Source: Elsinoe ampelina
Taxonomy: Eukaryota
Direction: 5' to 3'
NCBI GenBank assembly: GCA_010093995.1
Contig: ML992511.1
Coordinates: forward strand, 425,316-489,315
DNA length: 64,000 bases
Shown here in pieces: positions 1 to 64,000 of this stretch; within the stretch, counting starts at the first letter, position 1; every line of letters starts with the position of its first letter. A model generated the notes under the pieces. That model was not told the DNA's origin. It searched no databases and saw only the letters and a list, made by a program, of their open reading frames with translations. A program made the translations under genes and the position numbers.

Positions 1-2796
1 TATTCTAGTTAAGGATCTAACTAAGTAAGTTAACCTTACTAGATCTACTAACTACTCTACTACTTTAATAGCTTCTAGTACTACTAGTAGAGTAGTCTAC
101 TATAGTACTAATCGCTATACTAAGTATTAGAGATCTAACCCTAGTAATAATTAGAGTAAGAGTAAGAGTAGTAAGTTTAGTAAGTATATTACTTTACCTA
201 GTTAGCTTAATAAGGCCTATACTTACTATACTTATAGTAACTAATATACTAGATGTTCCTTAGCTAACTATACTCTAACTTTAAGGCCTATTAGCTCTCC
301 TAAACCTATAAGGACTCCGAGTAGCTTAAGGGTTATTACCTAGCCTATTCTATATAGCCTAATATACCTACTAATAGAGCTTCTAAGGTCTATCTCTTTT
401 AGTAGTACTTTACCTTAAAGGTTTTTACTAAGGGCCTATATACTAGAGGTATTATTANNNNNNNNNNCTTAAGGTTATTTAGCCTAAGTAGTTTATAGAT
501 TCTTATAACTAAAGGGTAGTTAATTATAGCTATAGCCTTAATTATAATTACTACTAAATATCTACTCCCTCTAAAGCTATAAAGCCTTAAGTTATTATAC
601 CTATAGGATATATAGCTATTTAATAACTTATATTACCTAGTCTTTATAGACTATATTCTTATTAAATATTACATAGAGTAATATAATAATCTTTCCCTTC
701 TAGGCTTACTAAGTATAATACTAATAGAGTATCTAGATAAGGTAATTAGTTATTAAGTTATTCTATATACTAATATACTAACTAAGTAGTACTCTAGCTT
801 AGAATTTATATAATTTAGAAACATATTAGTTATAGATATAAGCTCTATAGCCAAAGCATCTAATATAAGTTAATAAGACTAGCCTATTATTATTAAGAAG
901 ATTCTTTCTTAGCTCTTATATAGGGATCTTCTTAGTTTTAGTATAGGTAATTCTATTACTAATATAAATTATAAACTCTATAACTATATACTAGAGTTTA
1001 AGAAGTACTCTATAATTAACAAAGATATACCTTATTCTAAGAATAACTACTTTATTAGTAGCCTTAGATTTACTATTTTAGTATTAAGTATTAAGTATAG
1101 AGATATTCTATCTCTACCCTTTAAGATAGATAGCTATTACTAGTTTATAGTTCTTAAATTTACCTACTCTATTAGAGATAAAGATAAATAAAAGCTTATT
1201 ATAGGCTATTTTGTTCCTTATATAGATAAGTTTAATTACTACTAGTATATTACTCTTAAGGAAGAGAATAGTAATAAACTTATACTTNNNNNNNNNNNNN
1301 NNNNNNNNNNNNNNNNNNNNNNNNNNNNNNNNNNNNNNNNNNNNNNNNNNNNNNNNNNNNNNNNNNNNNNNNNNNNNNNNNNNNNNNNNNNNNNNNNNNN
1401 NNNNNNNNNNNNNNNNNNNNNNNNNNNNNNNNNNNNNNNNNNNNNNNNNNNNNNNNNNNNNNNNNNNNNNNNNNNNNNNNNNNNNNNNNNNNNNNNNNNN
1501 NNNNNNNNNNNNNNNNNNNNNNNNNNNNNNNNNNNNNNNNNNNNNNNNNNNNNNNNNNNNNNNNNNNNNNNNNNNNNNNNNNNNNNNNNNNNNNNNNNNN
1601 NNNNNNNNNNNNNNNNNNNNNNNNNNNNNNNNNNNNNNNNNNNNNNNNNNNNNNNNNNNNNNNNNNNNNNNNNNNNNNNNNNNNNNNNNNNNNNNNNNNN
1701 NNNNNNNNNNNNNNNNNNNNNNNNNNNNNNNNNNNNNNNNNNNNNNNNNNNNNNNNNNNNNNNNNNNNNNNNNNNNNNNNNNNNNNNNNNNNNNNNNNNN
1801 NNNNNNNNNNNNNNNNNNNNNNNNNNNNNNNNNNNNNNNNNNNNNNNNNNNNNNNNNNNNNNNNNNNNNNNNNNNNNNNNNNNNNNNNNNNNNNNNNNNN
1901 NNNNNNNNNNNNNNNNNNNNNNNNNNNNNNNNNNNNNNNNNNNNNNNNNNNNNNNNNNNNNNNNNNNNNNNNNNNNNNNNNNNNNNNNNNNNNNNNNNNN
2001 NNNNNNNNNNNNNNNNNNNNNNNNNNNNNNNNNNNNNTATTCTTACTATAGGTTAAGAATAATAATATAGATACTACTACTACTCTATAGACTAGTATAA
2101 TAATATTAATATTAGTGTTAGAGTATTTATCTAATTTACCTACCTTAGTAGGTTCTCTAGATTCTTTAATAGCTACTTAACCTCTAACTTTCCTAGTCTT
2201 TAACTTATTACTTTTACCTTTAGCCTTTATACCTTTATTATTTAACTTATCTTTATTATTCCTTTTACTCTAACTCTTTAGTACTTTCTTAGGGTACTAC
2301 TTAAAGTAATCTATATTAGAGTAGATATAATAAGTATACTAAGTATATTAATCCTTAATATAACTAGCTACTTTATAAATAGGGTTTAGATTAGTTCTTC
2401 TATTATATAGAGGCTTCTACATTCTAAAAGAGTCTATTATCTCTTTAAGACTCTTTTTATAGTTAAGGCTAGATCTCTAGCTCCTTAACTATTTAGTAGT
2501 CTCTATTCCTATAATAAACATAGTCTTAATATAGTATAGAGAAAGCCTAAACTTATCTAGTTTAGCACTAATAGTACTTACTCTTTACTCTATAGTAATA
2601 GTATATTAATAATAGTACTTTATAAAATCTTTATAGTACCTTTAGGTATTATAACTTGTTATAATTACCTTATTAAGGTTATAGATAGCTATATATAGCT
2701 TATATAAAATAACAGGTTTAAATATAGCTTTAATAGTATCTAGAAGTTTCTTTAAAGTCTTCTAAGTTATACTATAGTAAGGTCTAATAGATTTAT

Positions 2797-3007
2797 TATA
2801 ATAGAGTATCTAGATAGGGCAGGTACGATGTCTCTAAGACAGAGGAGCAATAGAGGAGAAGTATACACTATATAAATATAACAACAAATTCCTAACCTCT
2901 CTATAGAAAGTTAGGAACTACTACTATATATACTATATAGAATCGTAGCCGGAACAATATATCTCTAATATCTATCCGCTAGCCGTAAGTTTATAGTTCC
3001 CGTTATA
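2797..3007 (-). repeat. 3' LTR of Gypsy family A
   Basis: Aligns end to end with 10519-10729, differing by transitions. The adjacent pyrimidine tract at 3008-3022 is a minus-strand PPT candidate. Confidence 0.9.
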
Positions 3008-3532
3008 ATTGTCTTCTTCTCTATAGGCCTATCCTTAGGCTAGTCCCTTATTAAAACCCTCTAGTAGTAGGGAAAGAGTAGACTACCTTCGAAGCGTTAT
3101 TACGCCGTATATAGAGGTCTATATATAGGGTCTTAGCATTAGGTAAGGAATATAAAGTGTAGCTCTACTCGACTTTATATATGAATTTACCTTACCTAGT
3201 ATATATAATAACGTTGTTTTCTTGTCTTCTAGCTACTATTGTGCTAGCTATAATAACAATTAGTAAGCTACCTTATTTCTTCTCGTATCCTTCTTCTCTT
3301 AATTAGTATAGAAGCCTTCTATTATTTATAATAATAGGATAATAGGACAATAGGACGCTCTAATATATATACGAGGCTTCTCTCTTATTAGAATATCTCT
3401 TCTCTTTCTTCTAAAAACTCTTTTACTAAAGTATAGCTCTCTACTCTCTACCTTGTATTTTATACTAATATCTTCTAGTATCTCTCTAACGTCTTATTAT
3501 TCTTTCTCTACTGTTAGGAACCTTTTTTTAAT

Positions 3533-4218
3533 ATATCTTCTCTAGTAAGTACTACCTCTAGTAGACCTAACTATAGCTAGATCTAGCGCGAAGGTACTCT
3601 ACTATTGTCTCCTAGTCGTGCTAATATTGTTCTTATTATAGAGAGCTCTTATATTAACTACCTTAAGCTCGCTACTAAATATATAACATTAGACAATACT
3701 AACTTTACTAACGACTCTCGCTACTATAAGGAGTAGAATAATTATACCTCCTACTAGCTCTATAGGCTCTACTATAATAGCTATACCTTTATAGGTCTAA
3801 TGTCTATTCTCCGTTAGAGCGATACTAATACTTCTAGTTCCCTAAGTGCTATAGTAACAAACTTAAAGCTACTAGAGTTACTTATAAGGCTATCTACGTC
3901 CGTCGTTATACTAATAAGGATAAGGAGTTAGACGCTATACTAGCTAATAAGTAGCGCATTTATAACGCCTATACTATAATAGCGAGATATATTGCTACTC
4001 TTAAGGCTAAATATATTTCTACTAAGAAGAAGAGAAAGAGAGGAGAATTCGACTCTAATAATAATTCGCCTACGACCTATAAGAACTTCGCCGCCTTACT
4101 TACTAGTAGCTAAAAGACTAACGAGTTATTAGTAAGGATTATTAGCGCCTAGCCTACTAGGAAGGCTCCTACCTACGCTACTACGCTAGCCCCTAGTAGT
4201 ACTACTAGTAGAGCTTAA
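3533..4218 (+). pseudogene. RIPed antisense accessory gene in Gypsy A: putative two-intron Zn2Cys6-like protein with a basic NLS-like patch
   Basis: Exons 3533-3593, 3642-3790 and 3838-4218 join in frame. Start ATA (from ATG). Intron-like segments 3594-3641 (GT..GCTAAT..TAG) and 3791-3837 ((G>A)TAGGT..CTAAT..TAG). Tyr codons spaced Y-x2-Y ... Y-x2-Y-x6-Y. The last exon has only 3 internal stops in 127 codons and encodes KKKRKR. Confidence 0.5.
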
Positions 4219-7200
4219 GAGATTTAAGGAGTTAGAGTAGTTACTAGTATAGTCTTCGGGTTTCTAGGTATAAGTATAAGTTCCTTAGTCGATACGATAG
4301 CTTAGAGCTATCGGAGATAGATTTTGCCTTTTAGAGTTTATAGAGTTTTTTTTGCTTTCTACTTCTTCTTTTTGCCTAAGTCTCTTATTTTATAGCCCCT
4401 AGTAGAGCTATAGCTCTTAGATCGCTCTTACTCCTTTATTAAGGGCCTATCGTCCCCTTAGGTATTATTATATTATTATATTATTAAGGGTCTATTATTA
4501 AGGTAGGTATTATTAAGAAGAGTATTATTGTTTAGATAATAGAGAAGCGACATATATACGCTATCTTCTCTCTCTTTCTCCTTAATCTCCTTAGACTCCT
4601 TATTCTCTCTATCTACTTAACTTTTACGCTATAATATTAGAATCCTATAGTATTATAACCTACTATGTCCCTACTAATTAGATTAATAACTCTAGCTACG
4701 CTATGTCCTTCGAGTCTCTAGAGATTACTAACGTTATTATAGGGGCAATACGCCGTCTTAGATTTAGTAGAGACTTCTCTAGTAACTATAACTACAACTA
4801 TAGTAAGAGCTCTAAGCTTAAGTTCCTATAGTTCTAGACCTCTTCTAACTATACTACGCTAGTATACTACCGTTAGTATAAGGCTTATATTTGCCGCTAG
4901 ACCGCTATATACCTTAACTATAAGTAGGCCTAGTCCTAACGTATTTATAATAACGACGTAGGTACTTTCCTCTACTACTATCTCTATCGACACTTCTATA
5001 CTAAATATATCTTTATATGTTTTTATTCTATATTGTCGCTATAATAGCTAACCTATAGTAGTATAATATCTCCTATACTTCGCTTATCGAGAGTCTTATT
5101 TCGACCTAGTGTACCTTTAATACTACTATCTATATTTAGGAGTCTAATAAAGATATAATAGAGTTCCTACGTAGCAATCTTATTCTTAAGCTAGCGGAGC
5201 TAGATAAGCCTAAAGATTTAGAGGATAGAGTTAAGATAGACCTCTCGTAATTCGCTAGTATTACGTTAGAGACACGTTGTTAGGCTAATATTATACCTTT
5301 TTATAATATAGACTTACTTTTTTAAATCTTAATCTTGTGCTATTACCTTACCTTTCTCTTTCTCTATAGTGTAAGTTTAAGCTCTTTAAGCCTTATAAGC
5401 CTCTTACTTAATATAGTATTACTTTACTATTATACTTAGAATAAGGCTCTTCTTCTTAAAGTTCTCGATTTTGCTAATAGTATTCTATAGATACTCTATT
5501 AGCTCCTAGCTAGCTTCCTCTTTAGAATAGCCTTTCTAGAGTACCTTATAGTAAGTCTTGCCTCTAATAAGGCCCTTATCGACTACCTCTTTAACCTTGT
5601 ATTCTTCTTCCCCCTTAATCTCTACTAGCGGTAGAGTAACATTATTACCTTATTAATAAGCCTTAAGGAGAGATATATAAAAGGTTAAGTAAATTAATTT
5701 TATATATACTAGGAGGTTAAGTTAGTATACTTAGTAGCCTACTATCTTAGTAATAGTAAATAGACCTATAAACTTCGCTACTAGCTTCTTCTTTAGCTAG
5801 AGGGACTAGAGGTTCTTAGTACTTAGTATAACTTCTTAGCCTTTCTTAAACCTTATTAGCTAGTGCTTCTTATTATAGTACACCTCCTACTACGTAATAG
5901 CGTTAAGCCTATACTACTTAAGTTCTTCTCTTATGTCTTATAAAGCCTTTACTCTTACTTCTACTACTAGTGCTTCTAGTAGTTATAGAGCTACCTCCTT
6001 CTCTACAGCGTTAGCCTTAATATTATTAGAGAGACGTAGGACTATTCCGTAAATATAGTAGAGTAGACTTGCCCCTAGCGATGCGCTATAGGAGCTATTA
6101 TAGGCAAACTCGGCCTAATATAGCTAGTGTAGCTAGTTATCTTAGTAGAAATTAATAAATACCCTTAGGTACTATTTGATTATCTAGTTCTACCTCTCTA
6201 TAGCGCTATTAGTTTAAGAGTAGAACGCTATTAAGAGGCGTCTCTAGACCTTCTATCTCTAGTAGAGAAACGTCTAAAATTTAAACTTAAATAGGGTACC
6301 CCTATTAGTAATCTAGCTTCTTAGGAACCTATAGCGACTAAGGATCTCTCTCTCTATAATATTAGCTAACTCTTAAGCCTCTATATCTTTTCTTACTAGA
6401 ACGTATCTAACGTATTTAGATACTCTATCTACTAGTACTAAAATTGAATTAGTAATAGAGCTCTATTAGTTCTTCGCTAGAGGTAAATTAGTAATAAAGT
6501 CTATTAACTAATACTAGAGTACTTCTCTAATAGAGAGTAATCTTAGAGTCTATATTTTACTATAGGGCTAATGTCGAGGAACCTTTATTCTTTAGTACTT
6601 ATTATAGTAATTTACGTATCTAGTAATGTCTATTGTTATACTCTTCTAATAGTACTTCTACTTTAGTACGAAGAGTGTCTTTTCTATTCTAAGGTAGCCC
6701 GCTATTAGATTATTATAATTCCTATAGAGTATCTCTATAGTTAGCATTTTTATAGCTAGGATAAAGACTTTGTCTTAAAATAGTAAAACGCTATTATTCT
6801 ACTATCTCTAGCTCTCTCTCTTAGTAGTCTCTCTTTCTTTAGAATTACTAAGACGCTTTAGTATTGTCTCTACTATAGTATCTTACTACTATAGCCTCTT
6901 TACTAGGCTAAGTAGCCTTAGTAGTACCTCTTTACATATATTGTCTTCTTTTATAGCTATCGCGTATAGATATCTAGAGCTAGTAAGTTCTCTATAATCT
7001 CTCTATAATCTCTCTACTATAGTTATCTATAGGGAATAGTAAAAGGAACTACTTACCTCTAGGGGAGTAGACCTACTATCTCTACCCTTATAGGGAGCTA
7101 TCTTAGCTTTCGTATCTATATCCGGTATCTCGCCTTAGGCTATAATACTCTCTTAGGTATCTTTAGATCTCCTAGTATACTCTACCTTACTACGCTATCT

Positions 7201-10200
7201 TAGTAAGGAGTCCTCGGTAACTACTAAGTTTATATCTAGTATCTTACCTTATACGTCTTAGATTAACTTAACCTACTTAGCTACTATTATAGCGTTAAGA
7301 AGAAGATATTTCTCTAGCCTCTTATATAAGTCTCTTAGGACCTATAGGTACGAGTCTACCTTAGCTTACTTATCTCTAGTATCTAGGTCTAGCCTCCTTA
7401 ATAGTCTATCGGTAGAATTAAGCTTCTCTAAGTTATAGGTAATCTAGATATTATATTACAATAGCTCTTTACTAACGTAGATCTATCGAGCTAAGAGCGT
7501 CTTAGTTATTAAGAAGTATTTTAGGTTATTATAATCTATAAATATAGTAGTAGTAGAAGGAATAGAGAGGAGATACTACTACTAGTAGCGCGCCGCCTTA
7601 AGGATAGTAAGTAGCTCTTAGTTATACGTAGGCTAGTTTAACTCTACTCCCTATAGTTTCCGTAAATAGTATATAATAGAGTACTATCGGACTACTTTCT
7701 CTCCGCTATTACTAAATAGTTATATAGCAATCCTAGAGATAGTAAATCTAGAGGAGTTAGTATATATCCTTATATTCTTACTTTTATTAAAAAACTATAG
7801 GAGAGAAGTAGTTATAAAGTAGTCTTTAAGATATTAAAACAATTACCTAGCACTATTAGTAAAGTAGAAAGGACCTACCTATTTTCTATTTTTGCTCCCT
7901 ATAAGTAGTTACGTTATAGGTCTTATTATCTCTATATAGCTATTAATAAACCGTTAGTAAAAGTTTATAAATCTAAGAAAGATCTAGAGTTCTTTTAGAG
8001 AAGTAGGTTCTAGCTAGTCTATAATAGCTTAAACTCTCTAGAGCTCTATTAAGATGCCCTTAGAGCCTAGAACATATTCTAGAAACTATACTTCCTTAAC
8101 TTTAAAGGCGTACTTAGAAGCCTTTATAAAAAGAAGATACTTCCTAAGTCGCGCTAGAACTTCTTTAACATACCTACAGTACTACAACAGATCTCGGGAG
8201 TAGATAAGAATATTATCTATATAGACGATATAGTAGTAATTAACTAAGCTATCGAGGTATTAGCTAATATATAACTAGAAGGTAGCGGAAGTATTTATAA
8301 GGCTAAAAGGTATAACTATGTATTTAAAATGTCTATATCTATATTAGAACGCTATCTTCTATTCGTCGCTCTCCTTAATCTAGATATAGTAGTATACGTC
8401 CCTAAGATCTATTTTTAAGTATACCTTAGCCCTCTAGATTCTATTAAGCATCTTAGTAATAAGGGGCAAGGGGTAGTAGTTCTTTACTAAGACGTTATTA
8501 AGACCTTAGTAGTCGACGTAGAGGCGTAGTAACTTATTAGCCTTAGGTATAAAGAGAATAGAAGCCTCTATAGGGCTAGTAGAGTAGTAAATATAGCCTA
8601 GCTTTAAATTCTTAGCTAGGTACTCTCTAAGAGCACTTAGCTCTATCTCTACGAGGGCGTAAATAGGTCCCTATAGGAGTTACTTCCCTTTAATAAGTTC
8701 GATTAAGTAGTTATATAGCGCCGGAGGAGGTATAGTAATAGCTTTCTTATTATTAAATATATCTAAGAAGTTATAGAGCTAGCTTAGAAGTCTACTCTAT
8801 AACGTTAGAGTATTATCTTTATAGATTACATTTAAGAAAACTATATAGTACTATAGCTACTCTAATATTTCCTTAGTAAATTCTTCTACTATTAGGAGTA
8901 TTATATTAACGCTAGTAGAGCAATGTCTCTACCTCTAGCTTTACTAATTAATGTCTAGGTTAATACTAAAGAGCTATATCTAGCCTAGTACTAAGTTATA
9001 TCCCTTTATCTCTACCGACTTAAAGCGCTATTAAATCTCCTTTATAACGCTATAGTAGTTAGTAGCTTCTACTATAAGATAGTAGTATCTATATAAGTAT
9101 ATCTTATACTAGTTAAGGGACTTTACCCTCGTTACACTATTAGTATATAGGTAGACTTCTTTCTCCTTTACGTAATAGTAGTTAATAAAACAAATGTTAG
9201 CTCTTAAATCTATAAGAGACATAGCTACGCGATCGGTAGATAGAGCTCTACCTTCCTAACTAAGGTAAATGTCTGTCCTTAGTCGGCTTAGTAGTAGACC
9301 TTCTTTAGATACTCCTAGCTATATAGAGGCAAGATCTATAGCTAGAGTATCTAGTTTTTTGTCTTATTATAAGGGTAATTAGGGCGAATATAGCTAGGTT
9401 ACTTATACTTATAGTACTTTACCTCTAAGAGGTCGAGGTAATAGAGTATTAGAGTTGTATTAACCCTAGACATAGAGTCTTTAAACCTTCTTTTTTTCTT
9501 ATTTTTATTATTCTAGAATTTCTAGTTACCTCTCTTTAGCTTATCTACGAAGTAGCGAGAGATATACGTTGTCTTAGAGATAGATTAGCTCCTAAATATA
9601 CTCTTAATATAAGTAAAGTAGGAGATAGCCTCGTCTTTACCCCTTAGGGAGTCTTAGAGCGCTATATAGCTCTATTAATATATAGGCTTTACGCCGTTAA
9701 CGAGGCGGCTTATAAACTAAGCCTTATCTATAGTAGTATTACTAATTTCCTTAGCGTACTCTTCGAGGTATTAGGCGAACTTAGCGACCGATTAGTTCGA
9801 CCTCTAAGCGCCGTCGTAGAATAGTTAGGTATATTTTAGAGCTTAGTTACTCTTATCTATAACACGATCTTTAATCTATTCTTAAAAGTAGCTCTAGTTC
9901 TTAGCCTAAGGTCCTATATCGTTAATATAGCTCTTCTATATTATAGCGAGAGATCTATCTAGATAGCTAGCTATAAACTAGGCTCGATTTCTACTAGTAA
10001 GATAGATATACTTATAGACCCTAAAGATAGTATAGTACGATTGAATAAACGCCTTTATATCGGCGAGGTATATATATCTCTTTAGTTTCTCTAGTACCTC
10101 TAGCTTTTATACTTTCTTAAGGTTAATCTAAAGGAAAAGTATCTCTAGAGAGATATCTAAATTAGGGGTTCCTCGAGAGATACTATCTTAGTATAACTAA

Positions 10201-10518
10201 TTATTATTATTAGACTCCTCTTACTATTCCTATATATCGATATAGGTCCTCTTCCGAAGGGGTCCTTTATACTTAATTATAAAAGCCCTCTAGATTTCTA
10301 CGTACTCTCTATTCTAGTAGAGTTAAGCTAGCTCTTCTTAGGTAGTATATAGCTTCTCCTTAGATATATTAGAGAGAATAGGTTCCGATTAGGTAGCTTC
10401 TACTAAGCTAGTAGATATAGTATCTATAGTAGATAATCTATTAGTTCTTTATTAAGCTAACTATATTAAGACTATTAACCTAGACTATCTTAACTATAGT
10501 TTTAGGAGGAATTTAAAT

Positions 10519-10729
10519 TGTAATAGAGTATCTAGATAGGGCAGGTATAATGTCTCTAAGATAGAGAAGCAATAGAGGAGAAGTATATACTATATAAATA
10601 TAATAATAAATTTCTAACCTCTCTATAGGAGGTTAGGAACTACTACTATATATACTATATAGGATTATAGCTAGAATAATATATCTCTAACGTCTATCTA
10701 CTAGCTGTAAGTTTATAGTTCCTATTACA
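10519..10729 (-). repeat. 5' LTR of Gypsy family A
   Basis: TGTAATAGAG...CCTATTACA, 211 bp, followed by TSD TTTAT. Confidence 0.9.
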
Positions 10730-10940
10730 TTTATAAATTCTTATTATAATAATACTATAAGTAATTCTATTATTCTTATACTAGGTCTTATTTCTAACCT
10801 TATAGAGTACCTTAGTACCTTTACTAGTATCTAGGGCTAGTTCTTTAGGCTTTATAACTACTAGTATCTAGTTAATACTATAAATTATATATCTAAGTAT
10901 ATCCTTTTTAAGGAGAGTGTTACGAACTGTCTAAACATAG

Positions 10941-11403
10941 TGTTACGAACCGTCTAAATATAGCCTACACTAGTAGTCTAAGCTAAGCTAAGAACGAGGT
11001 AGTTCTACTTCTATAGTAGTATAGCACTAAGTTAAGAGTCGAAGAAGATATATCTTATAGATAATAAAGTACAATTAGATAGTATTATAAAGGCTAGCCT
11101 TAGTAATACTAGTGTTCGCTATCTAGATAAGGTTAACTATAGTACTTATATAAGGTAAGGACTATTCCTATATATATATATTCTCTATTACGTTCTCTAT
11201 ATACTCTATATACTCTATAGCAAAAGCTAGAGGCAATATAAAGTACACATCTACTAGTAACCTACACACTCTATAGTCTCAAAAGTAGAGCTACTAGAGA
11301 AGATAGAGAACTAGGTAAATGTCGGGCCGAATTACGTAATAACCTTAGTAGTTTAATTAGTCCTAACGTCCCTATACTCTAGCTATCCTACTAGTTTATA
11401 ACA
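10941..11403 (-). repeat. 3' LTR of Gypsy family B
   Basis: TGTTACGAAC...TATAACA; matches 17505-17967 and 61978-62431. Confidence 0.9.
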
Positions 11404-11477
11404 TTACTCTCCTTCTTTAATCGAGTTGTTCTAACGAGTAAGTGTCCTTCCTTATCTTCTTACGCTATATACTAAAT

Positions 11478-12090
11478 ATGCCTCCTAGTTATTAAAGGCA
11501 TAGTAAATCTAGCACATCTATACGAAAGAATCTTTTAGAGTTTATTGAACTATTTAGAACTAATATGCCGTAGGCTTATTCTCGTTACAAATCGAAGAGG
11601 CTAGATTATAAGGTCTATATTTAGTTAGGTATCTATAGCTAGTGTATTATAAGTAACTACTCGAGTTATAACATTTAGGTAACAAAATCGAAATAGTAGT
11701 GTCTCTAGTCTAAGTATATTCGTTTACGAAAGGAATTAGTTATAGTAGAGGCTACTAGAAAGAAAGCTAAAGAGGCTTATAAAAAGGCAAAAGAGGCTTA
11801 TTAAAGAGCTATAGGTAATAAGCTTCGCCTACGCGAAGAGATATAGAAATTAGAGAATAAGGTATAGAAAGTAATTTCTCTAGAGGAGACCTATATTCGA
11901 GTCTTAGAGTAGGAGGAAATACTATCGTTAGTAAATCCCGTCCTTCTATAGAATTAGTAATTATTTATACTTAACTCCGATTAGGGCTCTCGATTTAGTA
12001 ACGATTAAGGTGCTTCTATTAGCTAAGTAACCTTCCTTAGGCATTCTCGTTTTTGTTTAGTATTAGAAGTGCTAGGTCTGTCTAGTTAGT
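11478..12090 (+). pseudogene. RIPed antisense ORF in Gypsy B: Zn2Cys6 binuclear cluster + coiled coil (3' end approximate)
   Basis: Intact ATG at 11478. In-frame codons at 11577/11586/11607/11634/11643/11667 (TAT, TAC, TAT, TAT, TGT, TAT) give C-x2-C-x6-C-x8-C-x2-C-x7-C after TpG>TpA reversal, followed by helical RLRKELVIVEATRKKAKEA...LRLREEI*KLE. The same ORF occurs in the second copy from 62506. Confidence 0.75.
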
Positions 12091-15000
12091 TTGCTTAGGA
12101 TAGGTTCCTAATCTAGTAATCTAGAATTATTTACGAGGTAAGGTACTTCTCTAGTTCCTATGTTACTTCGCTATACTAATGTCTCTTCTAGTAAATAAGA
12201 TAGTAGCGTTTTTCTTTAATAAGTTTATAACGTAAAACTCTTTCGATCTTATACTATAGTTCCTATGTTTCTTTATTTAGTTCGATAGGTCTAGGTATAG
12301 TATTCTATAGTGCTTTCTCTAGTAGTAATATATAAAAGACTAGATAGATCCTTATATATCTTAGTAGTTCTAGTTTGTATATGTTCTTGTTTTTCTTTTC
12401 TAGGATCTTAAAGGGTCCTAGTTTAGTGTAGTTAAGTTTCTTACTTAGTTGTTTTATTTTAATGTTTTTACTAAGGAGGTAAACTTTCTCTCTCTCCTAT
12501 AGAATTAGTCCCGTAATTCTCTTCTAGTTAGTAAACTCTACTATTCTCTATAATATAAATAATATATCGTAGTATAGCTAGTTGTATAGTTTCTTAATGT
12601 TAGCTACTAGTATATTAGTATCCTTAGATATTAGCTTAATTCTAAGTATGTTATAGTATAGATCTAGGTATATTCTATAGTTTATATAGAATAGTAAAAT
12701 TCCATTTGCTAACTTTCTATTATTAATAGCGAGCTCTACGAGTAGTAATAGCGTTACCTATAAGTCTTACTTATAGTTTAGGTAGTATTATAGGTACTAC
12801 TCTAGTACTTAATTTGCCTGTTTAGTTTATCTATCTATCTATAGATAAAAGGAGGTTAATAGCTTATATTTAACTCCTAGTAGGTCTATAAATAATTACT
12901 AGAATTATAACGTAAATAGCTTATTTCTATTAGTTATTAGGTCTCGTAGTACTCTATATTATAAAACAATTATTTAGAGAAAGACAAAGGCTATATCCTT
13001 AGCTATTACTATTGTCTTATATAGCACGAAGTAGTAATACTTTATAAACCTATCTACTAGGACTAGGATACTATTATACTTTACACCTATAAGAGGCTCT
13101 TCTAATAGCGGTAAAGGTCCTATAAAGTCTATCGTAACTAATTGCTATAGTTTGTTAGGTAGTAGTAAGAGTTATAGTAGGCTATACGGCTTGTGTCGTA
13201 AGTGCTTAGACTTGTAGCATGTATTATATATAGCAATATATGTCTTAATGTCGTTTTAGAGTTCTTTCTATAGGTAGTTTTATGTAATAAGCTTAATAGT
13301 CTTATTAATCCTACTATATTCTACTATTAGGTTATTATAGTATATTTAAATAACTTCTTATTTCTATTCTTATATAAGCTCCTAGGTAAGGCTATATAAC
13401 TACTCTACCTTCGGGTACTTATAGACTAAAGCGCCGTCTTACTACTTTAGTATAGAGGTCTCTATTATCGTTATATTCTTTAAGTAGTCTAGTTGTCGGC
13501 TAAGAGCGTCTACTCCGCTGTTCTCTAATCCCTTAATATAGTAGATCTAAAAGTTGTAGCTTATAAGTGTTTCTAACTATCGAACCTGTTGTCTATTAAG
13601 AACCTTAGTTATTATCTAATATAGAAGGTTCTTATAGTTAGTATAGACTTATACTAGTAAGGTTGTCTCTTCTAGGTATACTTTCTACTTATAGAACGCT
13701 TCTATAATTGCGAGTAACTCCTTGTTATATATATCGTAGTTAAGTTTAGGTCTAGTTATTTTTCGTAAGTAGTATACAATTAGGTAGCGTCGTTCTTCTA
13801 TATCCTTCTATACTAGATACGCTTCTATTGTAAAGTCCGAGGCATCTATTTCTAGTAGTACTTATTAGTCTAGGTCGAAGAGTACTAGGATAGGTACTAT
13901 TATAAGCCTAAGCTTTAGCTCCTTAAAGGCCTACCTATATTTCTTGTCGAAGATAAAGCTAGTATCCTTTTTCGTAAGGTTAGATATTAGCGTAGCTACC
14001 TTAGAGAACCTCTTAATAAACTTATAGTAGTAGTTAAAGAACTCTAGTAGCGCTTAAACCTCCTTAACCGTTATAGGTTCTAGCTAGTTATTTACTAACT
14101 TAATCTTCTTTAGATCGGGTCTAATACTATTAGTAAATATAATATAGCTTAGAAATTATATCTTATACTTATAGAACTTACACTTAGAGAGTTTTACTAG
14201 TAGGTCTTTCTCTTTTAGTTTCTATAGTACTTTATAAATATGTCCTATATATTTGTTATATATCTTTAAGAAGATAATAATATTGTCTAAATATGCTAAG
14301 ATAAAGTTATTAAGGTATTCTTATAAAGTGTTATTAATTAACTCTTAAAAGGTTATAGGAGTATTAGTTAACCTAAAGGGTATAACGAGGTACTTATATA
14401 GGCCCTATTACGTTCTAAAAGCTGTTTTCTACTCCTCGCCCTCCTTTATTTATACTTAATAATAGGCGTCCCTAATGTTAATTATAGTAAACTATTTAGC
14501 TCTAAGTAGTTAGTCTTAAAGTTCGTCAATCCTTAGTAAGGGATAGTAATTCTTCCTAGTAAGTGTATTAAGTTTCTAGTAATTAATGTATATTTATAAT
14601 ATTCTATCCTTTTTTAGTACGAAAAGCACTCTATATACAATAGGTAATTTTAATAGTTATATAAATCCTTTAAGTAAGTACTTATCGATATAGTTCTTAA
14701 GGACATTCTCCTCTTATTTCGATAGTAGTATAAGACCTTAATAGTGTATTAGGGATTTACCCTCTTTAAAAGGTATTTCGTAATTCTATAGTTTATATTA
14801 GAGTAAGGCTATAATACCTTCTCTTTCCTTAAATAAGTCCTTAAAGTCTTTATATTCCGGCGGAAGTACTTAATTGCTTATACTAGCGATAGCCTTAACT
14901 ATTAGTTATACCTATACTATTCTTATAGTTAGTATCTATAGAGCTAATTATACTCCCTACGTTCTATAATTATACTTAGGAAATTCAAGTGTTTCTTTAA

Positions 15001-17504
15001 TCTAGTCTACGTCTAGATTATGTTATTAAAGCTAGTCTATACTAAGTACTATATTATACTATATATTAACTATATTAATTAATTATTTTTCCGTGTATGT
15101 TTCGATTTAGATTATAACGTTTCGTAGTTCCTAAGTAACTTTCCCGTTCTTCCCTATAGAGGTTCTATCCGCTATAGTAAGTAGGTAAGGTAACTCCTTC
15201 TAATATTAATAAGGTTTAAGCTAATTAGTAACTGTCGTAGAGACGTAGCTATAGTTAGCTCTCAAATCTATTATTACTCTTACCTTATTTTCTTATATCT
15301 AGACTTCTAGTATAAAGTAATTTAATATATAGATCTTTATTATATTAAGGCTATAGCTAGTGTTGTTGTCTTACCTTATTAGGTAATAACTAGCTAGTTT
15401 TTTGTTATTATAGCTCCTTAGATAAGTAGCTAATCCCTTCCTATATATATCTACTATTAGTACTATATCTATTAGGTAAGTCGTGTTTTATTATTGTTTA
15501 ATATAGCGAGGTAAACTTCTAGCGCCTAAGTCCCTTAGTAACTATAAAGTCTAATAATCCTCTACTAATTACACTAAGTAATATTATATACCTATATCGG
15601 TATAACTATTCTCTCCGGATAGAGCTATATATTAGCGTTAAAGACAAACGCGAGTTAAGTAGATTCGTCTTATTATGTCCTATTCTAGTAGTAGATATAT
15701 ATTATTATATAATTTCTCTATATTCCTATAAGGTATACTTTAAGTCGTCTACCTAGTAGTAGTATATCGTCGTCGTTGTTATTATTAGATAAGTTCTTAT
15801 CTATGTTATTATATTATAGTTGTTTAGTATATTCTTTATTATATTTCTCTTCGTTGCTACTGCCCCTAGCGTAGTTATAGTTAGTAAGGCTACACTAAGT
15901 ATACTCTTATACTTAGCTATAGGGAATAGTACTACCTATCTTAATTACTAAGAAGTCTATAGTATATTTAAGACTAATAGTGTCTTCTCCGAGTATATCG
16001 TATAAGTAGATAGAGTAGTACTATTTGTAATTTAGATTTATACATTTCTAGAGCGATATATAATATGCCTTTCCTTATAGTTTACTATAAGGGCTAAAGG
16101 TAAAGCTACTATATTATTATATAGCACTTGCGTCCTAATACTTCGTCTTAATAATTGTATATTAATAATTGTCGCTAACTACCTTCTAAGGTTAGTTAGT
16201 GTTACTACTAATTATAGAGAACTCTTCTAGGTCGAGTCTCTAGTCTAGCTATTTTGTTAGTTGCCTATACTTAGATAGCTTATATAGAAACTAACTAGAT
16301 CCCTACTTGTCTAATAAGTAAATATAACAAGAGTTATTATAATATACTATCTATAATAGCGTTGCATATTAGCTTTATTATTTACTATTAGTTATAGAGA
16401 TATCTAGTATAATATCTAGAGAGAATTCTCTTGTCTCTCGAGTTGTCGTAGACTTCTTCTATATTTCCTTACCTATGCTAAAGGTCGTTAGGTCTTCTAT
16501 AGTAGTGTCGGCCTTTTTTTTTTCTACTAGCCTAGTAACTATTATATATAATCTATCGGCTAGTGCCCCTTATTAGTAGTCCCTAGCCTAATACCTAGGT
16601 CTTTTACACTTAAAATATAGATTGTCTCGTCTATACTTCTCTCTCTCTTTTCTACTAAGGAACTTTCCTTTATAGCTACGGCCTTATACCTATAAGGAGT
16701 AACCTTCGTATATAGCGTTAAGTTCTATAGAGTCTCTATAGTTTCGAGAGGAACGCGTATATCTAGTGTTTACCTTATATTCTCTACGACGTTCTATACA
16801 TCGTTTATAAAGTTAGTTATTAATAGTAATTATAGTATCTACTAGTTCTTAAAGACTATTAGGTAGCTTAGGTATTATCTAGTCTTTAACTAAGTCGCTT
16901 AGTCCTTAGTAGAATACTAAATGTTTAGTACTATTATCCTAGTCTAGGTGCATTACGAGTTGTTAGAACTAAGAATAGTACTAGGCTATAGACCTATGTT
17001 ATTATAGTTATTAGATCTTTGTCGTAGCGACGTATTCCTCGTTAGATACGTTAAAGACCTACTTAATCTTTGCCTAAAAGATGCTAAAGCTCTTAAAGAT
17101 AGCCTTTATATCTAGGCTTAGTTATCTATCTAGGTAGCTACTTATATAAGGCTTAAACTACTCGAAGGTAGCGCCTTTAAGGTGTATTCCGGCATAGAGA
17201 ACCTTTACTACGTCGTTAGCGTATTTATCTCTCTCTAGAGCAAAGAAGGCTTTAAGTTAGATAAGGAAGTGCCTTAAGTAGGCGTAGTTCCTATAGAAGG
17301 ATTCTACCTCTAGCTTAGGCCTACTTCGTTCTTCCCCTATACTAAAAGACCTTTAGTATTTACTCGAGGTTAAACTAGTAGTAGATATGTCGTTAATAGT
17401 AAGCTTTCCTAGCTTACTAGTAATTAAAGATACTAATAGTAACTTAGAGCGAGAGTTACTTATTAACCTCGTAGCGTACTATACTATAGTAAGGGTAGTT
17501 AAAA

Positions 17505-17967
17505 TGTTATAAACTGTCTAAATATAGTCTACGCTAGTAGTCTAAGCTAAGCTAAGAACGAGGTAGTTCTACTTCTATAGTAGTATAGCACTAAGGTAAG
17601 AGTTAAAGAAGGTATATCTTATAGATAATAAAGTACAATTAGATAGTATTATAAAGGCTAGCCTTAGCAATACTAGTGTTCGCTATCTAGACGAGGTTAA
17701 CTATAGTACTTATATAAGGTAAGAACTATTCCTATATACATGTATTCTCTATTATATTCTCTATATACTCTATATACTCCGTAGCGAAAGCTAGGGGCAG
17801 TATAGAGTATATGTCTACTAGTAACCTACGCGCTCTATAGTCTCTAGGGTAGAGCTACTAGAGAAGATAGAGAACTAGGTAAATGTCAAGCTAGATTACG
17901 TAATAACCTTAGTAGTTTAATTAGTCCTAACATCTCTATACTCTAGCTATTCTACTGGTTCGTAATA
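17505..17967 (-). repeat. 5' LTR of Gypsy family B
   Basis: TGTTATAAAC...TTCGTAATA, 463 bp, colinear with 10941-11403. Confidence 0.9.
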
Positions 17968-18558
17968 GAGGGCTACCTTAAGAGTTAATCTCTAAGTATT
18001 GTAGTTACTTCCTCTCTTAAGAATCTAAGTCTTAAGTATTTTTATTAATCTAGATATAATAATAGTAATTAGCTAAAGGCCTATTAATTTAATTAATATA
18101 ATTAGCTTATTTAAGCCGTTTAAGCCGTTTAATTAAAGGGTTAATGCGGGCTACTATAAGTGTTTATCTTAATATAGCTAGTCTAGAATTTAGTATAGGC
18201 AGCTTAGTAATCCTTTTAATAATAACACGCTTAATTTGCTATAGCTTTAAGTACTTTTATAGAAGCGCCAGGCTTATAACCTGTTATAACTAGCAAATCG
18301 GATCGAGAGACGTGTTTTTCATTTAGAGAGTTATAATAACCGATTTATCTACTGTGCGTGCGCTGACTTATCAGTACCAGTTCTTCAGTACCAGAGAAGC
18401 TGTACCAGCCTTCCATTACAACACCTCTGTGACAACCTTGCCCTGAGCAGATCGTTGACAACAATGTCTCAAAACATGCGACCTCATCTCTTCCGTCTGG
18501 CGTAGCTTCTGCATTCCTACCAGGCTGCTGGATATTCGTCCTGCCCTTCTTCGGCGCA

Positions 18559-19293
18559 ATGACTCGGAACATGCCATCCGCAGTCGATGGCAAGACTACT
18601 ACACATCACCATGTAGACTCGGCTACAGGCAGCTTGACAATTGTGGCGGCGGCGCATGGCTATGCCTTTGAAGTCAAAAAGGGTGAACGTTTTCGTGTCA
18701 TCGATTTATATGGCGAGCAAATAGTCGACTTTGCCGCCTGGGTGGCTGACAGTCATCTGGTCGAGAAATTGTCAATGTCGTACACGCGATATCACCTGTC
18801 TGGGGTCACGCCTGCAGTCGGTGAATGCTTGTGGACAAACAAGGACGAGCCAATTCTCAAAATTACTGCCGATACGGTCAAGGTGCATGACATGACCTTC
18901 ATGAGCTGTTTCCCTCAACTCTACGAGAAGTTGGGCTTGTCCAACCACAGGTCATGCGCGTCCAACATTGCCGAGGTCATGGCGCCACACGGTATGCGTT
19001 CATACTTGGAAGTCACCGACCCGTTCAACATTTTCCAGAATACGCCCAACTACGCGTTGAAACGGCTCGGATCCAGTAAGCCGGGCGATTACATCGAATT
19101 TGAAGCACTGAAGGATACCATTTGTGCGGTCAGCAGCTGTCCATACGACCTTGATGGTGTGAATGGAGGAAACATCACAGACATAGGCATCATGACCGAC
19201 TTCGTCTGGGATGCGTCCGCCGCCGTGTACTACCAGATGCCGGAGTGCAGCGGGGACTCATCAATCCCTGCACGCTCCTCGCAAGGTATCTAA
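18559..19293 (+). CDS. DUF1989 / urea carboxylase-associated family protein
   Basis: Intronless 244-aa ORF with family motifs (VKKGERFRVID..GEQ.VDF, HD....C, RSC..N, PFNIFQN, SKPGDYIEFEA..D..CAVSSCP). Confidence 0.8.
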   Translation: MTRNMPSAVDGKTTTHHHVDSATGSLTIVAAAHGYAFEVKKGERFRVIDLYGEQIVDFAAWVADSHLVEKLSMSYTRYHLSGVTPAVGECLWTNKDEPILKITADTVKVHDMTFMSCFPQLYEKLGLSNHRSCASNIAEVMAPHGMRSYLEVTDPFNIFQNTPNYALKRLGSSKPGDYIEFEALKDTICAVSSCPYDLDGVNGGNITDIGIMTDFVWDASAAVYYQMPECSGDSSIPARSSQGI

Positions 19294-20656
19294 GCAATTC
19301 TATGCTGGTCCGATCTTCCATTGTCCGTCATGAGGCCAGGTTCTGCACATGCTCTCCGGTACGAGCAGATGGCCCTTGGTGCGTTGTCTCCGTTGATAAT
19401 TTTACACCTCCAAGACGGAGAAATCTATGCCACATGAGCCATACACAAGGCAATGTGCCCAGTAAAGCTATTGGAAATGTAGCCAAAGAATCTGATGGCA
19501 ACCATGCCCTGTCGAGACGCTGTCATTACAACCAACATGAGGCACAGCAACTGTCAACATCGGAACCGAGGAAACATGTCATCTACATTGCCTGAATCTG
19601 AACTTTATCCTCCGGTGAGGGGCACCATGGCCTTATGAATCTTATGAGCGCCGCTATACAATTTGCATGCATGCCAGTCCTGTGACTGGCTGCCGGGAAA
19701 ATTGGACGCTTGCGACATCACCATCCGAACAGTGCAAAGCCAGGAGAGCCGCGGGTACCTGACGCTAGAAGACATCTGACCGGAACCTTGAGCATCCTGA
19801 TTCCTGGAGCCGCAAGGTTTCGGTCTGGATTCACCGCACCCAAATTCGGACATGGTCAACTATGTCTCCTTTACCTCGCTCCTTGATGGATAGGAGTGCG
19901 TCTCTCACCATACCACCATCACGAACCGTTCTACAACGGCTCAGTCCTTCAATCCCGTCATCCTGGCCGTTGTTGTCAAGCCTTCTCGTTTTTCGCGACA
20001 CGGGAAACGGCCAGGATGTGCGAAGCAAGTCGAGGGGGTGGGGCCTGACAAAAACGCCCTCCCGCAAACTATTTGGTCGAAGCGCCGGATGTCCATCCTC
20101 TCTACCATCGCATCATATGCGGCACAGTCGTCCAAAAATGAGACATACATCTCACTCGCAGCAACAAGGCAGCCACACTGCGCTACGCATCATTTCCCAG
20201 TCGACTAACAGCGCAAAAATCCACTGCTTCACCGGTAGAAGTGGCCGAGGCCAGCATTCGCGCATCGCCGTTGGACCACCTCAGCCCCTGCGTCCTTCCC
20301 TTACCCGTCGCCGTGTTCCAAACACGTCCGTGGTCAATCTGCCCATACCACCACGTGAGGATCTTGCTATACCCGAAGCGGACGTTTGCACTGCTGCACC
20401 GTCTCCTTTGTCATGACGCGCTGCCTGCTGATATACCGTCTGCTCCCCCAGCCCGCCCTGTAGGTGCTCTCTCTACCCGTCACCTGCCCTCCCACGGTCT
20501 TTACCAAGCCATATTTGCGAGCTTGTGCTGTCACTCCTTTGTAGCACACTCGCGTCCATTCTCTTATATACTTTTCATAGTATCCGGTGTTTGACAGAAG
20601 CAAACCTGGGTTGTTCTGAGATCCGTGAAGCATACTAATACGAAACCCTGCCAAGC

Positions 20657-23232
20657 ATGAGGGTTATATCTGTATGTTACCGTCTTGAAACTGTCCGGGT
20701 ATCAGGACTACAACTAACTATTCATAGACTCTTGCGGCGCTTGCCCTGACTGGCAGTGCTGTCGCTGGTCCTCTACATGGAAACCATGGCAAACTCCACC
20801 GTCGTAATGGTCGGAAACACCCCGGCTTCCACTACATTCATGCCAACACGACCACATCTGCCATTGGTAGTGGTGTCAGCGGTAGCTCACCGAGCTCATC
20901 GATAGTCGAGCCCTACCCTGCCGACCCTTCTATTCCTGCTCCTGCCGCTCCCACAACCTCTGACTCGGGCTCTGCTATCGTAGCGCCTGCATCAGAATGT
21001 GGTGCAAGTCCAGAGACTGTTGTCGAAGGAGTGGCCACAGAGACACAGACGAAGACCATCACATCGACACTTACCTACACAACCACAGATGGACCCTCGA
21101 CGTACGTCACCACTAGCACGAAGGTTGAGACCATCAAGATCATTGTCAAGTACACCACAATCGTTGTCCCCGGACCAAACTCCCCAGCACCTACTAGCCC
21201 ACCTACCACAGGTAGCAATGGGGGCTCATCTTCGGATGATGGCACTGTTCCCGTCGACGGGGAGTCTGTACCATCGACTGGCGGCAAGAACTCCAACGGC
21301 AATGGATCTGGTAGCGATTCCTCAAATGGTTCCGGTAGCGGATCTGGCAATGGATCTGGCAACTTTCCCGGCAATTATCCCAGCGATGGCTCGGACAATG
21401 GCTCCGGTAATGGCTCAGAAAATGGATCAGGAAGTGGTTCCGATAATGGCTCGGGCAATGGCTCCGGTTCTGACTCCGACTCTGACAATGACGGCAATGA
21501 TGATTGGGAGGACGGTTCCGGCTCTGATGGTAGTGGCAGCACCACTACATCGGTCCAAGTCCCTCCTTACCCAACCAATCTTCCAACCTATCCCAATGGC
21601 ACAGCATCTTACAATGGCTCCTACCCCGTCACTCCCGGTCTTCACTTTGGATCAAAGACCAAGAAGACCAAGAAGCACAAGAAGACTAAGAAGGTGAAGA
21701 CCACCACGAAAAAGGCCATCAAGACTACTCCTATCCACAGCACCAAGCGTCGCAACCCGACCTCGTCTTCTGCTGTTGTCGTCAACCCTGTCAAGACTTC
21801 CTCATCGACGACTACCGCAAGGACCTCTGCACCAACGACTCGTGCTCCCACAACTCGTGTCTCCTCCACAACTTCCAAGACGACTACGAGCTCGACCAGT
21901 TCTGCTGTTGATGGCGTGCCTCCTCCCAACCAGACCGGCGCGAACACCGTCAAGGGCTGCCAGAAATGGTACACCCCTGTGTCCGGTGACTGGTGCTCCA
22001 AGGTAGCCGATGCCAATGGCATTACTGTCTCTGATTTCATTTCTTGGAACCCATCGGTCGGATCCGACTGCACGACAATGTACGCCGGTTGGTCTTACTG
22101 TGTCGCTATCAAGATCGGTGGCGCATCTACCACGGCATCGCAGCGCGCATCTACCACCATCCAGACCACTGTCCGCCCTACCACTTCTCCGGCTGTGCCT
22201 ACCACAACGACGGCCTCTGCTATTACCACACGCGCCACCACCACTCCTGCAACATCTGCCGCCCCCACTGGCGTCCCGGCTCCCTCTCCCATCCGCGAGG
22301 ACGTGCCAGGTTGCACTAAGTGGGACCTAGTCGTCAGCGGTGACACCTGCGACGTCTTCGCTGCCCGTAACGGCGTCAGCTCCAGCTCTATCATCTCCCT
22401 CAACCCCTCCGTCGGCTCCAACTGCGGCGGCCTCTGGCTCGGCTACTACTTCTGCGTCAGCACCTCCGCCAGCGGCACGTCCCCCACCACCTCCCGCGCG
22501 GCCACCACCAGCACCACCCCCTACCCCTCTTCCACCGCCAACCCCTCCCCCGGCGCCTACCACGTATACCGCGGCTCCGGCAGCGTCGCCGACGGCTGGC
22601 CCAGCCAATCCCAATGGCTCGACTTCGACACCATGTGGCGGACCAACCTCCCCAACATCGGCACAAACTGCGGCTGGATGACGGACCCCTCTGGCGCGCC
22701 CGTCGTCGCCAACACGGCCCAAGAAACCGCGGACCTGCGCTCCGCGATCGTCAAAATCGCCGACGCCAACTCCCTCCCCCGCTCCTTCGTCCTCGCCATC
22801 GTCCAGCAAGAATCCAACGGGTGCGTGCGCGTGCACACCACCTTCAACCCCGTGCGCAACCCCGGGTTGATGCAGACGCACAACGGCGCGGGCACGTGCA
22901 ACGACAAGAGCCAGAGCTTGTACCTTCTCTCGCCGCAGTGCACGGCCAGCCGCATCGAGCAGATGGTCATCGACGGGGTGCAGGGCACGACGGACGGCGA
23001 CGGGCTGGTGCAGACGGTGGCGAAGTCGGGGTACGCGAGTGGGCAGGTGGCGAGGTGGTACGCGGGCGCGAGGATCTATAACGGGGGTGAGGCGGGGGGC
23101 AATTGGAATAGGCAGGATTTGAGCGTCACGGCGGGCACGAGGTGTTATGCTAGTGATGTGGCGAATCGGTTGACGGGGTGGGCGCAGGGGACGAGTGGGT
23201 GTGAGGATGCGGTGAGGGCGGGGACTTTGTAG
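20657..23232 (+). CDS. Secreted protein: signal peptide, G/S/N/D- and S/T-rich linkers, two LysM (CBM50) domains, C-terminal lysozyme-like (GH23/SLT-fold) domain
   Basis: Exon 20657-20671, intron 20672-20727 (GTATGT..CTAAC..TAG), exon 20728-23232 give MRVISTLAALALTGSAVAG. Two fungal LysM repeats (C.KW..V.GD.C...A..NG......NPSVGS.C..L..G..YCV). The C-terminal domain has LAIVQQES, GLMQ and ARIYNGG motifs. Confidence 0.85.
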
Positions 23233-23626
23233 TTGGGTAGAGGGAGAGGGGGGAGAAAGGGGTTGTCATGAGTGACGGCTGTTGACGAACAATTTTGTTG
23301 GTGAGAGCGAGGTTCTTTGTGATATGATTTATGGATTGGTGGATTTGGATGTCTGGTTTGAGATGGGGCAGGCATAGATACCTATTTGTTCTTCTGGAGA
23401 TACGTTTTTTTATTGCATAATGTTCTTTTCGATGAGCCAGATCCCGTATAGGAGCTGTGAAGAAGATGGTTGGGCTCAAAGATGTGCATCCGGAATGTGA
23501 CGACTTACACTCCGTGGCGCTCGGTCAGACGCTGAGAGAAGCTGCCACTTGCAGGTAATCGTCGCATACAAAGAACTAGTGCACTGGGTCGTACGTTGAA
23601 ATGATTGATATGTTGTACATCATCTA

Positions 23627-24429
23627 TCATACACTTGTCTGAGACTGTGTCGTATTTGGATTGATGGTTGTCGGGTCAATAGGCGGGATGGGCATCTTGC
23701 CCGATGCCAGTCTCCCAGCTGTGTCAGCCAGGTTTGGCTGTGGTAATTGTACACGTGGTCTTCGCAGTTCTTGCTCAGTTATCGGGTTGGCGACTTTCGC
23801 GATGCCCATCACAGGTGGGTCGCCTTTCCTCACGAATTCATATTGACCTGGTTCCTGTTAGCTTGCTAGCTCAATCCCGAGTGAGCGTGCTTCTTACCAG
23901 GCATCTTATTCCCCGCCAGACGAAATGCATCCTTGACCACCTGCTCGTGTATGTCTCCCTGCAACTCAAAGATGATCTTGCTGATCGCAACTCTGCTTGC
24001 CCAGTGATCGAAGCTTCCTTTCCCCTTACCCATACGAGTCTCATTCCCTGACTTGTACACACCGATATCAGCACTGATCCGCGTGTACAATCGATACTTC
24101 ATGCCTCGAAGTCGTTTCTTGATCGCTTCCTCGCCGTTCTTCAATTGTGCTGCTGATATCCTCCTGTCGTGATCGAGTAGTCGGAGTCCGTAGTTTCCCC
24201 ATACGACTGTGGTACCACGCATTGATCCTCCTGTGGGCACTCGCGGTCGTCCTTTGCGATCCTTCTTATTCTTTCCCGATCGTGGCATGAGCCAATTCTG
24301 GTGTGTTGGCGTTGATGAGAAAGGTCGGCTCTTTTGCGTCGACAGAACGGGTAGTCGACATTGTGAGCATACCGCAGGTCGCGTCGTGCCGAAAGTCAAG
24401 CCCTGCAGTGTCCGAGATAGCGAGGACAT
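23627..24429 (-). CDS. MRPL16: Mitochondrial 54S ribosomal protein L16 (uL16m)
   Basis: KGRPRVPTGGS.RGTTVVWG.YGLR...RMGKGKGSFDHWA motifs; presequence-like N-terminus; intron 23848-23897. Confidence 0.95.
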
Positions 24430-24682
24430 GGAAGTCCATGGCGTTAATTGTCGCATCTTCCCGTTGGTGTGAAAGACAACCCAAGCGACTGATCGGCCTC
24501 GGGAGCTCGAGAAAGTCCTCGGCGGCAAAAGTTCGGCTAAATTCTGTTAATTGAAAGCGCGATGCCATCGGCGTGAGCGCGTTCCGCGTTTCTGGAGCAA
24601 CTTTGGGAAAGAGCTGCTCGACCAAAGCTCCAATTTGAGCAGCCATTGCAGGGATCGAGCGCGCCTGCTGCCTGAAATCAAG
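24430..24682. promoter_or_regulatory. Compact bidirectional promoter MRPL16/RFC1 with MCB-like CGCG cores
   Basis: 253 bp between divergent ATGs; CGCG cores at 24558, 24578 and 24585. Confidence 0.45.
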
Positions 24683-27600
24683 ATGCCGTCTGACATTCGA
24701 AGCTTCTTCGGCGGCAAACCACCTGCGGCTGCACAACCAGAACCAGAGAAGCCGAAGGTACATTTGGTTCCACAAGCTTCACACAGGGGGACGAGCTAAT
24801 TCCGGTCATAGAAAGCTGCGCCAAAGAAAGGTCGAGGCGCACGAAAGGTCATCGAGGAAAGCGACGAGGACGAACCAGCTCCTCCTCCAACCAAGGCTCC
24901 CAAGAAAGCTGCAAGTCCCTTGAAATCGAAAAGAGCTGTCACCCCAGAAGGCGAAGACACTACCTCCGCAGATTACTTTGGCAAGAGTAAACCCAAGCGT
25001 TCAGATCCTGGACGCATAGCTCCCCCGCCGAGATCCAACGGCACGAGTGGCGCGAGGACACCCGTGAAGGCAACAACCAAGACCAATGGCACAGCAGTCA
25101 AGTCAGAAGTGAAGACACCTTCAAAAGCGACGCCCGCAAGTGCTCGATCAACTCGAGGCAAATCTCAGGCTTCGTACGCCGACGATTTGAATGAGGACGA
25201 CTTTCCGGACGACCTCGAAGAAGAGGAACCCGTCAATATGGCGAAATCAACTCCCACAAGCAAGAAAGCCGCTGCAAGCAGCCGTAATGGTACCGCGAAA
25301 TCTACTCCTGCGTCGACTCGGTCGAAGCGTGCGAAGAAGGAGGATATCGACTATGGTGAGGACGAGGATGTCGACATGCATGATGTTGACGATGACTTTG
25401 TGGTACCGGACGAGGACGAGGAGATTGTGAAGAACAAATCTGCCAAGGCAAAGAGAGCCTCCGCCGGAACGAAGAGAAAGGCTGTCGACATGGACGATGA
25501 TGAAGAGGATGAGACACCTAAGAAGGGACGGAAGACTGCTTCAAAGGCTAAGAAGCAGAAGGACGAACCTGTCGAGGACAGTGAGGCGATCAAGTCTATC
25601 ATGTCGAGCATACCCACGGTCAGAGCTCCTACACCCCCGCCCGATAGTCTCGACGCGGATGGGAACAAGTTTAAGCCGTACTTGGCGGGTAGCAAGAACC
25701 TAGCGACTCCGGCCGGAGCTGGATCCAAGGAGATACCAACAGGAGCTGAGAACTGTCTTGCTGGTCTCACATTCGTGTTCACGGGAATTCAAGAAACACT
25801 GGGTCGTGAAGAAGGTCAAGCACTTGTCAAACAGTACGGTGGAAAGGTCACTGGTGCGCCATCGAAAAAGACCAGCTTCATTGTGCTCGGAAACGACGCT
25901 GGTCCCAGCAAGTTGAAGAAGATCAGAGAGTTCGGTCTGAAGACAATCACCGAAGATGGGCTCTTCGAATTGATCAAGAAGCTTCCAGCGAATGGTGGAG
26001 ACAGCAAGGCCGCTGCCGCATTTCAGGAGAAACAAGAGAAGGAGCAAGAGAAGATCGAGAAGGCAGCCAAGGAACTGGCTGCTGAAGAAGCAAAGATTGC
26101 TGCCGAGCAGAGGAAGCTTGCCGCTGCGAGGGCTAGTGCCCCTGGAGCGGCTGACTCGACTGCTAAGGGCAAGGAGCAGGCTCCCGACACTCGCCTCTGG
26201 ACTGTCAAATATGCACCGACTCAGCTATCACATGTTTGCGGCAACGGTACCCAGGTCAAAAGGCTTCAGGTCTGGTTGCGTGACTTTCCGCGTAATCTCA
26301 AGGTCGGTTTCAAGAACCCAGGCAAAGAAGGAATGGGTACAACACGAGCTGTCCTGATTTCCGGTCCCCCTGGTATCGGAAAGACTACTGCAGCTCATCT
26401 CGTCGCAAAGCTGGAAGGTTATGACATCGTCGAAAGCAATGCCAGCGATACTCGCAGCAAGAAGCTGGTCGAGACTGGGCTGAAAGGTATCCTCGACACA
26501 ACCTCTCTTCTGGGCTATTTTGCGGGCGATGGGAAAGACGTATCTTCTTCGAAACGCAAGCTATGCTTGATCATGGACGAAGTGGATGGAATGTCAGCAG
26601 GTGATCGTGGTGGTGTTGGTGCTCTGGCCGCAATCTGCAAGAAGACCAGCATTCCCATCATACTTATCTGCAATGAACGTCGACTGCCGAAGATGAAACC
26701 ATTCGACCACGTCACGTTTGATCTGAAGTTTCAAAGACCAACCACGGACATGATTCGCGGTCGCATCATGACCATCATGTTTCGCGAAGGCATGAAGATG
26801 CCTCCTCCAGTCGTCAACGCTCTCATTGAGGGCACTGGAGCAGACATTCGTCAAGTTGTCAACATGATATCCACTGCAAAGCTGGACGACTCGGCTATGG
26901 ACTACGACGACAGCAAGAAGATGTCGAAGGCATGGGAGAAGCATATCATTCTCAAGCCATGGGACATCATCGGCAAGATCCTGAACGGTAGTATGTTCAG
27001 CACTTCCAGCAAACACACTCTCAACGACAAGATCGAGCTATACTTCAACGATCATGAGTTCAGCTATCTCATGCTGCAGGAGAACTACCTCAGCCCCAAT
27101 CCACTCAAAGCCCAGGGTCAGCCAAATGACAGGCTGCAGAGGCTCAAGACCCTCCAACTTGCCAGTCAAGCCGCAGATAGTATCTCCGACGGCGATCTAA
27201 TCGATCGGATGATTCATGGATCCCAACAGCAATGGTCTTTGATGCCATCCCACGCTATCTTCTCCTTTGTTCGTCCAGCATCTTTCATGGCTGGAAACAT
27301 GGGATACAGTGGTGGCACGAGGTTCACAGCCTGGCTGGGTCAGAACAGTGCTCAGGGTAAGCTTATGCGATATGTGAAGGAGATCCAGGGACACATGCGT
27401 CTTCGCACGACCGGCGATCGTCATGAAATCAGGCAGCAGTATTTGCCTATACTATGGGCCGAGCTTGGAAAACGCCTGGAGACGGAGGGCAAGGATGCCA
27501 TCGAAGAGATGATCGCGCTGATGGACAGCTATTACCTCACCAGGGATGACTTTGATGCCATACTTGAGCTGGGGGTAGGTCCTCACGCACAGGATGGGTT

Positions 27601-28000
27601 GAAGATCGATAGCAAGGACAAGTCGGCCTTCACGCGAGAGTACGTCGATACCAATTGCTTTCTCAGCATCATTTGCTAACAGTTGTGCAGGTACAACAAG
27701 CGCGACCACCCTCTACCGTTCATCAAGGCTTCGAGCGTGCAGGCACCCAAGAAGCTCGGCAAGGACAAGCCTGATCTGGAGGAAGCGATTGAGGAATCCG
27801 ATGAGGAAGAGGTGGTCGACGTCAAAGAAGAGGACGACGAGGATCTCGATCTGAGCAAGGACAAGTACGTCAAACAGCCGAAGAAGAAACCGGCCGCCAA
27901 AGGAAAAGCATCCAAGAAGGCAGCGGCTGATGACGAGGACGATGAGAAGCCCAATAAGGCCAAAGGGAAAGCGGCTCCGAAGGGCAAAGGGAAGAAGTGA
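24683..28000 (+). CDS. RFC1: Replication factor C subunit 1
   Basis: MPSDIRSFFG start, BRCT domain (LAGLTFVFTG...GGKVT), AAA+ Walker A GPPGIGKT, DEVDGMSAGDRGG, RFC1 C-terminal domain; introns 24758-24811 and 27640-27690. Confidence 0.97.
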
Positions 28001-28273
28001 TGCTTTCCCCAACATAAGCAGGTTCACGGCATGTACGATTACAGGCAGGGCAACATGCAGCATATGATAACGATGCATGCATACAAGAGGCTCCGCTGAG
28101 CATGGTCAAGCACTCCAAATAAGTTGCTATGCATAGCGTGGGTATATAACAGTAGTAGATTTTAAGCAACCAGACTTGCCAATTTTCAATTCAGCTCGTC
28201 AAGGACTGGTACCTTGAACCACCAACGCCTTGTTTGAAATCATGATGTGAGGCTAGATCAAGTCGTCGCCGTC

Positions 28274-28782
28274 TCACGGCTGTCTCGGTCCAGCAGTGTC
28301 CAACTGCTCCAATGCTTGCATGGGGTCCAGCTCCCGCCCGTCGTTGTTGTCGCCATCTGCCTGCATCCGATCCTCCTCAGCAACAGCGTACTTTGCAAGA
28401 TACCCTTCCTGTGACTGGTCAGCATGATTCATCAAACATTTAATTTCGTGCAAAAACACACCTGCTCCCAGACAGCAGTTTTGCTCCCAAGACCTTCACC
28501 TTCAGCCTTCTTCTCCTTTGCCACATTCACTCTGATGGTTCGACCGAAAAGCTCGCTTTGATCCATGTTGTCGATGGCTTCCTTGGCATCCTCTGTGCTT
28601 TCAAATTCGACATATCCGAATCCTCGGTGTGGATCTGTGCTTGATGCCAGTTCTGGTGGCGGAATGGTCACATCCACAATTGGGCCAAAAGGGATGAATG
28701 CTTCGTGCAGTATCGGACCTGTGACTGGTGGCGCCAGACCTCCTACGAACAATGTCGCCTTCGCTCTGGCTTCGTTAGACAT
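28274..28782 (-). CDS. Single-RRM protein similar to the RRM of cyclophilin E/Cyp33 (no PPIase domain)
   Basis: LFVGGL (RNP2), HRGFGYVEF (RNP1), AIDNMDQSELFGRTIRV, GLGSKTAVWEQEGYLAKY; intron 28409-28461. Confidence 0.85.
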
Positions 28783-29125
28783 GACGGCAATATCTACTGC
28801 TTTGAGTTCAACATTCGACAAGGAACCTATGTAGAAAATGCTTGATGTGCCAAGCCATGAGGATAGAAACAGTGCGGTATGCCACATCTTCTCCAGCGCA
28901 GGGCTGCTGGAGCTTGACGTCGATCTGTCCACACCGGCCCAAGGCCAACGATTATTTTGCGACGCAACCCGATCCACGACCCATTTCATCTTTACGATCA
29001 ATTGCAGAGACTCACGACCATTGTGCAATCATCGGACCCGGCATTGCCTTCTATAGCCGTCATAGCGAGCAACCTTGATGACTTGAACGTAACAGCCTAC
29101 TTCCACCCCTCCTTCATCCCCCATC

Positions 29126-32100
29126 ATGGTCAGGCTCAGGGAGGTACCGCGGACCGCTGCCTTTGCCTGGTCACCTGGCTCAGCACCTCCTGCGCTGGTC
29201 ACCGGCACCAAGGCGGGGGCAGTAGATGCTGACTTCTCTAATGATACCACTCTGGAACTTTGGGATTTGGGACTTGACAGCCTCTCCTCGGGTACGGAGC
29301 TTCAGGCAGCTGGGAGCATAAACACAGATTCGAGGTGGGCAGAGGATATGGGTTCGGCTTGAGTCAAGTCTGACAGATACCACAGATTCCACGACATTGC
29401 CTGGAGTCAACCCACAACCGACCGAAAGTACGGCGTCATCGCTGGAGCTTTAGAAAGCGGAGCCCTCGAGTTGTGGGATGCAGACAAGCTCAGGACTTCG
29501 CCAGCCGACTCGCAGCTATCCTCGACGACCAAGCACAGTGGCGCCGCGAAGGCAGTACAATTCAACCACTTTCGCAATGAGCTGATCGCGACCGCTGGAG
29601 CAAAAGGGGAGCTGTACATTTGGGACTTGAACAACATTGCAAACCCATTCAGGCTGGGAGCGAATGCAGCGAGAGCTGATGACTATGAGTGCCTTGACTG
29701 GAACAAGGGCGAAAAGGTCCCACACATTCTGGCAACAGGTTCGAGCGGCGGTTTTGTGACGGTCTGGGATGTGCGTGGGAAGAAAGAGAACTTGACATTG
29801 AACAACATGGGACGGAAAGCTGTCAGCGCTGTCAGTTGGGACCCAAGTGCTGCGACACGACTCATCACTGCCGTACCTAATGATCAGGACCCTTTGATCT
29901 TGGTGTGGGATCTGAGAAACTCCAATGCGCCTGAGCGGACATTGAAGGGTCATGAGCTCGGCGTGCTATCTCTGGACTGGTGCAGACAGGATAGCAGCTT
30001 ACTTCTATCCTGCGGAAAGGACAACAGGACCATCTGCTGGAACCCACAAACCGGACAATCCTACGGAGAATACCCTGTAGTCACCAACTGGACTTTCCAG
30101 ACTCGGTGGAACCCGCACAATCCTGGTCTCTTTGCGACTGCCTCGTTCGATGGCAAGATCACGGTGCAGAGTATTCAGAATACCAATCCGTCCGCCACGG
30201 ACGCACAAGCTACTGCAGGCCAGACTGCCGATGCGGAAGACTTCTTCGCTCGCACAGACGCCCGACCGCAAGGCCCATCATTCTCACTACCAGTTGCACC
30301 GAAGTGGGAGAAGCGGCCAATCGGAGCATCATTCGCTTTTGGAGGCAAGCTTGTCAGGTTCAAGATCGACGCAGCATCTAGCAAGAGCACAGTAACAATC
30401 GACACATTCGCAGCCGACAGTGCTATTCCCGAAGCTGCGAAGAAGTTTGAAGAGGCGTTGCAGACGGGTGATGTGGCCAGCTTCTGCGAGAAGAAGATCG
30501 AGGAATCGTCGAATGAGGAGGAAAAGGCAGACTGGCATGTCATCAAAACACTACACGCCGGAAGCTCAAGGAAGGAGCTTTCAGCATACCTTGGATTATC
30601 AAAGGATCCTGCGGCTGAGCCGACTACCAACGGCGAGACGAAGGCTGAAACGAATGGCACGAAAGACGATGACGACTTCTTCGGTGGCGGTGGTGCTGAC
30701 GACTCGGATAACTTCCTGGCCAATCTCGCGGCCACAAAAGGCGCAAAGACGAACCAGCCTTTCTCACTCCATACCACAGCAGAGTCGAGCGCGGACAAGG
30801 ATATTACCTCAGCACTTATTCTCGGTGACTTTGATAAAGCTTTGGACATCTGTCTGGCGGATAAGCGATTGTCGGACTCATTCATGATCGCGATTTGCGG
30901 GGGACAAAAATGCATCGACAAGGTACAGCGAGCTTACCTCAAGGAGAAAGCGGAAGGCCCAAGTTATCTCCGTCTCCTGGCTTCGATTGTTGGGAAGAAT
31001 CTGTGGGATGTGGTACACAATGCCGATCTCGCTGACTGGAAAGAGGTCATGGCAACTCTATGCACATTCGCGGACGACGGTGAATTCTCAGACCTCTGTG
31101 AAGCTCTTGGTGATCGATTGGAGGAAGCTATTAGCGAAGGCAATGAGAAGACCACATATAGGCGCGATGCATCATTCTGCTATCTGGCTGGCTCGAAGCT
31201 GGAGAAGGTAGTCAAGATCTGGACACAGGAATTGCAGGAACGGGAGAACGAAGGTCTAAAGACTGGCGATGGAGAGTCAGGCTTCTCCGTACATGCGCGA
31301 ACTCTTCAAGACTTTATCGAGAAGGTCACAGTCTTCCGACAAGTCACAAACTTCAAGGATCCAGACCTTGCAGCTTCGGAAGACTGGAAACTCACCCCTT
31401 TGTACGCAAAGTACAACGAGTACGCAGATATTCTTGCATCTCACGGCCAACTAGATGTGGCACAACGATATCTTGATCTTTTGCCATCGAAATATCCTCT
31501 TGCCGAAGTTGCACAGCGAAGAGTGCGACGAGCGACGGCAAAGTCAGGTGCACAACCTGCAGCGCGGCAATCAGCTGCCACTGCTGCTCGTCCTGGGCAA
31601 AGACCCCCTGTCCCTGGTTATCCTACCGCGCCAACTCCGGCGCCGCTGGGTGGAGGTGTCGCACCGTCGCCATATGCTCCTGCTGGAGGAGCCGCACCTG
31701 TTCAGCCGACTGGACCATATGCCCCAGCAGGGGGATTCGCGCCGAGCCAAGGATATCAACCTCCACAGGCAGGGTACCAACCACCTCAGACGGGTTACCA
31801 GCCGCCTGGTCAAGCAGCGTACCAACAGCCAAGTCAACCAGGCCCGTATGGTGGGGGCGCTCCTTACGGTGGATACCAACCTCCCCAAACTGGTGTTATG
31901 CCACCGCCTCCTCGATCTACAGCCTCTCCGGGCGGTCCACCTGGCCCACCAAAACCAAAGGCTACGGGTGATTGGAACGATACGCCTGACAATTTCTTCA
32001 AGCCACCACAGGTGTCGTCGCGGAGGAATACGCCAGGTCCGGTTGCAGTAGCATCGCCTTTCCCCAACTCGCCCAACGTGCAAAGTCCGCCTCCTGGACC

Positions 32101-33148
32101 ACCTTCAGCGGGTCTGTCCCGACCGACCGCTGCTCCGCTTCCTCCCCCGCCTAAGGCTGGGCAAGCGCCGCCACGAATTACATCTCCACCACAGGCTGGC
32201 GGTCTCCCGATACGCCCTCCATCAGCTGCGGCAAACACATATGGGCCTCCACCACCTTCGTCGACCGCGTATGCACCAGCTGCAGCGACGCCAGGTTCTA
32301 CGCTGCCGGCTGCTGCACCTCCACCATTTGCTCGAGGTGCGTCGCCCTACAATGCACCTCCAGCGGGGGCGCCTCCCTCGAACCGATATGCTCCAGCTCC
32401 TGGTGCAGTACCGTCAGGACCCACGCCAGCGGCACCTCAGCCGCCACGGAACGCCGCTCCGCCACCAAATCCATATGCTCGCGCGCCTTCCAGCTATGCA
32501 GCCCGACCACAGTCAGCCGCCGCTCAACCTCTAGCGCCACCGCCACAAGCTGGGCCGCCACCGAGTACTGGACCACCGCCATCTTCAGTCGGACCTCCAC
32601 CAGGGGGACCACCACAAGGACCGCCGCGAGGTCCACCTCGACAAGATACGCCAAGCGCGCCGCCACCAGCTGCCAAACCTGCTGCACCTCCCGCGGCGAA
32701 GCATCGTAAGTTCTCGTCTGGCTCACTTCCACAGCCACTGACCCTCGTAGCACCTGGCGACAGATCACACATTCCCTCCTCAGCACAGCCCATCTTCGAC
32801 ATCTTAAGCGCTGATATGGCTCGTGTCAAGTCAAAAGCACCTGCCACTTACGCACCACAAGTCAACGACACTGAGCGACGACTCAGTATCCTGTTTGATC
32901 ACCTCAACAACCAAGATCTACTGAAGGAGGATACGATTCAACAGATGGTCGCTATCAGCCACGCGGTGCAAGCGAGGGACTACGCCAAGGCGCAGGAAGT
33001 GTTTACTTCGTTGATGAAGGAGAAGCTGGAGACGGAAGGGGGGAATTGGATGGTGAGTGACAGATTGCCACAACTTGGCACAAAAGCTAATGAGTTGCAG
33101 GTTGGTGTCAAGCGCTTGATTGCGATGAGTCGTGCGACTCCTGTCTAA
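29126..33148 (+). CDS. SEC31: COPII coat protein Sec31
   Basis: [17 protein letters not shown] start, WD40 propeller, ACE1 solenoid, Pro-rich region, C-terminal helical domain; introns 29335-29385, 32706-32750 and 33053-33100. Confidence 0.97.
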
Positions 33149-34355
33149 TTCCTGAGCTGGCCGCGATCTAGGGTCCCAGGAGCGCAAAGGGCAATGGCTC
33201 GACGATGGGACACGGGGGGTCCGAGTAGATGGTATACAGGGATGTTGAATAGAGAAGACAGTGATCCATCACGTTGCACTCGGGTATCTTGGCCAAAGGA
33301 TGTGATGGTTCTCTTCAAGCGATACGCAAGCCGCCACCAGCGAAAGGCACCATCACATCCGTGTCACTTTGATGTCGCTCGCGTATCATGCGAGCATGCT
33401 CCCCAATGGTATGCGCACCGGGTGACTACGGACGTGATAAAGGCAGAGTGACAACGGCTGTACCTGCATGGCACTGGGATCCTGACATTGCACATGCTCT
33501 GGGCTCTGGTGTACCCATGCTCGACACACCTTGGCTGCACGTCACGTTTCACACGCCAGCACTGCCCAAGGCGCGGTGCACGGGGCCGACGAGTGGCACG
33601 ACAGGCGCGTTCGCCGCGTTGGTCATTCAGCTGCAGTTGCAGGTGGGATACACAACATTGCAAATCAAGTGACAAATCGCGTGTTCACGGGAATCTGGTA
33701 TGCAACCAGCGGGCGTTCAACCACTTCTTGAAAAGGTGGTCAGTCGGGATACGAAATCGAAGCGAGACAGCCGACGGTGCACGACATGTGCTTCTCGATC
33801 ACCCGTGTATCCTCGCAGCTCGAGCGATGCATAGCGATATCAATCACCATCTCATCCCTGTGCGGCTGGAGTGATGGAGTGCGTGGACAAGCGTTGCGTG
33901 GCTTCATCTCCCTAGGGGAAGGCAAGCCTGCGGGATGCGATGCGCCAGAAATAGCTCGTCCCCGGCGGAACGGGTCCGGACTCCGATGGAGGCAGCTGAT
34001 CCTCCGATCCGTCCCGCTTGTGGGTCGGGGGGACGCTGGTTCTGGGATGGGGGACGCCGGGCTGGGGTCTCGCTCGGGCGGGACTCACGGGGGGGGGGGT
34101 ATCTGGGCAAAGCGCTGGGAAGACATGCTTGTTTGAAAGACTGGTGGTGGAAGTGTGTCACTTTTACGACGATGTGTCGAGGTTTGCAGACGCGAGAAAC
34201 TTGCCCTCTTTGTGGAAGTTTGGGTGCGGAAAAAAGTCAATGAGTGGCAGATCAGTAATCTGGGGTTAGATGCAATGGTACAGCCCTATGAAGGGTGATT
34301 AAGGTACTGGTAATCTAGTGTATACTCTATCGGATTTAAAATTGCTGTCGTGGTC

Positions 34356-35588
34356 TCAGCCCGCAGGCTGGATCGAGTCCTTCTCTTTTCCAGACAACCG
34401 GTCGGCGTAGAGTTTCCTCATTGCTTCGATCTTGCCGGGCTTGTGCTTCTTCTCGATCTCTCTGACATGCTCGTCGATGACTTGCTGCGTGAGATGTTGA
34501 TTCTTGATCGATTCTCGGTACTCTTTAATCTCTTTGCGGGTGCCGTCGTCGGCTTTGCCACCGGCTTCTTGTACGACGTGAAAGCGGCGCCAGTAGATGA
34601 CTTGATTTTCTTCTTCCTTTGGCGCTTCGTGCTCCCAGAAGTGCTCGACTTCCTTGGTCAAATTAAGCTTCTCGATGGGGATGATGTACTTTGAGGGCTC
34701 ATCCCGCTTGCGCTTCAGCCACTGCCGAAGGAGATCTGTACGAGAAGTTGCTGAGCCTGGCAGGTGGACAAGCATATCGCCCGGCTCAAAGTATCCGAGT
34801 CTCCAATTGAACTCGGGCGGAATGTCATCGTTGTTGCCGTAATTCTGGTAGGCATTGAACCAACGTTGAGGTACATGCATGGTCCTATTCTTCCAGTCCT
34901 CGGTCCGGCTCAGGAGCTCTTGGGTCGATTGTCCTTCATAGCGCAACCCGACATCGGGGTGGTATTTTAGGAAGGCCAGTGACGCGGCCATGAACTGAAG
35001 GGCCCACTCGTTCACACGTAAGAAGAAGACGCCATCATTCAAGCCATTTAGATCGTTGGAGACGATGAAGTTGACATGCGACCATTTCTCCGAAGTTGGC
35101 ACAAAAGTCTCCAAGGGGATCAGGTCGTTGATGAGGACGACGTCGGCATCGTGCCAGAACAGCCAATCCAGACGCTCTGATGGGGATTTCTGAAGCTCAT
35201 CTGCTAAGATGTAGAAGATGTAGGCTTCCCTTGACCAGGTCCCAGGCAGAAGCTTGTTTCGCAATACAGGGTGCTTGTAGTGGAACAGGTCGTCGTGTTC
35301 TCGGTGGCTAAGCAAAGCATCCTCGTAGGCTTGTGAGAGCGGCGTCACCTTGTCGTAGAAGATGCTCGAGATCTTGCCAATCCTGGAGTAGATGACTTGA
35401 TCGCGATGAGCGGACGAATCTGCATCTCCTGGTGTTTTGAATGGTTGTAGAGGAGCATTCGTCGACACTGAATGGCTTACCGACGAACGGAAGACCAACC
35501 AAAGGAGGAAAATGGGCACGAGGAGCAAACACAGGGTCCGCGTGGGCCTCTTTGACGAAAAATGCCTCGTTTCCGACACGCCCAACAT
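34356..35588 (-). CDS. Glycosyltransferase family 34 (MNN10/GMA12-like) type II membrane protein
   Basis: N-terminal TM helix; WSREAYI, WLFWHDADVVLIN (DxD), D.NGLNDGVFFLRVNEW, VPQRWFNAY, GDMLVHLPG. Likely ATG at 35588. Confidence 0.9.
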   Translation of the reverse strand: MLGVSETRHFSSKRPTRTLCLLLVPIFLLWLVFRSSVSHSVSTNAPLQPFKTPGDADSSAHRDQVIYSRIGKISSIFYDKVTPLSQAYEDALLSHREHDDLFHYKHPVLRNKLLPGTWSREAYIFYILADELQKSPSERLDWLFWHDADVVLINDLIPLETFVPTSEKWSHVNFIVSNDLNGLNDGVFFLRVNEWALQFMAASLAFLKYHPDVGLRYEGQSTQELLSRTEDWKNRTMHVPQRWFNAYQNYGNNDDIPPEFNWRLGYFEPGDMLVHLPGSATSRTDLLRQWLKRKRDEPSKYIIPIEKLNLTKEVEHFWEHEAPKEEENQVIYWRRFHVVQEAGGKADDGTRKEIKEYRESIKNQHLTQQVIDEHVREIEKKHKPGKIEAMRKLYADRLSGKEKDSIQPAG

Positions 35589-36491
35589 GACCGGATTCCC
35601 CAAGGATGCAAACACGAAACAAGTAGGGTAAAGAAAAAGGTACCAAAGAGAACAGAGACTGGCAGAAGTCAATCCCCAGCCACGGGTTGTGTCATTGTTG
35701 ATCAGATAACCGTGGCCCGGAGACGATAAACGAGAACGATTGACGTGCAGTGAACGTGAAGTCACAACGAGACAGCAGAGGCGAGAAAGCAATAAAAATA
35801 GCGCCAGCGTTTGTCGACCGTTTTGGGGCCCGATTACGAACATATTGGGGGGCAAAAGGCAAAAGCTGGACAAAAGCTTGTTGATGATGGCGCCATTGAG
35901 ACAGTCAATCTGTTAAAGAAAGACGCCACTCCCTTGTGTTCCTCCTAGATTCCCATGGGACTGGGTTGACTTGCATGTGCATGTTCCAGAATCATCAGCT
36001 GCCTCATCCATTTCTTCCATCACTCCTTTGAAACGCAGCTCCTGTTCCCTTTGCGCAACAAGTGCCGTACAAATCCAACACGTCCCTGCGCCGGATCCTT
36101 CCACGCCATCCTCTTCTTCCTCCGGTATCCCAGTCGCAGCACCGCCTCTACCCTCTCTGTGCGCCGTGCCACTCTTCTCACCTCCTCACCCACAGGAATC
36201 ACGCACAGCTCGGACTGACATTGACTACCTGATCGCTCTTTTTCTGATACGATCGGATCCTCGAGAATCTTTCATGTTGGCGGCGAGCATGGCAGCTCGT
36301 TAATAATGCGGCATCCCCCCTCTTGGTGCCACCTTTGCTTCCCGCTTCAAACACCACAAACACCAAATCTATCGCCATTTGGACACGCTGTCACTCGCTG
36401 AACACCATCGCTGATCGACTCGTTCAACCCTGTTTCCATCAGATCGAAGACGCTAGGATCCATTGAAACGCCTTCCTCCGCATCTCCCGAC

Positions 36492-37502
36492 ATGTTGGCT
36501 CGCATGTCTACCTCTGCACTTTCCCATGACATGCACATGGGATCATCCAATATTCGAGGAGCTATAATGGCTCCCCTCTGCTCAAATACTTTCCCTCCTG
36601 CTTTGCACCACGTTGCAGGTCCACCAAAAAGGACCCGACCGACACTATCGCTGGACACTGTATCAGCCTCGGGATACAACGCCAACTCAAGTTCCAGCTC
36701 GAGTAGTTTCAACCTTGAGAGCTTATCTGTCGTAACTCCGACAACTCGGAATACCATTAGCAACACTTTCCTACCACGGACGCCCTTGACACTCCAGGCT
36801 TGCGCACCACGATCGCCTCTACCTTGTCCGGACATCAAGATCATTTCTCCTCCAACCGAGTCGACTTTGTCTCTGGAGATCAAGATCCCATCACCCCAGA
36901 ATTACACTCACAACTCTCTGCCACCGTCACCGAGATCCCCTCGATCACCATCATCATCACCTCGTCGAGCGCTACCACTCGACACTTCGTTCGCATCAAC
37001 CAAGCTCAAGTCGAGAGTCACAAAGCCCAAGCCAATCATGACTACAACAACCTCAAGCTCAGCTCCACGGTCGCCACGCATCCGCGACCGCCGGAAGCGA
37101 GTGTCGTTCCGCTCCAATCTCACCGAAGAAATTCAGACCAACACCTACGTCTCGGCACACAGCGATCTCCTCAACTCTCCGTCCGTTGATCGGACGGCCA
37201 TGATGCTGCCGAGTCCCACCTTTGTCGGCGCGAGAATGAAGCCATCGCCTCTGCCATTCTCGTCTCGGACCGAGAGCAGGACAGAGAATAGGTGGCGTGC
37301 GGCAATCGAAGCGCTGGCCGGGGAGACCGAAGCACTCGTCAAGCAGGCTGAGCGAGAGGGTCAGGAAATGGCCAAGCGCTTGAGTATTCCCTCCAAGAGG
37401 AGCAGCATTGATGAGAATGCTGCAGAGGAGGAAGATGTTTGTCCCGCTACTCCCGTGGTGCGGAGCAGCAAGCGTACGAGGTATCCCGCCGACGACGAAT
37501 AG
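36492..37502 (+). CDS. Hypothetical Ser/Pro/Thr-rich, probably disordered protein with KRVSF motif
   Basis: 336-aa open frame with RP.LSLDT, TPTTRNT and KRVSF...EEI.T..Y...HSDL segments; no globular domain recognised. Confidence 0.6.
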   Translation: MLARMSTSALSHDMHMGSSNIRGAIMAPLCSNTFPPALHHVAGPPKRTRPTLSLDTVSASGYNANSSSSSSSFNLESLSVVTPTTRNTISNTFLPRTPLTLQACAPRSPLPCPDIKIISPPTESTLSLEIKIPSPQNYTHNSLPPSPRSPRSPSSSPRRALPLDTSFASTKLKSRVTKPKPIMTTTTSSSAPRSPRIRDRRKRVSFRSNLTEEIQTNTYVSAHSDLLNSPSVDRTAMMLPSPTFVGARMKPSPLPFSSRTESRTENRWRAAIEALAGETEALVKQAEREGQEMAKRLSIPSKRSSIDENAAEEEDVCPATPVVRSSKRTRYPADDE

Positions 37503-37878
37503 ACAACTACGAGGGAAATAATGTCTTATGATGATCATGATTGGAAACAGGAAATCGGCATCAGCATCTATTGGAGTATATATCGTTGGAAGGGCATAAT
37601 GTGGGTACACATCATGAACCAGGAATAGTTACGTCTGGCAAAGGACAGGTAGAACCGAAATTAGAATTATCACAAGCTGAGTCGCTCTCATTCATCGTGT
37701 CATTTCCTACTCGGGCGGGCAGTTAGGCAAGAGTGACTCCTGCCTTCACATGTCACAGCCAGCAATCACAAAATTTCTGCAACGAAAACAGCGTGGCCAT
37801 ATCATCACAAGCGTACAATGCACATTCACATCAAGGCCACTTCATCAGCCATTCACACAGCGTGAATCGCCACCAAGC

Positions 37879-38718
37879 ATGCTGAGCCCAGCATCCAGCA
37901 TCGTCGACCTCAGCACAGAATTACCAGACCCTGGACCACATCCATGCGCCGGTCTGGATGACCGCGAAGACGATGCAGGGGAAGCAGCATACTTCAGATG
38001 GATAGAGCGGCAGAAGTATCGAGGCCGGGTCACGACACCTCCGATCCAGGATGACCCACAGAATGCAGAAAAACGCATGTCTCTACGTACGACTTTGCGC
38101 CCGCCGTCTCGCTACCGTGAGGACGAGGAACTGACCCTCGATGTCATGAAGAACCAGGCATCGAGAGTAGCCGTCGCTGCAGCTTCCGCAACGAGCCGTC
38201 CTGCTCTGCCCGCCCTCAACACCAACGTAGCCGCTCGAGGACGACCGAGGAAGCGCAGTGCACCGTTGGCTCCTCGGGCCCGTTCACTAGCATCACGTCG
38301 TCAACTCTCACCACAATCATTCCCCTCGCTGGAGCCCGGTATACTCCCGCCATCCAAGGAAGAAAAGCGCAGGGCTGACCTTGAGGCATGGGCGATAGAG
38401 GACGACAGCTGGGGTCGATGGGGCGAAACATGGGACGAGGTCGGACCTTACGCGGACGAGAGAGAGGTCGGCAGAGCGGTAGAGGCTAGGGCCAAAAGAG
38501 CGTGTTACTGGGATGGGAAGACGGCGTCGCAATGGTACCGCGATGAGATGCTGGAGCAGCACAAGAGGCCTCAGGGCCAGATGCACCTCACTAGGCGTGC
38601 CAATGTCATTCACGTGCTTCGGACTTCTTGGAGGAGACTTTCAGAAGAGGTGTTTGGAGAGGATCCAGAGATACTGGAGGAGGAAATGATGCAGGTGTAC
38701 AAGACCTTTTGGCAGTGA
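37879..38718 (+). CDS. Hypothetical protein
   Basis: Long open frame with coding-like composition; no family recognised; start and end uncertain. Confidence 0.45.
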   Translation: MLSPASSIVDLSTELPDPGPHPCAGLDDREDDAGEAAYFRWIERQKYRGRVTTPPIQDDPQNAEKRMSLRTTLRPPSRYREDEELTLDVMKNQASRVAVAAASATSRPALPALNTNVAARGRPRKRSAPLAPRARSLASRRQLSPQSFPSLEPGILPPSKEEKRRADLEAWAIEDDSWGRWGETWDEVGPYADEREVGRAVEARAKRACYWDGKTASQWYRDEMLEQHKRPQGQMHLTRRANVIHVLRTSWRRLSEEVFGEDPEILEEEMMQVYKTFWQ

Positions 38719-38972
38719 TGGGTGATGCAGGTGGAGACACAGAGCGGACAACATAGAGCCCGGCAGAGTCGTACGGGCAATTGGACACACTTGGTGGTGA
38801 TGTTGCCATTCTGTTCAAAGAGGAAGACTCGGAAAAAAGCTGTGCAATACATAGAAGAAAAGGTGGTAGGATGATGAAGGAAAGATGGCTTCATGGCGGT
38901 TCAACCAAACCATCGGGCCCTGGATCGGATCTGGCTCTAGATCTCAGGAACCTGCATTGAATTCCAGATCCC

Positions 38973-39023
38973 ACGCGTAAAGTGCTTTTTTAGCGTGAAT
39001 CGGAGCGCGGCTACGTCACGCGT
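38973..39023. promoter_or_regulatory. Two MCB elements (ACGCGT) upstream of the LSH/IRC5 helicase
   Basis: Perfect ACGCGT at 38973-38978 and 39018-39023, 214-264 bp upstream of the ATG. Confidence 0.55.
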
Positions 39024-39236
39024 TTCCCTCCACTCCGGAGGGTCATTACTTTTTGCCTCATCCTCACATTACCCCTTGTGAAGTTCACATTATAATTTAC
39101 ACATAGCAATTCCACCTACACTTTCTCCTACAGCCTGTTGCTACTACCACAGAGCAGTGATACTCGCCCCACGCAAGATCTGCTCTGCTGCAAAAGCAGC
39201 CAATTCTCCTTGCGCGTCAGCGCCACCTCCCTGACC

Positions 39237-41891
39237 ATGGCGACAACCTCATCCTCCTCAGACGTGACCATGTCCAACACCACCACCCCACCGACCTCCC
39301 CCGAAACCCACAAACCCTCCGTCTCAAAGGCCATGGAAGCCGAAGAAGCAAAAATGCTCGCCATCCGCCGCAAACAAGAAGCCAAACGCGACGCCGAGCT
39401 CGAAGCCGAACGCAAGTCCGACCTCGCCGGCGGCTCGGAGAAGATCGACCAGAAATACAAAGCCCTCGAGTACCTCCTCAGCCAAAGCAAGCTATACTCG
39501 ACCATCATGTTGCAGCAGATGCAGCAGCAGGAAGAACAGGACACGGCAAAGGACGAAAAGGACCGGAAGAAAGCCGCGAAGAGGGAGGAGCGCGCGGAGA
39601 AGATGGCCGAGGTAGGGCAGAGGAAAGCGACGAGGTCGAGCACTGCGGGGGAGAAGGGGGAGGAGCAGAAGGGGAAGAGGGGCAGGGGGAGGCCGAAGAG
39701 GGAGGAGAGTGGGAATAAGGAGAAGATTTCGGATTTCTTCAAGAAGGAGGAGTTGCAGAAGAAGGCGGGCGATGCGACGGTCGAGGAGGCGTTGAAGGAG
39801 GAGGCAGGGGATGGTGTCAAGGCGGGCGAGATTGGGATGCAGGATCTCAAGTCGGCCAAGCAGCCGGGGTTGGTGAGTGGGGGGTTGATGAGGACGTATC
39901 AGCTTGAAGGGTTGGATTGGTTGATCTCGTTGTATGAGAATGGTCTGAACGGGATTCTGGCTGATGAGATGGGGTTGGGAAAGACGATCCAAACGATCTC
40001 GTTCATTGCGTTTCTTCGCGAGAAGGGTGTAAATGGACCGTTCCTCATTGCGGCGCCGCTCAGCACGACGAGCAATTGGGTGGCGGAGTTCAAGAAGTGG
40101 ACTCCGGATATTCCAGTTGTTCTTTACCACGGATCAAAGCCTGAGCGAGAAGAGATTCGACGCAAGAGGTTGAAGAGTCCTGGTAGCAAAGACTTTCCCG
40201 TCATCTGCACTTCTTACGAGATCTGTATGAACGACAGGAAATTCTTGGCCCACTATGGCTGGAAGTATATCATCATTGATGAGGGACATCGCATCAAGAA
40301 TCTGGACTGCAAGCTTATCAGGGAGCTGCAATCGTATCAATCTGCCAATCGTCTCTTGATCACTGGTACGCCGCTGCAGAACAATCTCACCGAGCTATGG
40401 TCATTACTGCATTTCCTCATGCCGAGCATCTTCAATAGCCTGGACTCTTTCGAATCGTGGTTCGACTTTTCAGCTCTGAAGGAGCGTCAGGGGTACGAGC
40501 AAATCTTGTCCGAGGAGCGCAAGAAGTCTCTGGTATCTTCACTACATGCCATCCTCAAACCGTTCTTGCTCCGCCGTGTCAAGGCTGATGTCGAAACGTC
40601 TTTGCCGAAGAAGCGCGAGTACATTCTATACGCTCCTCTTACAGCGTCACAACGCGAGCTCTACCATGAGATCCTGTCGGGCGACTCCCGTTCTTATCTG
40701 GAGAACAAGGCCTTCGAGTCTCTTAGCCGGCAGTCAACGCCTGTAGCAAGCAGGTCACAGTCGCTCAAGCGCAAGGCAGTCGATCGTGCTTCTACTCCAA
40801 ACAAGTCTGCCAAAGTATCTCGTGCTTCTACTCCCGCGTCTGTAGCTGGATCTACTACTGGCTCTGTCCGCAGTCGTCGCTCACTTTGCCGCACCAACTA
40901 CGAAGAGCTCTCCGACACCAAGTACTTCAAGAAGCTGGAAGAATCCCCTCCCACACCCTCGTCTTCCGATCTCGAGCCTTCCGACGACGAAGAACAAGAA
41001 CGCTCCAAAACCTTCGCTCTTGCCAAACGCCAGATCTCCGCCAAAAAGCTCCAAAACCCCGTCCTCCAACTCCGCCTCTGCTGCAACTCCCCCCACAACT
41101 TCTACTGGCCTTTCACCTCCGAAGACGAATCCGACGTCGACTCGACCCTCATCACCGAATCCGGCAAAATGCAACTCCTCGACCGCCTCCTCCCGCGCCT
41201 GCTCTCGCTGGGCCACAAAGTCCTCATCTTCTCGCAATTCAAAACCCAACTCGACATCCTGCAGACCTACTGCACCGTCCTCCGCGGCTGGAACACGTGC
41301 CGCATCGACGGCGGCGTCGCCCAAACCGAACGCCAGGAACAAATCGACGCCTTCAACGACCCGGCCAGCGAGACGAATGTTTTCCTCCTCTCCACGCGGG
41401 CGGGCGGCCAGGGCATCAACCTCGCCGCCGCGGATACCGTGCTGCTCTTCGACAGCGACTGGAATCCCCAGCAGGATTTGCAGGCGCAGGACCGCGCGCA
41501 TCGCATCGGGCAGACGAGGCCGGTGATTGTCTACCGTTTCGCGACGAAGGGGACGGTGGAGAGCATGCTGCTTGAAAAAGCCGAGGGGAAGCGCAGGCTG
41601 GAGAAGTTGGTGATTCAGAAGGGGAGGTTTCGCCAGGGGAAGGGGAGGGGGAAGGGTGAGGGAGGGGAGGAGATGGAGGAGCTGAGGAGGTTGTTGGGGA
41701 GGGACGACGGGGAGATAATCGAAGGAGGCGAGGAGGGGGAGGTGTTGGGGGAGGAGGAGTTGAGGGTTGTGACGGATAGGAGCGAGGAGGCGTTCGAGAG
41801 GGCGGAGAAGGGGTTGGACAGGGGGGAGGCGTTCAAGGCGGTGGAGACGAGGAGGGATGGGGAGGGTTTGTTGGAGAGTTTGCAGAAGTGA
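39237..41891 (+). CDS. IRC5: SNF2-family chromatin remodeler of the LSH/HELLS/DDM1 subfamily
   Basis: GILADEMGLGKT, DEGH, LLITGTPLQNNL.ELWSLL, FLLSTRAGGQGINL, DSDWNPQQDLQAQDRAHRIGQ; N-terminal KYKALEYLLSQSKLYS and QP.LV.GG.MR.YQ match the LSH group; intronless. Confidence 0.9.
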   Translation: MATTSSSSDVTMSNTTTPPTSPETHKPSVSKAMEAEEAKMLAIRRKQEAKRDAELEAERKSDLAGGSEKIDQKYKALEYLLSQSKLYSTIMLQQMQQQEEQDTAKDEKDRKKAAKREERAEKMAEVGQRKATRSSTAGEKGEEQKGKRGRGRPKREESGNKEKISDFFKKEELQKKAGDATVEEALKEEAGDGVKAGEIGMQDLKSAKQPGLVSGGLMRTYQLEGLDWLISLYENGLNGILADEMGLGKTIQTISFIAFLREKGVNGPFLIAAPLSTTSNWVAEFKKWTPDIPVVLYHGSKPEREEIRRKRLKSPGSKDFPVICTSYEICMNDRKFLAHYGWKYIIIDEGHRIKNLDCKLIRELQSYQSANRLLITGTPLQNNLTELWSLLHFLMPSIFNSLDSFESWFDFSALKERQGYEQILSEERKKSLVSSLHAILKPFLLRRVKADVETSLPKKREYILYAPLTASQRELYHEILSGDSRSYLENKAFESLSRQSTPVASRSQSLKRKAVDRASTPNKSAKVSRASTPASVAGSTTGSVRSRRSLCRTNYEELSDTKYFKKLEESPPTPSSSDLEPSDDEEQERSKTFALAKRQISAKKLQNPVLQLRLCCNSPHNFYWPFTSEDESDVDSTLITESGKMQLLDRLLPRLLSLGHKVLIFSQFKTQLDILQTYCTVLRGWNTCRIDGGVAQTERQEQIDAFNDPASETNVFLLSTRAGGQGINLAAADTVLLFDSDWNPQQDLQAQDRAHRIGQTRPVIVYRFATKGTVESMLLEKAEGKRRLEKLVIQKGRFRQGKGRGKGEGGEEMEELRRLLGRDDGEIIEGGEEGEVLGEEELRVVTDRSEEAFERAEKGLDRGEAFKAVETRRDGEGLLESLQK

Positions 41892-42153
41892 TGAGAGTAA
41901 CGGGAAAATGGCGTTTGTGATGGTTCACGGCTATGTGATGAAGCGAACGGGAGTGGAATCTGCGCGCACTGCTTCGACGTCAAGTAAACAAGGCAGCCAT
42001 GTGATAGTGAAATGGTTGGGTGATATCACATCCTGCCATCTTGATGTAGCACAGAGACAATTCGACTTCGCACGATCTCGCTCTTTCACTAACGTCGATT
42101 TACCACTTTGTGCATGATTTACTCCTGGCTGAACATCACACTGAACACGTCCG

Positions 42154-42324
42154 ATGGCGGCCACTTCAAGGTACAATGTCTACCGCCTCACCTTCCGCCA
42201 ACATTCCGGCGTCGACCACAAAGGCATCGCTCTTGTCCCTGCTCAGCAGGAGGAGCAACACGCAGGTCGCTACTATCACGTCACTGGCACCGTGGGGTTG
42301 GGCATGGAGTATGAGAAGAAGCCA
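42154..42324 (+). pseudogene. 5' half of a small fungal hypothetical-protein gene (DUF6540-like from memory), running into the antisense APH gene
   Basis: YNVYR...G.DH..IAL.....G.YYHVTG..G.GMEYE.K motif, after which the frame is the reverse strand of the APH CDS. Confidence 0.4.
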
Positions 42325-43260
42325 TTACCAAATATCGCGTTTGATCAAGTCGTATACCGCAAGCTCCGTGAAGCGAGGATCCAGCATGTCTGTGACAAAT
42401 TCAGGCCAGTCCTTCGGCCAGCCAGCCACGGCGAATGCTTTTACGAATTCCCAGTAATCAGGGTAGAAACCACTTGTTTCCCAATCCACAATGCCCGCGA
42501 TGCGCTGGTCATGGATCAGGATGTTGCTCGGACGCAGGTCGCCGTGGGTGAAGACGATGGGGTGGCGGTGCTCCGCGAGAGCGCCAGCTAGCAGGTAGCC
42601 CATATTCGCCCCAGGTACAGCTTCCTCGTATATCTGTACAAGGCTGTCGTTGAAGTGTTCCTCATGAGTGAAGGGCCCTGCTAACCAGTCAGTCAGTTGA
42701 TCTGCACAGGAGCATCCAGTCTGACAGGGAAGCATACCCTTCGCACTGGCTCTGTCGAAGAGAGCATCCGTAAGAGCCCCTTGATGGACCGAGCCAATGT
42801 AGATACCTGTCTTGTCGTCTCGCAAGGACCGGAGTGTGTCGACGTGCAGGCGGAGTTCCGAGGCGAGCTGCGATTTTGCACCGCGATCGAGCGTGTCCCA
42901 AGTGGCTTCTAGAGTGTCGCCCGGTACAAAGTCCATGATGATGTAGACGTCGGTCTGCGGACCATAGTCATCCGGATCTCGATCGTAGGGGCCAATAGTG
43001 TAACAGGCATAGACCGTGGGTACTGGTATCGACGGTGCACGAGATTTGACGAATACCATCGCCATCGCTTCTTCGACCTTCACGTGATTGCCGTGCTTGA
43101 CGACCAGTTCGTCGGACATCCTTGAGATGGTGCCCGAGCCTTGGGTGGCCATGACTCGATCGGTCTTACCCTTTGATTCGTCCGCAAACGGTCCATCATA
43201 ATCTGCGTGTTTGTAATGGAGGCACAGCCGTGGTGCACTTGTTGTGAATGTGCGATACAT
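42325..43260 (-). CDS. Aminoglycoside phosphotransferase (APH)/choline kinase-like protein
   Basis: VVKHG, EA.AM.FV, IPVP.VY, YIIMDFVPG, VFTHGDLRPSNILI, IVDWETSGFYPDYWE; intron ~42678-42737; start could be 43260 or 43152. Confidence 0.88.
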   Translation of the reverse strand: MYRTFTTSAPRLCLHYKHADYDGPFADESKGKTDRVMATQGSGTISRMSDELVVKHGNHVKVEEAMAMVFVKSRAPSIPVPTVYACYTIGPYDRDPDDYGPQTDVYIIMDFVPGDTLEATWDTLDRGAKSQLASELRLHVDTLRSLRDDKTGIYIGSVHQGALTDALFDRASAKGMLPCQTGCSCADQLTDWLAGPFTHEEHFNDSLVQIYEEAVPGANMGYLLAGALAEHRHPIVFTHGDLRPSNILIHDQRIAGIVDWETSGFYPDYWEFVKAFAVAGWPKDWPEFVTDMLDPRFTELAVYDLIKRDIW

Positions 43261-43811
43261 TTCTCTGGTTTCAGGAACAATGAGGCATGATTCTAGCCGG
43301 AACGTGACCACAACAGCGTTCAATCAAGAGGTCTGGATATCTCGTACAGGTCTTCAGCAATGTTCAAGTGCATTGTGGTCATTTTGTAGGGCTCGGCAGA
43401 GAGGGAGGAGAGTGCATACGGCTTGAGAAGGCAGCGTCAACCTCGGCAATAGGAGAAGCGCTAAGGAGACCTTAGTTGGACCAAGCACTTGTTGAACTAT
43501 TTGATTAATCTATGATCAATTTAGATATTTATTGTTTTGATCTACTGCTGTTAAGAACTTCTTTCAATTCAGCTAACGCTTACTCTACTAGGTTGATTAT
43601 TCATATGGTTACAATCTACTTTATTATCGCAGAGTAGCTAGTCCCCGTGCCAGCACTTCGCCACATATCAAACTCATCACCCTGCCATTGACGCAAAGGT
43701 GACGGACGGCCTGACGCATCTTGCGACCGCAGTCTGTAATTTGTAGACCAAGCAGATGCTACTCCAAGTCACGTATTCGTACACCTTCCTGCATCTCTTC
43801 AAGCGATCAAC

Positions 43812-44414
43812 ATGAGGCGGCGACTCAACAGAGCAATCGAGGTCATTAGCTCACGACTCGTGAAGAATACAGCATCACCGCTCGCTGTGCCTCCACCTCC
43901 GCGCACGTTGCTCTCGGGCACAGTGCATACATCAGACTATGACATGCCGCGGGACGTGGCCAGAGACTCCGCCTTGACATTCGCATACCGCATCTATCTC
44001 TCCATCTTAGCAGATGACCCGGTGGGAATTATCAACGATATCCAGAGCTTCTGGGGCCGCGCCACACTGGTGCTAGAAGAGACGCCGGACCCACATGATC
44101 CGGAGCCTGATCGCTATGCCTTCGTAGCCGGAGTCATGTACCTGCTCGCCGATGCCTTCAACCATAACATTGAGTTGGGTTTGCCTCGTGGAGCGCCGGT
44201 TATCATCACCGATGAAATGGAAGACGAGTTCAAGCGTAGGCCTAAGCGAAGAGAGAAGGTCCCCCAGTGGGCCGAGGATGCTCGGCCATGTGCTGAACCT
44301 TTGGTAATCCCGGACAAGAACGGTCACTTACCAGGCAAGGACTGTCGAAAGACAGATAAACTGCTGCAGAAGAAGAACATCGTAGCATTTGAGCAGGGTA
44401 TCTATTTCATCTAA
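43812..44414 (+). CDS. Conserved fungal hypothetical protein
   Basis: 200-aa ORF with motif FW......TPDP.DP.P.RYA.......L..AFN..I.LGLPR.AP, recalled from fungal uncharacterised proteins. Confidence 0.65.
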   Translation: MRRRLNRAIEVISSRLVKNTASPLAVPPPPRTLLSGTVHTSDYDMPRDVARDSALTFAYRIYLSILADDPVGIINDIQSFWGRATLVLEETPDPHDPEPDRYAFVAGVMYLLADAFNHNIELGLPRGAPVIITDEMEDEFKRRPKRREKVPQWAEDARPCAEPLVIPDKNGHLPGKDCRKTDKLLQKKNIVAFEQGIYFI

Positions 44415-44465
44415 TCCAAAATCAAACGCTATGCAGGAAGGCAACCCACACGATACACCCAAATA

Positions 44466-45364
44466 TCAGATCCGCACCTCCACTGGCGCCCTCCGCTTCT
44501 CATCCAGATACCCCCCAACATACGATGCATTGACTAGCACCGTCTGCGCCCCCAGCTCCAACCCCCAAGCCCGCCCAACCAGCGCCCGTACAAACCGCAG
44601 CAAAGCCCCCACACCACCTCCCGCCCGCACCACCTCCTCAAACGCATCCTCGCACCCATCGTGCACCATCAGATCCACTCCAGCCGACGCATGGAAATGC
44701 CCGAAGACGTGCAGCATCGGCTTCACCCTCCTTAGCTCCTGCAACAGCGCCGGATCGCCCTCACCCCCAAGATCCAAGTGGCATTGAGGCGGCATGTGCG
44801 TCACGAGCACATCGGTGTCGTCGGGGATTCTGTCGCGCCAGAATTCATATGAGTCCAGATACTGAAATGCCCAATTCCCGTGCTTTCTTGTCCAGGGATT
44901 GCCGTAGACGGAGAGTGCTCGCCCCCCTTTGAAGCGCAATGTGATGCTTTCGTTGTGTAGATAGTGAATGTCTCCCCATGTCAACGACTTTCGTGACTTA
45001 TCGTCCTCCGGCCCTGGGGTTTTGTTTAGGTCGAGCAGCATGTCGTGGTTCCCGGCGATGACGATTTTGTGATGGTGAGGCTGGCGGTTGATCCAGTCTA
45101 ATTGTGCTTGGAGCTCGGAGGCTGTGCCTTTCTGGGTGAGGTCGCCGGCGTGGATGAGGATGTCGCCTGCGGGGAGAGGAGTTTGGGCGTTGTGTGTGTC
45201 GGAGACGCAGACGAGTTTGATGGGTAGGGATGATGGGTGGGGGGAGAAGGGAGGAGGGATTGGCGCCAGCTGGAGATGGTGAGGGCGAGGGTTTTGGTTG
45301 GAGAGGTCTGAAATCGATCAAGCCAGGTGGGCGGGCGGCGTTTGACGAGTGCGTCGAGAGACAT
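44466..45364 (-). CDS. Calcineurin-like metallophosphoesterase (MPPED/239FB-like), with an apparent 1-nt frameshift near 45240
   Basis: VCVSDTHN, LIHAGDLT, VIAGNHD, LVTHMPP and HVFGHFH share one frame, but the ATG at 45364 is in another; the frames switch around the G6 run at 45239-45244. Confidence 0.8.
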
Positions 45365-46002
45365 GGATGTGGTGATAGAGCTTGAATTCTGGAAGGTGTG
45401 GAGATGGAATGGATATCTCACGTTTGCAGTGGCTGCCTGGTGGTTTCGCTAGAAGCCAGCTTACTCGGAACCAATGTGGCACGGAATGTGTGGCAAATAC
45501 CATCACACTACGCGACGCTCGATTACGCGACCGTCAGGATCATTGAATACGATCCTTGATCACCCGCCCCGTGCTTCACTCACACGCCGAGATGTGATAC
45601 CGGGAGATCTATCTCGGGTCATGCGAAATGAACTTCCAATACTACCTGAGCCACATTTCATCGCGACCTTCGAGACATTGTCACTTCAAAAAAAAAGTCA
45701 TACGTACAGACAGACCTAAATGTTTTTCAACGGTATAGCACAAGAAGGATACCTTCTAGCTGTCTCGTCGTCAAGTATACCATGCGGCTCTATTCGTGCC
45801 AAGCTCGGCTCTGATTGGACTGCGGCACAAGCGTACGTCAAGGCATCCCAGACAGCTGCAGGTCCATGATCACTTGCTCTTCCTACCCTTCCGGCCTTTA
45901 CTGCAGCAACCCTCACCGCGAAACTGTGCACCCTTCGTTCGTCCTGCAAATAATATACATTTGCGAACACAATCTCAGCACGAGCGGCAATCCACAGCAA
46001 TC

Positions 46003-47281
46003 ATGGCAGCCAAGCGCATCGAGCAATGGGAGATTGACAGATACTGGGAGATCTTCAGCTCCCTGTCAAATGGAGGGCAATTCCTGAATGGTGCGCAAGC
46101 CGCCACAGTCCTCAAGAACAGTCAATTGCGCGACGATCAGCTTGAGAGGATCTGGGACCTATCGGACGTGGACAATGACGGTAACTTGGACTTTGAGGAG
46201 TTCTGCGTAGCTATGCGCCTGATCTTTGACCTTGTGAACGGTGTATGTGGCTGCTACGGACGTATGAAGGCCCTGCTGACCCCAACAGGAATACATGGAC
46301 GTCCCGCCAAGCTTACCAGACTGGCTTGTCCCCGAATCCAAGGCACATCTCATCCAAGCTGGCAAGGCTCTCTCGGGATCAGCGGAACAATTTGAGCAAG
46401 TGGACGATTACGATGAGGACGGATACAGACTGAAAGATGGCTTCGATTGGTACATGGCACCTTCGGACAAGTCAAAATACGAGGAGATCTACGCTGCGAA
46501 CAAGGACCCTCGGGACGGCAGCATCAGCTTCGATTCACTATCACCTCTATACGACTCGCTCGATGTACCAGACACAGACATCCGCTTCGCATGGAACCTC
46601 GTAAACCCCAAAAGCGAGGCCGGCATTGGCAAAGACGCAACCCTCGTCTTCCTCCACATCCTCAACAACCGCCACGAAGGCTTTCGGATACCTCGAAGCG
46701 TCCCCGCAAGCCTGCGAGCTACATTCGAACAAGGAAGAATCGAGTACCAAGTAGATAAAGTACAACCACAAAAGACGGCAGCAGACCGGTGGGGCGCAAA
46801 GCGAGACGACGACACACTGACCGGAAGAAAGACCAAATTCGGAGACGCATACCTCAGCCGACTCGGCGTAGGAGACCGAGCCGCCTACAGACCCAAAGGC
46901 ACAGACTTCTCCACCACCCGCACAGACGAAGAATGGGAAGAAGTACGCCTGCGCAAACAGCTGAAAGACCTGGAAAGCAAGATCTCAAAAGTGGAAGAGG
47001 GCGCGAAGAAGCGGCGCGAGAACGGGGGCAGGAGAGGGGAGAGCAAGCCCGCGCTAGTCAAGCGGGAACTCGAGCAATTGCTGGACTGGAAGCGGAGACA
47101 ATTGCGAGATCTGGAGAATGGGGAGGGGCAGGCGAAGATAGGGCAGGGGTTGAAGGGGGTACAGGATGAGATTACCATGGTCAAGGAGCAGGTGGATGGG
47201 CTCGAGGCGCACTTGCGGAAGCGCGAGGGGGTGTTGGAGGATGTGAAGAGGCAGATTGAGGAGGAGAAGTTGAGGCGGTGA
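46003..47281 (+). CDS. END3: Actin cytoskeleton/endocytosis EH-domain protein End3
   Basis: [17 protein letters not shown]-hand [13 protein letters not shown], second EH domain, [12 protein letters not shown] coiled coil; intron 46243-46288. Confidence 0.96.
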
Positions 47282-47448
47282 TGGATACCCTGGTTTTAAT
47301 GTATAGCGCTACCTGGTGTATCTGATCGCGCGAGTGGTGTCATGGGTCAAGGTCGAGAGCGACCTGAGCTGAGATGGTGCGCTCAACGTACCGTTCGTTG
47401 TGACTATCGATGAGTGAATTGGCAGCCAAGCTCTCCACCGTTGCGGCA

Positions 47449-50070
47449 CTATCTGTTCGTGGTAGCCGCGTCTTCGAAGGTCTTCCGTCGTACGAGCTTG
47501 TGATCATCCTCCCATGTCCATCTCAGGACTCTACGTGTTCCATCAGCCGGATTGTAACCAAACAAACGACAACAAGGCCATAGCATATAAATCCGTACAG
47601 TGTCGCACAAATAATAGGTACTATACGGGAGCCACCAGGTGTGGTACCGCCAGGCCCGCACCCTGTTCAACCCACGTCGTGCAGAGTCCAGGTCCCTTGT
47701 GTTCATGTGAGACTGGAGAGCCCATTGGAGAGATAGCAGAACGATGGCTGCCCCGGGCATCACCCCGCCAGAGATTGCGCTTTCGAACCAGAGGAATGAG
47801 CTCTTCGCTTGTTGACCGAAGAGACTGGCTTCGAAGTCGAGATATGCGTTCTGGCCTCGAGACCAGGTTCTGGACAGGCATGCGCAGGTCATGAAACCTC
47901 CTGTGGCATTGGCGAAGACGACGTAGAGCAGCCAGCCAGTGTTCATGATTTCGAGGGGGAGGATGAGGAATCTTTCCAGCCGGATAATGGTAGGACTGCG
48001 TTGGAGGAATCGGGGTGCAATGACCTTGGAGGGAGGTCCAGAAGATGGAGGTCCATCCTGGGCGCTATCAGACTCGCGCAAGTTTGTGGACTGCTGGTCT
48101 TGTGGACCGATATCTGCTCCACTTCCAGCAGTATTTCTGGTAGGCTGCGAACATTCGTCTTGGGGAATGGAAGCTGGATCTTGTGCGCCATCCGATTGGA
48201 AATTTGAGGTGTCTGTAACGTTTGGCGCATCATTTGTGAGCTTCGTGACAGTTGCATGGTTGCTGACTCCTTGATCCATGGTTGGCGAAGTGGGTTGAGG
48301 TTGGCTCTGATCATCACTTCTTACGTTCCCACGCGCCACGTCTTTGTCTCTGTCTTTCTGTTCGTTTGGCATCATTTGCGTCGGTCTGAGCCATGATTCA
48401 TCGGCGAAAGCTCCACATGGCTGAGTGGCGAGAGGCCATAATGCCAGTTCAATCAAACCGAGAGACAACGTAGCTACCAGATATATGAGATAGCTCCCAC
48501 TCCGACAGCCTAGGCCAATTTCCGGAGTGTAGTATGCAACAATGATAGCAAGAGTGCAGCTTCCGCCAACGATAACAACGGCGGCTACCAAACTCCAGAG
48601 GTCAGCTGGGCGTTGTAGCAGCCTCGACTTGCAAGACGAGGACCCAAGCACTAGGTGTGCCCAAGCAGAACCAGAGTCCTCCAGCCAATTGCGCCTACCA
48701 GGCTTGTATCTACCATTATCGCTTGGAAGTCTCCCAGCGTGGGTGTATTCGACGTCTGAGCAGATCGCGTGAGCGATACCGGTGTGCCACCGAACTCGGC
48801 CTTGTCCAGCAAAGGAATGGAAAATGGGAGCACTGGAGGTAATGGCGATTTGCTGATTATTTGTCCGGTCTTGCCGTCTGTGCTTTCCACCACAGCGCCG
48901 AGGATGTTCCAAGTTGACATCTGCTGCCAGTAATTGGTGGCAGAGCTGTCGGACGTTACAAAGCATGTCATCGATCGACTTCTCCGTCATGACCATATTC
49001 TCAGGATGGTACTTCTCTTTGATAATACAGGAGAAGTTGCTGAATATAGTGTCGTCCACTAGCGACCGCACGACTGATCCAACAAGCTCATTGAGATCGC
49101 TGATATCCTTGTCCGAGTCTGTGGGGTTTCTGTCAACCATCGATGCAAGCACAAATATAGGTGTCCACACGAGAAAAAGTCCGAGTGAGAAGCCTTCATT
49201 GAAAGAATCGTACAAAGTGAGTCCGAGGGCCACTGAGAACCAAAAGGTGGATGCCAAAACCGGAATCACAGCTTTCTTACGAGCCTGTCGCAATTCGGCT
49301 GCAAGAGCTCGTCGAGCCTGCTGTACGTTTCGTGCGTGATGGGGGCACTCGCAATGAGGACGCAAGTCGAGGTCTTGTGCAAACAAAGCAATACGGAGCA
49401 ATGCAATCAGACCACTCTGCGTGCCATTGCGAGATCTTGCAGGACCAACCACCGCCACATGTCGAATCGTGTACTGGTTCATGATCCCAAGAATGAAAAG
49501 GGAATCTCGCATGTCATGAAATTGGTCTTTGAGCAGATTTATTCGGTGGGCATCCACTGTGTCAGTGTCTTGTACGTCGCTGGTCGATTCTGGTGTATCG
49601 ATGTCGACCGACATGTCAGCTGGCGAGTGTTAGTCATTTCCAGTGCATATGCGAATGTCTTACTCATCAGGGCACAAAGACCTAAAGTCCTGATGCTCCA
49701 AAGCACATGGTATAGAGACATAAGTGGTGAGCCCAACCAGCGAAATAGCACAAGCACGTTTCTGCCGGCTTTGTTGGACTCGAATGGTGCTTGCGATCTG
49801 CCACCGTTGGCCAGTGGCTATATTGATTTGGATCATCACTTACATTACGGCTATTATTGGGAGGATCCACGTCAGTATTTGATCCGAAGTAAGCTGAAAA
49901 TCGTAGCGTTCTGGACCACTGCCGCACAGTTCTTGACAACCTGTGTATGTGATAAATGAGCGTCCTGCTCTTGCGACCGGGGCTGCGTAGACATAGCTTG
50001 ATATCCTCGGGTCATCAGCATCAATGCCTGCCTGAAAGGTTTGATAACACGATGTAAAATTGACAGTCAT
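47449..50070 (-). CDS. Multi-pass membrane protein of unknown function
   Basis: Exons joined by GTAAG..CAG introns at 49798-49843 and 49620-49663; C..LCG.G, TWILP...QAPFESN...RWLGSP, YYTPEIGLGCRSG; several TM helices. Confidence 0.75.
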
Positions 50071-50672
50071 GATTGACTCTTCACAGACGACCTGCCAGGA
50101 ACATCTGAGGGAAAGAGACTTTGCACGTCGGGATACAGTCTATGCATGAACGCCACTTCAGCCGCTCTCAGTCCCAATAAAGCTCAACGATTGGCAAATT
50201 GAAGCCCGTGTTGTGACACTCCACGTGCAGACATGGTCGATACTACCATTCTCCAGTGATCTTGCAGAGCTCTACGCAGTGTTTGCACGTATCTGCCATG
50301 TCATTGGTCATGATTGATGAGCCTGCGACATCCATGACTTTTTGTAGAAGGGGTCGACGGAGGAGAAGAAGCAAATGGATGGTACTCTGCTACTGGCCGT
50401 TTCGGGTGAATGCAGGCACGAAACCAACTGACGTAAGCGGCACCGTGGTTGTGCACTCTGATATGTGGACAACCGTAGCGCCGGTGAGCATGGTGTTGCA
50501 TCACATGCAAGCTGGAACTTGAGACGGTCGGTGCATCCCGCGACTTGGTCACACGAGTTCTTCCATCTCCTCCAGCAGATCGCCCATCCCACTTTTGCAG
50601 ACCCTGTCGCTCCTCCTGCACATCACCGACTTGACAAAAGACCCATTGAGACCTTCAATCGTAATTTGAGCC

Positions 50673-51342
50673 ATGTCGTACGCAGATGTCGCCGCCAGCG
50701 GGCCCAAGCAGACCGAAGAAGAGGTAGGTCCTTATCAGGATCGCGATACATGCATTCATGCTAACTCGACGCAGAAGTAAGTGACACGAAATTGTCCGCC
50801 CAAAGGAGCGTCGACTGACCTGGTCTCCCGCTAGGCGCGCCCCTGCGGTGCCCGAGATCCGCCATGAAGAATCTAGCGTCTCTTCGTTGATCGATGTCGA
50901 CAGCCCACATGTCTCTTCTGTTCCCTCCGACTTCGACACCCAATCCATCAAGACCGACACTCAAGCGGATCGCGAGCGCCTTGAGGCCGAGTCGCGCCAG
51001 AAGGTCGAGGAGGCAAAGGAGAAGGCCGGTGTCAAGAAGCAGCAGGCAAGGAACAAGGCCAAGCAGGCGGGCCAGACGCTCAGGGACAACAGCGACAACC
51101 CGGTCGTGATTGGAAACGCTGTGACAATCGCAGCTCTTGGTGGTCTGCTCGGAATCGGCGCTTACAGGAAATACACGGAGGGGACCTTCACCTGGAGGGT
51201 TGCAGGTCTGTGGGCTGGTGCCGTTGGGCTGTTTGGTGTTGCCGACTACTACGTTTCTCAGTAAGTGTTGGCAAAGCTGGGAGATACGTAAGTTGATATT
51301 GACCTTCGCAGGTACTTCTTCAAGAGATATCCCCCCAAGTAG
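50673..51342 (+). CDS. OM14-like mitochondrial outer-membrane protein, with a 2-nt microexon
   Basis: MSYADVAASGPKQTEEE-K-RAP, SLIDVDSPHVSSVPSDF, DNPVVIGNAV, C-terminal TM segments; exons 50673-50723, 50775-50776, 50835-51260, 51312-51342. Confidence 0.8.
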
Positions 51343-51783
51343 AGCAGATGTCATCGTCAGGGGAGGCGCAGGATTGGGGTCACGGAGGAAACAGTGGACA
51401 TCTCTTCTCTTTGTTTCAGAATCGCAATGGTAGTTTTGGAGCCTGGTGGGTGAGTTACCCTCTAGCAATAGAATCTTGGACGGTACCAGAACGGAACGCG
51501 CCGCTAATGATCAACTCTTCAATCTAACAATCAAACTGTGCAGACATGTAGACCGTGCAGGATCGGAGCGGCATTTGCCAGGGGGGCGTTCTGGTAGGTG
51601 CATTCACAAACGGAGCTCCTGCCTGAAACCCAGCAGGCGGCAGCCCACATGTCACGTGCGTCATGCAAACTCACCACCTGCTTTGAAGCTTCGTCTTCGT
51701 CCTATATTCCTTCATTCACCTTTCACCAGCTTCAAACTTCTATCAACATCTTTTGCAATTCACAATCGCTATCGCACAGCAGC

Positions 51784-52834
51784 ATGGCGCCGAACAAGCC
51801 TTCTGGCTCGCGACCTTCGCTTCCTCGCCAGGCAAAGACTAACGTGCAGTCTTACGCAGGCCAGGATGGTCCAAGTCATCGCGTTACAAAGAAGCGCTCC
51901 AAAGCGAAGACCACGACAGCGGCCACGCCGATCCCTGCACAGCAGCCACGACCCCGCGTAAGAAGGGGGGTTATACGTCTACCGACTCAGGTCCAAGCAA
52001 TGCCTCCTCCTCCTCCACCGCCGGCGACGCAGAATCCCCCCCAGCGCGTATATCCGGGCCGTCGCCCACGGCCACGACCAGCTGTGCCGACCATGCCCTT
52101 GCCCCTCGTCCAAGTCAGGGCCCGGACCACCGCGGCTCCTGTTCCTCCCCCTGCTTCAAGGCCGCCTTACTGCCAATTGTGTGGTGATGGTGGCGAAGAT
52201 ATGGAGCTTCTCAAGCAGGGCGACGTGCCCGAGGCATGCAGCAGCCATGTCTCATCCGCTTGCAAGCCATGCGTCATCCGCCACGCTCGCTCAGCCTTTC
52301 AGCGTGGATCTCTTCCGCACTGCGCATTCTGTGGCATCAGGTGGGAGTTCGGGCAGGCCGCTATGCTCTTTGACGCCGCGGAAACAGAGATTTTTGAAAG
52401 TCGCCTATCCAATCGCGCCATCGAGACCGACCCAATGTTCCGCTGGTGCGCGCAGGACAAATGTCCGTCCGGTCAAATCTACGTCGCCGACCTCGTCACC
52501 GAGGATCCAAAGGTCTGTTGCAACAGCTGTGAAAGCGTCAACTGTTTCTCGTGTCGTACTATCTGGCACGAAGGTATCAGCTGCAAGGATCACCAGGACC
52601 CTGTGAAGAGGGAAGAGGCATTGCTGAAGGACTACAAGGAGACTCTTGGTACTATGCGCAAGGCTGTCACAAAGAGGTGCCCGACCTGCGGCTGTGGGGT
52701 TGAGAAGACGGATGGATGCAATCACATGACCTGTAAGTGCTGATGTTGTCGCTGACCGCTTCTTGAAGATCTAACTTGCATCAGGCGCCAACTGTAGCGC
52801 CGACTTCAATTGGGATCTTGCATCAATAGTGTGA
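51784..52834 (+). CDS. RBR-type (RING-IBR-Rcat) E3 ubiquitin ligase-like protein
   Basis: RING1 (CQLC...C.SH...CKPC...CAFC), IBR (FRWCAQDKC...C..C....CFSC...WHEGISC), Rcat (KRCPTC...EKTDGCNHMTC); intron 52733-52784. Confidence 0.88.
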
Positions 52835-53499
52835 AGGAGGTGCCTTTATTCTACGACAGGTGATCATGAAGCGATGAAAGTGTGGATAAGATGGACGACG
52901 CTGAACTGCCACGACACAGTGGCTTCAAGACAAAAGGGTTGTGGGACAGTGGCCATGACATGACAGGCTGTGGAGTCTCCACATTCTCACCAGTGCATAC
53001 ACCACGGGGTGAATAGGGAGGCATGTTCTCGTCGGGCAGGCGATGACGACCATGCCCAGCGGACCAATAATTCAAGAGCAATGTTTTAGCGAGTATGATA
53101 ACAGTATGAGAAACCGAATCAGATATGCTTCATCTTTTACAGTCTTCTGAAGCCCGGCCCTGACAATCAAAGATCAGGGTCTCGATGATGGGCGAATTCG
53201 GCAGGAGATGGTTGAAGTTTTGGTGACAGCGGCCGCGGTTCCAGAAGGACACAATCTTTTATCTTGCAGGACTTGCGGAGCCTGGTTTGACCCTTGCAGA
53301 AAGCGCACCAATCGTTTCACCGCCGGACAAGCTTACAGTCGTTTGGAGTTCAACCGAGCTACCCCGGGCTTGGCGGTACTCTTTACCAACTTCTGCTTAC
53401 TAAAATTAGCTAGCTAGAAGTCTATAGAGAATACTATAGAAAATATTAATAAATTAAAGCTAAAAAAAGGTATAATAGTTACTATACTACTCTAATTAG

Positions 53500-54530
53500 A
53501 TTATTACTATTATAGTTAATTATTAAATAGCTAAACTAAAGCTAGTAGATATATAGTTCTTACTTACTAAAGGGTATACTAATTATACTATTTATACTAC
53601 TACTAAGGTAGCTAGAGCTATAATCTATTAAATTTAACTATTTCTTAAGTTCTTTAGTACTTCTTATTTTTCTATTAAAGCTTATATACTATACTCTTAT
53701 ACTTTTACTTCTTTCTTAGAAGATATAAGTTCTTTATAGCTAAGCTTTTTCTATACTAACTTATCTAAGAAAGTAATAGCTTACCTAAATAATATTTTTA
53801 CTACTTATCTTAATAAAGTTTAAGCTTTCTTAAGAGAGATATATAATTACTAGATATACTTAAGTATAATCTAGTATATAATCTAGTACTAGTAGTAGTT
53901 TTAAAAGGTAGCTAAGAAAGTAGTAGCTAAAAGAGATATAATACTTAAGATAAATTAGACTTAAAAGTATATACTTTAGCTACTTAATAAAATTATTTAT
54001 ATTAATAAGTTAGCTTATAATAAGTATATAGTATAGAAAAGATATAGGTAGGCGCCTATTAGTAAGAAGTATATAAATATCTAGCTAAAGTAGTATAGTA
54101 AAAAGTAAAGTATATTACTAGTTATTATTATTAATAGCTATCTCTCTAGTACCTTAATCTATTATAGATTAATTACTAGTAAGATCTTTATTAGCTAGCT
54201 AATAGATATAATAATACTAAAGCTTCTAGCTAGTATAATCTTTATTATAGATAATACTTTAATCTACTAGAGTAATAAGGTAAAGAAGCTAGTATAAAAG
54301 TATAAAAGTTACTTTAAATACTTACTACTTTATTTACTAGATTTTAATTCTATTAAGTAATTCTTCTTAGTATTAAAGATATAAGTAAAGTAATACTAGA
54401 ATCTAGTTACTAGATATAAGAAATATACTAATTTCTTAAAGCTAGCTATTTACTTATATAGTAGACTATATACTAAAGTATACTTTAAGAGCTATAAATA
54501 TAGTATAAGGTTATAGGAGATCTATTTAGT
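53500..54530 (+). mobile_element. Heavily RIPed Tc1/mariner (IS630-like DDE) transposase relic
   Basis: Reads INKL (from IDES, ~54001), FIIDNTLIY (from F.MDNASIH, ~54241) and YLLLYLLDFNSIK*FF..LK (from YLPPYSPDFNPIEQFF, ~54319-54378). TIRs not resolved; boundaries approximate. Confidence 0.75.
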
Positions 54531-55109
54531 ATATAAGAAATTACTTATATTAAATAAGTTTAATACTAAGACTTAGTAAAAACTCTTTACTACTACTATA
54601 ACTACTTTATACTATATATATACTACTCTAAGTTAAATAAACTAAGTCTAGTTTAGTAGCTAAACTAGATTAATATTTATCTTAGCTACTAAGCTAGTTA
54701 AATTATCTATTATAGTAGCTAATATAAATACTAATTTATATAGTATAAACTAGATAAAAGTATCTATTTTAACTACTAAGATAGTAAAGTATTTAGCTTA
54801 CTTAATTTAATCTAGCTTATATAACTATTTTAAAGTAATACTAGTACTTAAAAAGGCTAATTTAGCTTTAAATCTAGTATAGAAGGCCTTTATTAAAGGC
54901 CTAAGTATTTCTCTACCTATTTAAGTATATATCTCTTATACTATTAAGGTTATAATTCTCCTTCTTTAGCTTAAATTTAACTTAATCTAGTACTTAAATA
55001 TTTCTTTTAAAGCTTCTTTTTCTCTTTATCTACTTAAAGAATTTAGTTAAAACTTAATACAAGGTAGATACGAACTAGATTCAGTTAGGATATAGTTTAG
55101 ATTAGTTAT

Positions 55110-58100
55110 GTAATCTTAGTATTATAGCCTAGACTTCTAGCTACTTTGCCCTCGATATTATATATACTTTATATACTAGTTTTCTCTTTCTTCTTCTTCT
55201 AAGTCTTAATATCTTAATAAATAGATATAATTAACCTCTTGTCTTACTAGTTGTAATTACTATATCGAGACTTTAAAACGACCGCGACTAAGTAATAGAG
55301 CTATTAAACTATCTAGTTATTCTACTACTTATATAACTACTAATAACTACTACTTATAAAGAATTAAAGAATTAAAGAAAAAGCTATTATAACTATAGTT
55401 CCTATGCACACTATAATAGATCCTTGCTACTACTATATAGGTTAATACTATAAACCTTAAAGATATAAGAAGAAGGTAATAAGTTAAGTTATAGATAACT
55501 CTTAAAGAAAGTAAACTACTAGCTAAAAATTTTAATATTCTCTTTGTTATATATTAACGTTTTATACTGTTTTATTTACGACTAACTATACTAAGTATAG
55601 CTCGATCTAACTATAGCAACAAAGAGCGCTACTAAAGTAAGCTACCTTAACCTATCCCTAATAATAATAACACCTCTATCTACTCTCTCTACTATAATCT
55701 TTTTGCTCTCTTTAACGCTATACTCCTTAAGAAGCTATAGAAAGAGTATAGTATATAGGCACTAAGAGATATATTTAACTATATTAAGTCCTTCTATAAT
55801 AAGTAGACTACGTAGGTAAAAGGCACTTATACTAACGCTCTCTACTATTACTACGAGTTAGATACTACTTAGGCCTAGCTTAGTAACCTCTAATCTAAAC
55901 TAGATATATCTTAGTCCTATACTAACGGTATTACTACCTAAGCTACTTACTACCTAGATAAAATCTAAGAGCTTAAGGCTAAGGTAAACTAACTAAGAAA
56001 CGAGATAGAGCGTAGTATACTAGCCCTTTCTATACGTAGCTCTACTATAAGAGCGTAGTATTAGAGCGGCACTTAGTAGCGGCTAGTCCTACTTACGTAA
56101 CGTACTTAAATATTCTACGTAGCGCTTATACCTAGGGCTTAATAGTAATTAGTTCTACTACTAACGGATTGTTTAGTTAGATAGGTATTCTCTATATTAC
56201 GACATATATAGCTTTAATATAAGGCTTAATAGTTCTAATTACTCCTCTATAGTTATAATCTATTAGACCTTATAGATAACTAGAACTCTATTAGCGAGGT
56301 ACCTACACCTTATATAAACAATATTATAGAGATAGACTCTATTAAGTAGACTCCCCTAGAGAAAGAAGAAACTCTTACGAAGTAGCTACTATACCTACGC
56401 GCTAAGCGTAAGTGTTTAGAGCTAGAGCTTAAAGCTTAGAGCCTCGAGGAAGAGATTAAGTAAATATACTATATACGCGATATAGAATACTACTAAGGAG
56501 GCTTCGACTATAGCTTACGTACTTCTACTAAGTCTATAGTAAGTAACGCTAGCACGTAGAGTATACGTAGCAGTAGTAGACTATTTATAAAGCTATTCTC
56601 TAAATAACCTTAACTAAGAGAATCTTATCTCTATTAGAGTAAGACTCTAAAAGAGATAAGATTCTTCCTAAAGGATCTCGAGGTTATCTTTGCTCTAGCC
56701 TCTAAGGCTTACTCTACTAACTAGTAGAAGGTACTATATAGAGTTATATTTCTTATAGGTAAGCTAGATAAGATATAGTACTACTACTACTACGTAGATA
56801 GTCTAGAAGACTATATATAGGAGTAATTCTACTAGTTCGTATAGGACGTAGTTAATAACTCTATTAACTATAGAGTATACGTAACTCTCGTATATAAGAG
56901 TGCCTAATAACGTAAGAGCTAATCTATCTAAGCTTTTGCCTTAGAGCTTACTACTCTTAAGAAGTAACTAGCTCTCTACTCCGAGGAGTAGAGAGTATAC
57001 TACCTCCTTACTAAGCTATAGCCTACGCTATATACTACTATTATTAAATACTATACTATTCTAGCTATGCGCTAGGAGTTAGTCTCTTTAGACTTATATA
57101 TTAAGTCTATAGACTATACTAGTAGTAAGCGCGCTATACGAGAAGATAAAAGTAACTACCTATATAAGTATAGTAGTTATAGTAGCCCCTAAGAAGAATA
57201 CTACTACTAGTCTAGTAGTAGCTCTTAAGCTTACTATAAGCGTAAAGCTACTAGCTTACCTACTAAATAGTTTAGTAGGTAGAGAAGTTTCTCTAACAAG
57301 TAGAAGAAGAATACTAAGTACTATAGCTATAGCAAAACTAGTTATATTAAGCTAGAGTATAGGTTAAGGCACTTATAGAGAAACTATAAGTCGTAGGTAG
57401 TACGCTAGATTACTACTAGAGATAAGGTCGATAACTCTAAGCTAGTAAACTCTAAGGCCTTAGCTAGGAAGTATAACTAAGCTCTTCTTCTCTTTCTATT
57501 AACACTTACCTATCGCTACTCTATTATAGCACTATTATAGCGCCTATAGAGCGCAAAGACTATATATTCCTTATAGACAATTATATAGAAGTTAATCTTA
57601 TATCTTAGGTATTTACTCTTTATTATAATTTGCTAAGGGTTAAGTATGCTTAATATTTAAGTATATCTTTCTTTATAGAGTAAGCCGGATTCTACTATAG
57701 TATATACTAGCTTTACGTATGTCTAGTAGACTTCTATAGCGACCTTAGAGAGATAATTAGCCTCTTCTACGCTATAGACTTAGGACTAGGCCCTCTAGTT
57801 ATCTTAGGGCGCCTATAGTAAAGAAGATAATATATAATTATAAATAGCGCTATAGATAACTAGTTATATAGCTACTCCTTATATATAGTTTACTTACGCG
57901 AACTAGAAGACTTTATAAAGGACCTTAAAAACGAGCTAAGGGTATACGCTATAGTATAGACTCTACTTAAGGAGAGTACTTACGCCGTAGGCAACCTAGC
58001 TCTACTACTAAAGTTTATAGAGTTCTCTAACATCTTTATCTATAAGGATATTACTAACCTACTACGCTCTTTAGGCGCCGAGTATGTAATTAAGCTAGAG

Positions 58101-59739
58101 CTAAGTAAGAGGCTTCTATTCTAGCTCTTATATAATCTCTTAGTTAAGAAGCTTAAAGTGCTTAAGAACTATCTCGAGACTACTTAATTAAATAAGTAGA
58201 TTAGGCGCTCTATAAGCAAGGTAGGTACTTCTATTCTATTCGTACCTAAGAAAGATAGTAGTCTACGCTTATACGTAGATTATTAGAGCTTAAACGAGGT
58301 AACTATTAAGAATTGCTACTAGCTCTTACTTATTAGTAAGATGCTTAATTAGCTCGGGTAAGCCTAGTAGTTTTTAAAGTTAAATCTTAAAGATGCCTAC
58401 TATAGGATCTCTATTAAGCGTAGTAACAAGTAGAAGACTATATTCTATATATACTATAGCTATTTTAAGTATCTAGTTATACTCTTTAGATTAACTAACG
58501 CCCCTACTACCTTTTAAGCGTATATTAACAAGGCGTTAGAGGGGCTAGTTAATAACATCTATATCGTCTACCTTAATAATATTCTTATCTATAGTAACTT
58601 AAGGGAGAACTATATATACTATATATATAAGATTCTTACGAGACTATAGAAGTTTATATTGTATACTAGCCTTAAGAAGTATAAATTCTTCACTAAGGAA
58701 GTAGAATTCTTAGGCTATATTATCTCTACTATAGGCGTCTTAATAGATCTAAGTAGAGTAACTATAATTAAGAATTAGCTAAAGCCGAAAAGCTATTATA
58801 AAGTCTAGTAGTTTATAGGCTTTATAAACTTCTACTAGCGCTTTGTATAATACTACTCTAAGATTATTACTTCTCTCTCTAGCCTTCTTAAAGGCTTAGT
58901 TAAAGGTCGTAAGTATAGCTCTTTTATATAGGGTATAAGCAAATAGTAGACGTTTAAGAACATTAGGGATGCCTTTATACGTGCCTCTATTCTCTATTAC
59001 TATAATCCTACGCTGCTTCTACGTATTAAAAGCGATATGTTAAAGTTTATAGTAGCGGCAATTCTATCCTAGCTATTTAATAGTGCTTAGCACCTAATTG
59101 CCTTTTAGTTAAGGAAGTTTGTCCTAGCTAAGTATAATTATAAGACGTATAACTAAGAGCTATTAGCGATCGTATATATATTTAAGTAATAGTAATACTA
59201 CCTCGAAGGTGTCTTATATATAATCTAAGTACTTACTAACTATAATAATCTCTAAGGATTTATAAAGCTAAAATAGCTAAACGGCTAATAAGCTTACTAG
59301 GCTACCTTTCTTACTACTTTTAACTTTATAATAGAGTATTAGCTAGGTATAAGGAACCTAGCTAATACACTCTCGAGGCGCCCTAACTATATAGCGAAAG
59401 AGTAAGAGGTGTTATATCTCCTTTCTACTCTTTAGAATAAGCTTTATATATAGGACTAAACTACTAACGTTAAGGAAGCTATCTTACTTATTAGATATAT
59501 CTACGCTATATACGAGGCTACCCTAGAATAGGCCTAGGCCGCCTATATACTATATAGTAGCGACTTCTCTTCTAAGAACTTCTAGAGGCTTATAATAACC
59601 TAGCGAGTTATAGTTATAGTAACTATAAGAGAGGATCCCTTTAAAGATCTATCTACTAACCTAATATTAGTAGTAGAGCTACTATAGGGATAAGACCCCG
59701 AGATTATAAAGCTATATTTGTAAGTAGGGAGTAGTAGAG
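55110..59739 (+). mobile_element. RIPed Ty3/Gypsy element (family C): gag, protease, RT, RNase H; interrupted before integrase
   Basis: CCHC knuckle (Y.SY.K..Y....Y, ~57319-57360), protease FLIDN...VNLIS (~57567), ILFVPKKD.SLRLYVDY, YLNNILIYS (58569), RNase H Y.TY.*ELLAIV; 5' boundary approximate. Confidence 0.85.
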
Positions 59740-59846
59740 TAGAGTAGTTTTTAGGTTAGGTTAGGTACTAGAATTGCTACCTATAACCTAATCTATAGCG
59801 ATACTAGTACCTAAAGCTTAGTAACTGTAACTCTCTAAGCCTTAGG

Positions 59847-59926
59847 TAGTGTTACTTAGCCTTAGGTATATAGTTAGTTATAGTGTTACTTAGCCTTAGG
59901 TATATAGTTAGTTATAGTGTTACTTA
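59847..59926 (+). repeat. 34-bp tandem repeat, ~2.3 copies
   Basis: TAGTGTTACTTAGCCTTAGGTATATAGTTAGTTA at 59847-59880 and 59881-59914, partial copy at 59915-59926. Confidence 0.9.
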
Positions 59927-60018
59927 TAACACTACCTAATAGTACCTATAGGTACCTAAGAGTTAAGGAGTAGATATATATCTTAAGAACTTAAGATTTA
60001 GAAATTAAAATTCAAAAG

Positions 60019-60685
60019 TTAAAGGTTATAATTATGTTTATTAATTACGCTAATCTTGCTAGCACCTCCTATCTACTCTTATAGCCTACGCCTTACTTAC
60101 TTATTTACCTTTATAGAATAATTGTCCTTACTATAAACTGTCTAATTGTTCTAGTTATATATATTAAACTTTGTATAATAGCGACAAGCAAGCTATAAAT
60201 CTTTCTAGTTAATAGTAACTTACTTAGTATAAATACAATTAAGGTTTATGTCTAAGAATATTAGTATCTATAATAGTATTAAATTTAAACAATAGATACC
60301 TTCTATATACCTAACAATAAATGTCTCTATTACTTCCTAAAGTGCTTTAAGAGCTTTAGATTAGATATAAAAGCTTTTACCTTAACGAATATAGTCTCTA
60401 ATAATCTTATAGACAAGGCGGCTAAAGGAGAGCTTATAGTAGAGAAGTTTAGTTAACTTCTAGTAGCGATAAATCTCTTAGAGAGTAATAGCTACATAGT
60501 ATTAGTAATGTAACGTAATAATCAATTATAATAATTATACTACTAGCCTTAAACTTGTTCTTCTTTCTAGGAGCAATAGTTGTCTTATAAAGTTACTTAG
60601 TAGTAGAAGTCTTAGGTCTACTAGACGACTTACCCTTATAACTACAACTATAGGTTAGTACTATAGTACCTCTCTTAGGAGGCAT
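60019..60685 (-). pseudogene. RIPed histone H3-like (CenH3-like) gene with two introns
   Basis: Exons 60685-60541, 60491-60300 and 60251-60019 (GT..CTAAT..TAG introns, both phase 1) read MPPKRG...KFKAS-T-ITL*EIYRY*KLTKLLYYKLSFSRLVYKIIRDYIR*GKSFYI*SKALKAL*EVIETFIVRYIE-D-INLNCIYTK*VTIN*KDL*LACR. This is the H3 fold (GTVALREIRRYQKSTELL..KLPF.RLVREI...ALQE..E......EDTNL..IHAKRVTI..KD.QLARR) after C>T/G>A reversal. Confidence 0.9.
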
Positions 60686-61323
60686 AGTTGCTATTACTAC
60701 TAAGGATAGAGTCTTAGGAGGTGCTTATAATATAAAGTAATCTTGTAGTAGTAAGGGTAAGGTAGTAGAGGGTATAGAAAGTAACAAGGTAGATATAGTA
60801 GTAGTATAAAGAAAGATAAGTAGAAAGAGAAGAAGTAAAAGGGGTAGAAGAAGAGAAATGTATAATAAGAAGAGAAATGTATAATAATTTAGTAGCTAGT
60901 AATAGCATAGCTAATAATAGGAATATAATATTATAATAGAAATGTAAAATTAGCAAATTAGAAATATATAGTATATAGAATACTTGCTTATTATAATATC
61001 ATTTATAATAGTAAGGTATATAATATTAGATTTGTTTAAACGCTTAGAAGAAGAGAAATCTAAACATTATAGAGTACTAATAATAAGTATATAATAATCT
61101 AGCGTAATAATATAATACTAATTTAGTATACTATAATTCTTAAAAACCTTATATTTTATATTTTATATTCTACCCTAGCTACCTTATTGTTACTTTATAT
61201 ATAGTAGAAGGTTATATTACTCTTCTCTATTCTCCTTCTTCTTCTATTAACTTTCTTTCTTCTTGTCTCTACTACCCTTTTGTTTCTACGCCTTTAAGTT
61301 TAACTTTTATATCTTATTTTACT

Positions 61324-61977
61324 ATAGCAACCTCTCTAGATACTTCTATAGCTAATATACCTTCCGATACCTCTTCTAGTAGCTCTTCTAAGATTAAGAA
61401 TAAGTTTAATAAGTTTAAAACTATAATAGAGATAATTATTATAGCGTTTTATTATAAGTATTAAGCTAATAGGTATAGGGCTTTAGGTCTAAGTAGGCTA
61501 AAATTAAATACTAGATCCTTTAGCGTAGTTAAGGCAGCAAGGCACATTACGGTTGTCTAACTAGTTTTAAAGCAGGTTTAAGTAAGCCTTTAAAGTAGAA
61601 TATTTAGAACATTATACGCCGAGATAAAGATACTTAATAGTCGGCTAAGGTTAAGGTACTTAAAGTAGCTAGAGATGCTAATTGTAGCGCAAAGAGGAAT
61701 TTGCTTAAGAAGTTTAATATAAATACTTAAGTCTAGAACCTTAGTAAAGAAGTAAAGGTAGAACTCCTTATAGAAAAGATTAAGGAAATAGAGTAGCGCT
61801 ATTTCGACGCCTAGTAAAGCTATATAATTATACTACTATATTATTACGTTTAACACTAATAGATTATAGATAAATAGCTATCTAGCAAGTTTAGAAAAGT
61901 CTATGTTAAATAGTAGCGCATTAGAAAATTTGCTACATATTAAGAGTATATAGAAGTCCTTATAAAGGCAAAGGTAG
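61324..61977 (+). pseudogene. RIPed acidic/coiled-coil gene divergent from the H3-like gene, interrupted by a Gypsy B LTR
   Basis: ATA (from ATG) start, then ATSLDTS..N.PSDTSSSSSSKIKNKFNKF (from ...EIEDEFDEF); a second frame gives IIRRDKDT**SAKVKVLKVARDANCSAKRNLLKK...VELLIEKIKEIE*RYFD. Exon structure not resolved. Confidence 0.5.
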
Positions 61978-64000
61978 TGTTACGAACTATCTAAACATAG
62001 TCTACGCTAGTAGTCTAAGCTAAGCTAAGAACGAGGTAGTTCTACTTCTATAGTAGTATAGCACTAAGGTAAGAGTTAGAGAAGGTATATCTTATAGATA
62101 ATAAAGTACAATTAGATAGTATTATAAAGGCTAGCCTTAGTAATACTAGTGTTCGCTATCTAGACGAGGTTAACTATAGTACTTATATAAGGTAAGGACT
62201 ATTCCTATATATATGTATTTTTTACTATATACTCTATATACTCTATAGCGAGAGTCGGAGGCAACATAAAGTACATGTCTACTAGTAACCTACACGCTCT
62301 ATAGTCTCTAGAGTAGAGCTACTAGAGAAGATAGAGAATCGAGTAAACGTCGGGCTAGGTTACGTAATAACCTTAGTAGTTTAATTAGTCCTAACGTCTC
62401 TATGCTTTAGCTGTCCTACTAGTTCGTAACATTACTCTTCTCTTTTAATTAAGTTATCCTAATAAGTAAGTATCCTTTCTTATTCTTCTACGCTATATAC
62501 TAAATATGTCTCCTAGTTATTAAAGGTATAGTAAATCTAGCATATCTACACGAAAGAATCTCTTAGAGTTTATTAAATTATTTAGAGCTAACATGCTATA
62601 AGCTTACTCTTATTATAAGTCGAAAGAGCTAGACTATAAAGTCTATATTTAGTTAGGTATTTATAGCTAGTATGTTACAAGTAACTACTTAGGTTATAAT
62701 ATTTAAGTAACAAAATTAGAATAGTAGCGTTTCTAGTCTAAGTATATTTATTTACGAAAGGAATTAGTTATAGCTAAGACTACTAGAAGAGAAGCTAAAG
62801 AAGCTTATAAAAAGGCAAAAGAGGCTTATTAAAGAGCTATAGGTAATAAGCTTTGCCTATATAAAGAGATATAAAAGTTAGAGGACAAGGTAGAGAAAGT
62901 AATCTCTCTAGAGAAGACCTATATTTAAGTCTTAGAGTAGAAAGAAATACTATTATTAGTAGATCCTGTCCTACTATAGGACTAGTAATTATTTATGCCT
63001 AACTCTAATTAGAGTTCCTTATTTAGTAACAATTAGGGTGCTTCTATTAGCTAAGTAGTCTTCCTTAGGCATTCTCGTTTTTATTTAGTATTAGTAGCGT
63101 TAGGCCTACCTAGTTAGTTTACTTAGAATAGGTTTTTAGTCTAGTAATCTAGAATTACTTACGAGGTAAGGTATTTCTCTAGTTCCTATATTACCTTACT
63201 ATACTAATGTCCTTTCTAGTAGATAAGATAGTAACGCTTTCCCCTTATAGATTTATAACGTAAAACCCTTTTAATCTTATACTATAGCTTCTATGTTTCT
63301 TTATCTAGTTCGATAGGTCCGGGTATAGTATTCTATAGTACTTTCTCTAGTAGTAATATATAAAAGACTAGATAGATCCTTATATATCTTAGTAGTTCTA
63401 GTTTATATACGTTCTTGTTTTTCTTTTCTAGGATCTTAAAGAGTCCTAGTTTAGTATAGTTAAGTTTCTTACTTAGTTGTTTCGTTTTAATATTTTTACT
63501 AAGGAGGTAAACTTTCTCTCTCTCCTATAGAATTAGTCCTATAATTCTCTTCTAGTTAGTAAACTCTACTATTCTTTATAATATAAATACTATATTGTAG
63601 TATAGCTAGTTATATAGTTTCTTAATGTTAGCTACTAGTATATTAGTATCCTTAGATATTAGCTTAATTCCGAGTGTGTTATAGTATAGATCTAGGTATA
63701 TTCTATAGTTTATGTAAAATAGTAAAATTCTATTAGCTAACTTTCTATTATTAATAGCAAGCTCTACGAGTAGTAATAGTATTACCTATAAGTCTTGCTT
63801 ATAGTTTAGGTAGTAGTATAGGTACTACTCTAGTACTTAATTTGCCTATTTAGTTTGTCTATCTATTTATAGATAAAAGGAAGTTAATAGCTTATATTTA
63901 ACTCCTAGTAGGTCTATAAATAATTACTAGAATTATAATATAAATAGCTTATCTCTATTAGTTATTAGGTCTTATAGTACTCTATGTTATAAAACAATTA
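61978..64000 (-). mobile_element. Second copy of Gypsy family B (3' LTR 61978-62431, antisense Zn-cluster ORF from 62506, chromodomain, integrase; continues beyond the window)
   Basis: Colinear with 10941-~12970, differing mostly by transitions. Confidence 0.93.

Follow-up and report, generated by a model that had tools for sequence, protein, structure and literature searches.

Histone H3-like genes carried by transposons are already known from the literature of 2013 (PMC3538342) and 2019 (PMC6710886). Manning et al. (2013) described a 5.6-kb hAT transposon of Pyrenophora tritici-repentis that carries the gene H3L (PMC3538342). According to the sections of that paper that deal with the element, it holds three genes, namely the hAT transposase, a central ORF and the intron-bearing H3L, and H3L was placed in neither the H3 nor the CenH3 group (PMC3538342). 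Dhillon et al. (2019) reported H3 copies that had been captured by hAT elements and inactivated by RIP in Pseudocercospora fijiensis as well as in five further species of Mycosphaerellaceae (PMC6710886). As described there, the copies are intronless retrocopies of the host H3, with exon-exon junctions, present once or twice per ~9.5-kb element, and the account of that element reports no similarity to the one from Pyrenophora (PMC6710886). In our full-text literature search, none of the papers listed connected Elsinoe to an H3 carried by a transposon.

Here we analysed a 64,000-nt stretch of the Elsinoe ampelina genome (contig ML992511.1, positions 425,316 to 489,315), referred to below as the window. 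It has a gene block of 54% GC at about 18.5-53.2 kb and AT-rich blocks of 29-31% GC on both sides. RIP is marked by a high TpA/ApT ratio, a low (CpA+TpG)/(ApC+GpT) ratio and an excess of C>T and G>A changes, read against the customary thresholds. The AT-rich blocks give ~2.0 and ~0.18 for the two ratios, the GC-rich gene block 0.53 and 1.30. The gene block also encodes a replication factor C (24812-27679) whose protein sequence is 95% identical to that of Elsinoe batatas, 85% to that of E. fawcettii and 77% to that of E. australis. The left AT-rich block contains runs of N at 458-467 (10 bases) and 1288-2037 (750 bases), which represent an assembly gap or a masked stretch, and an apparently full-length LTR retrotransposon at 10938-17965, with ~460-bp LTRs (TGTTACGAAC...GTTCGTAACA) at 10938 and 17505 and a second copy starting from 61978.

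The first-pass annotation of the window, made from the letters alone, had proposed a spliced, three-exon H3-like gene on the minus strand, and Pfam, phmmer, a profile of intact relatives and shared introns all bear this out. We place the gene at 60151-60685. Exon 1 (60541-60685) encodes the MPPK... tail and contains one TAA stop. Intron 1 (60492-60540; 49 nt, phase 1) follows ...K-A-S / KPG and has the same position in the metagenome loci L001, L003, L040, L041, L006 and L036, which are introduced below. Exon 2 (60300-60491) runs from the end of alpha-N to alpha-2, including SFSRLV and a loop 1 with three extra residues. Intron 2 (60252-60299; 48 nt, phase 1) falls between FE and D, again at the same position in six intact relatives, where it measures 47-49 nt. 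Exon 3 (60151-60251) comprises alpha-3 and the C-terminal ...LACRYYTKF, with its stop at 60153-60151 and an acceptor, cttag/AC, that corresponds to ctatag/AC in L003. The Pfam Histone family (PF00125) matches exon 2 at 60307-60486, and its score against the stop-to-X read-through of the gene (P0001), E 1e-4 and 23 bits, does not reach the curated cut-off of 26.4 bits. A phmmer search with the same read-through against 1.84 billion representatives gave 590 matches at E<=1e-3 and 18 at E<=1e-10, and those of the matches that were inspected were all of H3 type. The profile built from the six intact relatives matches the gene's frame at E 2.2e-20 and 62.5 bits (12 frames, two AT-rich blocks).

The diagnostic residues had also been read correctly: the predicted protein starts MPPK, has S at the Q68 position (SFSRLV), a loop 1 three residues longer than that of canonical H3, I at F84 and the sequence xVTINxKD. 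A C-terminal extension of about 50 residues reaching to 60019, by contrast, has to be dropped, given the ends of the homologues, the stop at 60153-60151 and the further stops beyond it. In the five relatives that reach their own stop (L001, L003, L040, L041 and L036), the protein ends 6-14 residues past the RYYxK motif, and the stop in the window is equivalent.

The gene bears heavy RIP damage. Its indices over 60151-60685 are 1.93 for TpA/ApT and 0.30 for (CpA+TpG)/(ApC+GpT), and the frame is broken by nine stops, one in exon 1 and eight in exons 2-3, all of them TAA or TAG. In comparisons with six intact relatives, we counted 46-66 C>T plus G>A changes, 9-15 reverse transitions and 58-77 transversions. 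The earlier statement that the differences of this gene are largely RIP-type transitions thus holds for their direction, where the asymmetry is clear (46-66 versus 9-15), but not for their bulk, given 58-77 transversions. The intact relatives also have the I at F84, the N in VTIN and the Y that replaces H in NxIY; these residues characterise the family and do not stem from RIP. Between copies in the public sequencing run X1, 983 of 1042 variant places are transitions. With 28% GC after RIP, nine stops in H3L and a retrotransposon cutting it short, the hAT/H3L copy in the window is dead, and its H3L is a gene without activity, a RIP-killed and truncated relic.

We then asked to which family this relic belongs. 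A profile of H3L proteins scores 89.7 bits against the window, compared with 72.5 bits for a CenH3 profile and 66.0 bits for canonical H3. The last is the lowest of the three and, together with the lack of an ARTKQTARKS tail, of Q68 and F84 and of a ...LARRLRGERS end, upholds the earlier reading that this is not canonical H3. The closest matches share ...NxN(A/C)I(H/Y)AKRVTI(Q/N)xKDSxLAxRYYxK(F/L/Y) and PFSR(L/V)V with the window gene, and uninterrupted read-through ORFs among them carry an in-frame intron at its FE/D place. The C-terminal LAxRYYxKF is common to the window and to P0004, P0019, P0021, P0111, P0036 of Boeremia and P0024 of Alternaria. Members with a species name come from Boeremia exigua, Alternaria gaisen, Pyrenochaeta sp. 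and Elsinoe australis; B. exigua has four H3L paralogues of at least 90% identity on four contigs, with an MPPK start. Raw identity of the RIPed window protein is 43-56% to H3L, 53% to canonical H3 and 47-51% to CenH3, a measure that fails to separate the three because of RIP noise. Used as a query, Boeremia H3L gave results swamped by canonical H3, and its N-terminal tail alone retrieved only itself. The link to the published family comes from P0023, which has the same exon sequence as the Pyrenophora protein PTRG_00559.1 (PMC3538342, supplement file 1). This makes the window gene a homologue of the published H3L, and the Pyrenophora hAT system named in the first-pass annotation was the right family. 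Separately, the Elsinoe australis protein P0139 (TKX22580.1), annotated as a 115-aa 'histone H3.1/H3.2', is of H3L type and free of stops (PFSRLV, FRIQKSAIEALQE); its gene model seems to extend into intron 2, and it may be an un-RIPed copy.

Several features of the gene had been taken as hallmarks of the centromeric histone. On such a reading, a mobile element would have captured CenH3/CENP-A and carried a centromere-type histone. The resemblance is real, as CenH3 proteins of related fungi can likewise begin with MPP, have a lengthened loop 1 and replace Q68 by S or A. In the Dothideomycete CenH3 proteins P0113 (Lineolata rhizophorae) and P0084 (Lojkania enalia), Q68 has become S or A, F84 is replaced, loop 1 is longer and the tail can begin MPP(K/Y). 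Furthermore, the CenH3 profile scores above canonical H3 on the window (72.5 versus 66.0 bits), and read-throughs of the CenH3-like P0007 and P0009 have the intron at FE/D, where one canonical fungal H3 read-through (P0076) is uninterrupted. The diagnostics themselves (loop 1 +3, S at Q68, I at F84 and an MPPK tail) are all present in the window gene, but they vary within H3L, with 0 to +7 residues in loop 1 and any of F, I, M, V or W at position 84, and are not specific to CenH3.

To place the gene, we built a tree of 43 histone-fold rows and 95 columns, leaving out the rows in which no fold start was detected, namely P0023, P0053 and seven provisionally CenH3-like rows (P0067, P0046, P0099, P0102, P0097, P0128 and P0073). 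The closest neighbour of the window in the tree is P0068, the H3-like protein of Pyrenochaeta (92/90), and a branch (71/97) has all 13 H3L rows together with the window on one of its sides. A clade of its own (87/84) is formed by six CenH3-type proteins of Pezizomycotina, of which UniRef names two CSE4. A tree constrained to include the window in that clade is worse by 27.4 log-likelihood units and is rejected by the AU test with a p-AU of 0.0127, for a group that was named post hoc. Neither RWQSQA nor RGAWGGLG, two motifs of the CenH3 matches, occurs in H3L; the CenH3 matches have ends of the ...RGAWGGLG type, whereas the window gene ends ...RYYTKF. CenH3 is an essential single-copy host gene whose product localises to centromeres, whereas the window gene is a multicopy, transposon-linked pseudogene. 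CenH3 proteins are not known to have a MARTKQTARKS-type start or GGKAPRK-like tail segments. Intact H3L members, in contrast, start MARTKQTARKS (L001), MARTKQTARRS (L003) or, in the published Pyrenophora sequence, MARTKPRPK, and they keep GGKAPRK-like segments. These canonical-like starts point to a canonical H3 ancestor from which H3L would descend. Given the 17-bit advantage of the H3L profile, the separate clade and the AU result, a CenH3 origin is very improbable, and the ancestry first proposed for the gene is not retained. The position of H3L outside both H3 and CenH3 agrees with the placement given by Manning et al. (PMC3538342).

Intact copies, which the first-pass annotation had proposed to look for, were found among JGI metagenome contigs. 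Scanning these with an alignment of five family members yielded 46 loci, 10 of them colinear including the intron. Three contigs of 5.6-6.1 kb, L001 (of which L002 is a fragment), L040 (with L039) and L041, are complete hAT elements. Each has inverted TAGGCTGGCAAA... at both contig ends followed by GGGTTGGG repeats, a Dimer_Tnp_hAT domain (E 4e-19 to 6e-20) on the opposite strand about 2 kb from H3L, and the full set of hAT transposase, ~240-aa 'central ORF' and H3L. Among the colinear loci, these same three contigs are the ones whose upstream DNA exceeds 4 kb, so that transposase and inverted ends occur in 3/3 of such loci; the transposase ORFs are 43-66% identical between intact elements. 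The pair of central ORF and H3L is present in L006 and in the L003/L004/L005 locus as well. Across six distinct H3L lineages, both introns lie at the same positions (6/6) and exons 2-3 are free of stops (6/6); the comparison of intron positions that had been suggested thus shows the window's introns to be those of all six intact relatives. As a side observation, L003, L004 and L005 are near-identical contigs of about 55% GC, whose H3L starts MARTKQTARRS, with R at the K9 place. No transposase was found in a further 1.3 kb upstream or in 5 kb downstream of these loci, which may represent a non-autonomous or host-resident copy.

With these relatives in hand, the DNA around the relic can be read as part of an element. 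A TIR-like terminus, RIPed, lies at 59740-59766 (plus strand, pattern match) at the H3L-proximal end and is followed by AGGTT-type subterminal repeats. A RIP-tolerant TIR pattern has this one match in the window, against 0.01 expected, for a pattern written post hoc from the same site. The site is 411 nt past the H3L stop, and the contigs L001, L040 and L041 end 343-385 nt past the end of their H3L match. The window holds one TIR-like end, the second hAT end and the 8-bp target-site duplication being beyond it, and a repeat search for TIRs at 53-64 kb gave only low-complexity chance pairs. Within the subterminal region, a perfect 34-bp tandem duplication occupies 59847-59914 (two copies, 100% identity), and on one contig of organism C the unit is single, with a joint that skips 34 nt.

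On the other side of H3L, an intergenic region (60686-61478) separates it from a divergent RIPed pseudogene of the central ORF at 61479-61977 (plus strand), a layout that is the same in L001, L040, L041, L006 and L005. A tblastn match at 61653-61808 (E 0.10), weak in itself, was the first pointer to this gene and was later confirmed by a profile of five intact central ORFs, which matches at 61479-61976 (+) with E 2.2e-14 and 43.1 bits, its sole match among 12 frames. Of the 239 positions of the profile, the first 165 are matched, and the match is cut where the LTR of a retrotransposon starts, at 61978. This Ty3/gypsy-type LTR retrotransposon lies within the hAT element and runs from 61978 out of the window at 64000 on the minus strand; it is 89% identical to 10938-12972, its LTR begins TGTTACGAAC and recurs at 10938 and 17505-17965, and Pfam places an SH3_Tf2-1 domain at 63338-63518 (minus strand). 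The neighbour on the left, with reverse transcriptase and RNase H at 58242-59318 (plus strand; RVT_1 E 3.5e-14, RT_RNaseH_2 E 1.2e-13), is a separate, RIPed Ty3/gypsy-type element.

The window copy is cut at 61978, short of the place that the transposase occupies in intact relatives. Pfam found no hAT transposase at 53-64 kb (E<=0.1), the best score of hAT transposase profiles in the window was E 0.58, and tblastn with all ORFs of 120 aa or more in ten H3L-bearing loci found nothing in it below E 0.048, or below 0.17 for the transposase ORFs. Because the window lacks a transposase, the class of the element rests on homology with the intact relatives. With the central ORF and the TIR-like end flanking H3L, 59740-61977 very probably represents 2.2 kb, from the end next to H3L, of a hAT DNA transposon of Pyrenophora type in the Elsinoe genome, the remainder of which lies past the retrotransposon, outside the window. 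That a mobile element carried this histone had been proposed at the outset, and the adjoining second cargo gene, the TIR-like end and the complete hAT elements among the intact relatives speak for it; the status of H3L as transposon cargo is supported.

The architecture and size of L001, L040 and L041 are those described for the 5.6-kb Pyrenophora element, and the published Pyrenophora H3L resembles the window family in PFSR(L/V)V and in EDCNxNAIHAKRVTIQxKDSxLAxRY(Y/F). The Elsinoe case differs in its host, which belongs to the Myriangiales and not to the Pleosporales, and in its condition, the window copy being heavily RIPed, truncated by an LTR retrotransposon and without transposase whereas the Pyrenophora copies are described as intact and nearly identical. 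The tails differ too, MPPK... in the window against MARTKPRPK... in the published sequence, and loop 1 in the window has three extra residues.

The Mycosphaerellaceae element is the other described system from which the window copy might come, as an intronless host-H3 retrocopy on that hAT family. The outcome is the same, in that a Dothideomycete has RIPed H3-like copies on a hAT element, in many copies and in AT-rich blocks, with all extra copies killed by RIP in the published case (PMC6710886). The elements described there are, however, intronless and ~9.5 kb long, which by the published description sets them apart, while the window keeps both introns (49 and 48 nt) and the Pyrenophora-type central ORF. 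Because that case concerns intronless retrocopies on unrelated elements, as far as its description goes, we consider this origin very unlikely for the window copy.

A further alternative is that the gene is an ordinary pseudogene of H3 or an H3 variant, present once in the genome and damaged by RIP leaking from neighbouring repeats. In the 64-kb window there is indeed only one H3L copy and no transposase. Public sequencing runs speak to the copy number. In run X1, a 26.5-kb contig that matches 50000-53375 with 0 differences has a depth of 223.4, which served as the single-copy reference. Summed depth over 59807-61674, for contigs at least 80% alike, is 5357-7979 in the same run, or 24-36x single-copy. 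In organism B, whose single-copy flank is about 90-93% identical, the depth ratio is about 80-98 in run X3 and 39-56 in run X4. Single variant sites (60420 and 60627) are overlapped by 4-11 contigs per run in X1 and X3 and by 3-8 in X4. Summed contig depth is a rough proxy and not a copy number, so we read these figures solely as tens of diverged copies, which fits the earlier suggestion, drawn from the RIP damage, that the gene is multicopy. The depth in X1, the higher depth in organism B, the several contigs with transition differences per site, the adjoining conserved cargo gene followed by a TIR-like end, and the fact that the intact relatives are complete hAT elements all stand against a lone pseudogene, which we regard as extremely unlikely.

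In organism B, depth is higher in the bin that follows 59340-59806 than in that bin itself and remains so until about 62.1 kb, and past 61977 the reads continue into a consistent different sequence, the LTR family being nearly absent there. That LTR retrotransposon reaches a summed depth of 370-525x single-copy in X1, whereas organism B has 0-41 depth units of it. In run X6, from organism C, short contigs are 80-95% like the H3L piece (59735-61885), and none matches the neighbouring single-copy genes; these contigs place the element family in a genome further removed, which either inherited it from a shared ancestor or received it by transfer.

Taken with the intact relatives, these observations are consistent with the following course of events. 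The intact element would have measured 5.6-6.1 kb, with TIRs (TAGGCTGGCAAA...) and genes for a hAT transposase, for the central ORF (~240 aa) and, divergent from the latter, for a three-exon H3L. It presumably multiplied by cut-and-paste hAT transposition, after which RIP would have killed the copies. The LTR retrotransposon inserted at 61978 parts the piece in the window from the rest of its element. The window itself is of little weight, as another RIP-killed repeat in an AT-rich block. It does extend the host range, since Pyrenophora-type elements, or relics of them, then occur outside the Pleosporales as described so far, in Elsinoe.

More can be said of the intact copies. Their H3L has a dN of 0.29-0.42 with dS saturated. 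For 5 of 15 pairs a dN/dS could be calculated, and it lies at 0.15-0.30, which suggests that H3L is a functional transposon gene under purifying selection. Between intact elements, alignment is limited to the coding parts, with DNA about 60-67% identical. That the divergent pair of H3L and central ORF stays intact at only this identity argues that the cargo serves the transposon. The H3L tail differs from that of H3 around K9 and K27 in most lineages. Tentatively, and with the balance of probability somewhat against it, hAT/H3L could be an old and widespread Dothideomycete lineage (Pleosporales, Myriangiales and metagenome fungi), whose H3 variant and partner ORF would be selected transposon proteins and not an accidental transduplicate; the variant could be borne in nucleosomes at or near the element and there change host silencing or targeting, maybe jointly with the partner protein. 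If this is true, the Elsinoe relic shows RIP ending hAT/H3L invasions. A histone variant encoded by a transposon would be a direct handle on the manipulation of chromatin by mobile DNA, better studied where copies are intact.

The central ORF gave few leads. Pfam offered no usable family for it, the best match (E 0.018) being confined to a single member, PDB sequence searches gave none better than E 0.07 and an ESM Atlas feature search had no usable match. Its AlphaFold model is all-helical (pLDDT 69.7, pTM 0.36), and the best Foldseek match to that model has an E of 1.6. In the intact elements, the same motif opens both intron 1 of H3L and the intron within the divergent central ORF: GTAAGTTATCACAG, 4-6 bases and TTATCACA, at 4908(+) and 3989(-) in L001, 5348(+) and 3983(-) in L040 and 1899(+) and 994(-) in L006, and at 5137(+) in L041 and 363(+) in L036. 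Intron 1 in the window resembles a RIPed version of this motif.
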